In this document: positions 1-64,000 of the stretch, one piece after another
Numbering within the stretch: the stretch's first letter is position 1
How the letters are laid out: every line of letters begins with the position of its first letter
Assembly: GCA_944383925.1 (NCBI GenBank)
Contig: CALWRM010000061.1
Span: 1,432-65,431 of the forward strand
Reading direction: 5' to 3'
Length of the DNA: 64,000 nucleotides
Origin: an uncultured Clostridia bacterium
GTDB lineage: Bacteria > Bacillota > Clostridia > Christensenellales > UBA1750
The notes under the pieces: model-generated
What the model was told of the DNA's origin: nothing
The model's input: only the letters and a program-made list of their open reading frames with translations
Database searches by the model: none
Made by a program: the position numbers and the translations under genes

Positions 1-213
1 CTCTTCCAAGAGGAAGAGCATGTTCAGGAAGGGATGCTCGTCCCAAAACAGGTTGTAGCGCATCCAGCCCACGAAGCGTCCCTCCTCCAGGACCAGATAG
101 GTTCTGCCCAGGCCGATGCTTCTTTCCAGCTCCTGCCGGCACACATGCCGGTCCCAGGAAAGCAGCAGGTCCAGCTCCTGGGGCTGGGCCTTGCGCAGCT
201 GCGCCTTCGCCAT
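1..213 (-). CDS. GNAT-like N-acetyltransferase, first 71 codons only (gene runs off the left edge)
   Basis: Own minus-strand translation from ATG at 211-213: MAKAQLRKAQPQELDLLLSWDRHVCRQELERSIGLGRTYLVLEEGRFVGWMRYNLFWDEHPFLNMLFLLEE, open to base 1. Resembles the N-terminal half of GNAT enzymes. Absent from the ORF track because there is no stop in the window. Confidence 0.45.
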   Translation of the reverse strand, partial: MAKAQLRKAQPQELDLLLSWDRHVCRQELERSIGLGRTYLVLEEGRFVGWMRYNLFWDEHPFLNMLFLLEE

Positions 214-368
214 GGTTTCTCGCCGCCTTTCTCGCCGCTTTTCATGCACATTCTAGCACGCCCGAAGTTCCGGATGCAAGCGTCCCTGCCCCTTCCCAGG
301 CGGCGAAGGCCTTGGTATAATGGGCCTAGCGGGGCGCCCGAACGCCCCGGAAAGGAGGAAACAACGCC

Positions 369-1361
369 ATGCCGACCAAGGTCAAGGTCGCGGCCATCCA
401 GGCCGAGCTTTCCTTTCCGCCGCCGGAACTGGATTTTCTCAACCCCGCCTACCGGGCAGACAAGGCGGCCATCCTTTCCGGCTACGTACAACCCCGGCTG
501 GACAAGGTTTGCACCCTGCTGGAGCAGGCAGGCCAAGAGGGTTGCGACATCGTCACCAGCTCCGAGGACGTGACGGGCATTGCCCGCTTTCTGCCGGACA
601 TCGGCCCAAACAGCCTCTTTGCCCCCCTGGCAGCGGAGGCGGGCCTTCTGGCGGATGCTGCCATGGCCCAGGTGGCCCGCAAACACCGCATGTACGTGGT
701 GGGCTGTTACCTGCACGAGCAGGGCGGGGCCATCTACAACCGGGCCACCATCTTCGGCCGGGATGGGGCGCCCGTGGGCTTCTACGACAAGGTGCAGCTG
801 CCCTCGGACGAGGCCTGGCAAATCGCGCCCGGCGACCGCCTGCCCGTGTTCGATCTGGACTTTGGCCGCGTGGGCCTTGCCATCTGCTATGACATGATGT
901 TTCCGGAGGTGCTCTCCGTTCTGGGGCTGCGGGGCGCGCGCATCGTCTTCCATCCCACCGCCGGCTACGGTTGGTACGACAGCATCGGCGAGGCCACGCT
1001 GCGCACCCGAGCCAACGACAACGACCTATACATCGTCACCGCCAAGTCCTACGTCTACGCCGCCGCCGGCCACAGCAGCGTCATCGACCACTGGGGCCAG
1101 GTAAAGGCGGACGCGGGCTTCGATGCGGACGTGGTGGTCAGCCACTGCATCGACCTGGACCAGGAAAAGGTGCAGCCGCCCTGGTTCGTGCCCACCCGGA
1201 TGACGGGCGAGCCGAGCCTGCGCCGCCGCCGGGCTCTGGAGCGCAGGCCCGCCCTCTATGCCCCGCTGGCGGACGAAAGCCTTGCGGGCCGTCTGGTGCA
1301 GCCCGAGGAGGAGAAGCCCTCCATCGTGGAGGACCTGCGGTCGGGCCGGGTGCACTGGTAG
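369..1361 (+). CDS. carbon-nitrogen hydrolase (nitrilase/amidase superfamily) protein
   Basis: 330-aa ORF. KVAAIQ start, CDIVTSSE, GLAICYDMMFPE (catalytic Cys context) and IVFHPTAG are typical of C-N hydrolases. Confidence 0.85.
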   Translation: MPTKVKVAAIQAELSFPPPELDFLNPAYRADKAAILSGYVQPRLDKVCTLLEQAGQEGCDIVTSSEDVTGIARFLPDIGPNSLFAPLAAEAGLLADAAMAQVARKHRMYVVGCYLHEQGGAIYNRATIFGRDGAPVGFYDKVQLPSDEAWQIAPGDRLPVFDLDFGRVGLAICYDMMFPEVLSVLGLRGARIVFHPTAGYGWYDSIGEATLRTRANDNDLYIVTAKSYVYAAAGHSSVIDHWGQVKADAGFDADVVVSHCIDLDQEKVQPPWFVPTRMTGEPSLRRRRALERRPALYAPLADESLAGRLVQPEEEKPSIVEDLRSGRVHW

Positions 1362-1384
1362 CGCCCAGGCGGACAAGCGCGAAA

Positions 1385-1415
1385 GGGGGGGACCGTCCTT
1401 TGGGCGGTCCCCCCC
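1385..1415. terminator. bidirectional hairpin between convergent genes
   Basis: GGGGGGGACCG-loop-CGGTCCCCCCC, followed by TTCTT on plus and TTTCGCGCTT on minus. Sits between the C-N hydrolase stop and the hslU stop. Confidence 0.6.
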
Positions 1416-1427
1416 TTCTTGCGCTTT

Positions 1428-2789
1428 CTAGATGATCTGCTTGGAGACGTCGATCTCCTTGACCATGGAGCCCAGCTGCTTCTTGACATAGGCCCTGTCG
1501 ATGGTCACCGTTTCCGGGCCGTTTTCCCCGGCGGTGAAGGCCACCTCCTCGAGCACCTGCTCGATGAGGGTGTGCAGCCGCCTGGCGCCGATGTTCTCGC
1601 GGTTCTCGTTGACCTGCACGGCCATCTCCGCAATCTCGTCCAGGGCGTCGTCGGTGAACTCGATCTTCGTCCCGTCCACGGCCATGAGCTGCTGGTATTG
1701 CTTGATCAGGGCGTTTTCCGGTTGGGTGAGGATGCGCTGCAGGTCGTCCTTGGTCAGGGGCGCAAGCTCCACGTGCACGGGGAAGCGGCCCTGCAGCTCG
1801 GGGATCAGGTCGGTCACCTTGGCCACGTGGAAGGCGCCGGCGGCGATGAAGAGCATGTGGTCCGTCTTCACGGGGCCGTACTTGGTGTTGACGGTGGAGC
1901 CCTCCACGATGGGCAGGATGTCCCTCTGCACGCCCTCCCTGGACACGTCCGGCTGGCCGGACTGGGCGCGGCCGGCGATCTTGTCGATCTCGTCCAGGAA
2001 GATGATGCCGTCCTGTTCGGCCCTGTGGATGGCCTGGGAGGTGGCGGCGTCCATGTCGATGAGCTTGGCGGTCTCCTCCGCCCGCAGGATGCGCCGGGCC
2101 TCCAGCACGCTCACCTTGCGCAGCTTTTTCTTCTTGGGCAGGAAGCTGCCCATCAGGTCCTGCATGGAAACGTCGGTGCCCGGCAGGGTTTCGCCGTTTC
2201 CGCTGTCCTCCACCTCGATCTCGATGATCTCGGCCTCCAGGTCGCCCGCCAACAGCTGGGCGCGCAGCTCTTCCCGGCGGGACCTGCGCTTTTCGTGCTC
2301 TTCCGGGGGTAGGCTGGGCTCCCGCACCGGCCCCAGCAGGGCCTCGATGGGGTTCTGGGGCCTTTTCTTCTCCTTGCCCTGGTCCAACAGGGCGTCCAAA
2401 ATGCGCTCCTGGGCGTTCTGGTCCGCGGTCAGCTCCACGTCCTTGCCCATGCGGTCCTTGACCATGCGCAGCGAGGTCTCCACCAGGTCGCGCACCATGG
2501 AATCCACGTCGCGGCCCACATAGCCCACCTCGGTGAACTTGGTGGCCTCCACCTTGATGAAGGGGGCGTCCACCAACTTGGCCAGACGGCGGGCAATCTC
2601 CGTCTTGCCCACGCCCGTGGGGCCCACCATGAGGATGTTCTTGGGGGTGATCTCCTCGCGCTCCTCCTCGGGCAAACGGGAGCGGCGATAGCGGTTGCGC
2701 AGGGCCACGGCCACGGCGCGCTTGGCCTCCGCCTGGCCGATGATGTATTTATCCAGCTCGCTGACGATCTGGCGCGGGGTCAATTGCAT
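1428..2789 (-). CDS. hslU: ATP-dependent protease ATPase subunit HslU
   Basis: 453 aa. [36 protein letters not shown], Walker [27 protein letters not shown]. Confidence 0.95.
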
Positions 2790-2837
2790 GCAGGCATGCC
2801 TCCTTATCCGTCGTTCACAGCGGAAGGGGAGAGGGTC

Positions 2838-3374
2838 TCAGACCTCTTCCACGCTGATGTGGTCGTTGGTGTACACGCAGATCTCCGAGGCGATTTCCAG
2901 CGCCTTGCGGACGATCTCCTTGGGTTCCAGCTCGGTGTTGCGCACCATGGCCCTGGCCGCGGCCAGGGCGTAGTTGCCGCCCGAGCCGATGGCCAGCACG
3001 CCGTCGTCCGGGGCGATGACCTCGCCGGTTCCGGAGATGAGCAGCAGGTTCTGCTTGTCGGCGGCCAGCAACATGGCCTCCAGCTTGCGCATGGCCTTGT
3101 CCATCCGCCAGGTCTGGGCCAGCTCCACGGCGGCCCTTGGCATGTTGCCCGCATACTGCTCCAGGCAGCTTTCGAACTTCTCGCACAGGGAAAACGCGTC
3201 GGCCACCGAGCCGGCAAAGCCCACGACCACCTGGTCGTTGTACAGCCGGCGCACCTTCTTGGCCCCGTGCTTCATGATGGTGGTCTCGCCCATTGTCACC
3301 TGTCCGTCCCCGGCGATGGCGGTCTTGCCGTCCTTTTGCACGGCCACGATGGTGGTTCCCTTAAAATTCGACAT
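2838..3374 (-). CDS. hslV: ATP-dependent protease subunit HslV (ClpQ)
   Basis: ORF-track 2838..3551 trimmed to [29 protein letters not shown], which has the same N-terminal layout as Bacillus ClpQ. GGAAAGGA lies about 11 nt upstream. An alternative ATG lies 12 nt further upstream at 3386. Confidence 0.9.
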
Positions 3375-3456
3375 CGTTGCGTTCATCCTTTCCGTTTCCA
3401 CAACTGGGCTCCTTGGGAAGAAGCTTCCCATCTTTTTCCTCTGGTTTCTAGGCAAA

Positions 3457-3485
3457 GGCGCTCCAAAACCGCGTTTTGGAGCGCC
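3457..3485 (-). terminator. hairpin between trmFO and hslV (terminator/attenuator)
   Basis: GGCGCTCCAAAAC-loop-GTTTTGGAGCGCC, followed on the minus strand by TTTGCC. Confidence 0.5.
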
Positions 3486-3492
3486 AAATCCG

Positions 3493-4788
3493 CTAAAGCT
3501 CGGGCAAGAGCGCGGCGATTTTGTCCAAGCTGCGCTGGGCGATGGCCGCATAGCGCTCCTGCTTGTTGCGCACGCGCCTTGGCAGCTCCGCCATCACGCC
3601 GAAGTTGGCGTTCATGGGCTGGAAGTGCCGGTTGGGCGTGGAAATGTAGCGCCCCATGGCTCCCAGCACCGTTTCGTCGGTGAAATCCGGCCTTGGCCGG
3701 CCGGCCAGCTCCGCCGCCAGGCAGACGCCAGCCACCAGGCCGGAGGCGGCGGACTCGATGTAGCCCTCCACACCGGTCATCTGGCCGGCGAAGTACAGCC
3801 CCTCCCGCAGGCGAAAGTCCTGGTCCAGCAGGCCCGGGGAGTTGAGGAAGGTGTTGCGGTGCATCGCGCCAAAGCGGGCATAGCGGGCCTTTTCCAGCCC
3901 GGGAATCAGCCCGAACACCCGCTTCTGCTCGGGGATGAGCAGGCGGGTTTGAAAGCCCACCAGGTTATACAGGGTGTCGGCGGCGTCGTCCTGGCGCAGC
4001 TGCAGCACCGCATAGGGCATCTTTCCGGTTCGGGGGTCGGTCAGGCCCTTGGGCTTGAGGGGACCGAAGCACAGGGTTTGCATGCCCCGCTTGGCCATGA
4101 CCTCCACGGGCATGCAGCCCTCGAACACCTTGCTGTCCTCAAAGCCGTGCACGGGGGCGGTCTTGGCCTCCATCAGGGCCTGGTAGAAGGTCTCGTACTG
4201 CGCCCGATCCATGGGGCAGTTGATGTAGTCGCCGCCCTCCTCGCCCCGGCCATATCGGGAGGCGCGGAAGGCCTTGTCCATATCGATGGAGTCCTTGTAG
4301 ACGATGGGGGCCGCCGCATCATAAAACGAGAGCTGCTCCCGTCCCGTTTCCCTCTGGATGGCCTCCAGCAGCGGGCCGTCCGTCAGGGGACCGGAGGCCA
4401 CCACCACGGGCCCCTCCGGCAGGGCGAAGACCTCCTGGCGCAGCACGCGCACGTTTTTGTGGGATTCCAGCGCCCCCGTGATGTGGCTGGAAAAGCGCTC
4501 CCGGTCCACGGCCAGGGAGCCGCCGGCCGGCACGCGGGCCAGGTCCGCCGCCTCCATCACCAGGGAGCCCACGCGGCGCATCTCCTCCTTGAGCAGGCCG
4601 ACGGCGTTCTCCAGCCGGTCGGAGCGCAGGGAGTTGGAGCAGACCAGCTCCGCAAAGCCGGCCGCCTTGTGGGCGGGGGAAAAGCGCTGGGGCTTCATCT
4701 CATACAGCGTGACCTCCACGCCGCGCTGGGCCAGCTGCCAGGCGGCTTCGCTGCCGGCCAGGCCCGCGCCGATGACGCTGGCCCTCAT
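3493..4788 (-). CDS. trmFO: methylenetetrahydrofolate--tRNA-(uracil-5)-methyltransferase TrmFO
   Basis: Trimmed to [33 protein letters not shown] (FAD-binding GxGxxG). GGAGGA lies 6 nt upstream. The ATG overlaps the topA stop (ATGA). Confidence 0.93.
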
Positions 4789-6884
4789 GCCTCTTCCTCC
4801 GTTTCCAGTTCCACCCGGTGCTTGCAGTTCTCGTTCAGGCACAGGTTGTAGGGGCAATCCCGCTTGCGGTCGAACTTGCGCACCATGTGGGAACCGCACA
4901 GCGGACAAAGATCGTCCACGGGCAGCTCCCAGGAGGTGTAATCGCAATCCGGGTAGCGCTCGCAGCCGAAGAACACGCGGCCCTTGCGGCTAAAGCGCTT
5001 GATGACGCCCGCACCGCACTTGGGGCAGTGGGCCGCCACCCGCTCCACGATGGGCTGGGTGTTGCGGCAGGCGGGGAAGTTGGGGCAGGCCAGAAAGCGG
5101 CCGAAGCGGCCCATCTTGTAGACCATCATGGCGCCGCACTTTTCGCAGGGCACGTCGGAGACCTCGTCCTGCACCTCGACCTTTTCGATGGTCTTTTCGG
5201 CCTCTTCCAGCTCCTTGCCAAAGGGGCCGTAGAAGTCGGCGATGACGCCGTGCCAGTCCACCCCTTCCTCCTCCACGCGGTCCAGGTTTTCCTCCATGTC
5301 GGCGGTGAACTGCTCGTCCACGATGCGGGCGAAGTGCTCCTTCATCATCTCGGTCACCAGCACGCCCAGCTCCGTGGGGGCCAGGGACTTGTTGCGGGAA
5401 TAGACATAGCCGCGGGCCAGGATGGTGGAGATGGTGGGCGCGTAGGTGGAGGGCCGGCCGATGCCCTTTTCCTCCATGGCGCGCACCAGGGAGGCCTCGG
5501 TGAAGCGGGGCGGCGGCTGGGTGAAGTGCTGCTCGGCGTTGAGGCCTTCCATCGTCGCCTCCGCTCCGTCCTGCACCTGGGGCAGGGGCACGTCCTTTTC
5601 GCCGGGCTCGTCCTGGCCCTCCTCGTACACGGCGGTGAAGCCGGCAAACTTCTTCTTCTGGCCGCCGAAACGGAACTGGCGGCCCTCGGCCTCCACCTGG
5701 AAGGAGAGGGTGTCGTAGAGGGCGGGGGCCATCTGGCTGGCCAGGTAGCGCTCGTAGATGAGCTTATAGAGCCGGTATTGGTCGCGGGTGAGGGATTCCT
5801 TCACCAGCTCGGGGGTTTGATCGGCGTAGGTGGGGCGGATGGCCTCGTGGGCGTCCTGGGCGTTTTTGCGGCCCTTGAACACGTTGGGGGTTTCGGGCAG
5901 GTATTCGGGCGGATAGACCTGGGCGATGCGGGCCCGGGCCGCGGCCACGGCCTCGTCGGACAGGCGGGTGGAGTCGGTGCGGATGTAGCTGATCAGGCCG
6001 ATGGTGCCGCTGCCCTTCACGTCCACGCCCTCGTAGAGGGCCTGGGCGATCTGCATGGTCTTCTTGGTGGTGAAGCCCAGCTTGCGCACGGCCTCCTGTT
6101 GCAGGTTGGAGGTGGTGAAGGGCGGGGAGGGGTTCTTGCGCTTCTCGCCCCAGCGCACCTTCTGCACGCAAAAGCGCAGGTCCTTGAGCTTGGCCTCCAG
6201 GGCCTCGGCCTCCTCCTTGGAGGAGATCTCCTGGCGCTCGTCCATCTGGCCGAAGTACTTGGCCTCAAAGCGCTGGCCGCCGCTTTGGAACTGGCCCGTG
6301 ATGGTCCAATACTCCTTGGGCTCGAAGGCCTCGATCTCGGCCTCCCGGTCCACGATCATGCGGGTGGCCACGGACTGCACGCGGCCCGCGGACAGGCCCT
6401 TGCGCACCTTGGCCCAGAGCAGGGGGCTGATCTTATAGCCCACCAGCCGGTCCATGACCCGCCTGGCCTGTTGGGCGTCCACCAGGGAAAGGTTGATGGT
6501 TCTGGGGTGTTTCATGGCGTTCTTGACCGCCTGGGAGGTGATCTCGTTAAACTCTACGCGGCACTTGGTCTTGGGATCGATTTTCAGGATGTTGGCCAGG
6601 TGCCAGGAAATGGCCTCGCCTTCGCGGTCAGGGTCCGTGGCCAGGATCACGCTGGAGGCGGCCTTGGCCTCCTTGCGGATGCGCTCTAGGATCTCGCCGC
6701 GGCCGCGAATGGTGATATACTTGGGCTCAAAGCCATGTTCCACATCCACGCCGATCTGGCTCTTGGGCAGGTCGCGCACGTGTCCGTTGCAGGCCTCCAC
6801 CTTATACCCCTTTCCCAGGTATTTTCCGATCGTCTTGGCCTTGGCGGGAGACTCCACGATCACCAGTTTGTACCCATTAGCCAT
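4785..6884 (-). CDS. topA: DNA topoisomerase I
   Basis: Trimmed from the 871-aa ORF to MANGYKLVIVESPAKAKTIGKYLG (Toprim). GGAGGA upstream. C-terminal Cys4 zinc ribbons. The upstream 172 codons of the ORF are antisense to dprA. Confidence 0.95.
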   Translation of the reverse strand: MANGYKLVIVESPAKAKTIGKYLGKGYKVEACNGHVRDLPKSQIGVDVEHGFEPKYITIRGRGEILERIRKEAKAASSVILATDPDREGEAISWHLANILKIDPKTKCRVEFNEITSQAVKNAMKHPRTINLSLVDAQQARRVMDRLVGYKISPLLWAKVRKGLSAGRVQSVATRMIVDREAEIEAFEPKEYWTITGQFQSGGQRFEAKYFGQMDERQEISSKEEAEALEAKLKDLRFCVQKVRWGEKRKNPSPPFTTSNLQQEAVRKLGFTTKKTMQIAQALYEGVDVKGSGTIGLISYIRTDSTRLSDEAVAAARARIAQVYPPEYLPETPNVFKGRKNAQDAHEAIRPTYADQTPELVKESLTRDQYRLYKLIYERYLASQMAPALYDTLSFQVEAEGRQFRFGGQKKKFAGFTAVYEEGQDEPGEKDVPLPQVQDGAEATMEGLNAEQHFTQPPPRFTEASLVRAMEEKGIGRPSTYAPTISTILARGYVYSRNKSLAPTELGVLVTEMMKEHFARIVDEQFTADMEENLDRVEEEGVDWHGVIADFYGPFGKELEEAEKTIEKVEVQDEVSDVPCEKCGAMMVYKMGRFGRFLACPNFPACRNTQPIVERVAAHCPKCGAGVIKRFSRKGRVFFGCERYPDCDYTSWELPVDDLCPLCGSHMVRKFDRKRDCPYNLCLNENCKHRVELETEEEA

Positions 6885-6913
6885 GCATGTTCCTCCAGTA
6901 AAGTCAAAGGTTC

Positions 6914-8011
6914 CTATTTGAACGAGCCGTTGAGGCCGTAAATGCGTCCAGGCGTCTTGACTATTATTCCCTGCATCTCCAGCATTGTCAAGAGCGAATT
7001 TAGCTTTCCCGGCGAAAGGCCCGTGCACTCCACCAGTTCGTCGAAGGAAAGATCCTCGCCGCGCAGCTGGGCGCACAGGGCCTGCTCCTCCCCGGAAAGC
7101 CCCTCCGGCAGCCGTGGCTGGGCGCCGGACGCCTGGCGGACGGCGGGCAGGTCCAAGGCGGCGAGCAGGTCCGCCAGCTCCAGGGCGGGCCTTGCGCTGA
7201 AGCGCAGCAGCTGGTTGCAGCCGCGGCTGGAGGGGGAGAAGATGGATCCGGGCACCGCGAACAGCTCCCGGTCGTAGTCCACGGCATAGCCGGCGGTGAT
7301 CAGGGAGCCGGAGTTTTCGCCGGCCTCCACCACCAACACGGCCCTGGACAGTCCGGCCAGAAGGCGGTTGCGGACGGGGAAGTGCCAGGGTTTGGCCCAC
7401 GCGCCGAAGCCATGCTCGCTGAGCAGCAAGCCTTCCCGGGCGATGCGGCCTTGCAGTTCCTGGTTTTCCGGCGGATAGCAGCGGTCCAAGCCGGTGCCGA
7501 GCACGGCGATGACCTTGCCGCCCGCGTCCAGCGCGGCCTGTTGGGCGATGGAATCCACACCCCTTGCCAGGCCGGACACCACGCAGACCCCGGCCGCCGC
7601 CAGGCCCGCGCCGAAGTACGCCGCCGCGCGCCGGCCGTACTGGGTGACGCTTCGGCTGCCCACCACGGCCACGGCCGTCCTCTCCAGCAGGGAAAGATCG
7701 CCCTGGGCATAGAGCAGATAGGGGCCGTCCGGCATGCGCCGAAGCGTCTCCGGATAGGCGGGATGGGCGCGGGTGATCAGCTGGCAGCCCTTGTCGCGGG
7801 CGGTGCGCGCCAAGTCCTCTGCCGCCTCCTGCGCGCGCAGCGCCCGCATGCGGTCGGCCAGCTGAACGCCCACCACGCTTGCCCAGCGCTCCCAGCCCGC
7901 CCGATAGACCTCCTGCGGGCTTCCGAAGCGCTCCAGCAGCTCTTCGATCCGCTTATGGCTCAGGCCCTGCACCTGGGCCAGCCAGATCCAATACGCCTCC
8001 TCCGGGCTCAT
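6914..8011 (-). CDS. dprA: DNA-processing protein DprA (Smf)
   Basis: 365 aa. AVVGSRSVTQYGRRAA, VVSGLARGVDSIAQQAAL, FPVRNRLLAGLS. GGAAGGAGG lies 7 nt upstream of the ATG. Confidence 0.9.
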   Translation of the reverse strand: MSPEEAYWIWLAQVQGLSHKRIEELLERFGSPQEVYRAGWERWASVVGVQLADRMRALRAQEAAEDLARTARDKGCQLITRAHPAYPETLRRMPDGPYLLYAQGDLSLLERTAVAVVGSRSVTQYGRRAAAYFGAGLAAAGVCVVSGLARGVDSIAQQAALDAGGKVIAVLGTGLDRCYPPENQELQGRIAREGLLLSEHGFGAWAKPWHFPVRNRLLAGLSRAVLVVEAGENSGSLITAGYAVDYDRELFAVPGSIFSPSSRGCNQLLRFSARPALELADLLAALDLPAVRQASGAQPRLPEGLSGEEQALCAQLRGEDLSFDELVECTGLSPGKLNSLLTMLEMQGIIVKTPGRIYGLNGSFK

Positions 8012-8029
8012 CCGCCCGCCTCCTTCCCG

Positions 8030-8852
8030 CTAGACTTGCGCCGGCCCCCGCGCGGCGCTCCGCCCAACCTTCCCCAACAGCCCCGCAACGCGCCCACGCC
8101 CGGCCCTTTCGACGCGCAAGCCAAGCGCGGGGAAGTCCGCGCCTCGGGCCCGCGATAGGCCCAACGCTTCCCTTTCTCCACACCCCACGCCCGGCCCTTT
8201 CGACGCGCAAGCCAAGCGCGGGGAAGGCCGCGCCTCGGGCTCGCGATGGCCTTTACGCTTCCCTTTCGCATCGCCCCACGCCCGGCCCTTTCGACGCGCA
8301 AGCCAAGCGCGGGGAAGGCCGCGCCTCGGACCCGCGTTGGCCCTTTCGCATTCCTTTCGCAACGCCCATGCCCGGCCCTTCCGACGCGCACCCCGGCCAA
8401 GCACAAGGAAAGCCGCGCCCCGGGCCCGCGATGGCCCTTACGCTTCCCTTTCGCAACGCGCTCACGCCCGGCCCCTTTCGACGCGCAAGCCAAGCGCGGG
8501 GAAGGCCGCGCCTCGGACTCGCGATGGCCCCACGCTTCCCTTTCGCATCACCCCATTGCCGGCCCTTTCGACGCACACCCTGGCCAAGCACGGGGCAAGC
8601 CGCGCCTCGAGCCCGCGATGACCCAACGCTCCCCTTTCGCAACGCCCATGCCCAGCCCTTTCGACGCCTCTTGGCTTAACCTAAGAAAAAGCGAACCTCG
8701 GGCCTGTGATGGCCCCAACGCTTCCCTTTCACCGTCCCCCATGACCGGCCTTTCCAACACCTCGGGCCCGCGATGGGCCCCTCTTCCCTTTCGCAACACC
8801 CATGCTCGGTCTCTCCAGCGCGCACCACGGCCAAGCGCGGGGAAGGCTGCGC
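8030..8852. repeat. tandem array A: about 9 degenerate units of about 91 bp
   Basis: CGGCCCTTTCGACGCG recurs at 8101, 8192, 8283, 8373, 8469 and 8560, with decayed copies at about 8652, 8756 and 8815. Unit core is AAGCGCGGGGAAGGCCGCGCCTCGG. The last core, at 8831-8852, abuts the comM TAG. Confidence 0.85.
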
Positions 8853-10385
8853 CTAGCCTTTCCAATACTTATCCCCCGTGCCCCGGTAGGACAGGGCCTC
8901 GGCCACGTGCCCCGCGCCGATCTTTTTCTCTCCCTCCATGTCCGCCAGGGTTCTGGCCAGCTTCAACACCCTCGTGTAGGCGCGCATGGATAGCTTCATC
9001 CGCCCCATGGCCGCCTGCAAGAAGCGCCGGCCCTCCTCGTCCAGGGCGCAGTGCTCCTCCAGCTGCGCGCCGCTCAGGTGGGCGTTGGCGTAGATGCCCG
9101 TGCCCCGGTAGCGCTCGGCGGCCAGCGCGCGGGCGCGCTCCACCCTCCGGCGCACCTCGGCGCTGCTCTCCCCGGGCGCGCGCTGGCGCAGGGCCTCCTC
9201 CGCGGGCACGAAGTCCATCTCCACGATCAGGTCGATGCGGTCCAGCAGCGGCCCGGACACCCGTGCCAGGTAGCGCTCGATGGCCAAGGGGGTGCAACGG
9301 CAGGCCTTCACCCGGGAACCGTAGTCGCCGCAGGCGCAGGGATTCATGGCGCAGACCAGGGAAAAGCGCGCCGGATACTCGCACTGGGCGCCCACCCGGG
9401 CCACGCGCACCACCCCGTCCTCCATGGGTTGGCGCAGGGCCTCCAGCACCGTCCTTGGAAACTCCGGCAGCTCGTCCAGGAAGAGCACGCCGTTGTGAGC
9501 CTTGGAGATTTCCCCGGGCATGGCGTCCCGGCCGCCGCCCACCAGCGCCGCCGCGGAGGCGGTGTGGTGCGGCGCGCGGAAGGGCCTTTGGGTCACCAAC
9601 CCCTCCCGGGAGCCGGCGGCTGAGTGGATGCGGGTGGTCTCCAGGGCCTCCTCAAAGCCCATCGCGGGCAGGATGCCCGGCAGGCAACGGGCCAGCAGGG
9701 TCTTTCCGGAGCCGGGCGGCCCGATGAGCAGCAGGTTGTGCCCGCCGCTGGCGGCGATTTCCAGGGCCCGCTTGGCCGCGTACTGCCCGCGCACCTGGGC
9801 CAGGTCCACGGAGGCGGGCGTCTGGCGCAGCAGGTGTTCGTAATCCTGCACGGGCACGGGCTCGATGGCCGTCTCCCCCCGCAGGAAGGCCACGGCCTGG
9901 CCGATGCTCTCCGCCCCATAGGCCTGCATTCCCTCCAAGCAGGCGGCCTCGCCGGCGTTTTCCAGGGGCAGCAGGGCCCGGGTCACCCCGTCGGCCCTGG
10001 CCCGGATCAGCATGGGCAACACCCCCGTGATGGGCCGCAGCCTGCCATCCAGGGACAGCTCCCCCAGCACCAGCAGGCCCCGCAGCGCCTCCGGCGGCAG
10101 CTGCTTGGAGGCCGCCAGGAGCCCCAGGGCGATGGGCAGGTCGTACCGGGGCCCCTCCTTGCGCACGTCCGCAGGGGCCAGGTTCACCGTGGTGGGTCCG
10201 TAGGGAAAGCGCAGCCCGGAGTTGAGCAGGGCCGAGCGCACCCGCTCCCTGGACTCCTTCACAGCCGCGCCCGGCAGGCCCACCGTTTCAAAGGAGGGCA
10301 TGCCGCCCTCCCGGCAATCCACCTCCACCTGCATCGGGTATCCCTCGATCCCCTGCAAGCCGTAGCTCAGCACGCTGGCCAGCAT
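8853..10385 (-). CDS. comM: YifB/ComM family Mg-chelatase-like AAA ATPase
   Basis: 510 aa. N-terminal Lon-protease-like fold (VDLAPADVRKEG), Walker A LLIGPPGSGKT, GVLFLDELPEF. Confidence 0.9.
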   Translation of the reverse strand: MLASVLSYGLQGIEGYPMQVEVDCREGGMPSFETVGLPGAAVKESRERVRSALLNSGLRFPYGPTTVNLAPADVRKEGPRYDLPIALGLLAASKQLPPEALRGLLVLGELSLDGRLRPITGVLPMLIRARADGVTRALLPLENAGEAACLEGMQAYGAESIGQAVAFLRGETAIEPVPVQDYEHLLRQTPASVDLAQVRGQYAAKRALEIAASGGHNLLLIGPPGSGKTLLARCLPGILPAMGFEEALETTRIHSAAGSREGLVTQRPFRAPHHTASAAALVGGGRDAMPGEISKAHNGVLFLDELPEFPRTVLEALRQPMEDGVVRVARVGAQCEYPARFSLVCAMNPCACGDYGSRVKACRCTPLAIERYLARVSGPLLDRIDLIVEMDFVPAEEALRQRAPGESSAEVRRRVERARALAAERYRGTGIYANAHLSGAQLEEHCALDEEGRRFLQAAMGRMKLSMRAYTRVLKLARTLADMEGEKKIGAGHVAEALSYRGTGDKYWKG

Positions 10386-10482
10386 TCGCCTCTCCCCTTC
10401 CCGCGCGCGCCGCGCGCCTTTTCTCCCTAGGGAAACAGCCGCGCGAGGCCGGGCGTCCCCGCCCGCTCCCCGCGCGCCTTGC

Positions 10483-10893
10483 CTATGCCTTTTTCTCGCG
10501 GAACACCAGCAGCTTATTGCCCAGGAAGTTCACCCCCAGGGAGCCGATGGTGGCCAACAGCTTTGCGCCGTATAGGTTCATGAAGATGCCCTCCCGCAGC
10601 AGGAACAGCAGCCCGGAGGACACCCCCAGGGCCACCAGGTTCACCAGCAGGAAGCGGATCAGCTGGCCTCCGCCCATTTTTTCCTTTTGGGCAAAGGTCC
10701 AGCGCTTGTTGAAATACAGGCTGTTCAAAAGCCCGCAGCTATAGCCCAACACCTGGGCCAGCAGATACTGTTCCCGAAAGAAGGGCAGCATCACCAGCAG
10801 GGCGTAGACCCCGTAGTCCACGGCCGTGTTCATCACGCCCACCAGGCCGAACTTAACGGCCTGCAAAAACCACGTGCGAAGCTTCGCGCCCAC
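10483..10893 (-). CDS. GtrA family membrane protein
   Basis: 136 aa with 4 hydrophobic spans. FGLVGVMNTAVDYGVYALL and NKRWTF are GtrA hallmarks. GTG start with GGAGG 6 nt upstream. Confidence 0.85.
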   Translation of the reverse strand: MGAKLRTWFLQAVKFGLVGVMNTAVDYGVYALLVMLPFFREQYLLAQVLGYSCGLLNSLYFNKRWTFAQKEKMGGGQLIRFLLVNLVALGVSSGLLFLLREGIFMNLYGAKLLATIGSLGVNFLGNKLLVFREKKA

Positions 10894-10914
10894 GGCTTGC
10901 CTCCTTTCCGTCGT

Positions 10915-13900
10915 CTAGAACAGCGTCCACGAGGGAAGCCACTCCAGCAGCAGGCCCTGCACATCCGGCATGGAGACGCCCGTCAGCACCGGATAGAACA
11001 GGCAGTACAGCGCCAGCACGGCGCCCAAGTAAATCCCGATCCACAGCTTGCCGCGCTTGGCCCTTGCGTAAAAGTCCTCCAGGAACAGGCCGATGGCCAT
11101 GGTCAGGAAGGGCACGGAGGCGAAGTAGTGGTAGATGAAGGTGGTGCGGGGCACCAGCACCCAGGGCAGGAAGTTGGCGAAATAGCCCAGCAGCACGATG
11201 TAGATGCGCTTATCCTGCCTGCCATAGCCCTTGGCGGCCCGCACGATCAGCCAGAGGATGGCGGCCAGGCCCGGCCACCAAACGGCCGGGTTGCCGAAGG
11301 AGGCGATGGAGGAGATGCTGCCCTCGGGCTCGAACTCGCCCAGGAAGTACCAGATGGGCCGGAGCATCAGCGGCCACTGATACCAGGGGCTCTCGTAGGG
11401 ATGGCTGTCGAAGACCGCCTTGTGGTAGTTGAACATGTGCAGCTGGTAGTTCCAAACCTCCTCCAGCCCGTTGCCCTCGATGCGCAGGAACTGGTAGTAG
11501 GAGCCGATGTAAATGCCCAAGGGAATGAGCACAAAGAACAGCACGCAGCAAAGCAGGGTGATCAGCGCGCATCTGGGGAAGCGCTCCACGATGTTCCGGG
11601 CGGCCCGCACGGCCTGTTCGCTCCGGCCCTCCTGGCGCAGCAGGCGCTTGGCCTGACGGTATTGGGCAAAGCGGCTGTACAGGATGGCGAAGAAGAACAC
11701 CGCAAGCCCCACCCCGGCATAGATGCCGATCCACTTCGAGGCGATGCCAAGCCCCATGAACAGCCCTGAGAAGAACAGCGGCACCAGGGTGCGGCCCAGC
11801 TTTTCGTGGTAGAAGCTCATGTGGGCGTAGTGCAGCATGCAGGCAAAGCCCATGATGATGAACAGCACCGGGTAGGAATCGATGGTACCGAGCCGGGTTT
11901 GGGCCAGGTGCATGAAGTCGAAGGTGAACAGGAAGGCCGCCGCAAAGGCGAGGCCCGTCTTCTTAAACAGCAGCTTGGCCAGGTAGTAGATGGCGGGCAC
12001 CATCAGCACGCCGGCCAGGGTGCCGGCAAAGCGCCAGCCAAAGGGCGTCATGCCAAAGAGCAGGACGGACCAGGAGATGAACACCTTGCCAAGGGGCGGA
12101 TGGGTGTTTTCGTACCAGGTCATGTTGTGGATCTGCTCGTAGGCGGTGCGGCCGTGGTAGACCTCGTCGAAATACATGCTGTCCATGTAGCCGGGCCGCT
12201 CGGGCACCATCCACTGCTCGTCCACCAGGGCGGCGGCCTCCTGCGGGGCGGTGATCTCGTAGGTCTTTCCCTCGCCGTCCGTGACGGCCACCTCGAAGAT
12301 CTTCATGTCCCCCTCGCTGACCTCCAGGCGGACGTAGCGGGCCTCCTCGGAGAGGGTGATCACGTGCCATTTGAACATGTCGTGCACGCCCATTTCCAGC
12401 ACGTATTCCTCGGAATAGCTCTGCCCGTCCTTCGAGAAGCTGACGGAAAGGGTGGCGTAGTTGATCTCGCCATAGTAGTAGAAGCGGCCCACGGCCCTCT
12501 CCTGCCCAAGGTCCAGCACCACGCTTTGCCCCTGGTCCAGCTGGCACAGGGTGGAAGGGGCGTAGGTGTTGCCCAGGCGGTAGAAGGCGGTCACGCCGTA
12601 GACCAGGGTCAGGGCGGACAGGAGCAACAGGTCCCAGCGGGTGAAGCGGGGCCGTTCGCCGCTCCTGTCCGCGGTGGGCAGGGCGGGGCCCAGCACCTGG
12701 GAGCCCAGGGGCCTAAGCTCGCTGACCAGCGGGCAGGACCTGTGGCGCACGCACAGCTGGAAGCAGACGCCGCCAAACTCCAGCATCAGCAGCAGGTTTA
12801 GGCAGCCCACCAGGATCTGCATGGTGCGGTTGTCCGCCAGGATGTGCTCGTTTTGCAGCACGGTGAAGATGTTGGCCCCGTTGGTGACCAGCAGGCCCGC
12901 GAACACCCAGAGCAGCCGGCGGTCTTGGTAGCACAGGGCGCAGAGCAGCACCAGGGCCAGGCTGGGGAACAGGTAGCGCTCGTGCATGCGCACGCCCAGC
13001 ACGAAGACGCCCAGCAGCACCATGGCGGCCATGGGCAGCACCGCCCGCCGGTCCTTGGCGGCGAAATACAGGTACAGGCCGTAGCCGACGCTCAGCACCA
13101 TGCCGATGCTTCCCCAGCTGGCGTAGGAAAGGCCCAGCAGGCGCTCGCTCTGGTCCACCCAGTTGCCGCCCAGCACGCCGAAGAGGTTCATGGCGTTGAC
13201 GGTGGCGTAGGGATAGCTGCCCAGCACCTGCAGGTACTTCTCCACCAGCCAGCCGTAGCCCTTGCCGATGGAGAAGGGCGCGGCCACCAGCAACACCAGC
13301 GCCAGGGCGCTGACCAGGCTGATCCCAAGGCTTTGCAGGCCCTTCTTGGGGTTTTCCAGCACGTCGGAGGCAAAGCCGCAAAGCAGCACCGTGCCAAACA
13401 TCAGGGCTTGGGGCTTGACCAGCACGGCCAGCGTGAACAGCAGGGAGCTTTTGAGCATCTGCTTTTTGAGCATATAGCGAATGCAAAGCAGGACCAGCAG
13501 CACCAGGACGGAGTCCATCTGGCCCCACATGGCGCTGTCCAGCCAAACCGTCGGCGCAAAGGCGTAGACCAGGGCCGCCACCAGGGCCAGGCCCTCGTCC
13601 GTCCATTCCTTGGCCATGCGGTAGATCAGGTAGGCGGTGGCCAGGTCCGCCAGCGACGCCGGCAGCTTGAGCAACAGCTGGAACAGCTCCGAGTTGTAGG
13701 GCAGCTGGAACAGGTTGCCCAGGCCGCCGATCAGCCAGAGCACGTACAGATAGCCCGGCGGATAGTCGCAGAACACCGCCTCGTAGATGCCTGCCGGCCC
13801 CTCCGAGGCCATGCTGAACGCCCAGCCGGCAAAGCAGTTCATGTCCACCTCGTAGCCGCTCACGGTCACGGACAGGTACATCCGCAGCAGCAGCGCCAGG

Positions 13901-14652
13901 GCCAGCCCGCCCCACAGCAGGGGCCGCACGGGGATGCGGCGCCGTTGGGACAGGTCCTTGCTCCTGCTCATCCCATAGGCCGCCACGGCGGCAAAGGCCG
14001 CGCAAAGGAAGATGAAGGCCGGCGCCCAGTTGGCCTTGCCGCCCTCGTCCTCCTCCACGGCCGCCGCCACCTTTTTCAGGGACTGGGCCTGCGCGCCCTC
14101 GGGCAGGGCGTCCACCTTTTCCACGGACAGATCGTCAAACCAGGCCACGCCCTGGTTGGTCTCGCCGTAAAAGCCCGCCCGGGCGCAGATGGTGATGGAG
14201 CCCTGGAACCAAGCGGTGCGCCCGTAAAACTCCACGTACACCCATTCGCCGTCCGTATCGGCGTAATCGGCCGAGACGGCGAAGCAGTCCTTGACGGAGA
14301 GGTTCGCGCCCGTCTTTTCCGGATCGAAGCCCTCGGCCTTCAGATAGCCGGAGATCTTGTACAGGCTGTTGCCGCTCACCTGAATGGTCTGCTCCAGCCG
14401 GGCGTCGTTCTCCTTCTTGCTGTCGATGCAGAGCACCTCGCCGCGCTGGGGGTCCGTCTCCAGGCGGTACACGGTGGCCTCCGTGCCGCCCTCCCAGGCG
14501 TCGAAGGACCAGTGGCCGATGTAGCCATCCTCGTCCAGCCCGTCCTCAAAGCCGCCGTTGAGCAGCAGGTTCTCCCCCTGGGCCAGGGAGGGCACGGCCA
14601 GGCACAGCAACAGCAGCGCCAGGGCCAAGAAGCTTGCAAGTCTCCTGTTCAT
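10915..14652 (-). CDS. multidomain glycosyltransferase: signal peptide + CBM4/9-like domain + GT-C module 1 + discoidin-like domain + GT39 (PMT-like) GT-C module 2
   Basis: 1245 aa. NLLLNGGFEDG...W (CBM-like). GYEVDMNCFAGWA...DYPPGYLY (ALG6/COG5542-like first loop). Central beta-rich VVLDLGQERAVGRFYYYG...MKIFEVAV. YFDEVYHGRTAYE...THPPLGK (PMT/GT39 motif). More than 20 hydrophobic spans. Confidence 0.8.
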   Translation of the reverse strand: MNRRLASFLALALLLLCLAVPSLAQGENLLLNGGFEDGLDEDGYIGHWSFDAWEGGTEATVYRLETDPQRGEVLCIDSKKENDARLEQTIQVSGNSLYKISGYLKAEGFDPEKTGANLSVKDCFAVSADYADTDGEWVYVEFYGRTAWFQGSITICARAGFYGETNQGVAWFDDLSVEKVDALPEGAQAQSLKKVAAAVEEDEGGKANWAPAFIFLCAAFAAVAAYGMSRSKDLSQRRRIPVRPLLWGGLALALLLRMYLSVTVSGYEVDMNCFAGWAFSMASEGPAGIYEAVFCDYPPGYLYVLWLIGGLGNLFQLPYNSELFQLLLKLPASLADLATAYLIYRMAKEWTDEGLALVAALVYAFAPTVWLDSAMWGQMDSVLVLLVLLCIRYMLKKQMLKSSLLFTLAVLVKPQALMFGTVLLCGFASDVLENPKKGLQSLGISLVSALALVLLVAAPFSIGKGYGWLVEKYLQVLGSYPYATVNAMNLFGVLGGNWVDQSERLLGLSYASWGSIGMVLSVGYGLYLYFAAKDRRAVLPMAAMVLLGVFVLGVRMHERYLFPSLALVLLCALCYQDRRLLWVFAGLLVTNGANIFTVLQNEHILADNRTMQILVGCLNLLLMLEFGGVCFQLCVRHRSCPLVSELRPLGSQVLGPALPTADRSGERPRFTRWDLLLLSALTLVYGVTAFYRLGNTYAPSTLCQLDQGQSVVLDLGQERAVGRFYYYGEINYATLSVSFSKDGQSYSEEYVLEMGVHDMFKWHVITLSEEARYVRLEVSEGDMKIFEVAVTDGEGKTYEITAPQEAAALVDEQWMVPERPGYMDSMYFDEVYHGRTAYEQIHNMTWYENTHPPLGKVFISWSVLLFGMTPFGWRFAGTLAGVLMVPAIYYLAKLLFKKTGLAFAAAFLFTFDFMHLAQTRLGTIDSYPVLFIIMGFACMLHYAHMSFYHEKLGRTLVPLFFSGLFMGLGIASKWIGIYAGVGLAVFFFAILYSRFAQYRQAKRLLRQEGRSEQAVRAARNIVERFPRCALITLLCCVLFFVLIPLGIYIGSYYQFLRIEGNGLEEVWNYQLHMFNYHKAVFDSHPYESPWYQWPLMLRPIWYFLGEFEPEGSISSIASFGNPAVWWPGLAAILWLIVRAAKGYGRQDKRIYIVLLGYFANFLPWVLVPRTTFIYHYFASVPFLTMAIGLFLEDFYARAKRGKLWIGIYLGAVLALYCLFYPVLTGVSMPDVQGLLLEWLPSWTLF

Positions 14653-15017
14653 GCAAAATACCTGCCTTTGATGAATTCAAACGCGCCCGGCAAATGGCGC
14701 AGCCGCAGCTCGCCCCCCTGGCGCTGTATCTCCACCACGTCAAAGCGCAGCGGTCTACCCAAATAGCCCTGCTGCACCGCATAGCCCAGGGCCGCGCGGC
14801 ACAGTCTTTGCTGCTTGGCCCGGTCCACGGCCAGGCGCGGCACTTCCCGGCTTCGCTGCTTGACCTCCACGAACACCAGCGTTTCCCCGTCGCGGAGGAT
14901 CAGATCGATCTCGCAGCGCTGGAAGCGGAAGTTCTGCTCCAGCAGCGCATATCCCTTGCTTTGCAGGTAGAGCAGGGCCAGCTCCTCGCCGCTTCGGCCC
15001 TTCTCCCCGGCCCTCAC
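14649..15017 (-). CDS. yraN: YraN family (UPF0102) endonuclease-like protein
   Basis: C-terminal 122 codons of ORF 14649..15404: GEELALLYLQSKGYALLEQNFRFQRCEIDLILRDGETLVFVEVK. The GTG start overlaps the rnhB stop (GTGA), and its own TGA overlaps the ATG of the glycosyltransferase. Confidence 0.8.
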   Translation of the reverse strand: MRAGEKGRSGEELALLYLQSKGYALLEQNFRFQRCEIDLILRDGETLVFVEVKQRSREVPRLAVDRAKQQRLCRAALGYAVQQGYLGRPLRFDVVEIQRQGGELRLRHLPGAFEFIKGRYFA

Positions 15018-15658
15018 GCCCGCTCCCCGTCCAGCAGCTTGCGCAAAAACAGCCGCCGGTGGATGGGGCTGGGCCCCAATCGCTGGATGGCCTCTCTGTG
15101 CTCGGCGGTGCCATAGCCCTTGTGCTTGGCAAGGCCGTAGCCGGGGTACTGTCGGTCCAGTTCCTCCATAAGCCTGTCCCGGCACACCTTGGCGGCGATG
15201 GAGGCGCAGGCGATGGAATAGCTCAGGGCGTCGCCGTGGATCAGGGCCCGCTGGGGTAGTCCCACGGCCAGGTCCCGCTCGGCGTCCACCAGCAAAAAGT
15301 CGGCCCGGGTCTGGGCCACCGCCCGCTCCATGGCCAAGCGGCTGGCGTTCTTGATGTTGAGCGCCTCGATCTCCTCCACGCTGGCCAGGCCGATGCCAAG
15401 GCACAGCGCCCGCTGGACAATCTGGGGATAGAGGGCCTCCCGGGCGCCGGGACTGAGCTTCTTGGAGTCGTTGACCCCCACCAGCAGCGCCCCCTCCTCC
15501 AGGGGCATCACCGCGCAGGCCGCCACCACCGGTCCAGCCAGGGGGCCGCGGCCGGCCTCGTCCACGCCGCCCACCAGGCAGTAGCCCTGGTCCAGCAGCT
15601 CCAGGTCAATGCGCGTCATTCTCCGCAGGCGCTCCTGCCCGCTCTCCCTCTGGGCCAT
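15014..15658 (-). CDS. rnhB: ribonuclease HII
   Basis: GVDEAGRGPLAGPVVAACAV, DSKKLS, ASIAAKV. Start set at MAQRES because GAGGAGGAGG lies 4-5 nt upstream. An alternative start (MTRIDLE) is at 15619. Confidence 0.88.
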   Translation of the reverse strand: MAQRESGQERLRRMTRIDLELLDQGYCLVGGVDEAGRGPLAGPVVAACAVMPLEEGALLVGVNDSKKLSPGAREALYPQIVQRALCLGIGLASVEEIEALNIKNASRLAMERAVAQTRADFLLVDAERDLAVGLPQRALIHGDALSYSIACASIAAKVCRDRLMEELDRQYPGYGLAKHKGYGTAEHREAIQRLGPSPIHRRLFLRKLLDGERA

Positions 15659-16508
15659 GTTCCTCCTCCTCGGGGCTTTCCAGGCTGATGCGGCCGAGCT
15701 TGCCGCCACGGAATTCGTCCAACACGATCTGCGCGCCGCGCTCCAGGTCCGGCAGGCCGCCCTTTTGCAGCCAGCCCCGGCCCCGGCAGGCCATTTCCAG
15801 CAGGCTATCCTCCTCCGCGCCCAGGTCCTGGATCCTGTAGCGCTGGGCCACCGCCTCCGGCCGCAGCCGGCAGAGCTGCCCGAGCAGGCTGGCCGAGAGG
15901 CGCTGCAGGTCCATGATCTCCTCGCGGATGGCGCCCAGATAGGCCAGGCGCAGGGCCGCCTGTTGGTCGTCCAGCTTGGGCCAGAGCAGGCCGGGGGTGT
16001 CCAACAGCTCCAGATAGGGGGTGAGCACGATCCACTGCTTGCCCCTTGTGACGCCGGGCCGGTCCCCCGCCTTAGCGGAGGCGGAGCCCTTCAGGCGGTT
16101 GATGAAGCTGGACTTGCCCACGTTGGGGATGCCGACCACCATGGCCCGGACGGTCTTCTTGACGCCCTTTTGAAGGTACCTTTCCACCACGGGCTTGGCC
16201 GCCTGCTCGATGGCGCGCACAGCCTGGGCCTGGCCCTTGCCGGTGCTTGCGGAAAAGGGAATGGCCGCAAAGCCCCGCTTGCGGAAATAGGCCGTCCAGC
16301 GCCTCGTCGTCTCCTCGTCCGCCAGGTCCGCCTTGTTGAGCAGGTAGACGCGGGGCTTGTCCTGAAACAGGTCGTCGAAGTCCGGGTTTTGGCTGGCCAG
16401 CGGCGCCCTGGCGTCGGCCAGCTCCACCACCACGTCCACCAGCCGCAGGCTTTCGGCCAGCAAGCGCCGGGCCTTGGCCATGTGCCCCGGGTACCACTGA
16501 ATCTGCAC
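15606..16508 (-). CDS. rbgA: ribosome biogenesis GTPase A (YlqF/RbgA)
   Basis: 300 aa. IQWYPGHMAKA, circularly permuted GTPase motifs LNKADLAD ... GIPNVGKSSFINRL ... DTPG. GTG start. Confidence 0.92.
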   Translation of the reverse strand: MQIQWYPGHMAKARRLLAESLRLVDVVVELADARAPLASQNPDFDDLFQDKPRVYLLNKADLADEETTRRWTAYFRKRGFAAIPFSASTGKGQAQAVRAIEQAAKPVVERYLQKGVKKTVRAMVVGIPNVGKSSFINRLKGSASAKAGDRPGVTRGKQWIVLTPYLELLDTPGLLWPKLDDQQAALRLAYLGAIREEIMDLQRLSASLLGQLCRLRPEAVAQRYRIQDLGAEEDSLLEMACRGRGWLQKGGLPDLERGAQIVLDEFRGGKLGRISLESPEEEEHGPEGERAGAPAENDAH

Positions 16509-16669
16509 GGGCGTGTTTCTCCTCTCGCCCTTCCGGCCCGCCGGCGGGCGCAGGAAGGCTTTCTATACCTAATCTTACCAAAGAGGCGCGGCTTTACGCA
16601 AGACATGCGCACAAATTGCGGCGCGGCCCGGCGGGCAAGCGCAGGGCCGTCCCGCCGGGCCGCAAGCCC

Positions 16670-17368
16670 TTAGGCGATCTCGTTTTGGAAGGCCACCAGC
16701 GTGGCATCGTGCACGCCGGGGATGTTGAGCAGGGCGTCCACCAGGTTGGCGCGCTGCTGGGGCAGGCGCAGCTCGTAGGTGGCCTCCACCCCGCCGCGGG
16801 TGACGGTCTTGGACTTGAGCTTGGAGCGGGGCACCTTGTGCACCATGGCGGAGATGTCCTTGCCGGCCCGCTCGTCGTAATGGACCACCAACAGGTAGTT
16901 TTCGCCGGCCTTGTTTCCCACCAGGGAGACCAGGAAGAGCACCACGGCAATGACCAGCGTGCCGATGATGGCGTAGAGCATGTAGTTGGCGCCCACGGTG
17001 ATGCCCGCGGCGATGGCCCAGAACATGAACACGGTGTCCATGGGGTCCTTCACGGCGGTGCGGAAGCGCACGATGGACAGCGCGCCCACCATGCCCAGGG
17101 ACAGCCCGATGCTGGAGGAGATGCACATGATGATCATGGCGGTGACCATGGTGAGCATGATCAGGGAGATGTTGAAGCTGTGGCTGTAGAGCACACCCCG
17201 GTAGGTCTTCTTATACACATAGAAGATCAATAGGCCAAGGAGGAAGGCGCAGGCCAGGGAGAGCAACACGTTGGGCACGGTCAGGTTCTGGCGGCTGAGC
17301 GAGAAGCCCTCCAGTACCGAGTTTTTGAACAGATCGGTTGCGCTGAGCGATTGGTTGGCTTGTTCCAT
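16670..17368 (-). CDS. DUF4956 family membrane protein (module 1)
   Basis: 232 aa, about 4 TM spans then a soluble tail. GMVGALSIVRFRTAVKDPMDTVFMFWAIAAG is shared almost verbatim with the paralog at 36112-36783. AGGAGG lies 8 nt upstream. Confidence 0.8.
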   Translation of the reverse strand: MEQANQSLSATDLFKNSVLEGFSLSRQNLTVPNVLLSLACAFLLGLLIFYVYKKTYRGVLYSHSFNISLIMLTMVTAMIIMCISSSIGLSLGMVGALSIVRFRTAVKDPMDTVFMFWAIAAGITVGANYMLYAIIGTLVIAVVLFLVSLVGNKAGENYLLVVHYDERAGKDISAMVHKVPRSKLKSKTVTRGGVEATYELRLPQQRANLVDALLNIPGVHDATLVAFQNEIA

Positions 17369-17380
17369 GTTGGATGCCTC

Positions 17381-18091
17381 CTAAAGGTTGAATTCTAGCC
17401 GTCTGCAAAAGGTGTATTTGGAAATCGCGCTCCTTTGCGCGGGAATGGAGGAGAGCATGGGCCGGATGAACTCCGGAAAGCGGCGGTCGTACTTGACCTC
17501 CAAGATGACGGTCTCGTTGTGCAGGCAGGGGATGGTCGGCAGGTTCGCGTCGAAGAGGTCCGTGGAAAACAGGCCCGTGCGCAGCTGCTTGTCCAGGGTG
17601 ACGCGGGTGTTTTCCGCCGGATGGGTGTAGGCCTCGCGCACGTAATCCACCACCACCACGGGCTTGAGCAGCCGGGTGGTCATCTGGCGGAACATGTCCT
17701 GCAACAGGGGATGGCCCAGGCGTTCCAGGCCATAGGGATCGCCGGCGATGATCTGCTCGGCCAGGTCCCGGGACAGGGGCACGGACAGCTTGGAGATGTA
17801 GTCGCCCTTTTTCCGCTTGCGCTCCAGCATGATCACCCGGTCCGAGAGGTTGTAGATGCGGATGCGGTACTTATCCCTGTGTTGCACGCCGTCGATCTTG
17901 TCGGACATGGCGGTGTTGAAGCAGTCATCAAAGTACAGGGAGCGGATGTGGTATTCGCCGTATCGGTCGGCGTTTTCGTCGATCCACATGGTGCGGCCGA
18001 GCACCTGGGACAGATAGGCCGCCGACCCTTGGGAAATGTGGTATTTTTGCTCATGCCGCAGGGGCTCGGGCTGTTTCCTTTGCGGGGCCAT
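17381..18091 (-). CDS. VTC-domain (triphosphate tunnel, polyphosphate-polymerase-like) protein (module 1)
   Basis: 236 aa with no TM or signal peptide. HEQKYHIS, YHIRSLYFDD, DKYRIRIYN, LERKRKKGD, ILEVKYD and ISKYTFCR align with the paralog at 36840-37511 and with the Vtc4-type catalytic domain family. Confidence 0.85.
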   Translation of the reverse strand: MAPQRKQPEPLRHEQKYHISQGSAAYLSQVLGRTMWIDENADRYGEYHIRSLYFDDCFNTAMSDKIDGVQHRDKYRIRIYNLSDRVIMLERKRKKGDYISKLSVPLSRDLAEQIIAGDPYGLERLGHPLLQDMFRQMTTRLLKPVVVVDYVREAYTHPAENTRVTLDKQLRTGLFSTDLFDANLPTIPCLHNETVILEVKYDRRFPEFIRPMLSSIPAQRSAISKYTFCRRLEFNL

Positions 18092-18101
18092 GGCTTTCCT
18101 C

Positions 18102-21100
18102 CTAACCCTGCCAGAGCTCGCCGAAGAGCTCCGTCATCTTCTCGTCGCTCAGGCCGAACCAATCCTTCATGTGCTGCATCATGTAGCCCGTGCGGTTGTC
18201 GGCAAACTCGCGCAGGCGGTTCACATGCCTTTGCCAGGACTGAACGGAGCCATGGTCGGGCCAGCGCTCGTAATGGGCCTCCATCTCCGGGGCCATCTGG
18301 CTTTCCAGCTCCTCGATGGCGGCGTAGATGTTCTCCTTGGTGTACACCTCGCGCACGTAGTAGGCGCAGCGCTCGATGAACAGCTCCTCCATCTCCGGGT
18401 TTTCCAGCAGGCCGCGGATCAGGGAATTGTTGAAGCTGTCGTTGTAGCCGGTGCCGTTTTCGTTGAGCACGTGGAGGAAGCCGTCGCGCTTATAGCCGTT
18501 GGTTTCGCCCGTGTTGATGCCCCAATCCAAGTCGTAGAGGATCCATTTCCACTTGCCGCCGGGCACCTTGTAGTACTTGATGTTGCCGTTGTCGGAGTTG
18601 ACCCAGAAGATCTCGGCGATCTGGTAATCGAAGTAGTTGATGATGTCCACCCGGTCGGTGACGTACTTGAGGTTTTCCTCGTCCTTCAGGCTGTGGCTTT
18701 CCACAAAGTCGATCAGCTCCATGTACTCCTCGTTGGTGCCGTTGAGCACGCGGGCGGCCACGTTGCCGTTGCCCTTGAGCAGGTCGATGTTGTCGATTGC
18801 CGTCTCGTCCGTCACGCCCTCCCACTGGGCGATGGACCACTTGTTGACCCTTTCGCGCATGTTGTAGTGTCCCCAGTACTCGCCGTTTAAGTAGAGCACG
18901 CAGACCTCGGTTTCCTGGTACATCACGCCCTGGCCCTCCATCAGGGAGGTCATCATGGCGTCGCGCATGCGGGCGCGGTTGTAGTCCTGGGCCGTGCAGC
19001 GCAGCACGAAGGACTTATAGGAGTCGTAGTCCCGGTCGTCGAAGAGGGCGGCGTTGAAGCGGCTGTCGCCGTATTCCTTTCTGGCGTAGACCGCGAAGGA
19101 CTTCTGGTCCAGGGCCCTGGAATACTGGCCGTTGATCTTAAACTCGGCGCCCTGGGAGAGGAGGGTGGTGCCGTCCTCGTCGAAGATCTCCACATAGACC
19201 GGTCTCTCCCAGTCCATCCAGAAGTTGGCGCCGTAGCCGGGGGAGCCATGGGGAAACTCCTCCTGATAGCCGGGGCCGTCGGCGTAGATGCCCTTTTCGT
19301 CGGAGAAGAGGTTGTCCGGGTCCGTGGATAGGCAGACCACGCGCACGCTGTGGCTCTGGCCGATGATGTAGGTGCCCGTGGTGCTCAAGGGGCTTAAGTA
19401 CCCCTCCTTCACGGCCACGGCGCGCACCACGGTGGTGGAGGAGAGCTGGATGGGCCCGGTGTATGGGGTGCTGGAGACGCTGGGCTCGGTGCAGTCGGTG
19501 GTGTAGTAGATCTGGCTGCCGTCGGACACCGAAAGCTCCAGGCTGAGGCCCTCGTCATACAGGCCGGGGGCCAGAGAAAGGCTCACTTCCTGGGCCACGC
19601 CCACATAGCTTTCGCCCTGGTTGGGCTGGCCGGGGCTGGGCGTTGCGTAATAAAAAAGGCCGAGGTCGTCGCCCCTGCCGTAGGAGATGTCCGTTTGCAG
19701 CGCGGGCACGAGCAGCTTATCCACCATCTGGTCCTGGGCGTCGAACAGGTAGAGGATTTCGCCGGTGGAGCTGGCTCGAAAGGAGGTGCTGAGCTTCCCC
19801 GTCTCCGTGGAGTCCTCGCCCGTCAGGGCCACGACCATCCGCTCGCCGGGGGCCAAGCTCAGCTCCGGAAACTCGAAGCGCCGGGTTCTATCCGGGTTGT
19901 TGGAAAGTCCCCAGCCGCCCAGGTTGACGGTCTGGCCGGAGTTGTTGACGATCTCGGCGTAGTCCACGGCCTGGTCGTTCACCAGCGTCTCGCCCGCGGA
20001 GGAGAGCACCTCGGAGATGTAGACGCCCTGGTTGTTCAGGCGAAAGAAGTCGTCCAGCACGCTCAGGCCGTTTTCCGCCGTGTTGGCAAGGCCGGGGGTG
20101 GGGGCGTTGGTCTCCTGGTAGCCGCCGTCCTCCTGCCTGGCGTAGGCACAATCGTCCTTCAGCTCCGGCAGCTCCACCCGATCCAGCAGGTATCCCTGGG
20201 CGTCGCGCAGGCTGATGTTCTCCCCGCTGGCGGAGATGGCGAAGTTGGTGTGGAAGGTCTGGCCATCCTGGCTGTTTAGGTTGTCGCAATAGACCACCAG
20301 CATCTCGCCTGGGGCGATGGACCCGGAGGCAAAGCGCCACTGCATGGGTTCGTTGTCGTCGTCCGTGAGGGCATAGCCGCTCAGGTCGATGGTTTCCGTG
20401 CCCAGGTTGATCAGCTCGATCCAATCGGGGTAGGCGCCGTTTTCGTCGGCCAGGGTGCTGGCGTTGGAGGACTGGACCTCGTTGATCTTTAGGCTGCTTT
20501 GCGCCCGCAGGTCGAAGGAGGCCAGGTAGCTGTCGTGCCCCTCCTGGGTGTTGGGGTAGCCGGGGGAATAGAGGGTCGTCTCCTCAAAGCCGGTCTCCTG
20601 GTGGATGTAGGAGCTGTTGACGGCCGTCTGGGGCAGCTCCACCTGGTCGGCCAGGGAGGAGCCGTTGAACAGGTAGAGGGTCTCGCCGGCCTTGAGCCTA
20701 AAGCTGGCGTGTAGGGAGGCGGAGGCGGCGTTTCTGGACTTGCCGGAGAGATAGACCACCAGGTATTCGCCGCTGCCCAGCTCCATGCTGGGCAAGGGGA
20801 ACTTGGCGGGGTTGTCGCTGCGATCGGAAAGGGCGTAGCCGCTCAGGTTGATGGCCGCGGCGGTGCCGTTGTACAGCTCCACCCAATCCGGGTACTCCCC
20901 GTCGTCGTCCATCACGGCGCCCTCGTTGGCGATCATCACCTCGGAGATGATCAGCCCGGTGGTGGTCATTTCCAGCTGTCCGTCCGCGCCCTCGCCCACG
21001 CCGGCGATGGCCGGGGCCAGCTCCTTGTTGAGGGCATAGAACACAAAGGTGACGGTGATGGCCACCAGGAGCACTATGTTCAAGACCACCAGGCCTTTTC

Positions 21101-21107
21101 TCTTCAT
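18102..21107 (-). CDS. membrane-anchored CotH kinase family protein with three lamin-tail-like (LTD) repeats
   Basis: Trimmed to MKRKGLVVLNIVLLVAITVTFVFYAL (AGGAGGG upstream). Three repeats of the type EV..(N/S)...DWVELYN...L.GY.LSD. C-terminal CotH region SFVLRCTAQDYNRARMRD...LYLNGEYWGHYNMRERV. Confidence 0.85.
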   Translation of the reverse strand: MKRKGLVVLNIVLLVAITVTFVFYALNKELAPAIAGVGEGADGQLEMTTTGLIISEVMIANEGAVMDDDGEYPDWVELYNGTAAAINLSGYALSDRSDNPAKFPLPSMELGSGEYLVVYLSGKSRNAASASLHASFRLKAGETLYLFNGSSLADQVELPQTAVNSSYIHQETGFEETTLYSPGYPNTQEGHDSYLASFDLRAQSSLKINEVQSSNASTLADENGAYPDWIELINLGTETIDLSGYALTDDDNEPMQWRFASGSIAPGEMLVVYCDNLNSQDGQTFHTNFAISASGENISLRDAQGYLLDRVELPELKDDCAYARQEDGGYQETNAPTPGLANTAENGLSVLDDFFRLNNQGVYISEVLSSAGETLVNDQAVDYAEIVNNSGQTVNLGGWGLSNNPDRTRRFEFPELSLAPGERMVVALTGEDSTETGKLSTSFRASSTGEILYLFDAQDQMVDKLLVPALQTDISYGRGDDLGLFYYATPSPGQPNQGESYVGVAQEVSLSLAPGLYDEGLSLELSVSDGSQIYYTTDCTEPSVSSTPYTGPIQLSSTTVVRAVAVKEGYLSPLSTTGTYIIGQSHSVRVVCLSTDPDNLFSDEKGIYADGPGYQEEFPHGSPGYGANFWMDWERPVYVEIFDEDGTTLLSQGAEFKINGQYSRALDQKSFAVYARKEYGDSRFNAALFDDRDYDSYKSFVLRCTAQDYNRARMRDAMMTSLMEGQGVMYQETEVCVLYLNGEYWGHYNMRERVNKWSIAQWEGVTDETAIDNIDLLKGNGNVAARVLNGTNEEYMELIDFVESHSLKDEENLKYVTDRVDIINYFDYQIAEIFWVNSDNGNIKYYKVPGGKWKWILYDLDWGINTGETNGYKRDGFLHVLNENGTGYNDSFNNSLIRGLLENPEMEELFIERCAYYVREVYTKENIYAAIEELESQMAPEMEAHYERWPDHGSVQSWQRHVNRLREFADNRTGYMMQHMKDWFGLSDEKMTELFGELWQG

Positions 21108-21289
21108 GGAAACCCTCCTGTAAAATAGCACGCTTTCGCGCTTTTCCGCGCAGTTGTCAGTGTAACATAGCAACGGGCGAAATGCAAACACAATCCCCTA
21201 TATTGCGGCCATTTTCGCCCTTCCACCAGGGAAGACGAGTGATTTGGGGCAAAAGTTTCGCATTTTTCGCCGCGGTCCGCGGGTAAAAA

Positions 21290-22445
21290 AAGGCAGGGGC
21301 CGACGGGCGCCCGGCCCGCCGGCCCAACCCCCCCGGCGCGACCGGCACGGGAAGAGGGCCCAGCGGCCGGACAAAGGCGACGCACTTCGGCCCTTCCATA
21401 AAAAGGACCCGCAGGGCGCTTGGTCCCCGGGCCCCTTGCCTTGTTCCCCTCGCCCGCCATCCCAGCCGCCCGCGCCCGCTGGCAACGCCGCCTAGCCTCG
21501 GCGCGACAGGCGCGGGGAAGGGTTCCGCAGCCGGGCCGCTTCTTCCCTCCCTCTCCCGCCATCCCGGCCGCCCGCGCCCTTGCCAACAGGTTTGCGGGGG
21601 AAAGGGGCCCAGCGGCCGGGCAAAGGCGACGCCCCTCGACCCTTCCATAAAAAAGGACCCGCTGGGCGCTTGGCCCCCGGGTCCCTTGCCTTGTTCCCTT
21701 CGCCCGCCATCCCAGCCGCCCGCGCCCGCTGGCAACGCCGCCTAGCCTCGGCGCGACAGGCGCGGGGAAGGGTTCCGCAGCCGGGCCCCCTTTTTCCCTC
21801 CCGCGCACGCCAACCCGGCCGCCCGCGCCCGCTGGCGACGCTACCCCTATGCCACGGCGCGACCAGTGTGGGAAATAGGCCCCGCAGCCGGGCCGCTTCT
21901 TCCCTCCCTCTCCCGCCAACCCGGCCGCCCGCGCCCTTGCCAACAGGTTTGCGGGGGAAAGGGGCCCAGCGGCCGGACAAAGGCAACGCCCTTCGACCCT
22001 TCCATAAAAAAGGACCCGCAGGGCGCTTGGCCCCCGGGTCCTTTGCCTTGTTCCCTTCGCCCGCCATCCCAGCCGCCCGCGCCCGCTGGCGACGCTACCG
22101 CCATGCCGCGGCGCGGTCGGCGCAGGGAAAGGGCCCCGCAGCCGGGCCCCTTCTTCCCCCACCCGCCATCCCGGCCGTCCGCACCCTTGCCAACAGGTTT
22201 CGCAAGGAAAGGGTTCCAGCGGCCGGACAAAGGCGACGCCCTTCGGCCCTTCCATAAAAAGGGCCCGCTGGGCGCTTGGCCCCCGGGTCCCTTGCCTTGT
22301 TCCCCCACCCGCCAACCCAGCCGCCCGCGCCCTTGCCAACAGGTTTCGCGGGGAAAGGGGCCCAGCGGCCGGACAAAGGCAACGCCCTTCGGCCCTTCTA
22401 CAAAAAAGGACCCGAAGGGCGCTTGGCCCTCCGGGTCTCATCCTC
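21290..22445. repeat. tandem array B: mosaic of two module types (about 103 bp and about 147 bp), at least 8 modules
   Basis: The anchor CCCGCCA(T/A)CCC(A/G)GCCGCCCGCGCCC recurs at about 21452, 21556, 21701, 21800, 21913, 22060, 22160 and 22307. It is followed either by GCTGGC..GGCGCGGGGAAGGGTTCCGCAGCCGGGCC or by TTGCCAACAGGTTT..GGCCGGACAAAGGCGACGCCCTTCGGCC..ATAAAAAAGGACCCGC..GGGTCC. Confidence 0.85.
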
Positions 22446-22469
22446 CCTCGCCTACCAAACCGCCCGCGC

Positions 22470-23063
22470 CTACAGGCTGGTGCGGCCGCGCATGGCCCGG
22501 GAGAGGGTGATTTCGTCGGTGTATTCCAGGTCGCTGCCCACGGGCATGCCATGGGCGATGCGGCTGACGCGAAGTCCGAAGGGCTTGAGCAGCCGGGCGA
22601 TATAGGCGGCGGTGGCCTCCCCCTCGATGTCGGGGTTGGTGGCCAGAATGACCTCCTCCACGCCGTCCAGACGGCCCAACAGCTCCTTGATGGCGATATC
22701 CTCCGGGCCAACGCCTTCCATGGGGGAGATCACCCCATGGAGCACGTGGTACAGTCCGTTGTAATCCCGGGTGCGCTCCATGGCGGCCACATCCCTGGGA
22801 TCGCGCACCACGCAAAGCAGCCTGCGGTCGCGGCGCTCGTCCCGGCAGATGGCGCAGCGCTCCTCGTCGGTGTAGTTACCGCATACGCTGCAGCGGCGCA
22901 CGCTCTGGCGCGCCTGCAGGATGGCCTGGGCCAGGGCCTCGGCCTCCTCCTTGGGTTGGGCCAGGAGAAAATAGGCCAGGCGCTGGGCGCTCTTGCGGCC
23001 GATGCCCGGCAGCTTGGACAGCTGGGCCACCAGGCGCTGCAGGGAATCGATCTGCTCCGCCAT
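22470..23063 (-). CDS. recR: recombination protein RecR
   Basis: 197 aa. [17 protein letters not shown] (HhH), [16 protein letters not shown] (zinc finger), Toprim region [16 protein letters not shown]. Confidence 0.95.
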
Positions 23064-23064
23064 G

Positions 23065-23400
23065 TTAGAAGCCGAACCCCCTGCCGCCGGTCAGCTTGGC
23101 CATTTCGGCCTCGGAGGTTTCCTCCACCAGGCGCATCACCTGGTTCACTGCGGCCAAGACCATGTCCTGCAGCATCTCCACATCCTCGGGGTCCACCGCC
23201 TCGGGCTTGATGAGGATCTGGGTCAGCTCCTTCTTGCCGTTGGCCTTGACCTGCACCATGCCGCCGCCGGCGCTGCCCTCAAACTCGCGAGCCTCCAGCT
23301 CCTCCTGGAGTTTCTGAATGTTCTGCTGCATCTTCTGGGCCTGCTTGATCATCTGCTGCATATTGCCCCCGCCCATGCCGGGGAATCCGCCTCTGGCCAT
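23065..23400 (-). CDS. ybaB: YbaB/EbfC nucleoid-associated protein
   Basis: C-terminal 111 codons of ORF 23065..23964: [36 protein letters not shown]...[15 protein letters not shown]. The stop lies 1 nt before the recR ATG. Confidence 0.92.
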
Positions 23401-23587
23401 AGGACAACCTCCCAATGTTCGCGTTATTTCTGGTTTCCCAATTCTAAGAGTATACCAAAGGGCGCGGGAAAAAGCAATCGCCGCGCGGCCCTTTGGCCGC
23501 CGCGCCCTTTCCCGGCCGCGCAAGAGGGGAGCGGCTGCCGGCAGCCGCTCCCCTCTTGCCACTTCTTTCACGCGGCCGCGCCGGAGG

Positions 23588-25141
23588 CTACTTGGCGTAC
23601 TCGGTGGCGCGCAGCTCGCGAATGACGTTGACCTTGATCTGTCCGGGGTATTCCAGTTCCTTCTCGATGCGCTTGACGATCTCCTTGGCCATGACCACGG
23701 CGCCGGTGTCGTTGACGTCCTCGGGCTTGACCATGATGCGGATCTCGCGGCCGGCTTGGATGGCGAAGGACTTCTCCACACCCTCGAAGGAGTTGGCGAT
23801 CTCCTCCAGCCGTTGCAGGCGCTTGATGTAGTTTTCCAGGGTTTCGCGGCGGGCGCCGGGCCTTGCGCCGGAGATGGCGTCGGCGGCGGCCACCAGCACG
23901 GCCTCCACGCTGGCGGGCTCGCAGTCGCCGTGGTGGGCGGCGATGGCGTTGACCACCAGCTCATGCTCCCTGTACTTCTTGGCCAGATCCGCGCCGATCT
24001 GGATGTGGGTCCCCTCCACCTCGTGGTCGATGGACTTGCCGATATCGTGCAGCAGGCCGGCGCGCTTGGCCAGGGCCACGTCCGCCCCCAGCTCGGCGGC
24101 CATCAGGCCGGCCAAATAGGAAACCTCGATGGAGTGTTTGAGCACGTTTTGCCCGTAGGAGGTGCGGTACTTCATGCGGCCGAGCAGGCGCACAAGCTCG
24201 TTGTGCAGCCCGTGCACGCCGGTCTCGAACACGGCCTGTTCGCCGGCCTCGCGGATCTGGTTATCCACCTCGCGCTTGGCCTTTTCCACCATCTCCTCGA
24301 TGCGGGTGGGATGGATGCGGCCGTCGTTGATGAGCCTTTCCAGGGCGATCCTGGCGATTTCCCTGCGGAGGGGATCAGAGCCGGAGAGGATCACCGCCTC
24401 CGGCGTATCGTCGATGGTCGAATCGATGCCGGTAGCCGCCTCCAGGGCGCGGATGTTGCGTCCCTCGCGGCCGATGATGCGGCCCTTCATCTCGTCGTTG
24501 GGCAGGGGCACCACGGAGACCGTGGTCTCGGCCACGTGGTCCGCGGCGCACTTTTGTATGGCCAGGGAAATGATGTTTCGGGCCTTTTTCTCGGCCTCGT
24601 CCTTGGCCTTTTGCTCGATTTCACGCACCATGACGGCGGCGTCGTGGTAGGCGTCCTTCTGCACGGCGGAGACGATCATCTGCCGCGCCTCGTCGCTGGT
24701 CATCTGGGCCACGCGCTCCAGCTCCTCCTGGCGCTTTTGTCCAAGGGCTTCCACGGCGTCGGCCTTGTCCTTCAGCTCCTTGGCCTGGCGGGAGAGGCTC
24801 TCCTCGCGGTTTTCCAGGTTATCCTGCTTTTTGTCCAGGGTCTCTTCCTTTTGCAGCAGGCGGCGCTCCAGGCGCTGGGTCTCGTTGCGCCGTTCGCGGA
24901 TTTCCCGCTCCATCTCCGTCTTCTGGCGCAGGATCTCCTCCTTCGCCTCCAGGATGCGCTCCTTTTTGGCGGTTTCGGCCTTTTCCTTGGCCTCGTCCAC
25001 CAACTTCTTCATGGCCTCTTCGGTGTTGCCGATCTTTTGTTCGATGTTCTTTTTCATTCGGTCGGCGCCGATGAAGGCGCCGGCAGTTGCGCCCGCGGCG
25101 ATGCCCGCCACGATGCCCAGGATCCAAAGTACCGTATCCAT
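23588..25141 (-). CDS. rny: ribonuclease Y
   Basis: 517 aa. N-terminal TM, long coiled-coil, KH domain ([17 protein letters not shown]), HD domain (LLHDIGK). Confidence 0.95.
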
Positions 25142-25434
25142 GGATTCACCACCGTTTCCTATAATGCAAACGATGATTTTTTAAGGCTCCACGCGCAAAA
25201 ATGCGCACCGCTCCACTGCCCTTGCCGCGCCGGCCCCCAAAAAACGGAAGCGGAAAATGCGTTTTTGCGCCCAATCGCGCCTGTTCTGGAGATTTGTTTT
25301 TTGATTCTTATATAAAGTTAAATATAAAAAACGAAATGCAATCCCAAAACAATCATCGTCATAACTATTCTTATTTTATATTTGCGGGCAGGCCCTGTCA
25401 ACCCGAAAATCCGCCCCAACGACAAGTTAACGGG

Positions 25435-25467
25435 CAAAAAGGGACGGGCCGCTCGGCGGCCCGTCCC
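25435..25467 (-). terminator. recA intrinsic terminator
   Basis: Minus strand GGGACGGGCCGCCGAGCGGCCCGTCCC followed by TTTTTGCCC, about 27 nt after the recA stop. Confidence 0.7.
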
Positions 25468-25493
25468 TCCTGTTGGCAACGGTTTTTTTATTT

Positions 25494-26624
25494 TTATTCC
25501 TCATCCTGCTCGTCGAGTCCGAAGGCGGGCTCCTCGCCCTCCTGGGGCGCGGCGCCCTCCTCCTCGGCAGAGGCGGCGGCCAGGCTTTGGCGGATCTTTT
25601 GCTCGATCTCGTCGCAGATATCCGGGTGGTCCGTCAGGTACTGGCGGGCGTTCTCCCTGCCCTGGCCGATTCGCTCGCCGTTGTAGGAGAAGTAGGCGCC
25701 GGACTTGTTGATCAGTTCGGCCTGCACGCCCAGGTCCAGCACGGAGCCCTCGTGGGAAACGCCCTTGCCGTAGAGCATGTCGAACTCCGCCACGCGGAAG
25801 GGCGGGGCCACCTTGTTCTTGACCACCTTCACCTTCACCCGGTTGCCCACCGCCTCGGTGCCCTTCTTGATCTGCTCGGTGCGGCGCACGTCCAGGCGGA
25901 TGGTGGCGTAGAACTTCAGGGCCTTGCCGCCGGCGGTGGTCTCGGGGTTGCCGAACATCACGCCCACCTTTTCGCGCAGCTGGTTGATGAAGATGCAGAT
26001 GGAATTGGTCTTGTTGATGATGCCGGCCAGCTTGCGCAGGGCCTGGCTCATGAGCCTGGCCTGCAGGCCCACATGGGATTCGCCCATGTCGCCCTCGATC
26101 TCCGCCTTGGGCACCAGGGCGGCCACGGAGTCGATGACCACGATGTCCACCGCGCCGGAGCGCACCAGGGCCTCGCAGATTTCCAGGGCCTGCTCGCCGG
26201 TGTCCGGCTGGGAGACGTACAGCTCGTCGATATTCACGCCCAAGGCCTTGGCATAGACCGGATCCAAGGCGTGCTCGGCGTCGATGAAGGCGGCCGTGCC
26301 GCCCAGCTTCTGGGCCTGGGCCACCATGTGCAGGGCCATGGTGGTCTTGCCCGAGGACTCGGGCCCGTAGATCTCGATGATGCGTCCCTTGGGGATGCCA
26401 CCCACGCCCAGGGCGATGTCCAGCTCCAGGCAGCCGGAGGGGATCACCTGCACGTTCATGTTGGCGGTTTGCCCAAGCTTCATGATCGAGCCCTTGCCAA
26501 ACTGCTTTTCGATGTTGCTCAGCGCCAGGTCCAGCGCCTTTTTCTTCTCCTCGGCGTTGTCCGCGGCCGCGCGCGGGTCCTTGTTGTAGTGCACCGTCTT
26601 GCCGGCGTTCTTTTCCTTGGCCAT
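25494..26624 (-). CDS. recA: recombinase RecA
   Basis: [13 protein letters not shown], canonical RecA core throughout. Start set at MAKEKN (GGAAGGTGGG 10-12 nt upstream). The track's start at 26639 is a GTG 5 codons further upstream. Confidence 0.95.
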
Positions 26625-26673
26625 CCGCTCTTGTCCCACCTTCCGTTTGATTGGCTAAACACTTTCCTTTGTT

Positions 26674-27924
26674 TTAGGCGTCCTGCAGGGCTTGGCCCAA
26701 CAGGGCGCGGCGCAGCAGGTCCAGGGCGTTGAGCATGCTCAGCCTGCGGATGCGCTGCCGGTCGCCGCCAAGGCGCAGCTCCCGCGCCACGCTCAGCGCG
26801 GGTCCGGCCAGGCCCACGTAGACCAGGCCCACGGGCTTTTGCTCCGTGCCGCCGTCCGGGCCGGCGATGCCCGTGACCGACAGGGCGTAGTCCGCGCCGC
26901 TGGCCCTGCGCTCGCCCTGGGCCATTTCCAGGGCGCAGGCCCGGCTCACCGCGCCTTCCTGTTGAAGGGTTTCCTCCGACACGCCCAGACGATGGCGCTT
27001 GGCCTGGTTGGAGTAGCAGACCACGCCCTCCAATAGGGCGGCGGAGATGCCGGGCAGGGCCACCCGCTCGCTGGCGATCATGCCGCCTGTGCAGGACTCG
27101 GCCAGGGCCAGCGTGCAGCCCTTTTCCAGCAGCAGGCTGCCCACCACCTCCGGCAGGCTCCGCTTGCCCACCTCGTAGAGGTATTGGCCGGCCACATCGC
27201 GGATTTTTTGCTCCACGGGGTCCAACAGGGGCGCGGCCTCCTCCCCCTCTAGCAGCTTGACGCTCAGGCGCAGGCTCACCTCGCCCAGGCCCGCATAGGG
27301 GGCCACGGTCACCCGGTCCTGGCCCTGGAGCAGCTCGTCCAGGGCATAGGCCAGGGCCGATTCGCCGATGCCGAAGAACTTCAGCGTTCTGGAGACGATC
27401 TTCTCGCCGGTCAACCCCTGCAGGTAGGGCATTAGGCTCCGATCCACCATATGGGTCAGCTCGTTGGGCGGGCCGGGCAGCACCACAAAGCGCTTGCCGT
27501 CCTTTTCCAGGGCAAAGCCGGGGGCCGTTCCCCGCTCGTTGGGGAAGATCAGCGCCCCTTCGGGGAAGGCCACCTGCTTGTAGTTGTTGGGGGTGATCTG
27601 CCGTCCGCGGCCGCGCATCCAGGCCTCCATGGCCCGGCGGCTGGCGGGGTCCTCCCGCAGGGGCAGGTCCAGGTACTTGGCCAGGGTTTCCTTGGTCAGG
27701 TCGTCGGGCGTGGGGCCGAGGCCGCCGGTGAGCACGACGATGTCGCTGCGGCTGGCCGCCAGGTCGATGGTTTGCAGCAGGCGCGCCTGGTTGTCGCCCA
27801 CGGTCTGCTGAAAGAAGCTATCCATGCCCACCTCGCCCAAGCGAGAGGCGATGTACTGCGCGTCGGTGTTGGCGATCTGCCCCATGAGCAGCTCCGTGCC
27901 CACGGAGACGATTTCCACCTTCAT
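26674..27924 (-). CDS. cinA: competence/damage-inducible protein CinA
   Basis: MKVEIVSVGTELLMGQIANTDAQYI (MoCF-binding domain) plus a C-terminal PncC-like domain (ESCTGG). GGAGGGTGG upstream. Classic cinA-recA pairing. Confidence 0.9.
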   Translation of the reverse strand: MKVEIVSVGTELLMGQIANTDAQYIASRLGEVGMDSFFQQTVGDNQARLLQTIDLAASRSDIVVLTGGLGPTPDDLTKETLAKYLDLPLREDPASRRAMEAWMRGRGRQITPNNYKQVAFPEGALIFPNERGTAPGFALEKDGKRFVVLPGPPNELTHMVDRSLMPYLQGLTGEKIVSRTLKFFGIGESALAYALDELLQGQDRVTVAPYAGLGEVSLRLSVKLLEGEEAAPLLDPVEQKIRDVAGQYLYEVGKRSLPEVVGSLLLEKGCTLALAESCTGGMIASERVALPGISAALLEGVVCYSNQAKRHRLGVSEETLQQEGAVSRACALEMAQGERRASGADYALSVTGIAGPDGGTEQKPVGLVYVGLAGPALSVARELRLGGDRQRIRRLSMLNALDLLRRALLGQALQDA

Positions 27925-27952
27925 GTTGCCACCCTCCATCCCGGGGCCGGTT

Positions 27953-28498
27953 CTATTTGTTGACGGAGAGCAGGCCCCGATTTTTTACGATGTAGTCGAT
28001 TCCCGACCAAACGGTGAAGACCAGCGCCACCCACACGGCGATCTGCGCCATGGGGAAGTGCAGCAGGGAAAAGGGGAAGTTGTTCAGCAGCAGCAGGATC
28101 AGGGCGATCAGCTGGGTGGTGGTCTTCACCTTGGCCAGGGGGCTGGCGGCGATGACCACGCTGCCGGCGGCCGCCACCAGGCGAAAGCCGGAGATGATGA
28201 ACTCCCTGGACAAAAAGACGATGGCCGCCACGGCGGAGAGCTTGCCGTCCTGCACCAGCAGCAGCATGGCCGCCATCACCAGCACCTTGTCGGCGATGGG
28301 GTCCATGAACTTGCCGAAAGTGGTGACCTCGTTGCGGCTGCGCGCCAAGTAGCCGTCCAGGAAATCCGTAAAGGAGGCCACGGCGAACACGGCCGTGGGG
28401 ATGGCCACCAAGGGCCCGTCGCGGAAGGCGAAATAGGCCACGATGAACACGGGGATCAGGCAAATGCGCAATAGGGTGATCTTGTTGGCGATGGTCAT
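27953..28498 (-). CDS. pgsA: CDP-diacylglycerol--glycerol-3-phosphate 3-phosphatidyltransferase
   Basis: 181 aa. DFLDGYLARSRNEVTTFGKFMDPIADK (CDP-alcohol phosphatidyltransferase motif). The ATG overlaps the rimO stop (ATGA). Confidence 0.92.
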   Translation of the reverse strand: MTIANKITLLRICLIPVFIVAYFAFRDGPLVAIPTAVFAVASFTDFLDGYLARSRNEVTTFGKFMDPIADKVLVMAAMLLLVQDGKLSAVAAIVFLSREFIISGFRLVAAAGSVVIAASPLAKVKTTTQLIALILLLLNNFPFSLLHFPMAQIAVWVALVFTVWSGIDYIVKNRGLLSVNK

Positions 28499-29817
28499 GG
28501 CTGCGCGGGCACCCCCATCATATCATAGTCCAGCGCCTTTGTCAGGCGCACGGGGACGATCTGGCCGGGACGCAGGTTTTCGGCCAGCTCGATGTAGATG
28601 CGTCCGTCGGTTTCCGGGGCCTCCCACTGGGAGCGGCCCACGTACAGGCCCATTTCCTCCTCCTCCACCAGCACGTCCACCACGCTGCCCACCCGCGCCT
28701 GGTTGAAGGCCCGGGAGATGGGCCTTTGCTGGCGCATGAGCCGGTTGGCGCGGCCCCGGCGGTTGCGCAGGGGCACCTGGTCCTTGCGGGCGGCGGCGGG
28801 GGTGCCCTCCTCCCTGGAATAGGCGAAGGCGCCCAGCCGGTCGAAGGGATGGGTCTTGACGTAGTCCAGCAGGTAGCGGAACTCCTCCTCCGTCTCCCCG
28901 GGGAAGCCGGCGATCATGGTGGTACGCAGGGCGAAGCCGCCAAGCTCGCGGATGCGGTGGTACAGCCGGTCGATCAGGGCATGGTCGCCGCGGCGGTTCA
29001 TCTCCCGAAGCACCTTGTCGTGCACGTGTTGCAGGGGGATGTCGATGTAGGAGCAGATCTTGGGGTCGTCGTGCATAAGCTGAAGCAGCTCGTCGCTGGT
29101 GTTGTCCGGGTAGCAGTACAGCACGCGCAGCCAGCGGGTCTCGGGCAGGGCGGACAGCCTGCGCAGCAGCTCCGGCAGCTGGGGCTTGCCGTAGAGGTCC
29201 TCGCCGTAGCGGGTGGTGTCCTGGGCCACCAGGTTGATCTCCTGCACGCCCGCGGCGCACAGCCGCCGCACCTCCTGCTCGATGTTCTCCATGGGCCTGG
29301 AGAGCAGCGGGCCGCGGATATAGGGGATGGCGCAATAGGCGCAGCGGTTGGAGCAGCCCTCGGCAATCTTGACATAGGCATAGTGGCCGGGCGTAGTCAG
29401 CACGCGCTTTTCCTGCTCCGGATAGCAATAGGCCCGTTGGTTGTCCAAAAAGCGCTTGCCCGCCAGGGCCTGCTCGACGGCCTGGTCGATGTTTTCGATT
29501 TCGCCGATGCCCAGGAAGGCGTCGGCCTCGGGCATCTGCTCCAGCAGCTCCTTGCCGTAGCGCTGGGACAGACAGCCGGTGACGATCAGCGCGCGGCAGC
29601 GGTCCTTCTTGTGCTCGGCCATCTCGAAGATGGCGTCGATGGACTCCTGCTTGGCCTCTTCGATGAAGCCGCAGGTGTTGACCAGGATCACCTCCGCCTG
29701 GGCCGGGTCGGACACCAGCTCATAGCCCTTGTCCTTCAATCTACCCAGCATCAGCTCCCCGTCCACCCGGTTCTTGGCGCAGCCAAGGCTCACCATTCCA
29801 ACCGTCGGCATGGCCAC
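28495..29817 (-). CDS. rimO: ribosomal protein S12 methylthiotransferase RimO
   Basis: 440 aa. MVSLGCAKN...VNTCGFI (UPF0004), radical-SAM CSNRCAYCAIP, C-terminal TRAM domain. Confidence 0.92.
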   Translation of the reverse strand: MAMPTVGMVSLGCAKNRVDGELMLGRLKDKGYELVSDPAQAEVILVNTCGFIEEAKQESIDAIFEMAEHKKDRCRALIVTGCLSQRYGKELLEQMPEADAFLGIGEIENIDQAVEQALAGKRFLDNQRAYCYPEQEKRVLTTPGHYAYVKIAEGCSNRCAYCAIPYIRGPLLSRPMENIEQEVRRLCAAGVQEINLVAQDTTRYGEDLYGKPQLPELLRRLSALPETRWLRVLYCYPDNTSDELLQLMHDDPKICSYIDIPLQHVHDKVLREMNRRGDHALIDRLYHRIRELGGFALRTTMIAGFPGETEEEFRYLLDYVKTHPFDRLGAFAYSREEGTPAAARKDQVPLRNRRGRANRLMRQQRPISRAFNQARVGSVVDVLVEEEEMGLYVGRSQWEAPETDGRIYIELAENLRPGQIVPVRLTKALDYDMMGVPAQP

Positions 29818-29908
29818 ATGGCCTCCTCTCTCCTAAGACGCCGCCAGGGGGCCCGCCGCGGCGGGGCTTGCGGCCTGTCTGTGCGTCGTATGTGCATCCC
29901 GGCGCGCC

Positions 29909-32638
29909 CTAGTCCTTGCCGAAGATGCGCTTGAATTCCTCGCGGCTGATGAGCACCTGCCGGGGCTTGGAGCCCTCAAAGCCGGAGATGAGCTTGCGCT
30001 TTTCCATCTCGTCCAGCAGCCGGCCCGCCCGGGCATAGCCCACGCGGAAGCGCCTTTGCAGCATGGAGGCGGAAATTTGGCCCGAATCCACGGCCAGCTC
30101 CACGGCCTGGGCCAGCAGCTCGTCCTCCTCGCCGTCCTCCTGCTCCTCGCCGCCGCCCTCCTCGGCCCGCTCCATGGCCTCCAGGAATCCGGGATCGTAG
30201 TTGGTCTCGGCCCGCTGGCGCACATACTCCACCAGGGCGGTGACCTCCTTGTCGGAGATGAAGGCGCCCTGCACGCGCAGCTTCTTGTTGGCGCCGCTGG
30301 GGTCGAAGAGCATGTCGCCCCGGCCCAGCAGCTTTTCCGCGCCGGCCATGTCCAAGATGGTGCGGCTATCCACCTGCGAGGCCACAGCAAAGGCGATGCG
30401 GGAGGGGATGTTGGCCTTGATGACGCCGGTGATCACGTTGACGGAGGGGCGCTGGGTGGCGATGACCAGATGGATGCCCGCGGCCCTGGCCAGCTGGGCC
30501 AGGCGGCAGATGCGCTCCTCCACGTCGCCGGGCGCCACCATCATCAGGTCGGCCAGCTCGTCGATGATGACCACGATCTGGGGCAGGGGCTTTTCGCCCC
30601 TTTCCACCTGCTGGGCGTTGTAGCCCTTCAGGTCCCGGCTGCCGGACTTGGCAAAGGCGCGATAGCGCTCGTCCATCTCGTGCACGGCCCAGCCCAGGGC
30701 GCCGGCGGCCTTCTTGGGGTCGGTCACCACGGGGATGAGCAGGTGGGGAATGCCGTTGTACACCGAAAGCTCCACCACCTTGGGGTCCACCAGGATGAGC
30801 TTTACCTCCTCGGGGGTGGCCTTGTAGAGGATGGAGGCGATGAGGGAGTTGATGCAAACGCTCTTGCCCGAGCCCGTGGCGCCGGCAATCAGCAGGTGGG
30901 GCATGCGGGCCAGGTCCGCCACCATGGGCTCGCCGGCGATGTCCTTGCCAAGGGCCACGGCCAGCTTGGAGGGGTGCTCGCGGAACTGGGGGCTTTCCAG
31001 CACCTCGCGCAGGGCCACGGTGTCGATGGATTGGTTGGCAATCTCAATGCCCACGGCGGCCTTGCCGGGGATGGGCGCCTCGATGCGCACGCCCATGGCG
31101 GCCATGTTCAGGGCGATGTCGTCGGCCAGGCCGGTGATGCGGCTGACCTTCACGCCCCGGGCGGGCTGCAACTCGTAGCGGGTGATGGCCGGGCCGCGGC
31201 TGACGTGCAGCACGCGGGCCTCGATGCCAAAGGAGGCGAGGGTCTCCTCCAGGCGGCGCACGTTCTCCTGCTGCTCGCTGGCCTCCTTCTGGGCGTCGGT
31301 GGGGTTCTTCTTGGCGAAGGAGAGGATGCTCAGCGGCGGGAAGCGGTAGGGCTCCAGGGCCTTGGGGTCGATGGCCGCCTCGGACTCGTGGCCGTAGAGG
31401 TAGCTGACCTCCTGCTTGGGCACGGCGGTGATGGTGATGGGCTCCTGCAAGAACTCGTCGTCCTCGTCGTCGAAGTCCGCCACGGAGGGGTTTTTCCGCT
31501 CGTCCTGCGCGGGCTCCTCCTCCCGCACCCTGGCCGGCACCAGCTTGGGCTCGGCCTTGCGGGGCGGTTCCTCCCACGGGGGCGCGTCCGGCCCGTCCGC
31601 CGGCGGCAGGTCCTCCTGTCCACCGGCCGGCGCCTCCTCGGGGGCCGCGGGCCCGTCCTCCCGGCCCGCCTCTTGCTGCAAGTCCTCCACAGGCCGCGCC
31701 CGCCTGGACAGGGCAAGCTCCGGCGGGAACAGGGGCGGCCGGCCGTCGTCCGGGGGCGTCTCCTGCGCCTGCTCCTGTTCCTGTTCCAATTCCTCCTCCC
31801 AGCGGGGCTTGAGGGGGGTGAAGGCCGCCTCCGGGCCCAGCTCCTCCAGGCGCGGTTCCAGCAGCTCGTTGTGGAAGGAACGCTCCCGGGCCTCCCGGGT
31901 CCGCGCCTCTTCCTGCTGCAAGGCCTCCTCCAGCGCCAGGCGGCGCTGCTCCCGCTCCAGGGCGCGGGCCTCCCGCTCCTGGTCCCTGCGCAGGCGCGTC
32001 TCTTCCCTGTGGACGCGCACGCTCTCGGCGGCCCGCTTGGTGGTGCGGCCCACGCTCTGGCTCACCTGCTGACCCACCTTGGTCAGGGAAAGGTGGGTCA
32101 GCCCCGCCACGCAGCCGATCAGGCCCAGCACCGAGAGCACATAGCCCCCCGCGATGCCCAGCAGCCACTGGGCGGGATAGCACAGCAGCCCGCCCAGCAG
32201 GCCCATGCCGCGGCCGGTCTTCTTGCCATGGTCGTAGCAGGCCAGCAGGTACTTGCCAAAGCCCCCCTCCTCCGGGACGGAGGAAAGGATGGAGCTGTGC
32301 CAAAATAGATGCAGGAACAGGTTCAAAAACAAAAACAGGCCCAAGGTCAGCGCCAGCTTTCCGGCGTTGATCTTCCTATCCCAGGCGATCAGGGTCAGCC
32401 AGCCGCTGACCAACAGAAACAGGGGCATGGCCCAGGCGGCCAGCCCGAACAAGCCCTGGAGGAAGGCCTTGACCGCCGCCCCCACCACGCCCGTGAGGCC
32501 GGTGAAGATGGACAGGCCCGCAAACAGGCCAAGGCCGATCAGCGCCAGCCCCGCGATGTCGCAGGGAAGCTTGCGGGCGCGGTTGGCCCCGCCCTTCTTT
32601 TTTGCGGCCGAACGCGCCGCCTTTGCCCTTGTCGCCAC
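29909..32638 (-). CDS. ftsK: DNA translocase FtsK/SpoIIIE
   Basis: 909 aa. N-terminal TM spans, charged Pro/Glu-rich linker, motor domain [12 protein letters not shown]...[12 protein letters not shown]-terminal gamma winged helix. Confidence 0.93.
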
Positions 32639-32651
32639 TTTTGGTCGCTCC

Positions 32652-33200
32652 TTACCGTTCTTCTTGCCCGCGTTCCTCCCCTTCCAGGGAGCTGAAGTTT
32701 TCCACCTCCGGCAGCTGTTCCAGGCTGGACAGCCCGAAGTGGCGCAAAAACTCCTCCGTGGTGCCGTAGAGGATGGGCCTGCCGATGGTGTCCCGCCGGC
32801 CCACCTCCTGGATCAGCCCATAGGCCACCAGCGTGGCCACGGCCCTGTCGCACTGCACGCCGCGCAGGGTTTCAATCTCCATGCGGGTGACGGGTTGGCG
32901 GTAGGCCACCACGCACAGGGTTTCCAGCGCCGCCTGGGTCAACGTCTGCTTGCGCACCGGGGCCAGGGCCCGCTCCACCGCCTGGCTGAAGGCCGGCTTG
33001 GTGCAAAGCTGCAGGCGGTTTTCCAGGCGCAACAGCTTCAGCCCGCTGTCCGGGCGGGCGTATTTTTCCGCCAGCGCCCCCTCCAGGGCGGCCGTTTCCA
33101 GAGCGGAGAGCTCCAGCGCCGCGCCGAGCTCCTCCAGGGAGATGGCGTCGCCGCTGGCAAAGAGGATGGCCTCGGCGGCGGCCAACAGCTCAGGCTGCAT
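32652..33200 (-). CDS. scpB: segregation and condensation protein B
   Basis: 182 aa. [40 protein letters not shown]. Confidence 0.9.
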
Positions 33201-33918
33201 CGTTCACGTCCCCCCTGTACAGAAGGATGGGGCCGCAAAGCTCCCGTTGCACCAGGCGGATGCGGCCGTTCTTGAGCAGCTCCAGCATGGCGATGAAGGT
33301 GGAGACCAGGCGCTCCCGGTCCGGGGCCTCCTCAAAGAGGGCCTCGAAGCGCACCTCCTCCAGGGCCATGACCATCTGCAGGATGTCCATGGCGCACCGG
33401 GCCACGGACCACTGCTCCCGGCGGATGCGCCGGACCGGCTCGGCGGGCAGCTGCACGCTCCTGGGCCTTTGCAGCAGGCGCAAAAAGGCCTCCTGCAGCG
33501 CGTCCAGGGACAGCTGGTTCAGCTCGAGGCGCTGGCGCTGCACCATCTCCTGGGGCAGGCGGAAGAGCATGTCCAGCGCCTCCTTCTCCAGGGGGCGCAG
33601 CCTCTCCCCGGCCTCCTTGAGGCGCTTGTATTCCTCCAGGCGGCGCAGCAGCGTCTCCTGGGGATCCTCCTCGCCCTCCTCCAGCTTGGGGGGCTTGGGC
33701 AGCAGGGCCCTGGACTTGATCTCCAGCAGCGTGGCGGCCATCTGCAAAAACTCGCTGGTGGCGTCCATGTCCAGCTGGCTTAAGTCCTGGATGGATTCCA
33801 TGTATTGCTCGGTGATCTGGGAGATGAAGATATCCCGGATGTCGATCTTTGCCCTGGAAATCAGGTGCAGCAAAAGGTCCAGCGGGCCTTGAAATTGGCG
33901 AAGCTCCACCCGCACCAT
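33190..33918 (-). CDS. scpA: segregation and condensation protein A
   Basis: 242 aa. FQGPLDLLLHLISRAKIDIRDIFISQITEQY. Overlaps scpB by 11 nt. Confidence 0.9.
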   Translation of the reverse strand: MVRVELRQFQGPLDLLLHLISRAKIDIRDIFISQITEQYMESIQDLSQLDMDATSEFLQMAATLLEIKSRALLPKPPKLEEGEEDPQETLLRRLEEYKRLKEAGERLRPLEKEALDMLFRLPQEMVQRQRLELNQLSLDALQEAFLRLLQRPRSVQLPAEPVRRIRREQWSVARCAMDILQMVMALEEVRFEALFEEAPDRERLVSTFIAMLELLKNGRIRLVQRELCGPILLYRGDVNDAA

Positions 33919-33970
33919 GTCCGCGTCCTCTCTCCCTTCCCCCCGGCCGTTGTCCCGGGTGTATCATCTT

Positions 33971-33999
33971 ATTATACAAAACGCACCGCCAAATGTCAA
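33971..33999 (-). promoter_or_regulatory. consensus sigma-A-type promoter for scpAB
   Basis: Minus strand TTGACA (33999-33994), a 17-nt spacer, then TATAAT (33976-33971), about 50 nt upstream of the scpA ATG. Confidence 0.65.
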
Positions 34000-34079
34000 A
34001 GCGCCTTTGCCCGGCGCCCCCAAAGACAAGAGGGCGGGCCCGCCCCCTTTCGGGAGCGGGCCCGCCGCCCAGGTCCTTG

Positions 34080-36095
34080 TCATACGCGCTTTGGATAGAA
34101 GAAGGCCACCAAAATGCCGGCCAGCAGCACCGCCGCGCAGATGCCCGTCAGCGCCCAGCCTTCCCCGCTCCCGGCGCTGGAGGCGGCGTTCCCGCCCGAG
34201 GAGACGTCGAAGCCCCCCTCAAACGAGCCGCGGCCGCCGCCGCCCTCGGGCGGTTCCATGGCCTGGCCGCCGTCCCCGGGCGCTTGCCCGGACGACGTCT
34301 CCTCGCCGCTCAGGGTTTGCCAGCGGCCGCCCCCGCCGGGCCCGCCGCCCGGCTGCCCAAAGCCCGTGGCCAGGGTCTCCCCGGCTTGGGATTCGCTTCC
34401 CTCGCCCTGGTCCTCCCCGGCCTGGTCTTCCCAGTCCTGGTCCTTCCGGCCGCCCTGGCCGCGGTCCATTCCGCCGCCCATGCCGCCCATGTCGGAAATG
34501 TTCAGGTCGGAGGCGTCCACCAGCTGGCTATCCGCCTGTTGCTGGCCCTCGGAGCTGGAGGGGACGGTCCCCTCCAGCTGGCCCCGAACGCTCTGGGCGC
34601 GCAGCTGGCAAAACTCCACCAGGGTGTCAAAGCCCGTCTCAAACTCCTCGTAGCTGCAGAACTTGGTGGGGTCCTTTTCCACATACGGGGCGATGAGCTC
34701 GTAGGTCTGCTGCATCATCTCCTCGAAATAGCCGCTCTCAAAGTAGCTTTCAAGGAAGTCGGAGAAGTACTGGTGGTAGAGCTGGGTGTACTCCTCGTCC
34801 GAGAAGATCCAGGCCAGCATGGGTCTGGAATCCACCGAGCCGCCGGAAACGGGGGTGTCGATGGGGTAATTGACCAGCGAGGTGGCGTCCTGGGCGCCCA
34901 TGAAGCCGCCAAAGGCCAGGTTATAGTCCCAGGGGATCATGGAGAGGGCGCCGTCCTCCTCGTAGAGGTAGTAGTTGTGGATCATGGAGCCGGTGTAGCT
35001 GTCGAAGTTGCACACGAAGTTGTGCACCACGAAGTAACGGATCACCTCGTCCATGTCCAGCACCTGCTCCAGGTTTTGCTGCTCGTTCAGCTGGCGCAGG
35101 GAGTCGATGAGCCTTTCCTTGTCGGCGTCGGTGATGTCGGTCTTGGCGTTGTCAAAGATGTTGGCGTAGCTGTCGTAGTCCTCGTCGCTGTAAATCAGGG
35201 ACACGTCCGTTGAACCCATGCCGCCAAAGCCGCCCCAGCCGCCGCCAAAGTTGGCAAAGTCCTCCATCGCTTCCAAACCCTCGAAACCTTCGAAACCTTC
35301 AAAACCCTCGAAGCCGCCTTCGCCGGGCGGCGTTCCGCCGTCTGGCAAATCCGTTGGAGTTATAGGGCCTTCGTCTTGGCCCTGGTCCTGCCCGTCCTGC
35401 TCCTCCTGGCCGTCCTGGGCGTCCTGCCGCCACTGGTCCATGTCGAAGTCGCGGCCGTTGCCCCGGCCGCCGCCCATGCTGATGCTGTCCGGCTTATAGA
35501 GCTGGCCGTAATCGTTCCCGTAGTTGCGCTGGAGGAAGGCCTCCTCCACGCCCTCCACCGCCAGATACAGCCCAAAATCCTGGCCGTTGACCGTGACATA
35601 CACGAAGCTGCACAGAGGGGCGTCCACGCCAAAGGCGTTCATCATTTGGTAGCTAAGGTAGTCCTTCATGTAGGTATTGTCCTGGATGAGGTTGTTGAGG
35701 CAGAGCTTATCCAAGCCGTGGTAGCTGATGGCGCTATCGTAATGGTCAAACTCGATCTTAAAGCTGTAGCGGTCGTTCCCGTAGCTGGCCACCTGGGTCA
35801 GGGAGGTGTTGCCCTTGGCCCGGATGGCCACGTTGCTATAGGTTTCCTGGTCGATGACCACGGTGCACAGGGCGTACTCCTCCGAGGTGCAGGTTTCCAG
35901 GAAGCCTTCCCAATCGTCCATCCGGATGTCGATGGTGTGCACGGTGCTGGTGTCAAACAGCCTGGACTCATAGCCCATGGTTCTGGAGGCGGCCTGAACG
36001 CCCAGGCTCTCGGCGTTCATGAACAGCACGGTGATGACCAGCGTGGCCGCCAGGACGAGGTAGCAAATTCGATCGATGGCCTTGTGCGTGGACAT
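34080..36095 (-). CDS. CotH kinase family protein with N- and C-terminal membrane anchors (module 2)
   Basis: Start set at MSTHKAIDRICYLVLAATLVITVLF (GGAGG 8 nt upstream). CotH core RYSFKIEFDHY...CLNNLIQDNTYMKDYLSY...VTVNGQDFGLYLAVE. Internal acidic insert containing GFEGFEGFEGFEG. Gly/Glu/Gln-rich tail, then the TM span LTGICAAVLLAGILVAFFY. Confidence 0.85.
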   Translation of the reverse strand: MSTHKAIDRICYLVLAATLVITVLFMNAESLGVQAASRTMGYESRLFDTSTVHTIDIRMDDWEGFLETCTSEEYALCTVVIDQETYSNVAIRAKGNTSLTQVASYGNDRYSFKIEFDHYDSAISYHGLDKLCLNNLIQDNTYMKDYLSYQMMNAFGVDAPLCSFVYVTVNGQDFGLYLAVEGVEEAFLQRNYGNDYGQLYKPDSISMGGGRGNGRDFDMDQWRQDAQDGQEEQDGQDQGQDEGPITPTDLPDGGTPPGEGGFEGFEGFEGFEGLEAMEDFANFGGGWGGFGGMGSTDVSLIYSDEDYDSYANIFDNAKTDITDADKERLIDSLRQLNEQQNLEQVLDMDEVIRYFVVHNFVCNFDSYTGSMIHNYYLYEEDGALSMIPWDYNLAFGGFMGAQDATSLVNYPIDTPVSGGSVDSRPMLAWIFSDEEYTQLYHQYFSDFLESYFESGYFEEMMQQTYELIAPYVEKDPTKFCSYEEFETGFDTLVEFCQLRAQSVRGQLEGTVPSSSEGQQQADSQLVDASDLNISDMGGMGGGMDRGQGGRKDQDWEDQAGEDQGEGSESQAGETLATGFGQPGGGPGGGGRWQTLSGEETSSGQAPGDGGQAMEPPEGGGGRGSFEGGFDVSSGGNAASSAGSGEGWALTGICAAVLLAGILVAFFYPKRV

Positions 36096-36111
36096 GGATG
36101 GCACCTCCGGC

Positions 36112-36783
36112 TCAGCCCGTATAGTCGCCGTTGTAGCTGACCAGCACGGCGCTGGAGACGCCGTTCATCTCCGAGAGGATGTTGACAAAGTCGGTGTTGT
36201 CGTCCCGCATGCGCACCTCCACGTTCAGCTCCACGGCGCCCTGCTGGGTGGTCATGCTCTTGACCACGCAGCGATCCACCTGCTTTTTCAAAAACTCGGT
36301 GGCGGCCAGCTCGCTGTCGTGGTTTTCGCAGCGCAGCACCACGATGTAGGGCTTGGTGTGGGCCTTGCGGTTGGCGAAGACCAGCAGCACGATGCCGATG
36401 GCCACGCTGCCGAACACCGCCAGGGGAAACAATCCGGCGGCCAGCACGATGCCCGCGGCGATGGCCCAAAAGAGGAAGGCGATGTCCATGGGTTCCTTGA
36501 TGGCCGTGCGAAAGCGCACGATGGAAAGGGCGCCCACCATGCCCAGGGACAGCACCACGTTGGAGGTGACCGCCAGGATGACGAAGGTGGAGATCATGGT
36601 CAGGGCCACCAGCGTGACCCCAAAGCCGGCCGAATACATCACGCCGGAAAAGGTCTTCTTATAGATGAGGAAGATGAACAGCCCGATGCCAAAGGCCAGA
36701 ACCAGCGCCAGGGCCATATCCAGGAAGGACACGCTCGCGATGTTTTCTAAAAAGCTGGACTTGAAGATGTCGTTGAAGGTCAT
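36112..36783 (-). CDS. DUF4956 family membrane protein (module 2)
   Basis: C-terminal 223 codons of ORF 36112..37245, starting MTFNDIFKSSFLENI. GMVGALSIVRFRTAIKEPMDIAFLFWAIAAG. Paralog of 16670-17368. Confidence 0.85.
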   Translation of the reverse strand: MTFNDIFKSSFLENIASVSFLDMALALVLAFGIGLFIFLIYKKTFSGVMYSAGFGVTLVALTMISTFVILAVTSNVVLSLGMVGALSIVRFRTAIKEPMDIAFLFWAIAAGIVLAAGLFPLAVFGSVAIGIVLLVFANRKAHTKPYIVVLRCENHDSELAATEFLKKQVDRCVVKSMTTQQGAVELNVEVRMRDDNTDFVNILSEMNGVSSAVLVSYNGDYTG

Positions 36784-36839
36784 GGTCTTGAAAGCTCCTT
36801 TTCTTCGTTTTTCGTGGGGGTTTGCCCGTCTTCCTCTGC

Positions 36840-37511
36840 CTAGTCGTAGACGCGGCAGGCGGCGTATTTGGAGAAGGCGGCGGTGTGGCTTTGGGGGATC
36901 TGCACGATGTCCCGCACGATGGAGGGCAAAAAGCTGTCCCATTTGACCTCCAGCACGATGGGTGCGTCCCGCGCGGGGATGGTGACGCAGCGCGGGTTGA
37001 GAAAGTCGGTGCAGCCTAGGCCCGTGCGGATGTTGTAATCCAGCGTGACCCGCACGTTGCCGGGGCCAAAGACGAAGGGCTCGCGGGTGTAGTCCACGAT
37101 GGTGCGGGGCCGCAGCCCTTGGGAGAGCATCTTTCGCCGCAGCTCCTGCACCAGGGGATCCTGCGCGCCCTCCAGGGCCTGGGGGTCGCCCAGCGCCAGC
37201 GCCCGGGCTCGCCTCTCCTCCAGCCTCGCCTGCTCCTTGGCGCAAAGGCCGTTGATCTTGCGCTTCTTCTCCAGCAGCAGCAGGGACGTGTCGCCGTTGT
37301 AGTAGCGGATGCGGAACTTTTCCCGGTTGTTCACCCCGTCGATCTTCTCGCGCAGGGCCTTATCCTGCAGGTTGTCGAAGTAGAGGCTGCGGATCTCATA
37401 CCGGCCGTCGATGGCGTGGCTGTCCCGGCGCATCACCGCCGCCAGCCGGGGCCGCAGGGCCAGCAGATCGCCGTAGGCGATTTCGTGCTTCCATTCATAT
37501 CGAAAATCCAT
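36840..37511 (-). CDS. VTC-domain (polyphosphate-polymerase-like) protein (module 2)
   Basis: Trimmed to MDFRYEWKHEIAYGD. YEIRSLYFDN, EKFRIRYYN, LEKKRKINGL, VLEVKWD, FSKYAACR. AGGAGGAG upstream. Confidence 0.85.
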   Translation of the reverse strand: MDFRYEWKHEIAYGDLLALRPRLAAVMRRDSHAIDGRYEIRSLYFDNLQDKALREKIDGVNNREKFRIRYYNGDTSLLLLEKKRKINGLCAKEQARLEERRARALALGDPQALEGAQDPLVQELRRKMLSQGLRPRTIVDYTREPFVFGPGNVRVTLDYNIRTGLGCTDFLNPRCVTIPARDAPIVLEVKWDSFLPSIVRDIVQIPQSHTAAFSKYAACRVYD

Positions 37512-37563
37512 GCCCGTTTTTCTGCTCCTCCTTTCCAGGCGTCTGGTCGCGTTCACGGGCTTT

Positions 37564-37597
37564 AGCATAGCCCACCAACCTTAGAACAAACTTAGAA
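37564..37597 (-). promoter_or_regulatory. candidate response-regulator-dependent promoter (pho-box-like direct repeat plus -10)
   Basis: Minus strand TTCTAAG-TTTG-TTCTAAG (37597-37591 and 37586-37580, 11-bp period), then 10 nt, then TATGCT (37569-37564). No recognisable -35. The -10 lies about 50 nt upstream of the VTC ATG. Confidence 0.45.
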
Positions 37598-37604
37598 AGA
37601 AGAA

Positions 37605-37633
37605 GGAGATCCACAACAAAATTGTGAATCTCC
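37605..37633 (-). terminator. hairpin terminator after the histidine kinase gene
   Basis: Minus strand GGAGATTCACAATTTTGTTGTGGATCTCC followed by TTCTTCTTTCT. Confidence 0.55.
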
Positions 37634-37661
37634 TATAAACAAATTATGAATGCCCCGCGCT

Positions 37662-38906
37662 TTACAGTCGAAGTTTGAAAATGATTCTGGAATTTTGTCC
37701 ATATTCCGCATCGAGCCTTCCGCCGTTGGCCTGCGCGAGGGCCCGGGCGATCGACAGCCCGATGCCGTACCCCCCGTCCTTCTGGTTTCTGGCGTCGTCC
37801 CCCCGGTAGAAGCGCTCGAACAGCTTCTCCGGCTCGGCGTCGGGCAGCTTCGCGCAGCTGTTTTCCAGCCGCAGCAGCGCGCCGCCCTCCCCTTTGGAAA
37901 GCTCCACCAGGATCTGGCCGCCCTGGTCGGCGTGCTTGACCGCGTTGTCCAGCAGGAGGGAGAGCAGCTGCTCCAGCTGGGCCCTGTCCGCGCGCACCCG
38001 CAGCCCCGGCTCCAGCTGGGCTTGCAGCCGCAAGCCCCTTTGCTCCATGGCCTCCGCATAGCCCTCCAGCGTCCGCTCCACCAGCTCGTCCAGGCGCAGC
38101 TCCGTGGGATGGGGCTGGGCCGCTCCCTCGTCCATGCGGGCCAGGGCCAGCAGGTTCTGCATCAGCCCGGCCAGGCGCACGGTCTGCTCGCGGATGTTGC
38201 GGCTCCACTTGTTTTCCCCGTTGTACAACTCCATGGCCTCCACGTTGGCCTGGATGATGGCCAGGGGGGTTTTGATCTCGTGGCCGGCGTTGGTCACGAA
38301 GCGGCGCTGCCGTTCCATGTTCTGGGCGATGGGGCGGATGGCCCGCTTGGACATTAGGCTCACCAGCAGCAGCATCAGCCCCCAACAGGCCAACCCCACG
38401 CCGCAGGAAAGCAGCAGCACCCGCACGAAGGAGCGCCGCTCCCAGGAGGTATCCAGGAACACCGCAAAGCTCCCCTCGCCCTGGGCGCTGGGCGCCAGGC
38501 GGAAGCGGAAGTCCCCGCGGCGGCCGGAGGAAAGGCCCTGGTCGTAGGCCTCCTGGGCCCATTGCAGGGCCTGCTCCCGGCTCACCTGGGAGGTGCGGCT
38601 GACGTCCGCCCGCACGGCCGCGCCCTCCTCGTCGAAGCGCACCACGAAGAAGTTGGAGGCCATGAAGGTGTCGTAGGCATTTGGGGGAGCGCTCCAGGCC
38701 GGCTCGTGCGGCGGCAGAAACGCCGGCGCGCCGGTCAGCTTGCCGGCGTCGCCCTCGCTGCGGGTGAGGATCTCCAATGTCTGCTCGATCTGCCCGCCCA
38801 CCAGGGCGATGTTGGCGGCGTTGATGGCGCCAAGCAGCAGCAGGATCAGCACGCTCACGGCCAGCATGGAGATCCACAGGAACTTCCTCTGCAAGGTCCT
38901 AATCAT
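37662..38906 (-). CDS. sensor histidine kinase (two TM spans, about 130-aa extracytoplasmic loop, HisKA + HATPase_c)
   Basis: 414 aa. H-box FVTNAGHEIKTPLAII, N-box LLDNAVKH, G-boxes GGYGIGLSIA. Confidence 0.9.
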   Translation of the reverse strand: MIRTLQRKFLWISMLAVSVLILLLLGAINAANIALVGGQIEQTLEILTRSEGDAGKLTGAPAFLPPHEPAWSAPPNAYDTFMASNFFVVRFDEEGAAVRADVSRTSQVSREQALQWAQEAYDQGLSSGRRGDFRFRLAPSAQGEGSFAVFLDTSWERRSFVRVLLLSCGVGLACWGLMLLLVSLMSKRAIRPIAQNMERQRRFVTNAGHEIKTPLAIIQANVEAMELYNGENKWSRNIREQTVRLAGLMQNLLALARMDEGAAQPHPTELRLDELVERTLEGYAEAMEQRGLRLQAQLEPGLRVRADRAQLEQLLSLLLDNAVKHADQGGQILVELSKGEGGALLRLENSCAKLPDAEPEKLFERFYRGDDARNQKDGGYGIGLSIARALAQANGGRLDAEYGQNSRIIFKLRL

Positions 38907-39576
38907 CCGCCACCTCCAGGGTATAGCCCACGTTCCGCTTGGCCGCGATGCGCACCTTGCTCCGCAGGGCGGTCAACCGCTTGCGCAGATAGGAGATGTA
39001 GACCCACACCGTGCCAAGCTCCGCCTGGGTGTCGTAGCCCCACACCTTGCACAGCAGGTCCTCGGTGGACAGGTAGATGCCCCGGTTGAGCATCAGCAGC
39101 TCCATCAGCTGAAACTCCAGCTTGGGCAGCAGGAAGCTCCGGCCGTTGCCGGACAGCTCATAGCTGCTCCTGTTGAGGGAAAGGTCGCCGCAGCACAGCA
39201 CGTCGGGGGTAAAGGCCTCCCGGCGGCGCAGCAGGGCGCGCACCCTGGCCAGCAGCAGCTGCATGGAAAAGGGCTTGGGCAGGTAATCGTCCGCGCCCAG
39301 ATCCAGGCCCTGGATCTGGTCCTCCACCTCCGCCTTGGCCGTGAGCAGCAGCACGGGCGTGCGGCAGCCGGCCGCCCGCAGCCGGCGGAGCACCTCCAGC
39401 CCGCTCAGGCCCGGCATCATGATGTCCAGGATGATGCCGTCGTAGCGCTCCGCCTGGGCGAAGGCCAGGGCGTCGGTTCCGTTGTACACCGCGTCCACGA
39501 TGTATTTGTGGTAGCTCAGGATGTCCACCACCGCCTCGGACATGCTCCGCTCGTCCTCTGCGTAGAGCAGCTTCAT
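38899..39576 (-). CDS. OmpR/PhoB-family response regulator
   Basis: 225 aa. Receiver domain (DGIILDIMMPGLSG, LLLTAK) plus a winged-helix output domain (VWVYISYLRKRL...VGYTL). Overlaps the kinase gene by 8 nt. Confidence 0.92.
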   Translation of the reverse strand: MKLLYAEDERSMSEAVVDILSYHKYIVDAVYNGTDALAFAQAERYDGIILDIMMPGLSGLEVLRRLRAAGCRTPVLLLTAKAEVEDQIQGLDLGADDYLPKPFSMQLLLARVRALLRRREAFTPDVLCCGDLSLNRSSYELSGNGRSFLLPKLEFQLMELLMLNRGIYLSTEDLLCKVWGYDTQAELGTVWVYISYLRKRLTALRSKVRIAAKRNVGYTLEVADD

Positions 39577-39660
39577 CCCCTCGTCCCCCTTTCCGGAGCC
39601 GGCCGCGCGGGGCGTCCGGGCCTTTGGTCCATTGTACCGCAGATTTCCCCCGCCCGGGGC

Positions 39661-40224
39661 CTAGGCCTGGCCCAGCAGGTGTTCCACCAGGATCTTCACC
39701 CCCAGCAGCACCAGGATGGCGCCGCCGGCCAGCTCCGCCCAGCGCTTGCACCGCATGCCCAGCAGGCTACCCAGCTTCACGCCGACGGTGGACAGCGTCA
39801 GGGTGGTGACGCCGATGAAGCTGACCGCCGCGGCCACGTTCACCCGCAGGAAGGCGAAGCTCACGCCCACGGCCAGGGCGTCGATGCTGGTGGCCACGGC
39901 CAGGGGCAGCATGGCCTTGCAGGAAAGGGAGGCGCTGGCCTCTTCCTCCTCCTTGGACAGGGCCTCGCGCACCATGTTCAGGCCGATGAGGGCCAACAGG
40001 CCGAAGGCGATCCAGTGGTCAAAGGCCATGATCTGGTCCTTGAACTGGTCGCCCAAGAAGGCGCCAAGCAAGGGCATCAGGGCCTGAAAGCCGCCAAACC
40101 ACAGCCCCGCCACCAGGGCCTGGCGCCAGCGCGCCCGGCCGATGGCCAGTCCCTTGCAGACCGACACGGCGAAGGCGTCCATGGAAAGCCCGACGGCCAA
40201 GGTGATCAGCTCAAAAAAACCCAT
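39661..40224 (-). CDS. mntP: manganese efflux pump MntP
   Basis: Trimmed to MGFFELITLAVGLSMDAFAVSV. Second half-repeat ATSIDALAVGVSF. GGAGGG lies 8 nt upstream. Confidence 0.88.
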   Translation of the reverse strand: MGFFELITLAVGLSMDAFAVSVCKGLAIGRARWRQALVAGLWFGGFQALMPLLGAFLGDQFKDQIMAFDHWIAFGLLALIGLNMVREALSKEEEEASASLSCKAMLPLAVATSIDALAVGVSFAFLRVNVAAAVSFIGVTTLTLSTVGVKLGSLLGMRCKRWAELAGGAILVLLGVKILVEHLLGQA

Positions 40225-40254
40225 CAAAACATCCCTCCTGCCTTTGTCTATAAC

Positions 40255-40435
40255 AAAAAAACCCACGGGAAGCGCTGGAGGACGGCTTGTCCCCCGCGCT
40301 TCCCGTGGGTCTCGTTTATTAAGGCAACACCAGGCCCTATCCGCCTACAGCGGCGGGAAAGGTCCAGCGTGTTGGTATTGCCGCGATCTTCGCCCGCCGG
40401 CGAACCGCCAACTACTCCCCCACGGCCGATCTCGA
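40255..40435 (-). promoter_or_regulatory. yybP-ykoY (Mn2+) riboswitch with terminator expression platform
   Basis: Minus strand contains GGGGAGUAG (40424-40412 region) and the 3-prime signature GGACCUUUCC (40365-40355). This is followed by ACCCACGGGAAGCGC...GCGCUUCCCGUGGGU plus U7 (about 40312-40255), immediately upstream of mntP. Confidence 0.72.
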
Positions 40436-40492
40436 CCAAGGGCGATTTTACCATGCATCCTCCTACCACGTCAAGGGCTTTTGCCCCGGCAC

Positions 40493-41281
40493 TCACTCCA
40501 ACAGCCTGGCGCAGACGACCATTCGTCCGTTTTCCGTGGAGTATTCGCAGGTGGACAGGGTCAGCAGCTTTTCTCCGTATTCGGGAACGATGTTTAAGGG
40601 ATATAGGGACATCTCCAGCATTTCGGCGATGCCCTCGTCGAACTCCTCCTTCGTGGCGGGGTCCAGGAAGCGGTAATAGCGGAAGCCCGTCTCCGTGGTC
40701 TTGAGCACCCGCGCCGTAAAACAGGCGAAGATCTCGTAGCATTCCACGCCCTGGTCCGTGGCGAAATAGATCAGGGGATGTTTCTTGTAGAAGACCTCGT
40801 CCTTGTAGCTGAGCAGGTCCGCGAACATGGATCCGTTCTTCATGTTGTGGCCATGGAGCAGCCAATTGACGCTCCTGGGCTCGGTGGAGCAGGCGCCGTC
40901 CAGAAAGATGGAGCCCTCCACCGCGTACTTCTCGTCAAAGCCCAGATACAGGTAGTACTCGTTGTCCCCGGGCACGTGCATCACGGGCGAGGCGATGTTG
41001 GTGTCCGGCACGTACACATAGCCGATGCAGTCCTCGTTCTGCTCCATCAGCTCCTTGGCCTGCTGGGCCTCCTCGGGCAACGCCTCCTCCGGCGTCGCCT
41101 GCACCGTGGCGCTGGGCGGAACGCTGGCCGTCGGGCTTGGTGCGGGGCTGGCCGCCGGGCTTGGTTCGGGGCTGGCCTCCGGGCTGCTCTGGGGCAGCTG
41201 GTCCTGGGCCATGCACCCGCTCAGCGCCGCGCACAGGCACAGGGCCAGCGCCAATGCCCGCAGCCTTCCTCGTCTCGTCAT
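40493..41281 (-). CDS. srtB: class B sortase with lipoprotein-type signal peptide
   Basis: C-terminal 262 codons of ORF 40493..41566: MTRRGRLRALALALCLCAALSGC (lipobox), Pro/Ser/Ala linker, NEDCIGYVYVPDTNIASPVMH, LLHGHNM, catalytic LTLSTCEY. Confidence 0.85.
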   Translation of the reverse strand: MTRRGRLRALALALCLCAALSGCMAQDQLPQSSPEASPEPSPAASPAPSPTASVPPSATVQATPEEALPEEAQQAKELMEQNEDCIGYVYVPDTNIASPVMHVPGDNEYYLYLGFDEKYAVEGSIFLDGACSTEPRSVNWLLHGHNMKNGSMFADLLSYKDEVFYKKHPLIYFATDQGVECYEIFACFTARVLKTTETGFRYYRFLDPATKEEFDEGIAEMLEMSLYPLNIVPEYGEKLLTLSTCEYSTENGRMVVCARLLE

Positions 41282-41426
41282 ACAAACAGCCTTCCTTTCC
41301 TGCCGCCGCCCCACTCTGGGGCGGGAAGGGCGCGGCCGCTCCGGCCGCGCCCTTCCTCCTCGCCCAGCCTCCCGGCCGGGACGCCTGCGGCGCTCTTCTA
41401 TTTTTGCTTGAGGCGCCCTGCCCGGC

Positions 41427-43067
41427 TTAGCGCATGGCGCGGCGCTTGGATACCAGCAGGCAGGCAAGCCCGGCCAGGGCCAGCGCGGACAGGCCGAGGG
41501 CCGCCGCCAGGGGCGCCTCGTCCCCCGTCTTGGGCACGTCGTCGTAGCCGGCGTTGGTCTTTTCAAACTGCACGTAGATCTTGTGGTCCGCGGATACCTT
41601 GGAGAAGGTGTACTGTCCGCCGACGGTGCCGGTCTTCACCCCGTCCACGTACACGGCCAGGATGGAATAGCCGCTCTTGGGCGCGAAGGACACCGTCAGC
41701 GAGCCGTCCGCGCTCACGCGGGTGTAGCCCGAGGGGCTCACGCTGCCGCCGCTGCTGCAATCGGCGTAGATGTAGTAGTAGCTCTGGGAGGAGCTACCGC
41801 CGCCGCTGCCGCCGCCCACGGGATTGCCCGGGATGGCGGACATCTTCTTCCACTCGGCGGTGAGGGTCAGAACCGTCCCGCTATTGGGCTTATCGGGCGC
41901 CTTCACGGCGGCTTTGGCCTTATAGAGCTCCTTGTCCCAGCTGGCGCGCCAGCCCTGGAAGATGAACCCGGAGCGAGAGGGCGCCGCGGCGGTGGTGAAC
42001 TGGTTGCCCGCGCCCACGGTGACCGGATTGGAAGTGGAATCGGGCATGCCGCTCACGCTGTCGCTGGCGTCGGTCTTGTACTCGATCGTAAGGGCAAGCA
42101 CCGCCTTCAGGGTTTCAAGCACGATATCGCCGCTCACGTCTTCGATGGTGTACTTGCCATCGCTGCCCCTATTGGCGGTTTTTTTCTCTCCATCCATCGT
42201 ATAGCTGATGGTATCGGGCAGGACATAGCCCTTATTTGCGGTGAAGCTCACCACAACCTTGCCGCCCTTGGGCACGTTCGCGTTGTCGGAGGCGGGCTTA
42301 CCGTCGCTGGCGTAGGACAAGACGCTGTATCTATCCTCAACCACCGAAGTTTTGTCCACAGGGGTGTCATTCAGCTTTACGCCAAAGCTGTCGGCTTCGT
42401 CCGCATTAGCTTTTTCGGCGGTGAACTGAACAAACGTGATGTCACTGGAAACATTCTCCAGGGTGTAAACGCCGTTTTCGCCTGTAACGGTCTGATTGGT
42501 GTTGTACTTGATCGTTTCGGGGTACTGGTAGCCGGCCTGCAGCTCCAGCCGTACCACAACCTTGCCGCCTTCGTTGACCTCGCTATTGTCTTCATTGTTA
42601 AAGCTGCGGTTGGGGTTGTCGTAGGATAGGATGGAATAGCTGGCGATGCCCTCTCCCTTCCCAGTCTCTTTTACAGTATAAGTCGTTACTTCATTTTTTG
42701 CAGTCACCTGCTGGATCGTGATATTCCCCTGGATGTCCAAAATCGTTCCCTTGCCGTCGGCATCCAGCTTCAGCGTCTGCGCGGTTCCTGTATCGCCTAC
42801 CGTATACTGAATCTCGGTGGGCGATTTGTGTCCGGTCTTGGCCACAAACTGCACCTGCACGGAACCGCCCACGGGCACGGCATTTGCTTCGGCCTTCTTT
42901 CCCTCCGTATCGTAGCAATAGATGCCGAAATAGTAGAAATTGTCCGAATCGTCCGGCAACTTTCCACCATAGGAGACTTTAACATTTCCCGCAAAGGCCA
43001 CGGGCGTCAGCCCCAGCAGCAGGGTCAGGGCCAGCAGCAGGGCAAAAATGGTTTTGCTTCGTTTCAT
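41427..43067 (-). CDS. sortase-anchored surface protein (three about 100-aa repeats, Listeria-Bacteroides-type repeat, VPKTG sorting signal)
   Basis: 546 aa. Signal peptide ending VAFAG. Repeated GGKVVV..F.A..GY..P..I.Y segments. SGFIFQGW. C-terminus VPKTGDEAPLAAALGLSALALAGLACLLVSKRRAMR. Confidence 0.8.
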   Translation of the reverse strand: MKRSKTIFALLLALTLLLGLTPVAFAGNVKVSYGGKLPDDSDNFYYFGIYCYDTEGKKAEANAVPVGGSVQVQFVAKTGHKSPTEIQYTVGDTGTAQTLKLDADGKGTILDIQGNITIQQVTAKNEVTTYTVKETGKGEGIASYSILSYDNPNRSFNNEDNSEVNEGGKVVVRLELQAGYQYPETIKYNTNQTVTGENGVYTLENVSSDITFVQFTAEKANADEADSFGVKLNDTPVDKTSVVEDRYSVLSYASDGKPASDNANVPKGGKVVVSFTANKGYVLPDTISYTMDGEKKTANRGSDGKYTIEDVSGDIVLETLKAVLALTIEYKTDASDSVSGMPDSTSNPVTVGAGNQFTTAAAPSRSGFIFQGWRASWDKELYKAKAAVKAPDKPNSGTVLTLTAEWKKMSAIPGNPVGGGSGGGSSSQSYYYIYADCSSGGSVSPSGYTRVSADGSLTVSFAPKSGYSILAVYVDGVKTGTVGGQYTFSKVSADHKIYVQFEKTNAGYDDVPKTGDEAPLAAALGLSALALAGLACLLVSKRRAMR

Positions 43068-43462
43068 AAGCGTTCACTCCTTATCCATCGTTTTTTCTGG
43101 TTGTCTGCCGGTGTGTTTGTTCCCGGCTCCTTGTTCTTTGGCACGGGGCGCACCACCTCCTTGTGCAAGCCGATCGCGGCCAGGCCCACAAAACCGATTA
43201 CACTTATATTACGAAAGTTGGTCGAAAATGTTTCGGCATTTCGGTTTGTTCCCGCTGGAAATGCCTGGAAGTTGTGTGGCCAACCTTCGCTCATGGAAAC
43301 AGTGTACCCCGCCAATCTGATGGTTGTGCATGCAAGTTGTCACAGCCCTGCAAATGAATTGTAAACATTCGCCGCAGCCCGGGCGTGGCCGCTTAGTTCC
43401 CCTGCCTTTGGGGTATAGTAAGGGTGAGGGGGTCTTCCCCCGGGAAAGGAGGGCTGTTTTCC

Positions 43463-44428
43463 ATGTTGAAACAGGGCAACAAGGTGGTGGTGGTGGGCGC
43501 GGGCCAGGTGGGCGCCACCACGGCCTACACGCTGCTGCTCTCGGGCCTGGTGTCCGAGCTGGTGCTGCTGGACGTGAACGAGAAGAAGGTGCGCGGCGAG
43601 GTGCTGGACCTAAGCCACGGCATACCCCTCTGCCCGCCCGCGGACATCAAGGCCGGCAGCTACGAGGATTGCCGCCAGGCGGACATGGTGATCCTGACGG
43701 CGGGGGCCAACCAGCGCCCCGGGGAAACCCGCATGGATCTAACGCGGAAAAACGCCCAGGTGTTCGCCTCCATCGTGCCCCAGGTGATGCGCTATGCGGG
43801 GCCCAACGTGATCCTGCTGGTGGTGACCAACCCGGTGGACGTGCTCACCTACCTGACCTGGAAGCTGTCCGGCCTGCCCAAGAACCAGGTGCTGGGTTCG
43901 GGCACGGTGCTGGACACCTCGCGCCTGCGCTATCTGCTCTCCACCCACACCGGCGTGGACGCCCGCAACATCCACACCTACGTGCTGGGCGAGCACGGCG
44001 ACACGGAGCTGCCGGCCCTGAGCCTGACCTCCATCGCCGGCATGAGCATGGACGAATACTGCTCCCTCTGCCGCAACTGCCAGGGCAGCCTGCACCAGAA
44101 GGTGGCCGACGAGTTTGACGAAAAGGTACGCCGCGCGGCCTATGCCATCATCGAGGGCAAGGGGGCGACCTATTACGCCGTGGCCCTGGCGGTGCGCCGC
44201 ATCGTGGAGGCCATCCTGCGGGACGAGCAGTCCATCCTCACGGTTTCTTCCCTTCTGGAGGGGGAATACGGCCTGCAGGGGCTTTGCCTGAGCCTGCCCT
44301 GCGTGCTGGGCGGCCGCGGGGTGGAGCGGCTGTTGCCCATCCATCTAAGCCCCGAGGAGGAGGGTCAACTGCGCGCCTCCGCCGCGGCCATCCAACAAGC
44401 CATCCAGGGCCTGGACATGGCCCTTTGA
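43463..44428 (+). CDS. ldh: L-lactate dehydrogenase
   Basis: Trimmed to MLKQGNKVVVVGAGQVGATTAY. ITAGANQRPGETRMDL, GEHGD. GAAAGGAGGG upstream. Confidence 0.92.
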   Translation: MLKQGNKVVVVGAGQVGATTAYTLLLSGLVSELVLLDVNEKKVRGEVLDLSHGIPLCPPADIKAGSYEDCRQADMVILTAGANQRPGETRMDLTRKNAQVFASIVPQVMRYAGPNVILLVVTNPVDVLTYLTWKLSGLPKNQVLGSGTVLDTSRLRYLLSTHTGVDARNIHTYVLGEHGDTELPALSLTSIAGMSMDEYCSLCRNCQGSLHQKVADEFDEKVRRAAYAIIEGKGATYYAVALAVRRIVEAILRDEQSILTVSSLLEGEYGLQGLCLSLPCVLGGRGVERLLPIHLSPEEEGQLRASAAAIQQAIQGLDMAL

Positions 44429-44461
44429 TCCAGGCGCTTCTCTTCCTGGCGATCCCTCCCT

Positions 44462-44496
44462 GGCGCGAAGGCCCCGGCCCTCGCGCCTTTTTCGTT
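44462..44496 (+). terminator. ldh intrinsic terminator
   Basis: GGCGCGAAGGCCCCGGCCCTCGCGCC followed by TTTTTCGTT. Confidence 0.6.
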
Positions 44497-44706
44497 CCAC
44501 GCTTTGCAACACTTGAACAAGCTTTCACATGTTCATTTGATTTTTCCTTGCATCCGTTCCCAACAAACTCCGGTCCGCCAGGTAAAAGTTTTGTGTTTCC
44601 GCATTCTTTCTTGCGTGTTCCTTGATTTTGTAGTAAAATCCCTGTCGAGGCGGCCGGTCGGGCCGCCGCAACCCCCATCCCCGGAAAGGAAGCGGAAAAA
44701 TCCCCT

Positions 44707-45690
44707 ATGTTGGAACACGCTCATGAAAGCGCCGGCCACTTTTCCCTGGTGGCCGAACCCTTGGAGGCGCTGCTGGCGCCCCTGTTGGAAGGCGCGGGCC
44801 TGTCGGAAGCCTGGACCCACGCCCTGGTGCACGCCCTGGCGGACTTCATCGACATCTCCCTGCTGGTGCTGTTGGTGGTCGCCGTGGTGTCCTATGTGCA
44901 AACCTTCATCCCCTATGAGAAGATGCGCAGCCGCTTGGCCAAGCTCCACGGCTGGCTGGGCTGCGGCCTGGCGCTGGGGCTTGGGGTGCTGTCGCCCTTT
45001 TGCAGCTGCTCCATTATCCCCATCCTCATGGGCTTTTTGGCGGCGGGCGTGCCCCTGCCCTATTGCCTGGTGTTCCTAAGCTCCGCCTCGGCGCTGAACC
45101 TCACGGCCCTTGGCGCGGTGTTCACGGGCTTTCCCATCCGCTTTGCCCTGTGGTATCTGCTCTGCGCCTTGGCCATCTGCCTGGGCGGCTCGCTGCTGGC
45201 GGGTTCCTTTGGCGCCTCCTCCCTGGTGCGCCTGGACCGCTTGCAGGTGAGCCATGCCCACCACCACCACGAGCAGGCCCAGCTGGGCAGGCTGCGCACG
45301 GCCCTCTGTTCGGCGGGCAACGTGTACAAAAACGTGTGGCTGTTCCTGTTGCTGGGCGTGGTCTGCTCCACCCTGGTGGCCGCCTTCGTATCCCAGGACC
45401 TGGTCCGTTCCCTGCTGGTGGGCAATCCCCTGGCCCTGCCCCTGGCCACGCTGGTGGGCGGCGCCCTGCATTCGGACGTGTTTTCCATCCTGCCCATCGC
45501 CCAGATGCTGCTGGAACACTCCCTGCCGGTTGCCCTGTGCTTCCTGCTGGCCACCATGCTGTTCTCCATCGCCGAATGGGCCCTGCTGTCCCAGGCCTTC
45601 CGGCCCAAGCTCATCGCCCGCTATTGCGGCTGCCTGCTGCTGGGCGCGCTGGCCTGCGGCCTGCTGGCAAGCGTCGCGGCGGGGTTTTAG
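44707..45690 (+). CDS. permease of the ArsP/YraQ (PF03773-like) family
   Basis: 327 aa, 8 or more TM spans. LSPFCSCSIIPIL motif typical of this family. TTGCGT-17 nt-TAAAAT promoter-like pair about 90 nt upstream. Confidence 0.8.
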   Translation: MLEHAHESAGHFSLVAEPLEALLAPLLEGAGLSEAWTHALVHALADFIDISLLVLLVVAVVSYVQTFIPYEKMRSRLAKLHGWLGCGLALGLGVLSPFCSCSIIPILMGFLAAGVPLPYCLVFLSSASALNLTALGAVFTGFPIRFALWYLLCALAICLGGSLLAGSFGASSLVRLDRLQVSHAHHHHEQAQLGRLRTALCSAGNVYKNVWLFLLLGVVCSTLVAAFVSQDLVRSLLVGNPLALPLATLVGGALHSDVFSILPIAQMLLEHSLPVALCFLLATMLFSIAEWALLSQAFRPKLIARYCGCLLLGALACGLLASVAAGF

Positions 45691-45709
45691 AACGTGCAAA
45701 CGAGGCTTT

Positions 45710-45745
45710 GGGGCGCGAACGCGTGCGGTTCGCGCCCCTATTTGG
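45710..45745 (+). terminator. hairpin after the permease gene
   Basis: GGGGCGCGAAC-GCGTGCG-GTTCGCGCCCC followed by TATTTGG. Confidence 0.5.
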
Positions 45746-45754
45746 TATCCTAAA

Positions 45755-46420
45755 ATGGAATTGTGTCCGCCGGCGGACGGAAAGGGGGGAGCGGCTACGG
45801 AAGGGCTGGCCTATTGGGAGCTGGGGCTGTACGCCGTCGGGGTGGCCCTGTTGCTGAGCGAGGCGGCCACCCCGGGCGTGGGGCTGGCCGGCCTTGGGGG
45901 CATCGCCTGCCTGCTCGGCTGCTTTCTGCCGCCCCTGCTGGCGGGGGCCGTCGCCTGGTACGTCTTCCCGATCGTGGTGGTCAGCTGCGCCCTGCTGCTG
46001 CTGGATTCGCGCCTGCCGGGGGTGGGGCCCCTGGCCTGGCTCGGGCTGATCGGGCTCTTCGCCGCCCTGTTTCTGGCCGAGCAAAACGCCGTGGAGCTGG
46101 CCGTCTCCCTGGCGCTGACGGCGGCGCTGGCCGTTCCGGCGGTCTGCCTTGTGATCCTGCGCCTGCCGGCCTCCAAGCAGATGCGGGACATTTCCCTGGA
46201 GGAAACCCTGCGGGGCAACGGCCTGCAAGCCCCGCCGCAGGACAGGACGGGCGCCTGCGGCCGGGCGCTGAGCGACCTGCGGCCGGGCGGGGTGATCCTG
46301 CTGGACGGCCAGCGCCTGCACGCCACGGCCCGGGAAGGCTTCATCGAGCGGGGCAGCGCCGTGGTGGTGGTGCGCATGCAAAACGGCGAGGCCGTGGTAA
46401 CGCAGGATCGGGAAGCCTAA
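45755..46420 (+). CDS. NfeD-like membrane protein (start uncertain)
   Basis: Tail of ORF 45254..46420. TM region EAATPGVGLAGLGGIACLLG and a C-terminal OB-like segment GRALSDLRPGGVILLDGQRLHATAREGFIERGSAVVVVRMQNGEAVV. There is no good SD before the ATG at 45755. Confidence 0.6.
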   Translation: MELCPPADGKGGAATEGLAYWELGLYAVGVALLLSEAATPGVGLAGLGGIACLLGCFLPPLLAGAVAWYVFPIVVVSCALLLLDSRLPGVGPLAWLGLIGLFAALFLAEQNAVELAVSLALTAALAVPAVCLVILRLPASKQMRDISLEETLRGNGLQAPPQDRTGACGRALSDLRPGGVILLDGQRLHATAREGFIERGSAVVVVRMQNGEAVVTQDREA

Positions 46421-46460
46421 AGCCCAGGCCCCTGCCCGCCCAGCGCCCTAAAGCAACCCA

Positions 46461-46510
46461 GGGCCGCGGACGCCGAAACGGCGTTGGCGGCCCTATTCTT
46501 GCGTCTTTTT
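46461..46510 (+). terminator. terminator after the NfeD-like gene
   Basis: GGGCCGCGGACGCCGAAACGGCGTTGGCGGCCC followed by TATTCTTGCGTCTTTTT. Confidence 0.6.
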
Positions 46511-46960
46511 CCGAAAACCGCCCGGAACCCCCGCACGCGGGCGGCGCGGGAAGCCCCTCGCACCGCTTTCTGGATTGGGGGTTGAAACCCCGGCGCGTGG
46601 GCGGCGCGGAAAACCCTTCGCGGCGCTTTCTGGATTTGGGGGGTAACTTCCGCACGGAAAACCCTTCTCGTCGCTTTTTGGATTTGGGGGTTTCGCCCCG
46701 GCACGTGCGCGGCGCGGAAAAACCCTCGCAACGCTTTCTAGATTTATGGGTTAACCCTCCGCGCGCGGCGCGGAAAACCCCTCGCGGCGCTTTCTTGATT
46801 TTTTTTGGGGGTACCTTCCGCGCGGAAACCACTTCTCGTCGCTTTCTAAATTTGGGGGTTTCGCCCCTGCACGCGCGCGGCGCGGAAACCCCCTCGCGCT
46901 TTGTAGGGTTCGCCCCACGCGCGGGCGGCGCGGGAAGCCCATGGGCACGCGCCTTCCCGC
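46510..46960. repeat. tandem array C: about 7 units of 48-60 bp
   Basis: CGCTTTCT(G/A)GATTT recurs at 46564, 46624, 46672, 46731, 46788 and 46840, with a degenerate copy at 46896. Units contain GGCGCGGAAAACCC(T)TCGCGGCGC and a GGGG-TTTCG-CCCC mini-hairpin. Confidence 0.8.
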
Positions 46961-46970
46961 TTCCCCTTCC

Positions 46971-47022
46971 GGCACAAAAGGGCCGCAGGCGCGCTTTGTC
47001 GCGCCTGCGGCCCCTGTTTGTT
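46971..47022. terminator. bidirectional terminator (serves the minus-strand permease)
   Basis: GGGCCGCAGGCGCG-CTTTGT-CGCGCCTGCGGCCC. TTTTGTGCC follows on the minus strand and CTGTTTGTT on the plus strand. Confidence 0.7.
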
Positions 47023-47039
47023 CTCATCGAGCGCTGTTC

Positions 47040-48371
47040 TTAGATCACCTTGGTGATGATGCGCAGCACGAAGAGCACGAAGGAAACCCACATCACGGGG
47101 GAGATGTCCTTGACCTTGCCGGTGCACAGCTTGAGGATCACCCAGGCCAGCATGCCGAACATGATGCCGTTGGCGATGGAGTAGGTCAGGGGCATGAGCA
47201 GGATGGCCAGGTAGCCGCCCACCACGTCGGCGATGTCGCCCTCGAAGGTCATGTTCTTCACGGCGCCGATCATCAGCAGGCCAACGAACACCAGCGCGGG
47301 AGCGGTGGCAAAGCCCGGAATGGCCACGAAGATGGGGTAGAAGAAGATGGCGATGACGAAGAGGATGGCGGTGGTGACGGCGGTCAGGCCGGTGCGGCCG
47401 CCGGCGGAAACGCCAGCGGAGGACTCGACATAGCTGGTGACCGTGGAGGTGCCCAGGCAGGCGCCCACGACGGTGCCCACGGCGTCGGCCAACAGGGCGC
47501 CGCCGGCGCGGGGCAGCTTGCCGTCCTTATCCAGCAGGTTGCCCTTGCTGGCAACGCCGATCAGGGTGCCGGCGGTGTCGTAGAGGTCAACGAACAGGAA
47601 GGAGAAGACGATGACGCAGAAGTCCATCAGGTGCTGGCCCGCCCAGGCGAAGTCGAACTGGAAGAGGGTAGACTCGCCAACCTTGGGAATCAGGGACCAG
47701 TTGGAGAAGTCGGGCAGCAGGCTCGCGCCCTGGTACCAGCCAAGGAACTGGCAGATGATGCCAAGGATCCAGGTGGCCAGGATGCCGATGAGGATGGAGC
47801 CCTTCACCTTATAGTGATACAGGATGCCGATGATCAGCAGGCCGATCATGGAGAGGGCGAACTCCGCAGAGCCGATGGCGCCCAGATCCACCAGGGTGGA
47901 GCTGCTGGCGATGACCACGCCGGAGCCCTGCAGGCCCACGAAGGCGATGAACAGGCCGATGCCGGCGGTGATGCCGTACTTCAGGTTCGCGGGCACGGCG
48001 TTGACCAGGGCCTCGCGGAACTTGCACAGGGACAGCACGATGAAGATGAGGCCTTCCACCAACACGGCGGTCAGGGCGACGCGCCAATCCACGCCCATGC
48101 CCAGACAGATGGTGTAGGTGAAGTAGGCGTTCAGGCCCATGCCGGAAGCCAAGGCCACCGGGTAGTTGGCGAAGAACGCCATGCACAGCGTGGCGATGGC
48201 CGCGGAGACGGCCGTGGCCAGGAACACCGCGTTGTAGTCCATGCCGGCTTCCGCCAGCATGCCGGGGTTCACGACCAGGATGTACGCCATGGCCAGGAAC
48301 GTGGTGATGCCGGCTACGATCTCGGTGCGCACGGTGGTGTTGTTTTGCTTGAGCTTAAACAATTTCTCCAT
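47040..48371 (-). CDS. NCS2-family purine permease (AzgA/PbuG-like adenine/guanine/hypoxanthine transporter)
   Basis: Trimmed to MEKLFKLKQNNTTVRTEIVAGITTFLAMAYILVVNP. AAGGAGGA upstream. About 12 or more TM spans. Confidence 0.9.
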   Translation of the reverse strand: MEKLFKLKQNNTTVRTEIVAGITTFLAMAYILVVNPGMLAEAGMDYNAVFLATAVSAAIATLCMAFFANYPVALASGMGLNAYFTYTICLGMGVDWRVALTAVLVEGLIFIVLSLCKFREALVNAVPANLKYGITAGIGLFIAFVGLQGSGVVIASSSTLVDLGAIGSAEFALSMIGLLIIGILYHYKVKGSILIGILATWILGIICQFLGWYQGASLLPDFSNWSLIPKVGESTLFQFDFAWAGQHLMDFCVIVFSFLFVDLYDTAGTLIGVASKGNLLDKDGKLPRAGGALLADAVGTVVGACLGTSTVTSYVESSAGVSAGGRTGLTAVTTAILFVIAIFFYPIFVAIPGFATAPALVFVGLLMIGAVKNMTFEGDIADVVGGYLAILLMPLTYSIANGIMFGMLAWVILKLCTGKVKDISPVMWVSFVLFVLRIITKVI

Positions 48372-48419
48372 GCAGATCCTCCTTAGCAAGTCAAAAGTGC
48401 GGTAAGGAAACATAGGTAA

Positions 48420-48448
48420 ACTATAGCACAGGCCCCGGCATTGTTCAA
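48420..48448 (-). promoter_or_regulatory. sigma-A-type promoter for the purine permease
   Basis: Minus strand TTGAAC (48448-48443), a 17-nt spacer, then TATAGT (48425-48420). Leaves a 5-prime UTR of about 45 nt. Confidence 0.6.
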
Positions 48449-48602
48449 CACCTTTGGCCGCCGAAACGACAAATCTTAACGCGAATGTATGGATTTTCCG
48501 GAAACCTTCTCCCCTCCGGCCTCGTTATTTACAAATTAGAAATCGAAAAGGCGAACGTTCACAGCTTGGCAACAATTTGCCCGCAGCGCGGCGGGCCGGG
48601 TT

Positions 48603-49469
48603 TTAGGACGCGGGGATCTCCAACCCCCGCAGCCGCGCGTAGCCCTCCAAGTTGTCGTGGGTGCTGGCCAGCACCCGCTCGGTTCCAAGGGCCTCCATGG
48701 CCGCCAGCAACACCAGGGCCCCCTGGTGGATGATCTGGGCGCGGCTTTGGCTGATGCCGGGCAGCCGGGCCCGCTGCTCCGCCGTCAGGGACCAGAGCGT
48801 CTCCACGCTTTGGCGCACGGCCTTAAGCGTCAGGGGATGGCCGTCCACCTTGGCGGCCTCGTAGCGCCAAAGGCCCAGGTCGTAGGCCGCCAGGGAGGTG
48901 ATGGTGCCCCCGACGCCGGCCATCTCCCCCTCCCGCCAGCCCCGCAGGCCCTCCGCCTCCAGGCAGGCGCGGGCGTGCGCCAGCGCGCCGTCCCTGTTGT
49001 CGCCGTACAGGGTTTGCAGGCGCACGGCGCCCAGTTGCAGGCTCGCGCTGCGCTCCAGCCGGCCGCCGCTTCCGGCGGCCAGCTCCGTGGAGTTGCCCCC
49101 GATGTCGATCACCGCGCCGCTGCCGCCGCGCACGGCGCCCAGGTAGGCGGCCAGGGCCTCCTCCTTGCCGGAGAGCACGTCGATCTCCACCCCACAGCCG
49201 GCCTTCACCCTCTCCAGCAGCGCCCCGGCGTTCTCCGCGTCCCGCACGGCCGAGGTGGCGAAGGCGTACAGGGGCAGGCCCGCCTCCCGGGCCCTGTTTG
49301 CAAAGCCGGCGATGGCCTGCGCCGTGCGCTCCATCGCCCCTTCCGTCAGCCGGCCGTGGGCGGCTCCCTCGCCCAGCCGGGTGGTTTCCAGCAGCTGCTC
49401 CCGGCCGTCCTCCCGCCAGAGCAGCAGGCGCACCGAATTGGACCCTATGTCCATCACCGCAACGCCCAT
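48603..49469 (-). CDS. Ppx/GppA-family phosphatase (short, 288 aa)
   Basis: C-terminal 288 codons of the 757-aa ORF: MGVAVMDIGSNSVRLLL, AFATSAVRDAEN, IDIGGNSTEL. AAGGAGG upstream. Confidence 0.85.
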   Translation of the reverse strand: MGVAVMDIGSNSVRLLLWREDGREQLLETTRLGEGAAHGRLTEGAMERTAQAIAGFANRAREAGLPLYAFATSAVRDAENAGALLERVKAGCGVEIDVLSGKEEALAAYLGAVRGGSGAVIDIGGNSTELAAGSGGRLERSASLQLGAVRLQTLYGDNRDGALAHARACLEAEGLRGWREGEMAGVGGTITSLAAYDLGLWRYEAAKVDGHPLTLKAVRQSVETLWSLTAEQRARLPGISQSRAQIIHQGALVLLAAMEALGTERVLASTHDNLEGYARLRGLEIPAS

Positions 49470-49549
49470 GCGCGCTTGCCTCCTTTTTCCCTGCGCCACT
49501 TCCAGCGGCGCGCCAAGGCGGTCGCCGCCAAAGAAAAGGGCGGGGACGT

Positions 49550-49837
49550 TCACTCGTCCTCCGCCTCGATGAACTTGATCTCGCCTTCCTTGACAAAGCC
49601 CAGCTCCTCCCGGGCGACGCGCTCGATGTAGGCGTCGCTGGAGGCGTTTTCCAAATCGCCCTCCAAGGCGGCCTGTTGCAGCTTCAGCTCGTCCAGCTCC
49701 TGTTGCAGCTGGGCGTTTTCCTGGCCGATCTGCCGCATGCGAAACTCCTGCCGGACGTAGTTGACCACAAAATAGCCGAGCACCAGCACGGCCACGCACA
49801 GGCCGAGGATCCATTTGTGCTTTTTCTTCATGTTCAT
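49550..49837 (-). CDS. divIC: septum formation initiator (DivIC/FtsB family)
   Basis: MNMKKKHKWILGLCVAVLVLGYFVV (TM), then a coiled coil QLQQELDELKLQQAALEGDL and ERVAREELGFVKEGEI. GGAGGTGG lies 6 nt upstream. Confidence 0.8.
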   Translation of the reverse strand: MNMKKKHKWILGLCVAVLVLGYFVVNYVRQEFRMRQIGQENAQLQQELDELKLQQAALEGDLENASSDAYIERVAREELGFVKEGEIKFIEAEDE

Positions 49838-50014
49838 GGCGCGCCACCTCCGCATCCACCATCATAGCAAGGCCCAGGCCGCTTGTCAACGCCGGGGGCG
49901 CCCAAAGGCGAGGGGCTTTTTTACAGGACCGGCCTTGACAGACAGGGCGCCAAGCTGCTACCTTGTCCGCACAACGCCCGCGGCCAGCGCCGCCGGCGGA
50001 AGGGAGCGAACCAT

Positions 50015-50548
50015 ATGGGTATGGGCATCCTGGTATGCGGCCTAAACGGCGCCGGAAAGAGCACCTTGGGAAGGGCCCTGGCGGAAAGGCTGGGCTTTTA
50101 CTTTCTCGACGTCGAGGACCTCTTTTTTCCCAAGACCGACCCCTCCTACCTGTACGCCTCCCCTCGCACGAAAAGCGAGGTGGAGCGCCTGCTGCTTCTG
50201 GAGATACAGGCCCATGAAAACTTCGTCTTTTCCAGCGTAACGGGCAAGTACGGGGACGCCGTCCTTCCTTATTTCCAATACGCCGTGTTGATCGACGTTC
50301 CCAAGGAGATCCGCATGCAGCGGGTGCGGGAGCGTTCCTTTCGCAAATTCGGCTCCCGCATGCTGCCCGGGGGCGACCTCTACGAGGAGGAACGCCGCTT
50401 CCTGGACGAGGTCGCGTCCAAGCCGGAGGACCTGGTGGAAAGCTGGGCGCAATGCCTGCGCTGCCCCCTCCTGCGCGTGGACGGGACAAGGCCCGTGGAA
50501 GCCATTTTGGACTTTCTCCTTCGCCAGATCGGTTCATGTCCGCCGTAG
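50015..50548 (+). CDS. P-loop kinase-like protein (AAA_17/shikimate-kinase-like)
   Basis: Trimmed to MGMGILVCGLNGAGKSTLGRALAERLGFYFLDVEDL. GGAAGGGAG upstream. Confidence 0.7.
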   Translation: MGMGILVCGLNGAGKSTLGRALAERLGFYFLDVEDLFFPKTDPSYLYASPRTKSEVERLLLLEIQAHENFVFSSVTGKYGDAVLPYFQYAVLIDVPKEIRMQRVRERSFRKFGSRMLPGGDLYEEERRFLDEVASKPEDLVESWAQCLRCPLLRVDGTRPVEAILDFLLRQIGSCPP

Positions 50549-50582
50549 GGCAAGCGCCCACCTGCCGCACGTCCACGTCCAA

Positions 50583-50622
50583 GGCGCCGTTGGAAGCAAA
50601 GCCTCCAACGGCGCCTTTTTGT
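50583..50622 (+). terminator. intrinsic terminator of the P-loop kinase gene
   Basis: GGCGCCGTTGGA-loop-TCCAACGGCGCC followed by TTTTTGT. Confidence 0.7.
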
Positions 50623-50694
50623 CCGCCCTCTCCCCGCCGTCCGCAAAAGGGCCTGTCCCCTTCCCGCTTTAGCCCGGGAGGCGTCCCGTTCGCC

Positions 50695-51048
50695 CTAGCG
50701 GAACAGGGTGCGCAGCGCCCGGCTCTGCGCCAGCTTGCCAAGCCTGCGGCCAAGGCGCAGGCAGATCCACTCCAGCGCCTTGGAGAGCGACAGCAGATAC
50801 AGGCACCAGCCGACGCCCATGCCCAGCACCGTATAGGCCTGCAGGTCCCCTCCGTTGCAGCGGTACACGGCCCCAAAGGCCGCCAGCGCCGCCCCGCAGA
50901 AAAAAAGCCCCTCCAGCCCGTAGCGGACGGCCTTGGCCTTGAACAGCGCCATGAGCAGGCGCACGCCGTCGTGGGCCAGGCCGAGCAGCGCGCCCAAAGC
51001 CACGGTCACCAGAAAGATCCGGGCCTGACCGGCCGTTGCAAACAGCAC
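50695..51048 (-). CDS. yabQ: spore cortex biosynthesis protein YabQ
   Basis: 117 aa, 3-4 TM spans. Position directly after yabP and before divIC matches the conserved yabP-yabQ-divIC order. GTG start. Confidence 0.75.
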   Translation of the reverse strand: MLFATAGQARIFLVTVALGALLGLAHDGVRLLMALFKAKAVRYGLEGLFFCGAALAAFGAVYRCNGGDLQAYTVLGMGVGWCLYLLSLSKALEWICLRLGRRLGKLAQSRALRTLFR

Positions 51049-51078
51049 GCGCCCCTCCCCCTTTCCATCCCGAACAGC

Positions 51079-51381
51079 CTATTTGAACATCTTGCCGAAC
51101 AGGCCCGGCTTCTTCCCCTGCTTGGCGCCGTCCATGTATTCCACGGCGATCACCCGGCCCTCCACCACCAGCTGGCCGTCCTCCAGGTTGAGGCGGGAAA
51201 TGTGCAGCTCCTCGCCGCTGAGCAGCAGCACGCCCTGGTCGGTGAGCATGACCACCTCGTCCTCGTTAAAGCTCTCCACGTCCGTCACGCCGGTGAAGCT
51301 GGCCCGTTCCCGGTTTTCCAGGGAAACCATGTGCGCCCGCTGGCGCAATGTCTTGAGCTCTTCCTTTTCGCGCAGCATCAT
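51079..51381 (-). CDS. yabP: sporulation protein YabP
   Basis: C-terminal 100 codons of ORF 51079..52755: HMVSLENRERASFTGVTDVESFNEDEVVMLTDQGVLLLSGEELHISRLNLEDGQLVVEG. GAGGGAGGA upstream. Confidence 0.88.
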   Translation of the reverse strand: MMLREKEELKTLRQRAHMVSLENRERASFTGVTDVESFNEDEVVMLTDQGVLLLSGEELHISRLNLEDGQLVVEGRVIAVEYMDGAKQGKKPGLFGKMFK

Positions 51382-51499
51382 CTGGATATGTCCTCCCTCT
51401 TTTCCGTTTCCTCCACGGCCCACGGGCCCGAAGGCGCTTTGGCCGCCTGATAGGACATGTGTATGCGCCCCTTCGGCCCGCCAGAACCGGACCCCGAGG

Positions 51500-51930
51500 T
51501 CCCCCTCCCTCGCCCCGCCGCAAAAGCGCCGACCTTCCTTTCCCTCCCGGAAAACAGGCCCGCAGGGGCTTCCCGCCGGGCAAGCCGCGCGCTTCCACCT
51601 GTCCCACCGCAAGAAGGCCCGGGAATTCGCCCGCCCGGCAGGCCGCGCGCTTCCCCCCGTACGCCGCAAAAAGACCCTGGAATTCGCCTGCCCGGCAGGC
51701 TGCATGCTTCTCCCCGTACGCCGCAAAAAGGCCCTGGAATTCGCCTGCCCGGCAGGCCGCGCGCTTTCCCTCGCAATCCGCAAAAAGGCCAGTCCTTCCC
51801 TTTCTTCCCAAAAACAGGCCCACAGGGGCTTTCCCACCCGGCAGGCCGAGCGCTTCCTCCCGTACGCCGCAAAAAGGCCCGGGAATTCGCCTGCCCGGCA
51901 GGCCGCGCGCTTTCCCCGCTCGCCGCAAAA
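51500..51930. repeat. tandem array D: 57-bp and 88-bp units (order L S S S L S)
   Basis: CCGCAA(A/G)AA recurs at 51519, 51607, 51664, 51721, 51778, 51866 and 51923. Short units carry GGCCC(G/T)GGAATTCGCCTGCCCGGCAGGCCGCGCGC, with GAATTC at 51623, 51680, 51737 and 51883. Confidence 0.8.
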
Positions 51931-51965
51931 AGGCCCGCCCTTCCGCTTGCGCGGAGGGGCGGGCC
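51925..51965 (-). terminator. intrinsic terminator of the isomerase-like gene
   Basis: Minus strand GGCCCGCCC-loop-GGGCGGGCC followed by TTTTTGCGG. Confidence 0.7.
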
Positions 51966-52016
51966 TTTGGGAGCTTCCCTTGCCCTGCGACGGGCCAAAG
52001 GGCGCGTGGTTTTCGT

Positions 52017-53501
52017 TTAGGCGAAGGGGTTTTCGTCCTTGTACAGCATGCCCTTGGGCTGGTTGAAGGCCACGTCCTGCACGCCCAGCAGCTTCATGGC
52101 CGCAAACAGGGCCTTGCCCACGTGGCCAAAGGCCACGCCGCCGTGGTGGGGATAATGCTTGGCCACCAACACGTGGCGGTAGAAGCGGGCCATCTCGTCG
52201 ATGGCAAAGACGCCGATGCCGCCGAACGACTTGGTCTCCACGGGCAGCACCTCGCCCTGGGCGATGTAGCTTTGCAGCTTGGCGTCGGCGGTGGACTGCA
52301 GGCGGAAGAAGGTGATGGGGCCGTCGATGATGTCGCCCTCCAGGGTGCCGCGGGTGATGTCGGGCTCGGTGTCGGGCTCCAGGGAGCGCTTCATGATCTT
52401 CTGGTACTTCATCTCCGGCTTCTTCAGATAGCAGGCGGGGGTGTTGCCGCAGTGGAAGCCCATGAAGGTCTCGTTGAGGGCATAGTCGTACTTGCCGGCG
52501 ATGTGCTCGGCGTACATGTCCTCGGGCACGGTGTTGTTGATGTCCAGGATGGTGGGGGCCGCGCCGGTGACGCAGCTGATGATGAACTCGGTCACGGCGC
52601 CGTAAATATCCACCTCGCAGGAGACGGGGATGAGCTTGGCGGCCATGCGGGAGTTGACATAACAGGGCACGAAGCCGAACTCCGTCTGGAAGGCGGACCA
52701 GCACTTGTTGGCAAACACGCAATACTTGGCGGCGCCCAGGTTCTGCTCGCGCCAATCCAGCAGCGTCAGCTCATACTGGGCCAAGCGGGGCAAAATGCCG
52801 GGCATCTTGTTGCCCTGGCCCAGCTCCTTTTCCATCTCGGCCACGACGGAGGGGATGCGCGCGTCGCCCGCGTGGGCCTTGTAGGCGGCAAACAGGTCCA
52901 GCTCGGAGTTTTCCTGGATGTTGATGCCCAGGTCGAACAGGGGCTTGATGGGCGCGTTGCAGGCCAGGAAGTCGTAGGGCCTGGGGCCGAAGGAGAAGAC
53001 CTTGAGGTTGGACAGGCCGATGCGCACCGCCGCGATGGGCACAAACTCGGCGATCATGGCCGCCACCTCGTCGTAGGTGCCCACGGGGTACTCGGGGATG
53101 TAGACCCGCATGCCCTTTAGGCCGATGGAGTAGCTGGCGTTGAGCATGCCGCAATAGGCGTCGCCGCGGCTGGAGGCCAGCACGTCGGTGTCCTCCTCGG
53201 CGGCGGCCACGAACATGCTGGGGCCCTGGAAGCGCTGGGCCAGCATGGTCTCGGGGCCCTCGGGGCCGAAGTTGCCCAAGAACACCACCAGCGCGTTGCA
53301 GCCGGCAGCCTTGAGCTCCTCCTCGGCCTTGAGCACGTCCGCCTCGTTCTCAATGATGGTCTGCGCCATGAAGATCTCCCCGCCGGCGGCCCGGTACGCC
53401 TCCACGACGGCGTCGCGGCGGGTGCGGGAAAGCTCGATGGGGAAGCAGTCGCGGCTGGTGGCCACCAGGCCCAGCGCAACCTTGGGGATGTTCTCAAACA
53501 T
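52017..53501 (-). CDS. L-fucose/L-arabinose isomerase family protein
   Basis: 494 aa. N-terminal GLVATSRDCFP...VVFLGNFGPEG layout and length fit the FucI-like (COG2407) family. Confidence 0.8.
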   Translation of the reverse strand: MFENIPKVALGLVATSRDCFPIELSRTRRDAVVEAYRAAGGEIFMAQTIIENEADVLKAEEELKAAGCNALVVFLGNFGPEGPETMLAQRFQGPSMFVAAAEEDTDVLASSRGDAYCGMLNASYSIGLKGMRVYIPEYPVGTYDEVAAMIAEFVPIAAVRIGLSNLKVFSFGPRPYDFLACNAPIKPLFDLGINIQENSELDLFAAYKAHAGDARIPSVVAEMEKELGQGNKMPGILPRLAQYELTLLDWREQNLGAAKYCVFANKCWSAFQTEFGFVPCYVNSRMAAKLIPVSCEVDIYGAVTEFIISCVTGAAPTILDINNTVPEDMYAEHIAGKYDYALNETFMGFHCGNTPACYLKKPEMKYQKIMKRSLEPDTEPDITRGTLEGDIIDGPITFFRLQSTADAKLQSYIAQGEVLPVETKSFGGIGVFAIDEMARFYRHVLVAKHYPHHGGVAFGHVGKALFAAMKLLGVQDVAFNQPKGMLYKDENPFA

Positions 53502-53752
53502 GGGTTTCGCACCTCCGATGCTTTTCTAGTCGTTTTGATTTTACCATAGTTATCTGGGAGATGGAAGGCCCTTTTTCCCCGGATTTCGGGGCAAACCTAC
53601 GCAATATTTGGGAGTATTTATGCCAATTTGCAGCTCTTTGGACCGTCCGGGCTTTCTGGAAAAAGAAGTTTGTTTCGCAAAGCATATTGCATTTTATCAC
53701 AAACCATTGTAAACTAAAATAAATCCGCAAAACAGTCTATGGGAGGCCAGGT

Positions 53753-54202
53753 ATGCTTCAATCCTCTCTGTTGGCCCTTTCCGGCGTCTACCACATCAAG
53801 GAACGCATCTTTTCCAGGCTGCTGCGCGCCAACGGGTTGGAAAACATGAGCCCCGCCCAGACGCGCATCCTCATGGCCCTTTGGATACAGGATGACGTGC
53901 CCGTCCGCCACCTGGCCCAGCTCACCTCGCTGGATAAGTCCACCCTGTCGCTTTCCCTTTCGCGCATGGAGCAAAACGGCGTCATCCTGCGCGGGGGCGA
54001 TCCGGTGGACAGGCGCGTGGTGCGCGTCAAGCTCACCGAGCTTGGCCGCAGCTACCGCTCCTCCTGCGACCAGGCCATGAAGGAGCTCGCCGACATCCTT
54101 TACGACCAAATCCCCCCCGACGAGCTGGAGATGTTCCTGTCGGTGTTGCGCCGCATTTTCGAAAATATCTCCCACCAGGAGGACCTCCTGGGCTCGGATT
54201 GA
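53753..54202 (+). CDS. MarR family transcriptional regulator
   Basis: 149 aa. Winged helix LTSLDKSTLSLSLSRMEQNGVILRGGDPVDRRVVRVKLT. GGGAGG lies 6 nt upstream. Confidence 0.88.
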   Translation: MLQSSLLALSGVYHIKERIFSRLLRANGLENMSPAQTRILMALWIQDDVPVRHLAQLTSLDKSTLSLSLSRMEQNGVILRGGDPVDRRVVRVKLTELGRSYRSSCDQAMKELADILYDQIPPDELEMFLSVLRRIFENISHQEDLLGSD

Positions 54203-54214
54203 CGCCCTGCCCCC

Positions 54215-54243
54215 TTGACAAGGCCGCCGGACCCTGGTATATT
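54215..54243 (+). promoter_or_regulatory. near-consensus sigma-A promoter
   Basis: TTGACA (54215-54220), a 17-nt spacer, then TATATT (54238-54243), starting 13 nt after the marR stop. Confidence 0.65.
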
Positions 54244-54249
54244 CCTGGC

Positions 54250-54595
54250 TGGAGATTCGCCGATTCCCTTCGTCCCAACCATTTTATCGGAGGTACTTGC
54301 ATGTCGGCCCGTGTGTTCACCCGCTGAGCAACCGAATAGGTTCCCCGCGTTTTCCAAACCAAACGCCAACCAACCTTGACCAAAGGCCAGGGCTTGTTGG
54401 GGTTTGCCCGCGCCGGTGGCGCCGGGAGGAAGGCAAGGGCATGGTGGACACTTCAAAAGCTCCTGAACCGTTTTGCACCCGCGCGTATCGCCTCGCCCCC
54501 GCGGCAGGCTTCTCCAGAGGCGCGAGGCAACAAACGAAGCACGCGCTCGGCGCGCCGCAGGCATTTTGAATGCCCAGCGGCTTTTTTATTTTCTC
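54250..54595 (+). ncRNA. candidate structured RNA or leader of about 340 nt, with an 8-codon ORF; family unknown
   Basis: Bounded by the promoter above and by the terminator GCCGC-A-GGCAT-TTTGA-ATGCC-CA-GCGGC plus TTTTTTATTTT (54554-54595). GGAGG lies 7 nt before ATG 54301, giving MSARVFTR-stop (54301-54327). The interior is GC-rich with several local hairpins. Confidence 0.4.
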
Positions 54596-54623
54596 TTGAA
54601 TGGTCAAGTCAAGGGCAAATGCG

Positions 54624-54677
54624 CCGTCCATCCCCGCCGCCCCCTCCGGGACCACGAAGGGATGGGCGGCTTTTCTT
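54624..54677 (+). terminator. second terminator-like hairpin upstream of the GNAT gene
   Basis: CCGTCCATCCC-24 nt-GGGATGGGCGG (one G-T pair) followed by CTTTTCTT. Confidence 0.45.
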
Positions 54678-54799
54678 CCGCAAAAAACGGCCTGCGGCTC
54701 CAACGCATTAAGAAAGCGGGCGCCCATTTGCCGCAAACAGGCGCCCCAAACGTCCAGAACAACCGCCAAGAGACCCCATAGAAAGAGAGGAAGCGCACC

Positions 54800-55348
54800 A
54801 TGACCCAACGCAGCTATCGCTCCATCACCGCCGACCACCTGCTCGATTCCCTGGACCTGGTACAATCCGTCTTTACCGCCCACAAGGACGCCCGGGAGGG
54901 CGAACTGGTGCGCAGCCTGGTGGAGGAGATTCGCTTAAGCCAAAACCACCTGCCCGACCTGGAGCTCATCGCCCTCGACGAGGCGGACCGGGTCGTCGGC
55001 TACGCCATGTTCTCCCGCCTCCAGCTGGAGGGCCGCTATGGCGACGAGCTGCTGATGCTCAGCCCCGTGGCCGTCCAAACGGAGCTGCAGCGCCAGCACA
55101 TCTCCAAGGAACTTCTGGAGTACGGCTTTGCCCGCGCCGCGCAGCTGGGCTTTGGCGCGGTGCTGGTGGAGGGCAACCCCGCCAACTACCGCGCCCGCGG
55201 CTTCGTCACCGCCGCCCCGCACGGCATCTTGCCGGGCAAGACCGTGCACCTTCCCCACATCGACTGCCTCATGGTCAAGGAGCTTCGGCCAGGCGCCCTG
55301 GCCCGCATCCACGGCGTCGTGGAATATCCTTATCGAGCGCTGCAATAG
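54800..55348 (+). CDS. GNAT family N-acetyltransferase
   Basis: 182 aa. VVGYAMFSRL...LSPVAVQTELQRQHISKELLEYGFARAAQLGFGAVLVEG (acetyl-CoA-binding core). Confidence 0.85.
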   Translation: MTQRSYRSITADHLLDSLDLVQSVFTAHKDAREGELVRSLVEEIRLSQNHLPDLELIALDEADRVVGYAMFSRLQLEGRYGDELLMLSPVAVQTELQRQHISKELLEYGFARAAQLGFGAVLVEGNPANYRARGFVTAAPHGILPGKTVHLPHIDCLMVKELRPGALARIHGVVEYPYRALQ

Positions 55349-55378
55349 GCCCCGTCCCCCGAAAGGAGAATCCACCCG

Positions 55379-57292
55379 ATGGACCGTCACCTAACCACCC
55401 TGGAATTCGACAAGATCCTGGATACCCTATCTTCCTACGCCCACACCGCCCGGGCCAAGGAGCAGCTGCTGGCCCTGCGGCCGGAGCGCCAGCTCTCCTT
55501 GGCCCGCGAGCGCCAGCGCCTGGCCAACGAGGCCCGGCGCTGCCTGGAGGAGGCCGCCCCGCCCCTGAGCTCCATCGACGCCCTGGAGGTGGGGCTGCCC
55601 CTGCTGCTGGCCGGGGCCAGCCTGACGGCCAAGCAGCTGACGGGCATGGCCTCCTTCCTACAGGGCGTGCGCCGCATGCAGCTGTACCTAAAGCGCATGG
55701 AATCCTTCTCGCCCGAGCTGTCCGCCTGGGGGCTGACGCTGGACGCCCTGCCGGACGTGGCCGAGGAAATCGAGCGCTGCGTGCGCGGGGAGGAGCTGGA
55801 CGACCGGGCCAGCCCCGCCCTTCGAGGCCTGCGCCGCCAGATCGAGCAGGAGGAGGGACGCATCCGCGCCAAGCTGGAGGGGCTGCTGCGCGCCCACCCC
55901 GATTGGTTCATGGATAGCTTCATCTCCGAGCGCGGCGGCCGGCTGGTGCTGCCCCTGAAGCGGGAATTCCGCCGCCAGCTGCCCGGCAGCGTGGCGGACA
56001 GTTCCGGATCCGGGGCCACGCTGTTCGTGGAGCCGGCCTCTGTCTCCGCCCTGCGGGACGAGCTTTCCCTGCTGCGCGTCGAGGAGAGCAACGAGTGCCT
56101 GCGCATCCTGGCGGAGCTATCCCAGGCCCTGGCCGAGCATCTGGAATCGCTCAAGCGCGACCGGGCCTGTCTGGACCGCCTGGACTTCACCTTCGCCCTT
56201 GGCCGTCTGGCCCTGGAACTGGACGCCCGGCCCTGCCGGCTGGAGGACGCCCACCTGATCCGCTTCACCGGCGGACGCCACCCGCTGCTGCCCAAGGGCA
56301 CGGCCGTGCCCCTGGACTTCTTTCTCGGCGCGCCGCCCGCGACCACGGGCGTGGTGATCACCGGGCCCAACACCGGCGGCAAGACCGTGGCCCTGAAGAC
56401 CGTGGGGCTGCTGTGCCTGATGGCCCAAAGCGGGCTGTGCGTGCCCGTGGACGAGGGCGCGGTCTTCCCCCTGCTGGACCGGGTGCTCTGCGACCTGGGC
56501 GACGGCCAAAGCATCGAGCAAAACCTCTCCACCTTCTCCTCCCACGTCACGCGCTGGGTGGAAATTCTCTCCGCCTGCGGGCCGGATTCCCTGGTGTTGT
56601 TGGACGAGTTGGGCGCCGGCACCGATCCCCAGGAGGGCATGGGGCTGGCCGTGGCCGTGTTGGAGGCCCTGGGCCAGCGGGGGTGCCTGGTGTTAGCCAC
56701 CACCCACTATCCGGAGGTGAAGCAGTTCGCCGCGAGCACCCCGGGCTTTCTGAACGCCTCCATGGCCTTTGACCCGGCCACGCTCTCGCCCCTGTACCGG
56801 ATGGAGCTGGGCAAGCCCGGGGAAAGCTGCGCCCTGCTCATCGCCAAGCGCCTCGGCCTGGACGGCGCCATCCTGGAAAGGGCCGCCCAGGTGGCCGGTT
56901 CCAAGCCGCCCGAAGCCCTGCCCGAGGCCCGAACGGTGGCCCTGCCCGAAGCGCCCAAGCCCCCGGATCCCCCGGCGGCGAAGAAGGCCGCCGCCCCCGC
57001 CTTTGAGCGAGGCTCCAGCGTCTACGTGCACCCCTTGCACCGCAGCGGCATCGTGGCCGAGGAGGAAAACGCCAAGGGCGAGGTGGTGGTGCTGGTGGCG
57101 GGCAGGCGCTACACCGTGAACAAAAAGCGGCTTTCCCCCCACCTAAGCCGGGAACAGCTCTATCCGGACGCGGAAAACTACGACCTTTCCATCGTGTTGG
57201 ACAGCGTGGAAAACCGCAAGCTGCGCCATCGCCAGGAAAAGCGCCATGTGGAAGGAAGCGTGGTGGTGCGCCCGGGCAAGGACGAACCTTGA
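55379..57292 (+). CDS. MutS2-family protein lacking a recognisable C-terminal Smr domain
   Basis: 637 aa. GRHPLL, Walker A ITGPNTGGKTVALKTVG, LLDELGAGTDPQEG. The tail has a KOW-like GSSVYVHPLHRSGIVAEEENAKGEVVVLVAGRRYTV, then ends. Confidence 0.85.
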   Translation: MDRHLTTLEFDKILDTLSSYAHTARAKEQLLALRPERQLSLARERQRLANEARRCLEEAAPPLSSIDALEVGLPLLLAGASLTAKQLTGMASFLQGVRRMQLYLKRMESFSPELSAWGLTLDALPDVAEEIERCVRGEELDDRASPALRGLRRQIEQEEGRIRAKLEGLLRAHPDWFMDSFISERGGRLVLPLKREFRRQLPGSVADSSGSGATLFVEPASVSALRDELSLLRVEESNECLRILAELSQALAEHLESLKRDRACLDRLDFTFALGRLALELDARPCRLEDAHLIRFTGGRHPLLPKGTAVPLDFFLGAPPATTGVVITGPNTGGKTVALKTVGLLCLMAQSGLCVPVDEGAVFPLLDRVLCDLGDGQSIEQNLSTFSSHVTRWVEILSACGPDSLVLLDELGAGTDPQEGMGLAVAVLEALGQRGCLVLATTHYPEVKQFAASTPGFLNASMAFDPATLSPLYRMELGKPGESCALLIAKRLGLDGAILERAAQVAGSKPPEALPEARTVALPEAPKPPDPPAAKKAAAPAFERGSSVYVHPLHRSGIVAEEENAKGEVVVLVAGRRYTVNKKRLSPHLSREQLYPDAENYDLSIVLDSVENRKLRHRQEKRHVEGSVVVRPGKDEP

Positions 57293-57299
57293 CCGGCCC

Positions 57300-58262
57300 T
57301 GCCCCGCCGTCCGGTCCCACCCCCCTCGACGCACCATCTTCCCACCCCCTTTCGCCCCGCCGGCGATACCTCTTTCCTCCATCCTCCCGCCCCTTTTCCC
57401 GCCGCGCGGGCGGCAAGCCCCCGCCTCGAGCCGCACAACGCAAGCCGCCTCCCCCTTTCCCCCAGCCTCACGCCCCTTTTTCCGCCGCGCGGACGGTAAG
57501 CCCCGCTCCGAAGCCTCGCTGCCTTGACCCGGGCCGCACAACGCAAACCGCCTCCCCTTTCCCCCGACCTCCCGCCCCTTCCCTCGCCCCGCGGACGGCA
57601 TGCCCCCGCCCCCAGACCTTCACTTTCTTGCGCCGGGCTAGCAAAAAACCCTTCCCGCCGGTCTCTCGCCCCTTCCCTCACGGCTCGGACGGCAAGCCCC
57701 GCCTTGGGCTGCTCGGCGCAAGCCCCCGCTCCTTCCCGCCGACCCCCCGCCCCTTCCCTCGCCGTGCGGACGGCATGCCCCCGCCCCCAGACCTTCACTT
57801 TCTTGCGCCGGGCTGGCGAAGAACCCTTTCTTCCGGCCTCCCGCCCCTTCCCGCCGACCTCCCGCCCCTTGCTCAGCTGCGCGGACGGCAAGCCCCAGAC
57901 CTTCACAATCTTGCGCTAAGCTGGCGAAAAGCCCTTCCCGCCTGCCTCTCTCCCCTTGCCTCACGGCTTGGACGGCAAGCCCCGCCTTGGGCTGCTCGGC
58001 GCAAGCCCCCGCCCCTTTCCGCTGGCCTCCCGCCCCTTCCCTCGCCGCGCGAGCGGCAAGCCCCCGCCCCCCAGACCTTCACTATCTTGCGCTAGGCTGG
58101 CGAAAAAACCTTTCCGTCATCCGCCTTCCCCTTTTCCCGCCGCGCGGGCGGCAAGCCCCGCTCCGAAGCCTCGCTGCCTTGACCTGGACCGCACAACGCA
58201 AGCTGCCTCCCCTTCCCGCCTGTTTCCCGCCCCTTCCCCGCCCCGCGGGCATAGAGCGCCCG
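57300..58262. repeat. tandem array E: about 10 units (80-110 bp) with a common head and three alternative tails
   Basis: The head CCGCCCCTTCCC..GCGGACGGCAAGCCCC occurs at about 57389, 57470, 57578, 57669, 57749, 57841, 57950, 58030, 58126 and 58229. Tail CAGACCTTCAC.TCTTGCGC occurs at 57617, 57789, 57895 and 58072. Tail GCCTTGGGCTGCTCGGCGCAAGCCCCCGC occurs twice. Tail GCTCCGAAGCCTCGCTGCCTTGACC occurs twice. Confidence 0.8.
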
Positions 58263-58298
58263 TTGCCTGGGAAAAATGGGGTGGGAGGCGAAAGGCAT

Positions 58299-58433
58299 AT
58301 GCGCGTTCGGCAAGTTTTTACCCTATTGCTCCTGTTGACCATGCTGCTGGGCCTTGGTTTTTTCATTCTTGGCGGCATACGGACCTTTTTGGACGAGATT
58401 TCCCGCGTCCTCGGCCGCTTTTCCGCATACTAG
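58299..58433 (+). CDS. possible 44-aa single-pass membrane peptide
   Basis: MRVRQVFTLLLLLTMLLGLGFFILGGIRTFLDEISRVLGRFSAY. GGGAGG lies about 10 nt upstream. Sits between array E and pgk. No homology recognised. Confidence 0.35.
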   Translation: MRVRQVFTLLLLLTMLLGLGFFILGGIRTFLDEISRVLGRFSAY

Positions 58434-58572
58434 CCTGGCCGCCTTCTTTGTTAAAGGCGCGTCAAACCGGAAACCTGTCCCTTGCAAAGGTTTCAAATTG
58501 TGGGTATAATTGGATTAAACAGGTTGAATCTGCTTTCCTATTTATTCTACAAGTAAGGAGTGTGCTTTGGTT

Positions 58573-59757
58573 ATGAACAAGAAGACCATAGAGGACATTC
58601 AGGTTTCGGGCAAGCGCGTTCTGGTGCGCTGCGACTTTAACGTGCCCCTGGACGGCTCCACCATCACCGATGAAACCCGCATCGTGGCCGCCCTGCCCAC
58701 CATCCAGTACCTTTTGAAGAACAAGGCCAAGGTCATACTCTGCTCCCATCTGGGCCGTCCCAAGGGCGAGTTCAACATGAAGTATTCCCTAGCGCCCGTG
58801 GCCAAGCGCCTCTCCGAGCTGCTGGGCCAGGAGGTCAAGCTGGCCTCCGACGTGGTGGGCGAGAGCGCCAAGTCCCTGGCCGCCTCCCTGCAGGAGGGAC
58901 AGGCCATGCTGCTGGAGAACGTCCGCTTCCATAAGGAAGAGGAAAAGAACGACCCCGCCTTTGCCAAGCAGCTGGCGGATCTGGCCGATATCTACGTCAA
59001 CGACGCCTTCGGCACCGCCCACAGGGCCCACGCCTCCACCGAGGGCGTGGCCAAGTACCTGCCCGCCGTGGCCGGCTACCTGATCGGCAAGGAGCTGTCC
59101 GTCATGGGCAAGGCCCTGTCCGACCCCGCCCGTCCCTTCGTGGCCATCCTGGGCGGCAAGAAGGTCTCCGACAAGATCGGCGTGATCAACAACCTGCTGG
59201 ATAAGTGCGACGCCATCCTCATCGGCGGCGCCATGAGCTACACCTTCTCCAAGGCCCAGGGCGGCAAGATCGGCAAGTCCCTGCTGGAGGCCGACAAGCT
59301 GGATCTGGCCACCTCCCTGCTGGCCAAGGCCGAGCAGAAGGGCGTGAAGATGCTCCTGCCCGTGGACACCGTCTGCGCCCCCGAGTTTGACAACGACGCC
59401 CCCCGCACCACGGTCAAGTGCGGCGAGATCCCCGACGACCTGGAAGGCCTGGACATCGGCCCGGAGACCGTCAAGCTCTTCTCCGAGGAGATCGCCAAGG
59501 CCAAGACCATCGTCTGGAACGGCCCCATGGGCGTGTTTGAGATGCCCAACTTCGCCGTTGGCACCAAGGAAATCGCCAAGGCCATGGCCGCCAACAAGGA
59601 CGCCGTCACCATCATCGGCGGCGGCGACTCCGCGGCTGCCGTGGAGCAGCTGGGCTTCGCCGATCAGATGACCCACATCTCCACCGGCGGCGGCGCCTCC
59701 CTGGAGTTCCTGGAGGGCATCGAGCTGCCCGGCGTGGCCGCTCTCAACGACAAGTAA
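58573..59757 (+). CDS. pgk: phosphoglycerate kinase
   Basis: [25 protein letters not shown] aligns with the usual Pgk N-terminus. The track start at 58567 is a TTG two codons upstream. AAGGAG upstream. Confidence 0.95.
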
Positions 59758-59865
59758 AGCCCAAGGCCCAAAGCCGGGGGCGGCCAAGAACAGCCTCGGC
59801 CGCCCCCTTTCCATGACAAAAACCAGGCGGTCTCCCCGCCGCCCGAGGAAAGGAAACGAAAGCAC

Positions 59866-60630
59866 ATGCGCAAGCCCATCATTGCCGGCAACTGGAAGAT
59901 GAACCTCACCCCCTTGGAGGGCGAAACCCTGGTCAAGGCCCTGATCGAGAAGGTGGCCGACGCCAAGTGCGACGTGGTGGTCTGCGTGCCCTTTGTGGAC
60001 ATCGCCCCCGTGGCCGCGGCCGTGAAGGGCACCAACATCCACGTGGGCGCCCAGAACCTCCATTTTAAGAAGAGCGGCGCCTACACCGGCGAGGTCAGCG
60101 CCGACATGCTCAAGGCCGTGGGCGCCGAATACGTCATCATCGGCCACTCCGAGCGCCGGCAGTACTTTGCCGAGACCGACGAGACCGTGAACCTCAAGAC
60201 CCTCTTCGCCCTGGAAAACGGCCTGATCCCCATCGTCTGCGTGGGCGAGAGCCTGGCCCAGCGCGACGCGGGCGAAACCGACGGCCTGGTCTCCATGCAG
60301 GTGAAGGCGGCCCTCAAGGGTCTTAGCGCCCAGGACGCCCAGAAGGTCATCATCGCCTATGAGCCCATTTGGGCCATCGGCACCGGCCGCACCGCCACCA
60401 ACGAGCAGGCGGACGAGACCATCGGCGTCATCCGCGGCGCCGTGGCCGAGGCCTTCGGCCAGGAAACCGCCGAGAAGATCCGCATCCAGTACGGCGGCAG
60501 CATGAACGCCAAGAACTGCCAGGGCCTGATGCAGATGCCCCAGATCGACGGCGGCCTCATCGGCGGCGCCTCCCTGAAGGCCGAGGACTTCTCCATCATC
60601 GTCGCCGCGGCCAGCGACACCGTGGCCTGA
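59866..60630 (+). CDS. tpiA: triosephosphate isomerase
   Basis: [32 protein letters not shown]. Confidence 0.95.
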
Positions 60631-60649
60631 AAGGAAGTACGGAAACACC

Positions 60650-62194
60650 ATGGATAACAAAAAGCAAATGACGGCTCTGATCATCATGGACGGCTTTGGC
60701 GTGCGCGAGTGCCGGGAGGGCAACGCCATCCTGGCCGCCGGCACCCCCAACCTGGACCGGCTGAAGGAACGCTTCCCCAACACCGTCATCGGCGCCTCCG
60801 GCATGGACGTGGGCCTGCCGGACGGCCAGATGGGCAACTCCGAGGTGGGCCACCTGAACATCGGCGCCGGCCGCATCGTCTACCAGGAGCTGACCCGCAT
60901 CACCAAGTCCATTCAGGACGGGGACTTCTTCTCCAACCCGGCCTTCCTCTCCGCCGTGGCCTACGCCAAGCAGCACGGCGGCAAGCTGCACCTGATGGGC
61001 CTGCTTTCCGACGGCGGCGTCCATAGCCACATCGAGCATCTGTTCGCCCTGATCGACTTTGCCAAGCAGCAGGGGCTGAGCAACGTCTTCGTCCATTGCC
61101 TGATGGACGGCCGCGATACCCCGCCCACCTCCGGCATCGAATACGTCAAGCAACTGCAGGCCCACATGGACCAGCTGGGCTTCGGCGCCATCGCCACCAT
61201 CTCCGGCCGCTATTACGCCATGGACCGCGACAAGCGCTGGGACCGGGTGCAGAAGGCCTATCGCGCCATCTCCCTGGGCGAGGGCGTGGCAGAGACCTGC
61301 CCGGTGGAGGCCATGGAGCATTCCTACGCCAAGGAAGTGACGGACGAGTTCGTGGTGCCCACCGTCTTGCAGCGGGACGGCAGGCCCGTGGCCACGGTGG
61401 AGCCCGGCGACGGCTTCATCTTCTTCAACTTCCGCCCGGACCGCACCCGCGAGCTCACCCGCGCCTTCATCGAGGAGGGCTTCGCCGAGTTCGACCGCGG
61501 CTGCGCCTTTAAGCCCATCTACTTCGTGGGCATGACCCGTTACGACGACAGCTTCACCAACATCGACACGGCCTACAAGCCCGTAACGTTGACCAACACC
61601 ATGGGCGAATACCTGTCCTCCCTGGGCAAGACCCAGCTGCGCATCGCCGAGACCGAGAAGTATGCCCACGTCACCTTCTTCTTCAACGGCGGCGTGGAGG
61701 CCCCCAATCCCGGCGAGGACCGCGTGCTGATTCCCTCCCCCAAGGTGGCCACCTACGATCTCAAGCCCGAGATGAGCGCCCTGGAGGTGACCGACGCCGT
61801 GCTGGAGGCCGTGCACTCCGGCAAGTACGACGTGATGATCCTCAACTATGCCAACTGCGACATGGTGGGCCACACCGGCGTGATGGAGGCCGCGATGCAG
61901 GCGGTCAAGACCGTGGACGCCTGCGTGGGCCGCGTGGTGGACGCCATTTTGGCCGAGGGCGGCCGCGCCCTGATCACCGCCGACCACGGCAACGCCGACA
62001 TGATGGTCGATCCCACGACCCACGAGCCCTTCACCGCCCACACCACCAACAAGGTGCCCTTCATCCTGGCGGACACGGGCTCCATCGGCCGCAGCCTGCG
62101 CCAGGGCGGCCGCCTCGCGGATCTGGCCCCCACCATGCTCAAGCTCATGGGCCTGCCAAAGCCCGTGGAAATGACCGGCGAGAGCCTGGTATAA
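60650..62194 (+). CDS. gpmI: 2,3-bisphosphoglycerate-independent phosphoglycerate mutase
   Basis: 514 aa. LIIMDGFG, GNSEVGHLNIGAGR, ADHGNAD. Confidence 0.95.
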   Translation: MDNKKQMTALIIMDGFGVRECREGNAILAAGTPNLDRLKERFPNTVIGASGMDVGLPDGQMGNSEVGHLNIGAGRIVYQELTRITKSIQDGDFFSNPAFLSAVAYAKQHGGKLHLMGLLSDGGVHSHIEHLFALIDFAKQQGLSNVFVHCLMDGRDTPPTSGIEYVKQLQAHMDQLGFGAIATISGRYYAMDRDKRWDRVQKAYRAISLGEGVAETCPVEAMEHSYAKEVTDEFVVPTVLQRDGRPVATVEPGDGFIFFNFRPDRTRELTRAFIEEGFAEFDRGCAFKPIYFVGMTRYDDSFTNIDTAYKPVTLTNTMGEYLSSLGKTQLRIAETEKYAHVTFFFNGGVEAPNPGEDRVLIPSPKVATYDLKPEMSALEVTDAVLEAVHSGKYDVMILNYANCDMVGHTGVMEAAMQAVKTVDACVGRVVDAILAEGGRALITADHGNADMMVDPTTHEPFTAHTTNKVPFILADTGSIGRSLRQGGRLADLAPTMLKLMGLPKPVEMTGESLV

Positions 62195-62222
62195 ACCCCC
62201 GCGCCCCTCTTTGCCCCAACAA

Positions 62223-62262
62223 GCAGGGCCCGAAAGCGAATGCGTCCGCTTTCGGGCCCTGC
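62223..62262 (+). terminator. strong hairpin after gpmI (no clear T-tract)
   Basis: GCAGGGCCCGAAAGCG-loop-CGCTTTCGGGCCCTGC. Confidence 0.5.
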
Positions 62263-62368
62263 TGCGCCTTGCGCCGCGCCATCCTCCCTTGCGGTTGACG
62301 GCCGCGGTTTTTTCGCCCTATAATGGGCAGGAGACGCCCGCGCCGCGGGCATAAAGGGGGTTGCATGC

Positions 62369-63184
62369 ATGAAGCTATCCTTTACCACGCTGGGCTGTCC
62401 CGCCTGGGACTTCCGGCAGACCGTCGAAAACGCCGCCCGCATGGGCTATGCGGGCGTGGAGATTCGCGGCATCCGGGACCAGATGCGCATGGAGGCGATC
62501 CCGGCCTTTCAGCCCGGCAACCAGCGGGATACCCTGCGGCTGCTGAACGGGGCCGGCGTACAGCTCTGCGCCTTTGGCACCTCCATCCACCTGGACCGCG
62601 CGGACGGCCTGGCCGCCGCCCTGGAGGAGGGGCGCATCGCCGTGGACCTTTGCGCGGGCCTCGGCATCCCCGCCATCCGCGTCTTCGGCGACCAGCTGCA
62701 GCCCGATTGCACCCAGCAGCAGACCATCGACCAGGTGGCCGCGGGCCTGCAGGCCCTGTGCGCCTACGCGGAAGGGTCCCCCGTGGACGTGCTGCTGGAG
62801 GTGCACGGCCAATTCAACACCATCGAGCGCCTGCTGCCCGTGTGCCAAGCCCAGCAGAGCCGGCGCTTCGGCCTCATCTGGGACGTGGCCCACAGCGATC
62901 GGGCCTACGGCGACGATTACCTCCCCTTCTACCTTGCGCTCAAGCCCTGGATCCGCCACATGCACATCAAGGACCACCGCCGCACGCCCCAGGGCGACCA
63001 GCTTTGCCCTGTGGGCGAGGGCGACATCCCGCTGCCCGCCATCCTGCGCACCCTACAGGCGGACGGCTTTGACGGTTGGTACTCCTTCGAATGGGAAAAG
63101 CGCTGGCACCCCGAGCTTCCCGAGCCGGAAGAGGTCTTTCCGGCCTACCTGCGCTACATGCGCGGCCAGGAAGCCAGCCTCTGA
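62369..63184 (+). CDS. sugar phosphate isomerase/epimerase (xylose-isomerase-like TIM barrel)
   Basis: 271 aa. MKLSFTTLGCPAWD, GYAGVEIRG, LLEVHG, IRHMHIKD. AAAGGGGG lies 8 nt upstream. Confidence 0.85.
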   Translation: MKLSFTTLGCPAWDFRQTVENAARMGYAGVEIRGIRDQMRMEAIPAFQPGNQRDTLRLLNGAGVQLCAFGTSIHLDRADGLAAALEEGRIAVDLCAGLGIPAIRVFGDQLQPDCTQQQTIDQVAAGLQALCAYAEGSPVDVLLEVHGQFNTIERLLPVCQAQQSRRFGLIWDVAHSDRAYGDDYLPFYLALKPWIRHMHIKDHRRTPQGDQLCPVGEGDIPLPAILRTLQADGFDGWYSFEWEKRWHPELPEPEEVFPAYLRYMRGQEASL

Positions 63185-63246
63185 CCCTTCCGCCCCCCGC
63201 CCCATGGCAGGGGGCTTTCTCGTGGGGCGGCGCGCCCGGGCGCTCA

Positions 63247-63960
63247 TCAAAGCGGGGCCACATACGCGCGCACCAGCTCCAACAGCCCATCCGCGCAGGC
63301 GGGCAGGTACCTGGGCGAATGGGCCACGCTCACAAACTCGTAGCGCGCGGGCGCCTGAAAGCCGGCCCAACCGTCCAGCCGCTGGAAGGGGATGGCGGGC
63401 TCGGGGCCGTTCCAGGCCTCCATCATCCGGGAAAGGTCCGAGCCCAGGCGCAGGAAGTCGCCTGCGTCGATGGCGGCGGGTACGTCCGGCCTGGAATCCG
63501 GGGTGTGCAGGTATTGCAGCCGTCCCACCCAGCGGAAGGCCAGGGCAAAGAGCAGGTAATTGGCCTCGTCCAACTGGCACAGCCGGTCGTACCGATCCAG
63601 GCGCGGCCGCACCTGCGGCTTGAGGGCCAACACCTGCTCCAGCACGTAGGCCGGCCCCGGCTTGCCGATGCCCAGATCCGCGTGGGCGTCCACATGGGTC
63701 ACGGCAAAGGGCGCCCGCAGGCGGCCCGCCTCCAACAGGCGCTGCCAAAGCCGCAGCGAGCCGTCATGGGTCCGCACCAGGCAGCCCGGCGTGGGCCGTT
63801 GCCTGGACAGCCCCAGGCTTCCCTCCAGAAAGGCGCGCAGCCGCCCCTCGTCCCAGGCCACCTCCGGCGGGGCCTGGGGCCGCTGTCCCTCCGCCGCCGG
63901 CCCGTACAGGCCCCGCACGAAAAAATCCATATCCAAGTCCAACACCCATTGCATCCGCAC
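63247..63960 (-). CDS. hypothetical protein, UPF0489-like
   Basis: 237 aa. WVLDLDMDFF, VTHVDAHADLG, LDEANYLLFA. Coherent codon usage. Family assignment is from memory only. Confidence 0.55.
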   Translation of the reverse strand: MRMQWVLDLDMDFFVRGLYGPAAEGQRPQAPPEVAWDEGRLRAFLEGSLGLSRQRPTPGCLVRTHDGSLRLWQRLLEAGRLRAPFAVTHVDAHADLGIGKPGPAYVLEQVLALKPQVRPRLDRYDRLCQLDEANYLLFALAFRWVGRLQYLHTPDSRPDVPAAIDAGDFLRLGSDLSRMMEAWNGPEPAIPFQRLDGWAGFQAPARYEFVSVAHSPRYLPACADGLLELVRAYVAPL

Positions 63961-64000
63961 GGCCTCCTTTTCGCAGCGCCCTTTGTCTTCGACGCGCGCG

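Follow-up and report, generated by a model that had tools for sequence, protein, structure and literature searches.

What brings a CotH-family kinase, a VTC polyphosphate-polymerase-like protein and a DUF4956 membrane protein together in three contiguous minus-strand genes? The trio lies in a 64,000-nucleotide stretch of DNA (the window) from a gut Clostridia bacterium. CotH is regarded as a bacterial relative of the Fam20 fold, and the eukaryotic secretory-pathway kinases Fam20C, Fam20B and POMK act outside the cytoplasm, in a compartment where they phosphorylate proteins or glycans. In eukaryotes, ATP is imported into the Golgi/ER lumen, whereas no comparable supply exists at the surface of a bacterium; a polyphosphate (polyP) hypothesis, put forward in an earlier note on this DNA, aims to fill that gap. 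If it is true, a phosphate polymer carried across the membrane would power chemistry outside the cell. Our tentative preference, with a probability of roughly 0.38, is that this self-contained, translationally coupled operon encodes a three-part envelope machine in which polyP made by VTC would reach CotH via DUF4956.

The CotH gene starts at ATG 21107, with AGGAGGG 5′ of the start, and ends in TAG (18104-18102), 10 nt before the VTC ATG (18091); VTC ends in TAG (17383-17381), 12 nt before the DUF4956 ATG (17368). AGGAGG overlaps the upstream stop codon at both junctions, and these motifs together with the ORF coordinates confirm the tight spacing and the separate SD motif of each gene that had been described. 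The ORF could be extended to 21191 from a GTG, which is improbable as the real start of CotH. The 5′ boundary of the operon is set by the intrinsic terminator of the upstream transcription unit, the final copy of a repeat array (Table 1). A sigma-70 consensus scan returned 0 sites, and the weak candidate promoter did not pass it. The hairpin at the 3′ end is probably the operon terminator, with a weak U-tract; its loop of more than 8 nt kept it from being called in the terminator scan. The flanks in the window are housekeeping genes (recR, rny, recA, cinA and an rbgA-like gene), and from 8.8 to 40.3 kb the window has neither pel genes nor DUF4832.

Table 1. Features of the CotH/VTC/DUF4956 operon and of the second module, in window positions.
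Feature	Position	Strand	Evidence
Intrinsic terminator of upstream transcription unit	21297..21325	-	12-bp stem, 11 GC pairs, then CTGCCTTTTT
Weak candidate promoter (TTGCAT, 17 nt, TACACT)	21159..21187	-	By-eye reading of sequence
CotH-family kinase, 1001 aa, predicted outward-facing	18102..21107	-	Pfam; N-terminal hydrophobic segment; conserved catalytic Asp
CotH N-terminal TM anchor/signal segment (~aa 5-27)	21027..21095	-	Hydrophobic segment after MKRKG
Three LTD (lamin-tail-type) repeats, ~aa 70-520, approximate bounds	19548..20900	-	PF00932, 3 stretches, E 4e-47
CotH kinase domain, aa 657-976	18180..19139	-	PF08757, E 8e-46, profile positions 2-322 of 322
Soluble Vtc4-like triphosphate tunnel enzyme (VTC), 236 aa	17381..18091	-	PF09359 1e-36; profile and model matches to Vtc4
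DUF4956 membrane protein, 232 aa, distantly MgtC-like	16670..17368	-	PF16316 1.8e-12; model; conservation
GC-rich hairpin immediately 3′ of DUF4956 stop	16625..16661	-	-48.9 kcal/mol, z = -3.25, 0/200 shuffles as stable
Paralogous second CotH/VTC/DUF4956 module	34080..39576	-	VTC and DUF4956 identity to module 1
Module 2 response regulator	38899-39576	-	
Module 2 histidine kinase	37662-38906	-	
Module 2 VTC	36840-37568	-	
Module 2 DUF4956	36112-36783	-	
Module 2 CotH, N- and C-terminal TM anchors	34080-36104	-	Topology analysis

The window carries a second module of the same kind, whose VTC and DUF4956 proteins each share 38% identity with the corresponding module-1 protein. Two diverged yet complete sets in one window suggest partner-specific complexes. 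An OmpR-type two-component system accompanies loci of the module-2 type.

The earlier note knew of no experimental description of the trio, which proved wrong. cotH, a poly-phosphate polymerase gene and DUF4956, with or without DUF4832, are conserved together as accessory genes in pel operons of Gram-positive bacteria (Whitfield et al. 2020, PMC7112168), and all three genes (SIR_1594, SIR_1593 and SIR_1592) have been deleted in Streptococcus intermedius (mBio 2025, PMC12345266). Knockouts of CotH and DUF4956 altered Pel levels and aggregation there, with Pel raised in the DUF4956 mutant and lowered in the CotH mutant, and no change was reported for the mutant of VTC, both of whose neighbours gave a phenotype (PMC12345266). 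The same study states that the trio was not found outside pel loci. The published and window trios comprise the same three families, contiguous and co-oriented, with a CotH predicted to be secreted in the one and outward-facing in the other, and the pel-locus DUF4956 is described as combining an MgtC-like TM domain with an ACT domain, an architecture like that of the window protein. They differ in that the window CotH carries three Ig-like LTD repeats and CHB_HEX_C whereas the pel-locus CotH has a C-terminal FN3 domain, and in that the window trio stands alone among housekeeping genes, without pel or DUF4832. Related trios are stand-alone in at least 33 of the 34 loci with a scanned same-strand upstream neighbour, which mostly encodes a CTP synthase or an SNF2 helicase. 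The trio as such is known from these papers, and its stand-alone form outside pel loci differs from the published description. Links to exopolysaccharide (EPS) genes recur elsewhere: in Paenibacillus, VTC and DUF4956 come after the gene for a fusion of PelG with CotH, the Pseudobutyrivibrio trio is linked to an EPS cluster, and a GT/HEAT cluster is common to the trio loci of Planococcus and C. perfringens NELoc-2. The literature searched held no paper testing polyP synthesis, translocation or polyP as a CotH donor.

Across genomes, the three families, whose co-occurrence the earlier note had proposed to survey, were found together far beyond chance, in varied gene orders and distant taxa. Of 80 independent species-level loci, 79 have DUF4956 directly beside VTC; in the remaining one the contig ends just past VTC. 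The genes of a locus, CotH included, lie on a single strand, the median gap between VTC and DUF4956 is 4 nt, and three gene orders occur. The pair is also adjacent in 6/6 diverse DUF4956-anchored contigs and in two plasmids from other families. Near-obligate adjacency on the same strand with so short a gap points to VTC and DUF4956 as obligate partners; the longer family members that were inspected included no fusion of the two. CotH adjoins this pair in 67 of the 80 loci, being kept beside it in 87% of informative loci and in all informative CotH2-type loci, and a CotH-anchored metagenome sample showed VTC-DUF4956-CotH in every one of the 68 loci whose upstream sequence was long enough. Ten clean loci and a Symbiobacteriaceae contig carry the pair without CotH, one Eubacterium contig has a Cthe_2159 carbohydrate-binding beta-helix protein as third gene in place of CotH, and at least one lipoprotein CotH has neither VTC nor DUF4956 within 7 kb. 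The pair and CotH therefore do not strictly depend on each other: the core of the module is the VTC-DUF4956 pair, with CotH frequent but not obligatory.

The CotH-free loci and the beta-helix replacement speak for an alternative in which VTC and DUF4956 export polyP as a surface or matrix polyanion (for instance a counter-ion for a cationic exopolysaccharide such as Pel, or a cation buffer), CotH acting separately as an ATP-dependent or non-catalytic surface protein or as the enzyme or adaptor by which the polymer is anchored. The EPS links fit it as well, and it draws on the same evidence of VTC polymerase-likeness as the three-part machine does. We consider it unlikely, given that it leaves a catalytically intact CotH unexplained in most informative loci, including every informative one of the CotH2 type, and that the S. 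intermedius VTC knockout had no reported aggregation phenotype (PMC12345266). The presence of the trio on two plasmids, and of a resolvase next to it in C. perfringens NELoc-2, could instead point to anti-phage defence or mobile-element cargo, with a CYTH/TTM enzyme and a membrane effector; PADLOC matched none of the three proteins, the flanks in the window and its relatives are housekeeping genes, and the arrangement is stable over 80 species-level genomes, which leaves this origin with a negligible share of the probability.

Topology analysis of the VTC protein found zero hydrophobic segments, in agreement with the claim that it has neither signal peptide nor TM span. The best PDB match of its predicted model (pLDDT 90.8) is Vtc4 (Foldseek; TM 0.74, E 1.8e-14), against TM ~0.55 for the tripolyphosphatases ygiF and AtTTM3; as modelled, its fold is nearer to this yeast polyP polymerase than to any other solved TTM. 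The bacterial family profile matches Vtc4 at 1e-9 and aligns six of nine catalytic residues (K16, R76, R78, K92, Y150 and R152 with K200, R264, R266, K281, Y359 and R361). The invariant LEVK and SKY motifs are the probable counterparts of Vtc4 E426/K428 and S457/K458, where E426, S457 and K458 are mapped by motif order only; no match of the C-terminal sub-profile reached Vtc4. With these three placed in that way, the triphosphate-coordinating residues of Vtc4 are invariant in the bacterial family, and the SKY lysine falls, again by order only, at the K458 position that separates active Vtc4 from inactive Vtc2/3. Most tunnel-exit basic residues are retained, R12, R91/K92, R163 and K200 matching Vtc4 R196, R280/K281, R373 and K428. 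Conservation of the tunnel, which the earlier note had left to be checked, is thus borne out by profile alignment and, for LEVK and SKY, by order. Hydrolytic TTMs have an acidic patch as second metal site, where Vtc4 has basic residues instead. The Vtc4-nearest fold, the Vtc4-type residues and the basic residues at the acidic-patch site make the VTC protein resemble a polymerase, and from sequence and model it is probably a polyP polymerase. One acidic-patch glutamate (E14) is retained where Vtc4 has threonine (T198), and the bacterial chemistry may therefore differ.

Among the closest known systems is the yeast VTC complex (Vtc4/Vtc3/Vtc1; PDB 3G3Q, 7YTJ, 8I6V), in which a polyP polymerase is coupled to a membrane channel. 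It shares with the window a homologous catalytic TTM domain (PF09359, with the profile and model scores above), the triphosphate-binding and most tunnel-exit residues, and the tie of the enzyme to a membrane protein. Apart from E14, the window differs in having VTC as a free protein without SPX or fused TM domain, and in a separate five-helix MgtC-like partner where yeast has a Vtc1/DUF202-type three-helix subunit.

DUF4956 shows four clear hydrophobic segments by topology analysis, in keeping with the roughly four TM spans claimed, and its AlphaFold model (pLDDT 89) gives five membrane helices (aa 31-151), an amphipathic N-terminal helix and a cytoplasmic ACT-like domain (aa 156-227). Among 95 diverse members, G92, G95, R101, R103, K107 and G122 are invariant, and L89-I99, F102, A105, D111, F116 and W117 nearly so; the GALSIVRFRTA motif, called invariant before, is real, but only some of its positions are invariant and others nearly so. 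The membrane part has no structural match in the PDB, neither a Vtc1-type channel nor any transporter. Weak MgtC matches occur in 76 of the 95 members (best 1e-5), all below the Pfam gathering score. The MgtC/SapB/YhiD family (PF02308; C-terminal domain structure 7QA5) has a multi-helix membrane N-terminus and an ACT-like C-terminus in common with DUF4956, whereas GALSIVRFRTAxK is specific to DUF4956. Several DUF4956 members are named 'YhiD' by JGI. The proposed kinship with the eukaryotic VTC channel accordingly does not hold by descent: by sequence and model, DUF4956 is not homologous to yeast Vtc1 and would be an analogue at best.

MgtC proteins, the sole relatives of DUF4956, are known as regulators and not as channels, and act by binding other membrane proteins. 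We know of no pairing of an MgtC gene with a TTM enzyme. The missing PDB channel match and these regulatory relatives weigh against translocation. The weak MgtC matches, the common TM and ACT-like architecture and this mode of action of MgtC suit a regulatory module in which an MgtC-like DUF4956 and a VTC that hydrolyses or senses a triphosphate compound (PPPi, polyP or a nucleotide) or makes a signal tune exopolysaccharide synthesis or envelope physiology, with no polymer export and another donor for CotH. Retention of E14, the predominance of hydrolases and cyclases among characterised TTMs, the opposite shifts in Pel level on DUF4956 and CotH knockout (PMC12345266) and the two-component system of module-2-type loci agree with such a role. 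It nevertheless seems doubtful to us: the acidic patch of hydrolase and cyclase TTMs is largely replaced by Vtc4-type basic residues, the VTC fold is clearly nearer Vtc4 than the hydrolases, and the linkage to an outward-facing kinase is left without a reason.

The single N-terminal hydrophobic segment of CotH, after MKRKG, predicts an N-in, C-out topology and therefore an outward kinase domain; a possible AIA|G cleavage site follows the segment. This topology prediction and the three PF00932 stretches uphold the earlier description of one anchor, three LTD repeats and an outward kinase, and Pfam adds a CHB_HEX_C_1/Fn3_assoc domain (5e-17). The kinase domain contains NSD (catalytic Asp D839) and YDLDWG, and both catalytic Asp columns, equivalent to B. 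subtilis D228 and D251, are invariant in eight diverse CotH proteins. The Bacillus CotH-CotB/CotG module (PDB 5JD9; PMC7821199) shares the atypical kinase fold family and both aspartates. The strong Pfam match and the clostridial host might suggest a Bacillus-like spore-coat role, CotH phosphorylating coat proteins in the mother cell beside incidental neighbours. Bacillus CotH, however, is short and soluble and works in the cytoplasm of the mother cell with ATP at hand, whereas the window protein is a predicted membrane-anchored ectoprotein that adjoins VTC and DUF4956, with no cotG-/cotB-like Ser-rich gene found adjacent. The sporulation-type CotH of Alicyclobacillus (363 aa) has neither N-terminal anchor nor Ig-like stalk, nor a VTC or DUF4956 neighbour, and streptococci and bifidobacteria, which do not form spores, have the trio too (PMC7112168), making the spore-coat role very improbable.

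In the three-part machine that we prefer, the soluble Vtc4-type VTC would be located on the cytoplasmic face of the membrane, in contact with DUF4956, whose invariant R101/R103/K107 cluster would lie at the cytoplasmic membrane surface. VTC would transfer the γ-phosphate of ATP into polyP, and a DUF4956 oligomer would pass the chain, or its phosphoryl groups, outward. The anchored CotH, on a stalk of four Ig-like domains, would then use polyP to phosphorylate a surface protein or exopolysaccharide. In yeast VTC, a positively charged path joins the tunnel exit to the channel entrance, and the DUF4956 basic cluster could by analogy play that role. The analysis itself establishes the gene structure, the domains, the modelled fold, the conserved Vtc4-type and CotH residues, the predicted topology and the gene linkage; that VTC and DUF4956 form a complex, that VTC polymerises phosphate, that the product crosses the membrane, that CotH takes polyP as its donor, and what the substrate is, we infer. 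To our knowledge, no Fam20/CotH-type kinase uses polyP. The S. intermedius VTC knockout without reported phenotype weighs against this machine, as do the unseen fusion, the retained E14, the order-only mapping and the CotH-free loci. The polyP reading of the earlier note is, as a whole, partly supported, with the two diverged sets (38% identity), the EPS links and the effects of the CotH and DUF4956 knockouts on its side.

The CotH, VTC and DUF4956 genes of the window form a compact operon (module 1, the trio), and a second, diverged set of the same families lies elsewhere in the window (module 2). The G+C content of the window is ~65%, its closest relatives are uncultured Christensenellales/Clostridia gut MAGs, and all three ORFs of the trio show a strong third-position G+C bias (0.85-0.92). 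The intergenic gaps measure 10 and 12 nt, and at both junctions an AGGAGG overlaps the upstream stop codon, which suggests translational coupling of CotH, VTC and DUF4956. Because a terminator lies 5′ and a hairpin 3′ of the three genes, the trio constitutes a separate transcription unit. A sigma-70 consensus scan found no promoter site; by eye, the best candidate for the trio is the weak TTGCAT-17-TACACT. An Rfam search of the whole window yielded no family at gathering score, so there is no match to a riboswitch or leader RNA, and no NCBIfam model matched any of the three trio proteins. ORF and Pfam analyses bore out the coordinates, families and gaps recorded in the earlier note.

Features of the two CotH/VTC/DUF4956 modules and the signals bounding module 1 (window coordinates)
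Feature	Position	Strand	Details
CotH (module 1)	18102-21107	minus	1001 aa, counted from the ATG 3′ of AGGAGGG
VTC (module 1)	17381-18091	minus	236 aa
DUF4956 (module 1)	16670-17368	minus	232 aa
Terminator of upstream unit	21325-21297		12-bp stem
Hairpin 3′ of last trio stop codon			-48.9 kcal/mol, z = -3.25
VTC (module 2)	36840-37568		
DUF4956 (module 2)	36112-36783		
CotH2 (CotH of module 2)	34080-36104		N- and C-terminal TM anchors

The VTC protein matches PF09359 at 127.1 bits (cut-off 23), with residues 12-229 covering profile positions 2-230 of 235, and contains no hydrophobic segment, in agreement with the earlier claim that it lacks a signal peptide and TM span. Its AlphaFold model (pLDDT 90.8) has a closed beta-barrel tunnel fold for which Vtc4, the yeast polyP polymerase, is the nearest among triphosphate tunnel enzymes (TTMs): in a Foldseek search against the PDB, the top 12 matches were all Vtc4 or Vtc3 chains (TM up to 0.74, E 1.8e-14), against a TM of only ~0.55 for the hydrolase TTMs ygiF and AtTTM3, both tripolyphosphatases. 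Single-sequence PDB searches with VTC, CotH1 (the CotH of module 1) and DUF4956 gave nothing useful; a family profile was needed for Vtc4, and the profile of 24 bacterial VTC relatives reached the yeast protein at E 1e-9. Vtc4 residues K200, R264, R266, K281, Y359 and R361, which hold the triphosphate and are required for yeast polyP synthesis, align (HMMER) to K16, R76, R78, K92, Y150 and R152 of the window VTC, and these six are invariant in the 24 bacterial VTC sequences.

The HMMER alignment to Vtc4 ends at residue 172, leaving outside it the Mn-binding E426 and the catalytic S457/K458, the latter lysine separating Vtc4 from the inactive Vtc2/3; a sub-profile of the last 79 VTC residues had no match to Vtc4. 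Two invariant motifs, LEVK (E198, K200) and SKY (S224, K225), follow an order that fits Vtc4 E426/K428 and S457/K458, and from this order we infer that they are the counterparts of E426, S457 and K458. In hydrolytic and cyclase TTMs an acidic patch binds a second, catalytic metal, whereas Vtc4 is basic there and guides the growing chain out (Martinez et al.). Among the tunnel-exit residues named in a cryo-EM study of Vtc4 (R196, R280, K281, K294, K300, R373, K428), R196, R280/K281 and R373 align to R12, R91/K92 and R163 of the window VTC, and its K200 is, by motif, probably the counterpart of K428. One acidic-patch glutamate is kept as E14 where Vtc4 has T198, and the predicted acidic-patch and exit signature is mostly Vtc4-like, favouring a place among the polymerases of the TTM family, without being identical to that of Vtc4. 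The conservation of tunnel residues expected in the earlier note was thus found, in all six triphosphate residues and in most of the exit basics. Unlike the eukaryotic complex, which has SPX regulatory domains, the window VTC consists of the TTM domain alone.

DUF4956 matches PF16316 at 47.7 bits (cut-off 30.6) and has all of the family-invariant residues G92, G95, R101, R103, K107 and G122. Its AlphaFold model (pLDDT 89.2, pTM 0.79) comprises an amphipathic N-terminal helix, membrane-region helices at 31-55, 63-83, 87-103, 109-126 and 130-151, and a C-terminal beta-alpha-beta-beta-alpha-beta domain (156-227). An N-out, C-in topology is suggested by the charge of the loops and by the lack of a signal sequence for the C-terminal domain; in this orientation R101, R103 and K107, all invariant, would lie at the cytoplasmic face. 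In Foldseek, the C-terminal domain alone was matched, by ACT/ferredoxin-like folds including the C-terminal domain of MgtC (7QA5); the membrane part had no match in the PDB, to a known channel or transporter or otherwise. The window protein scored 13.9 bits against MgtC (PF02308), below the cut-off of 31.4; sub-threshold MgtC matches recurred in 76/95 DUF4956 relatives, and several members are annotated ‘YhiD’ by JGI. DUF202, the family of the three-helix Vtc1-type channel subunits that the eukaryotic complex has and the window set lacks, is not among the 25 listed of the 92 Pfam families matched by 95 DUF4956 members (E<=1). Given the ACT-like match, the recurrent weak MgtC matches and the YhiD labels, we regard DUF4956 as a distant relative of MgtC, outside the MgtC family itself and not kin to the Vtc1 channel, with conduction as a putative role only. 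A counterpart of the eukaryotic translocase, as the earlier note had proposed, it is not by descent, since no Vtc1/DUF202 likeness was found in the PDB search or among the Pfam families listed. One main rival explanation holds the trio to be a purely regulatory MgtC-like module.

A melibiose-permease match to DUF4956 (E 0.06) was weak and was discarded as hydrophobic-segment noise. The longer DUF4956 proteins checked included no VTC-DUF4956 fusion, and a DUF4956-citrate synthase chimera, seen in one protein, is probably an artefact. In Bacteroides thetaiotaomicron, a DUF4956 gene is reported in the literature beside a DUF2490 gene in one iron-responsive unit (BT3498-BT3499); by comparison with this pair, an outer-membrane partner of DUF4956 in diderms is possible.

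CotH matches PF08757 at 157.5 bits (cut-off 23.8) over profile positions 2-322 of 322, and Pfam places a CHB_HEX_C/Fn3_assoc domain between its three LTD repeats and its CotH domain. The MKRKG start and hydrophobic N-terminus predict an outward-facing ectodomain; Pfam and topology prediction therefore agree with the single N-terminal anchor, three LTD repeats and outward CotH domain described earlier. An alignment of eight diverse CotH proteins, that of the window included, has two Asp columns without variation. These columns correspond to B. subtilis D228 (catalytic) and D251 (metal-binding), positions whose mutation inactivates the kinase, as read from the alignment of CotH2 to B. cereus CotH 5JD9, which was reached with CotH2, not CotH1, as query. 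In the window CotH, D839 (NSD) is 100% conserved among 47 relatives, and the second catalytic Asp lies in YDLDWG, at D859 or D861 (one MAFFT run shifted by 2 residues). The Bacillus spore-coat CotH is soluble and has CotB/CotG as substrates, whereas the window CotH, anchored at its N-terminus and bearing an Ig-like stalk, does not fit this setting, and no Ser-rich coat gene lies near the trio.

We propose that a Vtc4-type polymerase would dock onto the MgtC-like membrane protein DUF4956, that this pair would move polyP, or phosphoryl groups, outward, and that the outward-facing CotH kinase would spend them on a surface protein or exopolysaccharide. Anatomy and linkage are what we observed, and the chain goes beyond them in assuming that a complex forms, that VTC polymerises, that its product is translocated and that CotH takes it as donor; we consider this full chain the best-supported reading, with a probability of about 0.4. 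It retains the earlier idea of a polyP synthase/exporter feeding an extracytoplasmic CotH kinase in so far as co-occurrence, Vtc4-type residues and a predicted outward CotH favour it; DUF4956 would be at best an analogue of the eukaryotic channel, and the absence of prior description had to be given up. The stronger proposition, that VTC-DUF4956 is a third, hitherto unrecognised class of bacterial polyP synthase, export-coupled and supplying phosphoryl groups or energy to extracytoplasmic CotH-family kinases, we hold to be rather unlikely.

To determine how closely the three families are linked, we scanned species-representative genomes for VTC-anchored loci (n = 80, 51-83% identity). DUF4956 adjoins VTC in 79/80, the remaining contig stopping 195 bp past VTC, always on the same strand and with a median gap of 4 nt; CotH adjoins in 67/80, so that the co-occurrence suggested in the earlier note holds. 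CotH-DUF-VTC is the commonest order, CotH-VTC-DUF occurs in the window and its nearest relatives, and DUF-VTC stands alone in 10 loci. In related loci, SNF2 helicase or CTP synthase genes are the usual neighbours on the upstream side, which indicates that the trio is widespread as a stand-alone operon. A CotH-anchored metagenome scan (80 loci, 46-76% identity to CotH2), run with a four-sequence alignment as an eight-sequence diverse one was too divergent, returned complete VTC-DUF-CotH sets in 68/80, nine loci cut within or before DUF4956, three with CotH at the contig edge and no informative exception. Both 80-locus samples are phylogenetically narrow, with breadth coming from smaller samples and the literature: VTC was adjacent in all six diverse DUF4956-anchored contigs (6/6), and the trio also sits on two plasmids from other families, once inside an EPS cluster and once as VTC-DUF-CotH-hyp-HEAT-GT, an arrangement also found in C. 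perfringens NELoc-2. At the protein level, the window VTC draws ~6,500 matches at E<=1e-5, counted as 90%-identity cluster representatives, and DUF4956 draws ~6,000 at E<=0.001, counted as 50%-identity clusters. Neither a Paenibacillus cellulosilyticus lipoprotein CotH (within 7 kb) nor a short sporulation-type CotH of Alicyclobacillus has VTC or DUF4956 as neighbours. PADLOC matched none of the trio proteins, and a defence system identity was rejected on this ground.

The survey identifies the VTC-DUF4956 pair as the invariant core of the module. The 10 CotH-less loci (L027, L028, L030, L034, L035, L046, L047, L051, L062, L074) are of Christensenellales type with ample flanks, and have no CotH within 10 kb of the pair. 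A TRAM-domain RNA methyltransferase gene comes next and a MATE transporter gene further on, with an M20 peptidase gene between the two in some loci; the pair is evidently able to function without CotH. Such loci bear on the other main rival, in which polyP is exported as a matrix polyanion without serving CotH as donor; the 67 loci with an adjoining CotH speak against it. In four loci (L052, L067, L068, L070), two or three tandem ~1,000-aa CotH genes lie 5′ of a single DUF4956-VTC pair, and one pair may thus serve several CotH enzymes.

For donor use by CotH, the DUF4956-anchored contigs are informative about the target. Two of the six encode a PelG-CotH fusion of ~1,035 aa, followed by VTC and DUF4956 inside a pel operon (L083 5150-8269, Paenibacillus beijingensis CP011058; L085 5168-8269, a metagenome). 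As PelG is the Pel export component, the fusion is a Rosetta-stone link of CotH to polysaccharide export and added evidence that CotH acts at the export site; together with the recurrent EPS context, it makes a polysaccharide or its export machinery the likely target of CotH. Two further contigs carry a two-component system with VTC-DUF-CotH, resembling module 2, and one has the pair alone. In the sixth, a Eubacterium sp. metagenome contig, a Cthe_2159-family beta-helix protein (PF14262; L086 9679-11475) follows VTC-DUF4956 in place of CotH, with an N-terminal anchor (HIDIICVVVLVLTLLITVLFMN) and a C-terminal anchor closely like those of CotH2. It may thus be through these common anchors that docking to the VTC-DUF4956 pair takes place. 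A jackhmmer match of this protein to CotH probably reflects the terminal anchors rather than a kinase domain, as Pfam lists PF14262 only.

Module 2 (34080-39576) has the order RR-HK-VTC-DUF4956-CotH, where RR is a response regulator of OmpR type and HK a histidine kinase, both upstream of the three genes, and its VTC and DUF4956 are each 38% identical to those of module 1. That two whole sets are retained, and not a single synthase serving both kinases, is consistent with complexes specific to each partner or with separate regulation. Besides its terminal anchors, CotH2 has an acidic, Gly-rich, low-complexity tail, and the VTC-DUF4956-CotH arrangement is near-universal among CotH2-like metagenome genes.

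The trio itself is not new to the literature, contrary to the earlier note, which knew of no experimental description. Whitfield et al. 2020 (PMC7112168) described cotH, a poly-phosphate polymerase gene and DUF4956 as conserved accessory genes beside pelDEADAFG, also with DUF4832 or DGC/PDE, in streptococci, clostridia and bifidobacteria. A 2025 study of S. intermedius (PMC12345266) deleted all three: Pel rose in the strain lacking DUF4956 and fell in the one lacking CotH, aggregation in sputum medium was halved in both mutants, and the VTC mutant had no reported change. Its authors noted that phosphate metabolism might be involved and stated that they had not encountered the trio except in pel loci, a restriction that our survey corrects. 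Our literature search found no paper testing a bacterial VTC enzyme, DUF4956 transport or polyP-dependent CotH. The window genes are contiguous and co-oriented as in the Gram-positive pel module; there, however, the trio is contiguous with pelDEADAFG, whereas here it lies among housekeeping genes (recR, rny, recA, cinA, pgsA, an rbgA-like GTPase gene and yraN). A scan of all genes at 8853-40266 found no PelF, PelG, PelA, PelD or DUF4832 and no other pel gene, and a pel/EPS context was rejected for this locus. The window locus is a stand-alone, LTD-stalked version of an already described trio, and its novelty is limited accordingly.

In recent papers on VTC, polyP synthesis in bacteria is assigned to PPK1/2, and VTC is presented as an invention of eukaryotes. 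The bacterial VTC family challenges this PPK1/2-only view, with Vtc4-type active-site residues invariant in 24 aligned relatives and near-constant pairing with DUF4956. If true, the proposed chain would give outward-facing CotH kinases a phosphoryl donor where ATP is absent, and an export-coupled synthase class would let thousands of bacteria, Gram-positive and other, phosphorylate surface proteins or exopolysaccharides outside the cytoplasmic membrane without ATP. The mechanism would also matter for the chemistry of biofilm matrices, given that the trio is linked to loci for Pel and further exopolysaccharides, and for a virulence-associated locus of C. perfringens.

Two further regions lie near the operon. 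Downstream by 2 kb, past the rbgA-like and yraN genes, a 1245-aa GT-C-type protein (PMT, PMT_2, PMT_4TMC, GT87; weak F5/8 type C) and a GtrA-family gene occupy 10483-14652; they were excluded as operon members because a hairpin and two housekeeping genes intervene. Between recR and the operon lies a non-coding repeat array of ~1.1 kb (21300-22440); an ORF within it (21492-22067, 191 aa) was rejected as a gene, having no Pfam match. Within composite units of ~146, 250 and 357 nt, a 56-nt core (GGGAAAGGGGCCCAGCGGCCGGACAAAGGCGACGCCCTTCGGCCCTTCCATAAAAA) occurs five times in the array, with no further copy elsewhere in the window and no Rfam gathering-score match there. Each core is terminator-like on the minus strand, where a GC hairpin precedes a T-run.

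Follow-up and report, generated by a model that had tools for sequence, protein, structure and literature searches.

A VTC, DUF4956 and CotH gene cassette next to a two-component system in an uncultured Clostridia bacterium

The VTC, DUF4956 and CotH genes of module 2 are a conserved unit that extends beyond one lineage, but only VTC and DUF4956 make up its invariant core. Module 2 of this gut bacterium lies in a 64-kb stretch of DNA, the whole of which is referred to here as the window. It may be a signal-induced three-gene cell-envelope cassette with a polyphosphate-type mechanism, a tentative reading whose chances are put at slightly under even. Contrary to the earlier note, the trio is not an undescribed system. 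It has already been published as a set of accessory genes of Gram-positive pel operons (PMC7112168), and it has been reported so far mainly as an add-on to this biofilm-sugar operon. The five genes that the note assigned to module 2 are all present as minus-strand open reading frames with the expected Pfam domains, and the second trio that it saw in the window is confirmed (Table 1).

Table 1. Features of the two modules in the 64-kb window
Feature	Position	Strand	Basis
Response regulator	38899..39576	minus	Pfam Response_reg E 4e-28 and Trans_reg_C E 2.5e-17
Sensor histidine kinase	37662..38906	minus	Pfam HisKA and HATPase_c
Terminator-like hairpin after kinase gene	37604..37634	minus	scan and RNA fold
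Direct repeat, predicted regulator site	37579..37597	minus	sequence and cross-species conservation
Predicted -10 element TATGCT	37564..37569	minus	read from sequence
VTC-domain protein (VTC2)	36840..37511	minus	Pfam VTC E 1e-34
DUF4956 membrane protein	36112..36783	minus	Pfam DUF4956 E 2e-9
CotH ectoprotein (CotH2)	34080..36095	minus	Pfam CotH E 2e-64
Terminator-like hairpin ending cassette	34033..34066	minus	scan and RNA fold
Module 1 cassette	16670..21191	minus	Pfam
Module-1 CotH with 3 LTD and CHB_HEX_C	18102-21191	minus	Pfam
Module-1 VTC	17381-18091	minus	Pfam
Module-1 DUF4956	16670-17368	minus	Pfam

Conservation of the trio and its two forms in the window

The adjacency of the trio beyond one lineage is borne out, as the cassette recurs in 82 other species, whose related loci made up the comparison set. 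In 78 of 81 loci the gene immediately 3' of VTC is DUF4956, and in 74 of 74 the gene after DUF4956 encodes an ectoprotein tethered to the membrane. The only genes that recur in the neighbourhood are these three and the regulator pair, and trios are also found around DUF4956 proteins that are just 35-37% identical. The earlier proposal that VTC, DUF4956 and CotH are a functional unit holds in so far as they are conserved together, but CotH itself is not part of the invariant core. The third gene encodes a CotH protein at 52 of the 74 loci and an unrelated Cthe_2159 beta-helix protein at the other 22, and the functional core is therefore placed in VTC and DUF4956. Since a non-kinase beta-helix protein replaces CotH in 30% of loci, phosphoryl transfer by CotH is not the general output of the cassette. 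The first 34 residues of the CotH and Cthe_2159 types are 52% identical, whereas the next 68 residues are only 5-8% identical. The two types share a conserved 34-residue N-terminal anchor, and the conservation of the anchor next to a differing ectodomain argues that it is the anchor, not the ectodomain, that is needed by the core. In the third protein a conserved anchor at the N-terminus and a second one at the C-terminus flank an exposed ectodomain that varies, being kinase-like CotH in module 2 and a Cthe_2159 beta-helix at other loci.

Module 2 had been read as a second, diverged copy of module 1 with its genes permuted. The order does differ as stated, CotH being the first gene in module 1 (translation there probably begins at the Met of ORF residue 29, about 21107), and the VTC motif pairs quoted for the two modules are found in the sequences. 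The VTC proteins share 39% identity and 55% positives (BLASTP) and the DUF4956 proteins 39% identity and 62% positives, so that the claim of a closer DUF4956 pair survives marginally in the positives and not in the identity. However, BLASTP finds no significant similarity between the two CotH proteins (E 0.085), which also differ in architecture and anchors, and for this reason module 2 does not qualify as a simple diverged copy. Other genomes contain orthologues of each cassette type, in a gene order fixed for that type; the module-1 architecture and gene order are also found in another genome (L087) in a different neighbourhood. The region upstream of module 1 has no CTAAG-type (box-A) repeat of the kind described below for module 2. 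The modules are better described as distinct types of cassette.

Promoter and two-component regulator

The response regulator (225 aa) belongs to the OmpR/PhoB family and has its receiver aspartate, D51, within an LDIMMP motif. Its best NCBIfam matches (RppA, PhoB and others) are all under the curated cut-offs, and both the regulator and the kinase score under those for PhoB/PhoR. The two genes overlap by 8 nt and are a separate short operon closed by a terminator. The kinase (414 aa) has H-box histidine H209 and, by hydropathy, TM segments at 10-28 and 163-181. The extracytoplasmic loop between them, previously put at about 130 aa, has 134 residues and distinguishes the kinase from E. coli PhoR. 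A Pfam search of the loop gave no domain match; the loop is kept in cassette-adjacent kinases of 9-11 other species (E 1e-14 to 1e-31).

The hairpin directly 3' of the kinase stop codon has a 14-bp stem and a T-rich tail (RNA fold dG -19 kcal/mol, z -5.8), and an equivalent hairpin and T run occupy the same position in the 9 other HK2-like loci examined. This intrinsic-terminator-like hairpin separates the regulator operon from the cassette, which has its own predicted promoter with the -35 region replaced by a repeat of PhoB-type activator geometry. The repeat, TTCTAAG-TTTG-TTCTAAG(G), can also be written TCTAAGT-N4-TCTAAGG; it consists of 7+4+7 nt with an 11-bp period and is followed after 9 nt by the predicted -10, TATGCT, a weak element. 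In orthologous loci a TATAAT-like hexamer follows 8-9 nt after the repeat. Metagenome gene callers start VTC at 37568 (242 aa), a choice that was rejected because its ATG lies inside the predicted -10 and orthologues start at the equivalent of 37511. The hairpin at the other end of the cassette is strong (15-bp stem with 14 GC pairs, dG -45.6 kcal/mol, z -6.6) and is predicted to end the cassette transcript; beyond it lies a perfect sigma-70 promoter for scpA at 33999-33971.

The core of the repeat, CTAAG-N6-CTAAGG, occurs once without mismatch in the window and has 26 matches with at most 1 mismatch in the 2.43 Mb scanned. Every locus with an HK2-like kinase has the repeat at -52 to -69 from the VTC start (one at -100). 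No CTAAG-type repeat was found in loci with the second kinase family; these all carry a different repeat, TTCAAT-N5-TTCAAT, and a third type, TTCAGC, is seen in several loci with divergent regulators. The first two types are never mixed across loci, and the type matches the family of the neighbouring kinase. The combination of repeat and -10 is present in 38 of 83 upstream regions, compared with 1.5 +/- 1.2 in shuffles. The module-2 response regulator is predicted to bind the CTAAG-type repeat. The wiring of the cassette to the two-component system is supported by the conserved kinase terminator and by the co-variation of the VTC promoter repeat with kinase family. The earlier claim of dedicated control stands on these points. 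The two-component genes adjoin the cassette in 24 of 61 loci and are missing within 4 kb of it in 27, and the matching repeat box is retained in several loci that lack an adjacent two-component system. They are non-obligatory neighbours.

PhoB/PhoR-type pho-box promoters are examples of OmpR-family class II activation. They also have two 7-nt direct repeats with a 4-nt gap and an 11-bp period, placed about 9-10 nt before the -10 where the -35 element would otherwise be, and a cognate regulator of OmpR/PhoB type. The half-site differs, being (T)CTAAG in module 2 and CTGTCAT or TTAACA in the pho boxes.

The three proteins of module 2

Yeast Vtc4 is a polyphosphate polymerase coupled to a membrane channel. 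VTC2 is a soluble protein of 223 aa that lacks a TM segment. Profile comparison with the PDB finds Vtc4 (3G3Q, E 1.7e-6) and aligns R67/R69 with Vtc4 R264/R266, E81/K83 with E279/K281 and E188 with E426; an equivalent of K200 could not be aligned. VTC2 has seventeen invariant basic residues. The AF2 model (pLDDT 87, pTM 0.86) has as its 13 best PDB fold matches the tunnel domains of yeast Vtc4, Vtc2 and Vtc3 (E 4.5e-12, TM 0.72), so VTC2 is modelled as a triphosphate-tunnel enzyme with a fold closest to that of the Vtc4 polymerase. Could it instead be a hydrolase or cyclase of triphosphates or nucleotide triphosphates (TTM/CYTH-like), in a cassette for signalling or detoxification? We read the first strand, R-x-E-x-K, as closer to the ExExK motif of the CYTH hydrolases and cyclases, and ygiF, CYTH cyclases and triphosphatases are significant fold matches too. 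These other TTM enzymes rank below the yeast domains, however, Pfam assigns the protein to VTC and not to CYTH, and R264, R266, K281 and E426 of Vtc4 are matched, which makes this alternative very unlikely. VTC2 is thus predicted to be a polyphosphate polymerase, and we infer both synthesis and surface delivery. A literature search returned no paper showing polyphosphate synthesis by a bacterial VTC-domain protein.

Module 2 resembles the yeast VTC complex (3G3Q, 7YTJ, 8I6V) in the tunnel fold and the matched residues, and in the pairing of a catalytic tunnel domain with a small multi-pass membrane protein. It differs in that the sequence identity is about 20%, it has no SPX domain, its tunnel domain is a separate soluble protein, and the membrane partner is an MgtC-like DUF4956 protein rather than the DUF202-type helices of Vtc1/3/4.

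The DUF4956 protein (223 aa, about 5 TM helices) contains the invariant stretch LSLGMVGALSIVRFRTAIKEPMD. Its C-terminal domain is beta-alpha-beta-beta-alpha-beta and ACT-like by AF2 secondary structure (pLDDT 61, low confidence), and in the PDB fold comparison the MgtC C-terminal domain (2LQJ) ranked first and ACT domains next. A match to the NCBIfam MgtC/SapB family PRK09977 (E 1e-9 over residues 71-211) falls under the curated cut-off, with 38 bits against 214. The model points to an MgtC-like architecture, with the multi-helix membrane domain and ACT-like cytoplasmic domain of the MgtC/SapB/YhiD family; the protein differs from this family in its signature motif (SIVRFRTAIKEPMD) and in being always paired with VTC. 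MgtC relatives are known as regulatory proteins and not as channels. Because of the low-confidence model, no pore is claimed. It is conceivable that VTC and DUF4956 produce or control a pool of polyphosphate or energy inside the cell, the surface protein being only co-regulated, with no physical hand-over across the membrane; DUF4956 would then affect ATP or phosphate homeostasis in the manner of MgtC. The soluble, cytoplasmic nature of VTC fits this, MgtC members act on ATP synthase and PhoR and not in transport (cited in PMC12345266), and the authors of that study suggested that polyphosphate may remain in the cytoplasm. However, co-regulation alone hardly explains the near-absolute adjacency of the ectoprotein or an N-terminal anchor that persists when the ectodomain is swapped, and this reading is considered unlikely.

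CotH2 (671 aa) has the architecture given in the earlier note. The N-terminal anchor consists of MSTHKAIDRIC and a TM segment at 10-28, and the Pfam CotH match falls in two stretches separated by an acidic insert of 95 residues that contains (GFE)4 at 261-272. A Gly/Glu/Gln/Asp/Ser-rich stalk (505-650) leads to a C-terminal TM segment (648-666) and a YPKRV tail, and the Pfam search found no LTD domain. Hydropathy places the CotH domain outside the cell, anchored at both ends. CotH2 matches B. cereus CotH (5JD9) with E 1e-12, and D365, N374 and D390 fit the catalytic-loop and metal-binding motifs, including equivalents of B. subtilis catalytic D228 and metal-binding D251; the motifs are retained in 45 of 45 CotH2-type orthologues tested. 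Bacillus CotH, a spore-coat Ser/Thr kinase of the same Pfam family, acts inside the mother cell on CotB/CotG and has neither the acidic insert nor the long low-complexity stalk, whereas CotH2 is anchored in the membrane and faces the outside. A role of the cassette in sporulation or the spore coat, by analogy with this kinase, would agree with the family name, with a host lineage that includes spore formers and with spore genes near the cassette in Butyricicoccus. It is nevertheless extremely improbable, given the extracytoplasmic position of CotH2, a promoter of sigma-A type plus activator box and not of sporulation-sigma type, the replacement of CotH by a beta-helix protein, and the occurrence of the trio not only in clostridia but in streptococci and bifidobacteria, which do not sporulate (PMC7112168).

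Relation to pel operons and a possible mechanism

The published set of cotH, polyphosphate-polymerase and DUF4956 genes is linked to pelDEADAFG (PMC7112168). In S. intermedius it comprises SIR_1594 (CotH-like), SIR_1593 (VTC-like) and SIR_1592 (MgtC-TM plus ACT) (Whitfield 2020, PMC7112168; mBio 2025, PMC12345266). When these genes were deleted one by one, loss of the DUF4956 or CotH homologue altered Pel level and aggregation, and loss of the VTC homologue gave no aggregation phenotype (PMC12345266); this difference disfavours a strict linear pathway. The trio is also visible in C. perfringens NELoc-2, beside a chitin-synthase-like glycosyltransferase (PMC2879425), and the VTC and DUF4956 genes of this species are co-regulated. 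Like the S. intermedius genes, module 2 is one contiguous set of the three families, and the predicted locations agree: CotH secreted or extracellular, VTC in the cytoplasm, and DUF4956 in the membrane with an ACT-like tail. Unlike them, it has its own two-component regulator and an activator-type promoter, no attached pel genes and no DUF4832 hydrolase gene, and two TM anchors tether its CotH, which lacks an FN3 domain.

The trio could be an accessory set that tunes the production or modification of a Pel-like or other exopolysaccharide whose synthesis genes lie elsewhere in the genome. The pel linkage, the changes in Pel level and the NELoc-2 glycosyltransferase favour this, as do the ectodomain partners, since LTD, CHB_HEX_C, beta-helix and Cthe_2159 are typical glycan-binding modules, and one locus (L089) that adjoins sugar epimerases and a GT2 gene. 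However, both cassettes lie among housekeeping genes in the window, with neither pel nor other polysaccharide-synthase genes beside them; the 82 related loci show no recurrent polysaccharide gene cluster; and the cassette relocates as a unit with its own regulator among unrelated neighbourhoods. An exopolysaccharide role is accordingly rated as improbable.

In the cell-envelope reading, a signal from outside would lead to a phosphorylated regulator that binds the repeat, and VTC, DUF4956 and CotH would be transcribed as one unit. VTC would use ATP to build a phosphate polymer on the inner side of the membrane. DUF4956, probably with both anchors of the third protein, would keep VTC at the membrane and transfer the polymer or its phosphoryl groups to the outside. 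There the tethered ectodomain may bind the polymer or use it on a surface glycopolymer or protein; in the case of CotH this could be a phosphorylation where no ATP is available.

It has been stated that the arrangement is absent outside pel loci (PMC12345266). The Clostridia cassettes, which are free of pel genes and move with their own regulator, contradict this. The trio of module 2 stands alone, with an apparent sensor pair of its own, and is conserved in dozens of related species.

The cassettes, their neighbourhood and their distribution

ORF calling and Pfam searches bear out the five minus-strand ORFs of module 2 (34080-39576) that the earlier note had read from the sequence, and Pfam likewise bears out a second trio, module 1, in the same window (see table). 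Module 2 had been taken for a diverged copy of the module-1 trio. This stands for VTC and for DUF4956, whose two versions are in each case 39% identical, but not for the third gene, CotH, where the BLASTP similarity between the two proteins is not significant (E 0.085).

Features of the two cassettes and their surroundings (window positions)
Feature	Position	Strand	Evidence or remark
PMT-type protein	10915-14652	-	1245 aa; near module 1
Module-1 DUF4956	16670-17368	-	Pfam
Module-1 VTC	17381-18091	-	Pfam
Module-1 CotH	18102-21191	-	1029-aa ORF; three LTD domains, CHB_HEX_C and CotH (Pfam)
Tandem-repeat array	21695-22437		periods about 106, 146 and 250 nt; 81-88% matches
recR	22470-23063	-	
scpA promoter	33971-33999	-	TTGACA, 17 nt, TATAAT
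Terminator hairpin ending module 2	34066-34033	-	strong; dG -45.6 kcal/mol, z -6.6
CotH2	34080-36095	-	Pfam CotH, E 2e-64, in two stretches with an insert between
DUF4956 (module 2)	36112-36783	-	Pfam DUF4956, E 2e-9
VTC2	36840-37511	-	Pfam VTC, E 1e-34
Predicted -10, TATGCT	37569-37564	-	nine nt past box A; then ribosome-binding site and ATG at 37511
Box A, TTCTAAG-TTTG-TTCTAAG(G)	37597-37579	-	after the kinase hairpin
14-bp hairpin with T-rich tail	37634-37604	-	just after the kinase stop; dG -19 kcal/mol, z -5.8
Histidine kinase HK2	37662-38906	-	Pfam HisKA and HATPase_c
Response regulator	38899-39576	-	Pfam Response_reg and Trans_reg_C
MntP	39661-40266	-	directly 5' of the response regulator gene
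Sortase	40493-41566	-	adjoins the surface protein gene
Repetitive surface protein	41427-43067	-	546 aa

The proteins have their nearest relatives in gut Clostridia of the Oscillospiraceae type, e.g. Pseudoflavonifractor and Butyricicoccus. In metagenome contigs of the same species the DUF4956 protein is identical, and the genes between the surface protein and ScpB stand in the same order. Module 2 is flanked by MntP, the sortase and the surface protein on one side and by ScpA, ScpB and FtsK on the other; module 1 lies between RecR, YbaB, RNase Y, RecA and CinA and a GTPase, YraN and the large PMT-type glycosyltransferase. No polysaccharide-synthesis genes stand beside either module in the flanks within the 64-kb window, and VTC, DUF4956 and CotH of the cassette match no defence-system model in PADLOC.

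Several features of the surroundings can be recorded in their own right. The yybP-ykoY riboswitch is often found 5' of mntP, here a manganese-efflux gene; at Rfam gathering thresholds the whole window contains no family, yybP-ykoY included, and the VTC2 leader contains no known riboswitch. The C-terminus of the 546-aa surface protein (VPKTGD, then hydrophobic residues and a basic tail) resembles a cell-wall sorting signal. The 1245-aa protein, with protein O-mannosyltransferase-like membrane domains and weak GT87 and F5/8 type C matches, may provide another envelope glycosylation function; it does not recur with the cassette in other genomes. The GC-rich tandem repeats occupy most of the gap of about 1.3 kb between recR and the module-1 CotH gene, and the long ORFs called in them (e.g. 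21104-22711) have no Pfam match and look spurious.

The conservation of the cassette was surveyed by scanning one genome per species. At least 595 loci encode VTC2 relatives, and the best 80 of these (60-77% identity) were taken with 10-kb flanks from Oscillospiraceae, Lachnospiraceae, Acutalibacteraceae, Butyricicoccaceae and others; their ORFs were called locally and searched with the proteins of the window and a derived HMM. DUF4956 lies directly 3' of VTC in 78 of 81 species; of the other three, two have it within 2 kb and one lacks it. A large ORF begins within a few nucleotides after DUF4956 in all 74 loci with enough sequence, the apparent loss of CotH in loci L007 and L013 being due to scaffold N-gaps inside the gene. 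Clustering of the neighbouring ORFs showed that only VTC, DUF4956, the third gene, the kinase and the regulator recur, and no pel-like or other polysaccharide cluster recurs near the cassette across 82 loci. Trios were also found around DUF4956 proteins of only 35-37% identity, in either gene order, and a module-1-type cassette (LTD-CotH, VTC, DUF4956) is present in another genome in a different neighbourhood. That the cassette genes act together is very likely. The DUF4956 family as a whole comprises 5,386 clusters at E <= 1e-3 in a 50%-identity library and 2,392 at E <= 1e-10.

Some individual records deviate. A few long metagenome gene calls from single clusters (P0304, P0376, P0256 and P0342) unite pieces of VTC and DUF4956, or of DUF4956 and CotH, within one ORF. 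They look like chimeras due to read-through or frameshifts, or may be rare genuine fusions. In one Butyricicoccus porcorum assembly (L003, 5527-6770) an IS3-type element (rve and HTH_Tnp_1) lies between the kinase gene and VTC, which are adjacent in a second assembly (L004). The regulator gene of either assembly is called at a short 159-164 aa, as though truncated or frameshifted.

The three proteins of the cassette

VTC2 has 223 aa and consists of the VTC domain only, with no TM segment. The single sequence had no match in the PDB; a profile of 10 sequences was required, and this matched yeast Vtc4 (3G3Q) with E 1.7e-6. R67/R69 of VTC2 align with Vtc4 R264/R266, E81/K83 with E279/K281 and E188 with E426, and R67, R69, K83 and E188 are invariant. 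Vtc4 K200 and S457/K458 fall outside the aligned stretches, and R4 and S214-K215 of VTC2 are candidates for them by position only. The first strand of VTC2 has the pattern R-x-E-x-K. The AF2 model (pLDDT 87, pTM 0.86) has as its 13 best PDB fold matches only tunnel domains of Vtc4, Vtc2 and Vtc3 (E 4.5e-12, TM 0.72), with ygiF and other TTM enzymes ranking below them. By its Pfam match and its fold, VTC2 has the triphosphate-tunnel (TTM) fold of the VTC subtype. Unlike yeast Vtc4, it is coupled neither to DUF202-type channel helices nor to an SPX domain, and its partner is DUF4956. That VTC2 makes polyphosphate is somewhat more likely than not. No characterised bacterial VTC protein was found in the literature searched.

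Public metagenome calls give VTC2 242 aa from an ATG at 37568, and the exact 223-aa sequence accordingly had no match in a look-up. The annotated start is probably wrong, because this ATG lies within the predicted -10 hexamer and nearly all orthologues have 223 aa.

The DUF4956 protein recalls MgtC/SapB, but PRK09977 gives it 38 bits against a curated cut-off of 214, and the likeness is limited to the architecture and to the fold of the C-terminal domain. The AF2 model is of low confidence (pLDDT 61) and has six helices followed by a C-terminal beta-alpha-beta-beta-alpha-beta domain, the only interpretable part, for which the best fold match is the MgtC C-terminal domain and then ACT domains. 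R90, R92 and K96 belong to an invariant stretch that this low-confidence model places in a loop; by the positive-inside rule the loop would be cytoplasmic.

What is the third protein? Among the 74 loci it is a CotH protein in 52 and a Cthe_2159 beta-helix carbohydrate-binding protein in 22. The 22 were considered as a second CotH subfamily; this was rejected, as Pfam assigns them to Cthe_2159 (seven of seven tested, E 1e-60 to 1e-89), and the weak matches of the CotH2-ortholog HMM to them are explained by shared anchors and a low-complexity stalk. Both types share their first 34 residues, which comprise MSTHKxIDKIC, a TM helix and LFMNGExLGI. Between the types identity is 52% over residues 1-34, equal to the level within a type, and 5-8% over residues 35-102. 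At the C-terminus, most proteins of either type have an acidic/Gly stalk followed by a TM helix and a basic tail. The third component is thus a conserved double anchor bearing a replaceable ectodomain and, since the ectodomain is either CotH or Cthe_2159, the invariant core of the cassette is VTC and DUF4956. The conservation of the anchor is the strongest sequence-level hint that it touches this core in the membrane. One cassette (L089) combines CotH and a beta-helix in a single polypeptide. LTD, CHB_HEX_C and the beta-helix are modules typical of glycan binding, and a surface glycopolymer is accordingly the putative target.

The architecture that had been described for CotH2, with an N-terminal anchor, a (GFE)4 insert, a tail and a C-terminal TM span, agrees with hydropathy. 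TM segments lie at 10-28 and at 648-666, the latter followed by YPKRV; the low-complexity stalk covers 505-650, and (GFE)4 stands at 261-272 within an acidic, Gly-rich insert. The CotH domain is therefore predicted to be extracytoplasmic, between the two anchors. CotH2 matches B. cereus CotH (5JD9) with E 1e-12. In B. subtilis CotH, from which the residue roles are taken, mutation of D228 and D251 inactivates the protein (PMC7821199); the equivalents in CotH2 are D365, N374 and D390 (the catalytic-loop Asp/Asn and the metal-binding Asp), kept in all 45 CotH2-type orthologues tested. In contrast to Bacillus CotH, which phosphorylates spore-coat proteins in the mother cell, CotH2 has a predicted outward topology and a promoter that is not of the sporulation type, and on these grounds, among others, a sporulation reading of the cassette was rejected. 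In same-species contigs CotH2 has 671, 678 or 713 aa (stalk at 34080-34600 of the window; L085, 6689-8830; L086, 6689-8725); the length varies with the copy number of two stalk elements, (GGM)n and EDGGQAAEPP, and the enzyme domain is nearly identical.

The two-component system and the cassette promoter

The regulator and kinase form a two-component pair of the OmpR/PhoB type, with D51 in the regulator and H209 in the H-box of the kinase. TM segments at 10-28 and 163-181 of the kinase enclose an outside loop of 134 residues by hydropathy, close to the 130 or so claimed before. The pair is not PhoBR itself: the regulator scores 161 bits against a cut-off of 296 for PhoB and the kinase 137 bits against 334 for PhoR, and the pair stays under the curated cut-offs for every other named system as well. 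Adjacent regulator pairs are found in 24 of 61 loci (18 co-directional, 6 divergent); in 10 the pair lies within 4 kb, and in 27 it is absent.

Between HK2 and VTC2 lie a hairpin, box A (core CTAAG-N6-CTAAGG) and a predicted -10 hexamer. The same order of hairpin, T run, CTAAG-N6-CTAAGG, 8-9 nt and a TATAAT-like hexamer is present in the nine other loci examined that have an HK2-like kinase, with a similar sensor loop. Where the kinase belongs to a second family (HK-VTC intergenic regions of L008, L010, L018, L045, L075 and L081), the box is TTCAAT-N5-TTCAAT instead, and the predicted -10, TACAAT, lies within the hairpin's 5' arm; transcripts from this cassette promoter would lack the full hairpin, and read-through transcripts from the kinase gene would terminate. 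Kinase type and box type do not mix across the loci. Further variants are TTCAGC-N5-TTCAGC in several loci with a divergently transcribed regulator pair and TTTAAG-type repeats in many Cthe_2159-type loci, and box A stands at the same distance in several loci with no adjacent regulator pair, e.g. P. phocaeensis. A generic test (7+4+7 repeat with at least 6/7 identity and TAnnnT 6-11 nt downstream) was positive in 38 of 83 upstream regions, as compared to 1.5 +/- 1.2 (maximum 6) in shuffles. Exact box A occurs once in the 64-kb window, and with at most one mismatch there are 26 occurrences in 2.43 Mb of loci.

PhoB-type activation sites consist of two 7-nt repeats with an 11-bp period, which take the place of the -35 about 10 nt upstream of the -10. 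Because the VTC2 promoter has this geometry, the adjacent regulator likely activates the cassette directly. Box A is absent upstream of the regulator gene and of module 1, and therefore neither autoregulation nor control of module 1 is claimed. The regulator operon would be insulated from the cassette by its own terminator. The cassette also ends in a strong terminator hairpin, and just past it lies the scpA promoter, a perfect sigma-70 consensus.

Published counterparts and possible function

The gene set is already in the literature; its function is not. Whitfield et al. (2020, PMC7112168) reported that cotH, a polyphosphate polymerase gene and DUF4956, in most cases together with DUF4832, are contiguous with pelDEADAFG in streptococci, clostridia and bifidobacteria, and described them as accessory genes. 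In S. intermedius the CotH-like kinase is SIR_1594, described as secreted; the VTC-like polymerase is SIR_1593, and SIR_1592 joins an MgtC-type membrane domain to ACT. Deletion of SIR_1592 or SIR_1594 alters Pel level and aggregation, whereas deletion of SIR_1593 has no aggregation phenotype, and according to the authors the three genes were seen in this arrangement only at pel loci (2025 mBio study, PMC12345266). In C. perfringens NELoc-2, VTC, DUF4956 (annotated as tubulin/FtsZ) and CotH lie near a chitin-synthase-like gene (PMC2879425), and VTC and DUF4956 are co-regulated in vivo. Module 2 shares with the pel accessory set the contiguity of the three families but not that with pelDEADAFG, either in its two flanks within the 64-kb window or in the 82 loci. 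The stand-alone loci thus correct the published view of the trio as confined to pel loci. New here are this stand-alone form, the dedicated, box-matched two-component control, and the finding that VTC and DUF4956 are the core, the third protein keeping its anchor while its ectodomain is exchanged.

The computation gives the gene unit, the topology, the fold relationships, a promoter architecture that co-varies with the kinase family, and the conserved anchor with its swappable ectodomain. A mechanism that would fit is one in which the regulator switches on the cassette promoter, VTC2 uses ATP to polymerise phosphate, DUF4956 and the anchors keep VTC2 at the membrane and hand the product outward, and the ectodomain binds or uses the product on a surface polymer. 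Export of the product through a complex of VTC2, DUF4956 and the anchor is a tentative proposal, on the doubtful side. Use of polyphosphate as a donor by CotH would explain a kinase activity outside the cell, but it is improbable: the S. intermedius VTC deletion counts against it, and it could not be the general output of the cassette because 30% of cassettes have a non-kinase ectodomain.

To our knowledge, bacterial polyphosphate is thought to arise only from PPK1 and PPK2. VTC and DUF4956 could in principle be a third, PPK1/PPK2-independent route, although we regard this full proposal as unlikely. A soluble tunnel polymerase would dock both on an MgtC-like membrane protein and on the third protein's anchors, as a minimal VTC-like complex that threads the polymer to the outer face of the membrane, where the ectodomain would use it as phosphoryl donor (CotH) or bind it (Cthe_2159). 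The B. cereus group is reported to make PPK-independent extracellular polyphosphate from a source that its authors could not name, and B. cereus is stated to have no VTC4 homologue (2026 preprint, PMC13484657), so the cassette cannot be its source there.

If true, the proposal would account genetically for polyphosphate outside the cells of Gram-positive bacteria. For experiments, direct access is offered by the predicted regulator box and by the anchor, which is conserved while its ectodomain can be exchanged: they provide an inducible promoter, defined contact surfaces and natural domain swaps. The DUF4956 family numbers about 2,400 clusters (E <= 1e-10), and the cassette is common in gut Clostridia. 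A widespread bacterial enzyme that has the fold of the eukaryotic polyphosphate polymerase and is always paired with a membrane protein and an outward-facing one is an obvious candidate for a PPK-independent pathway in other Gram-positives.
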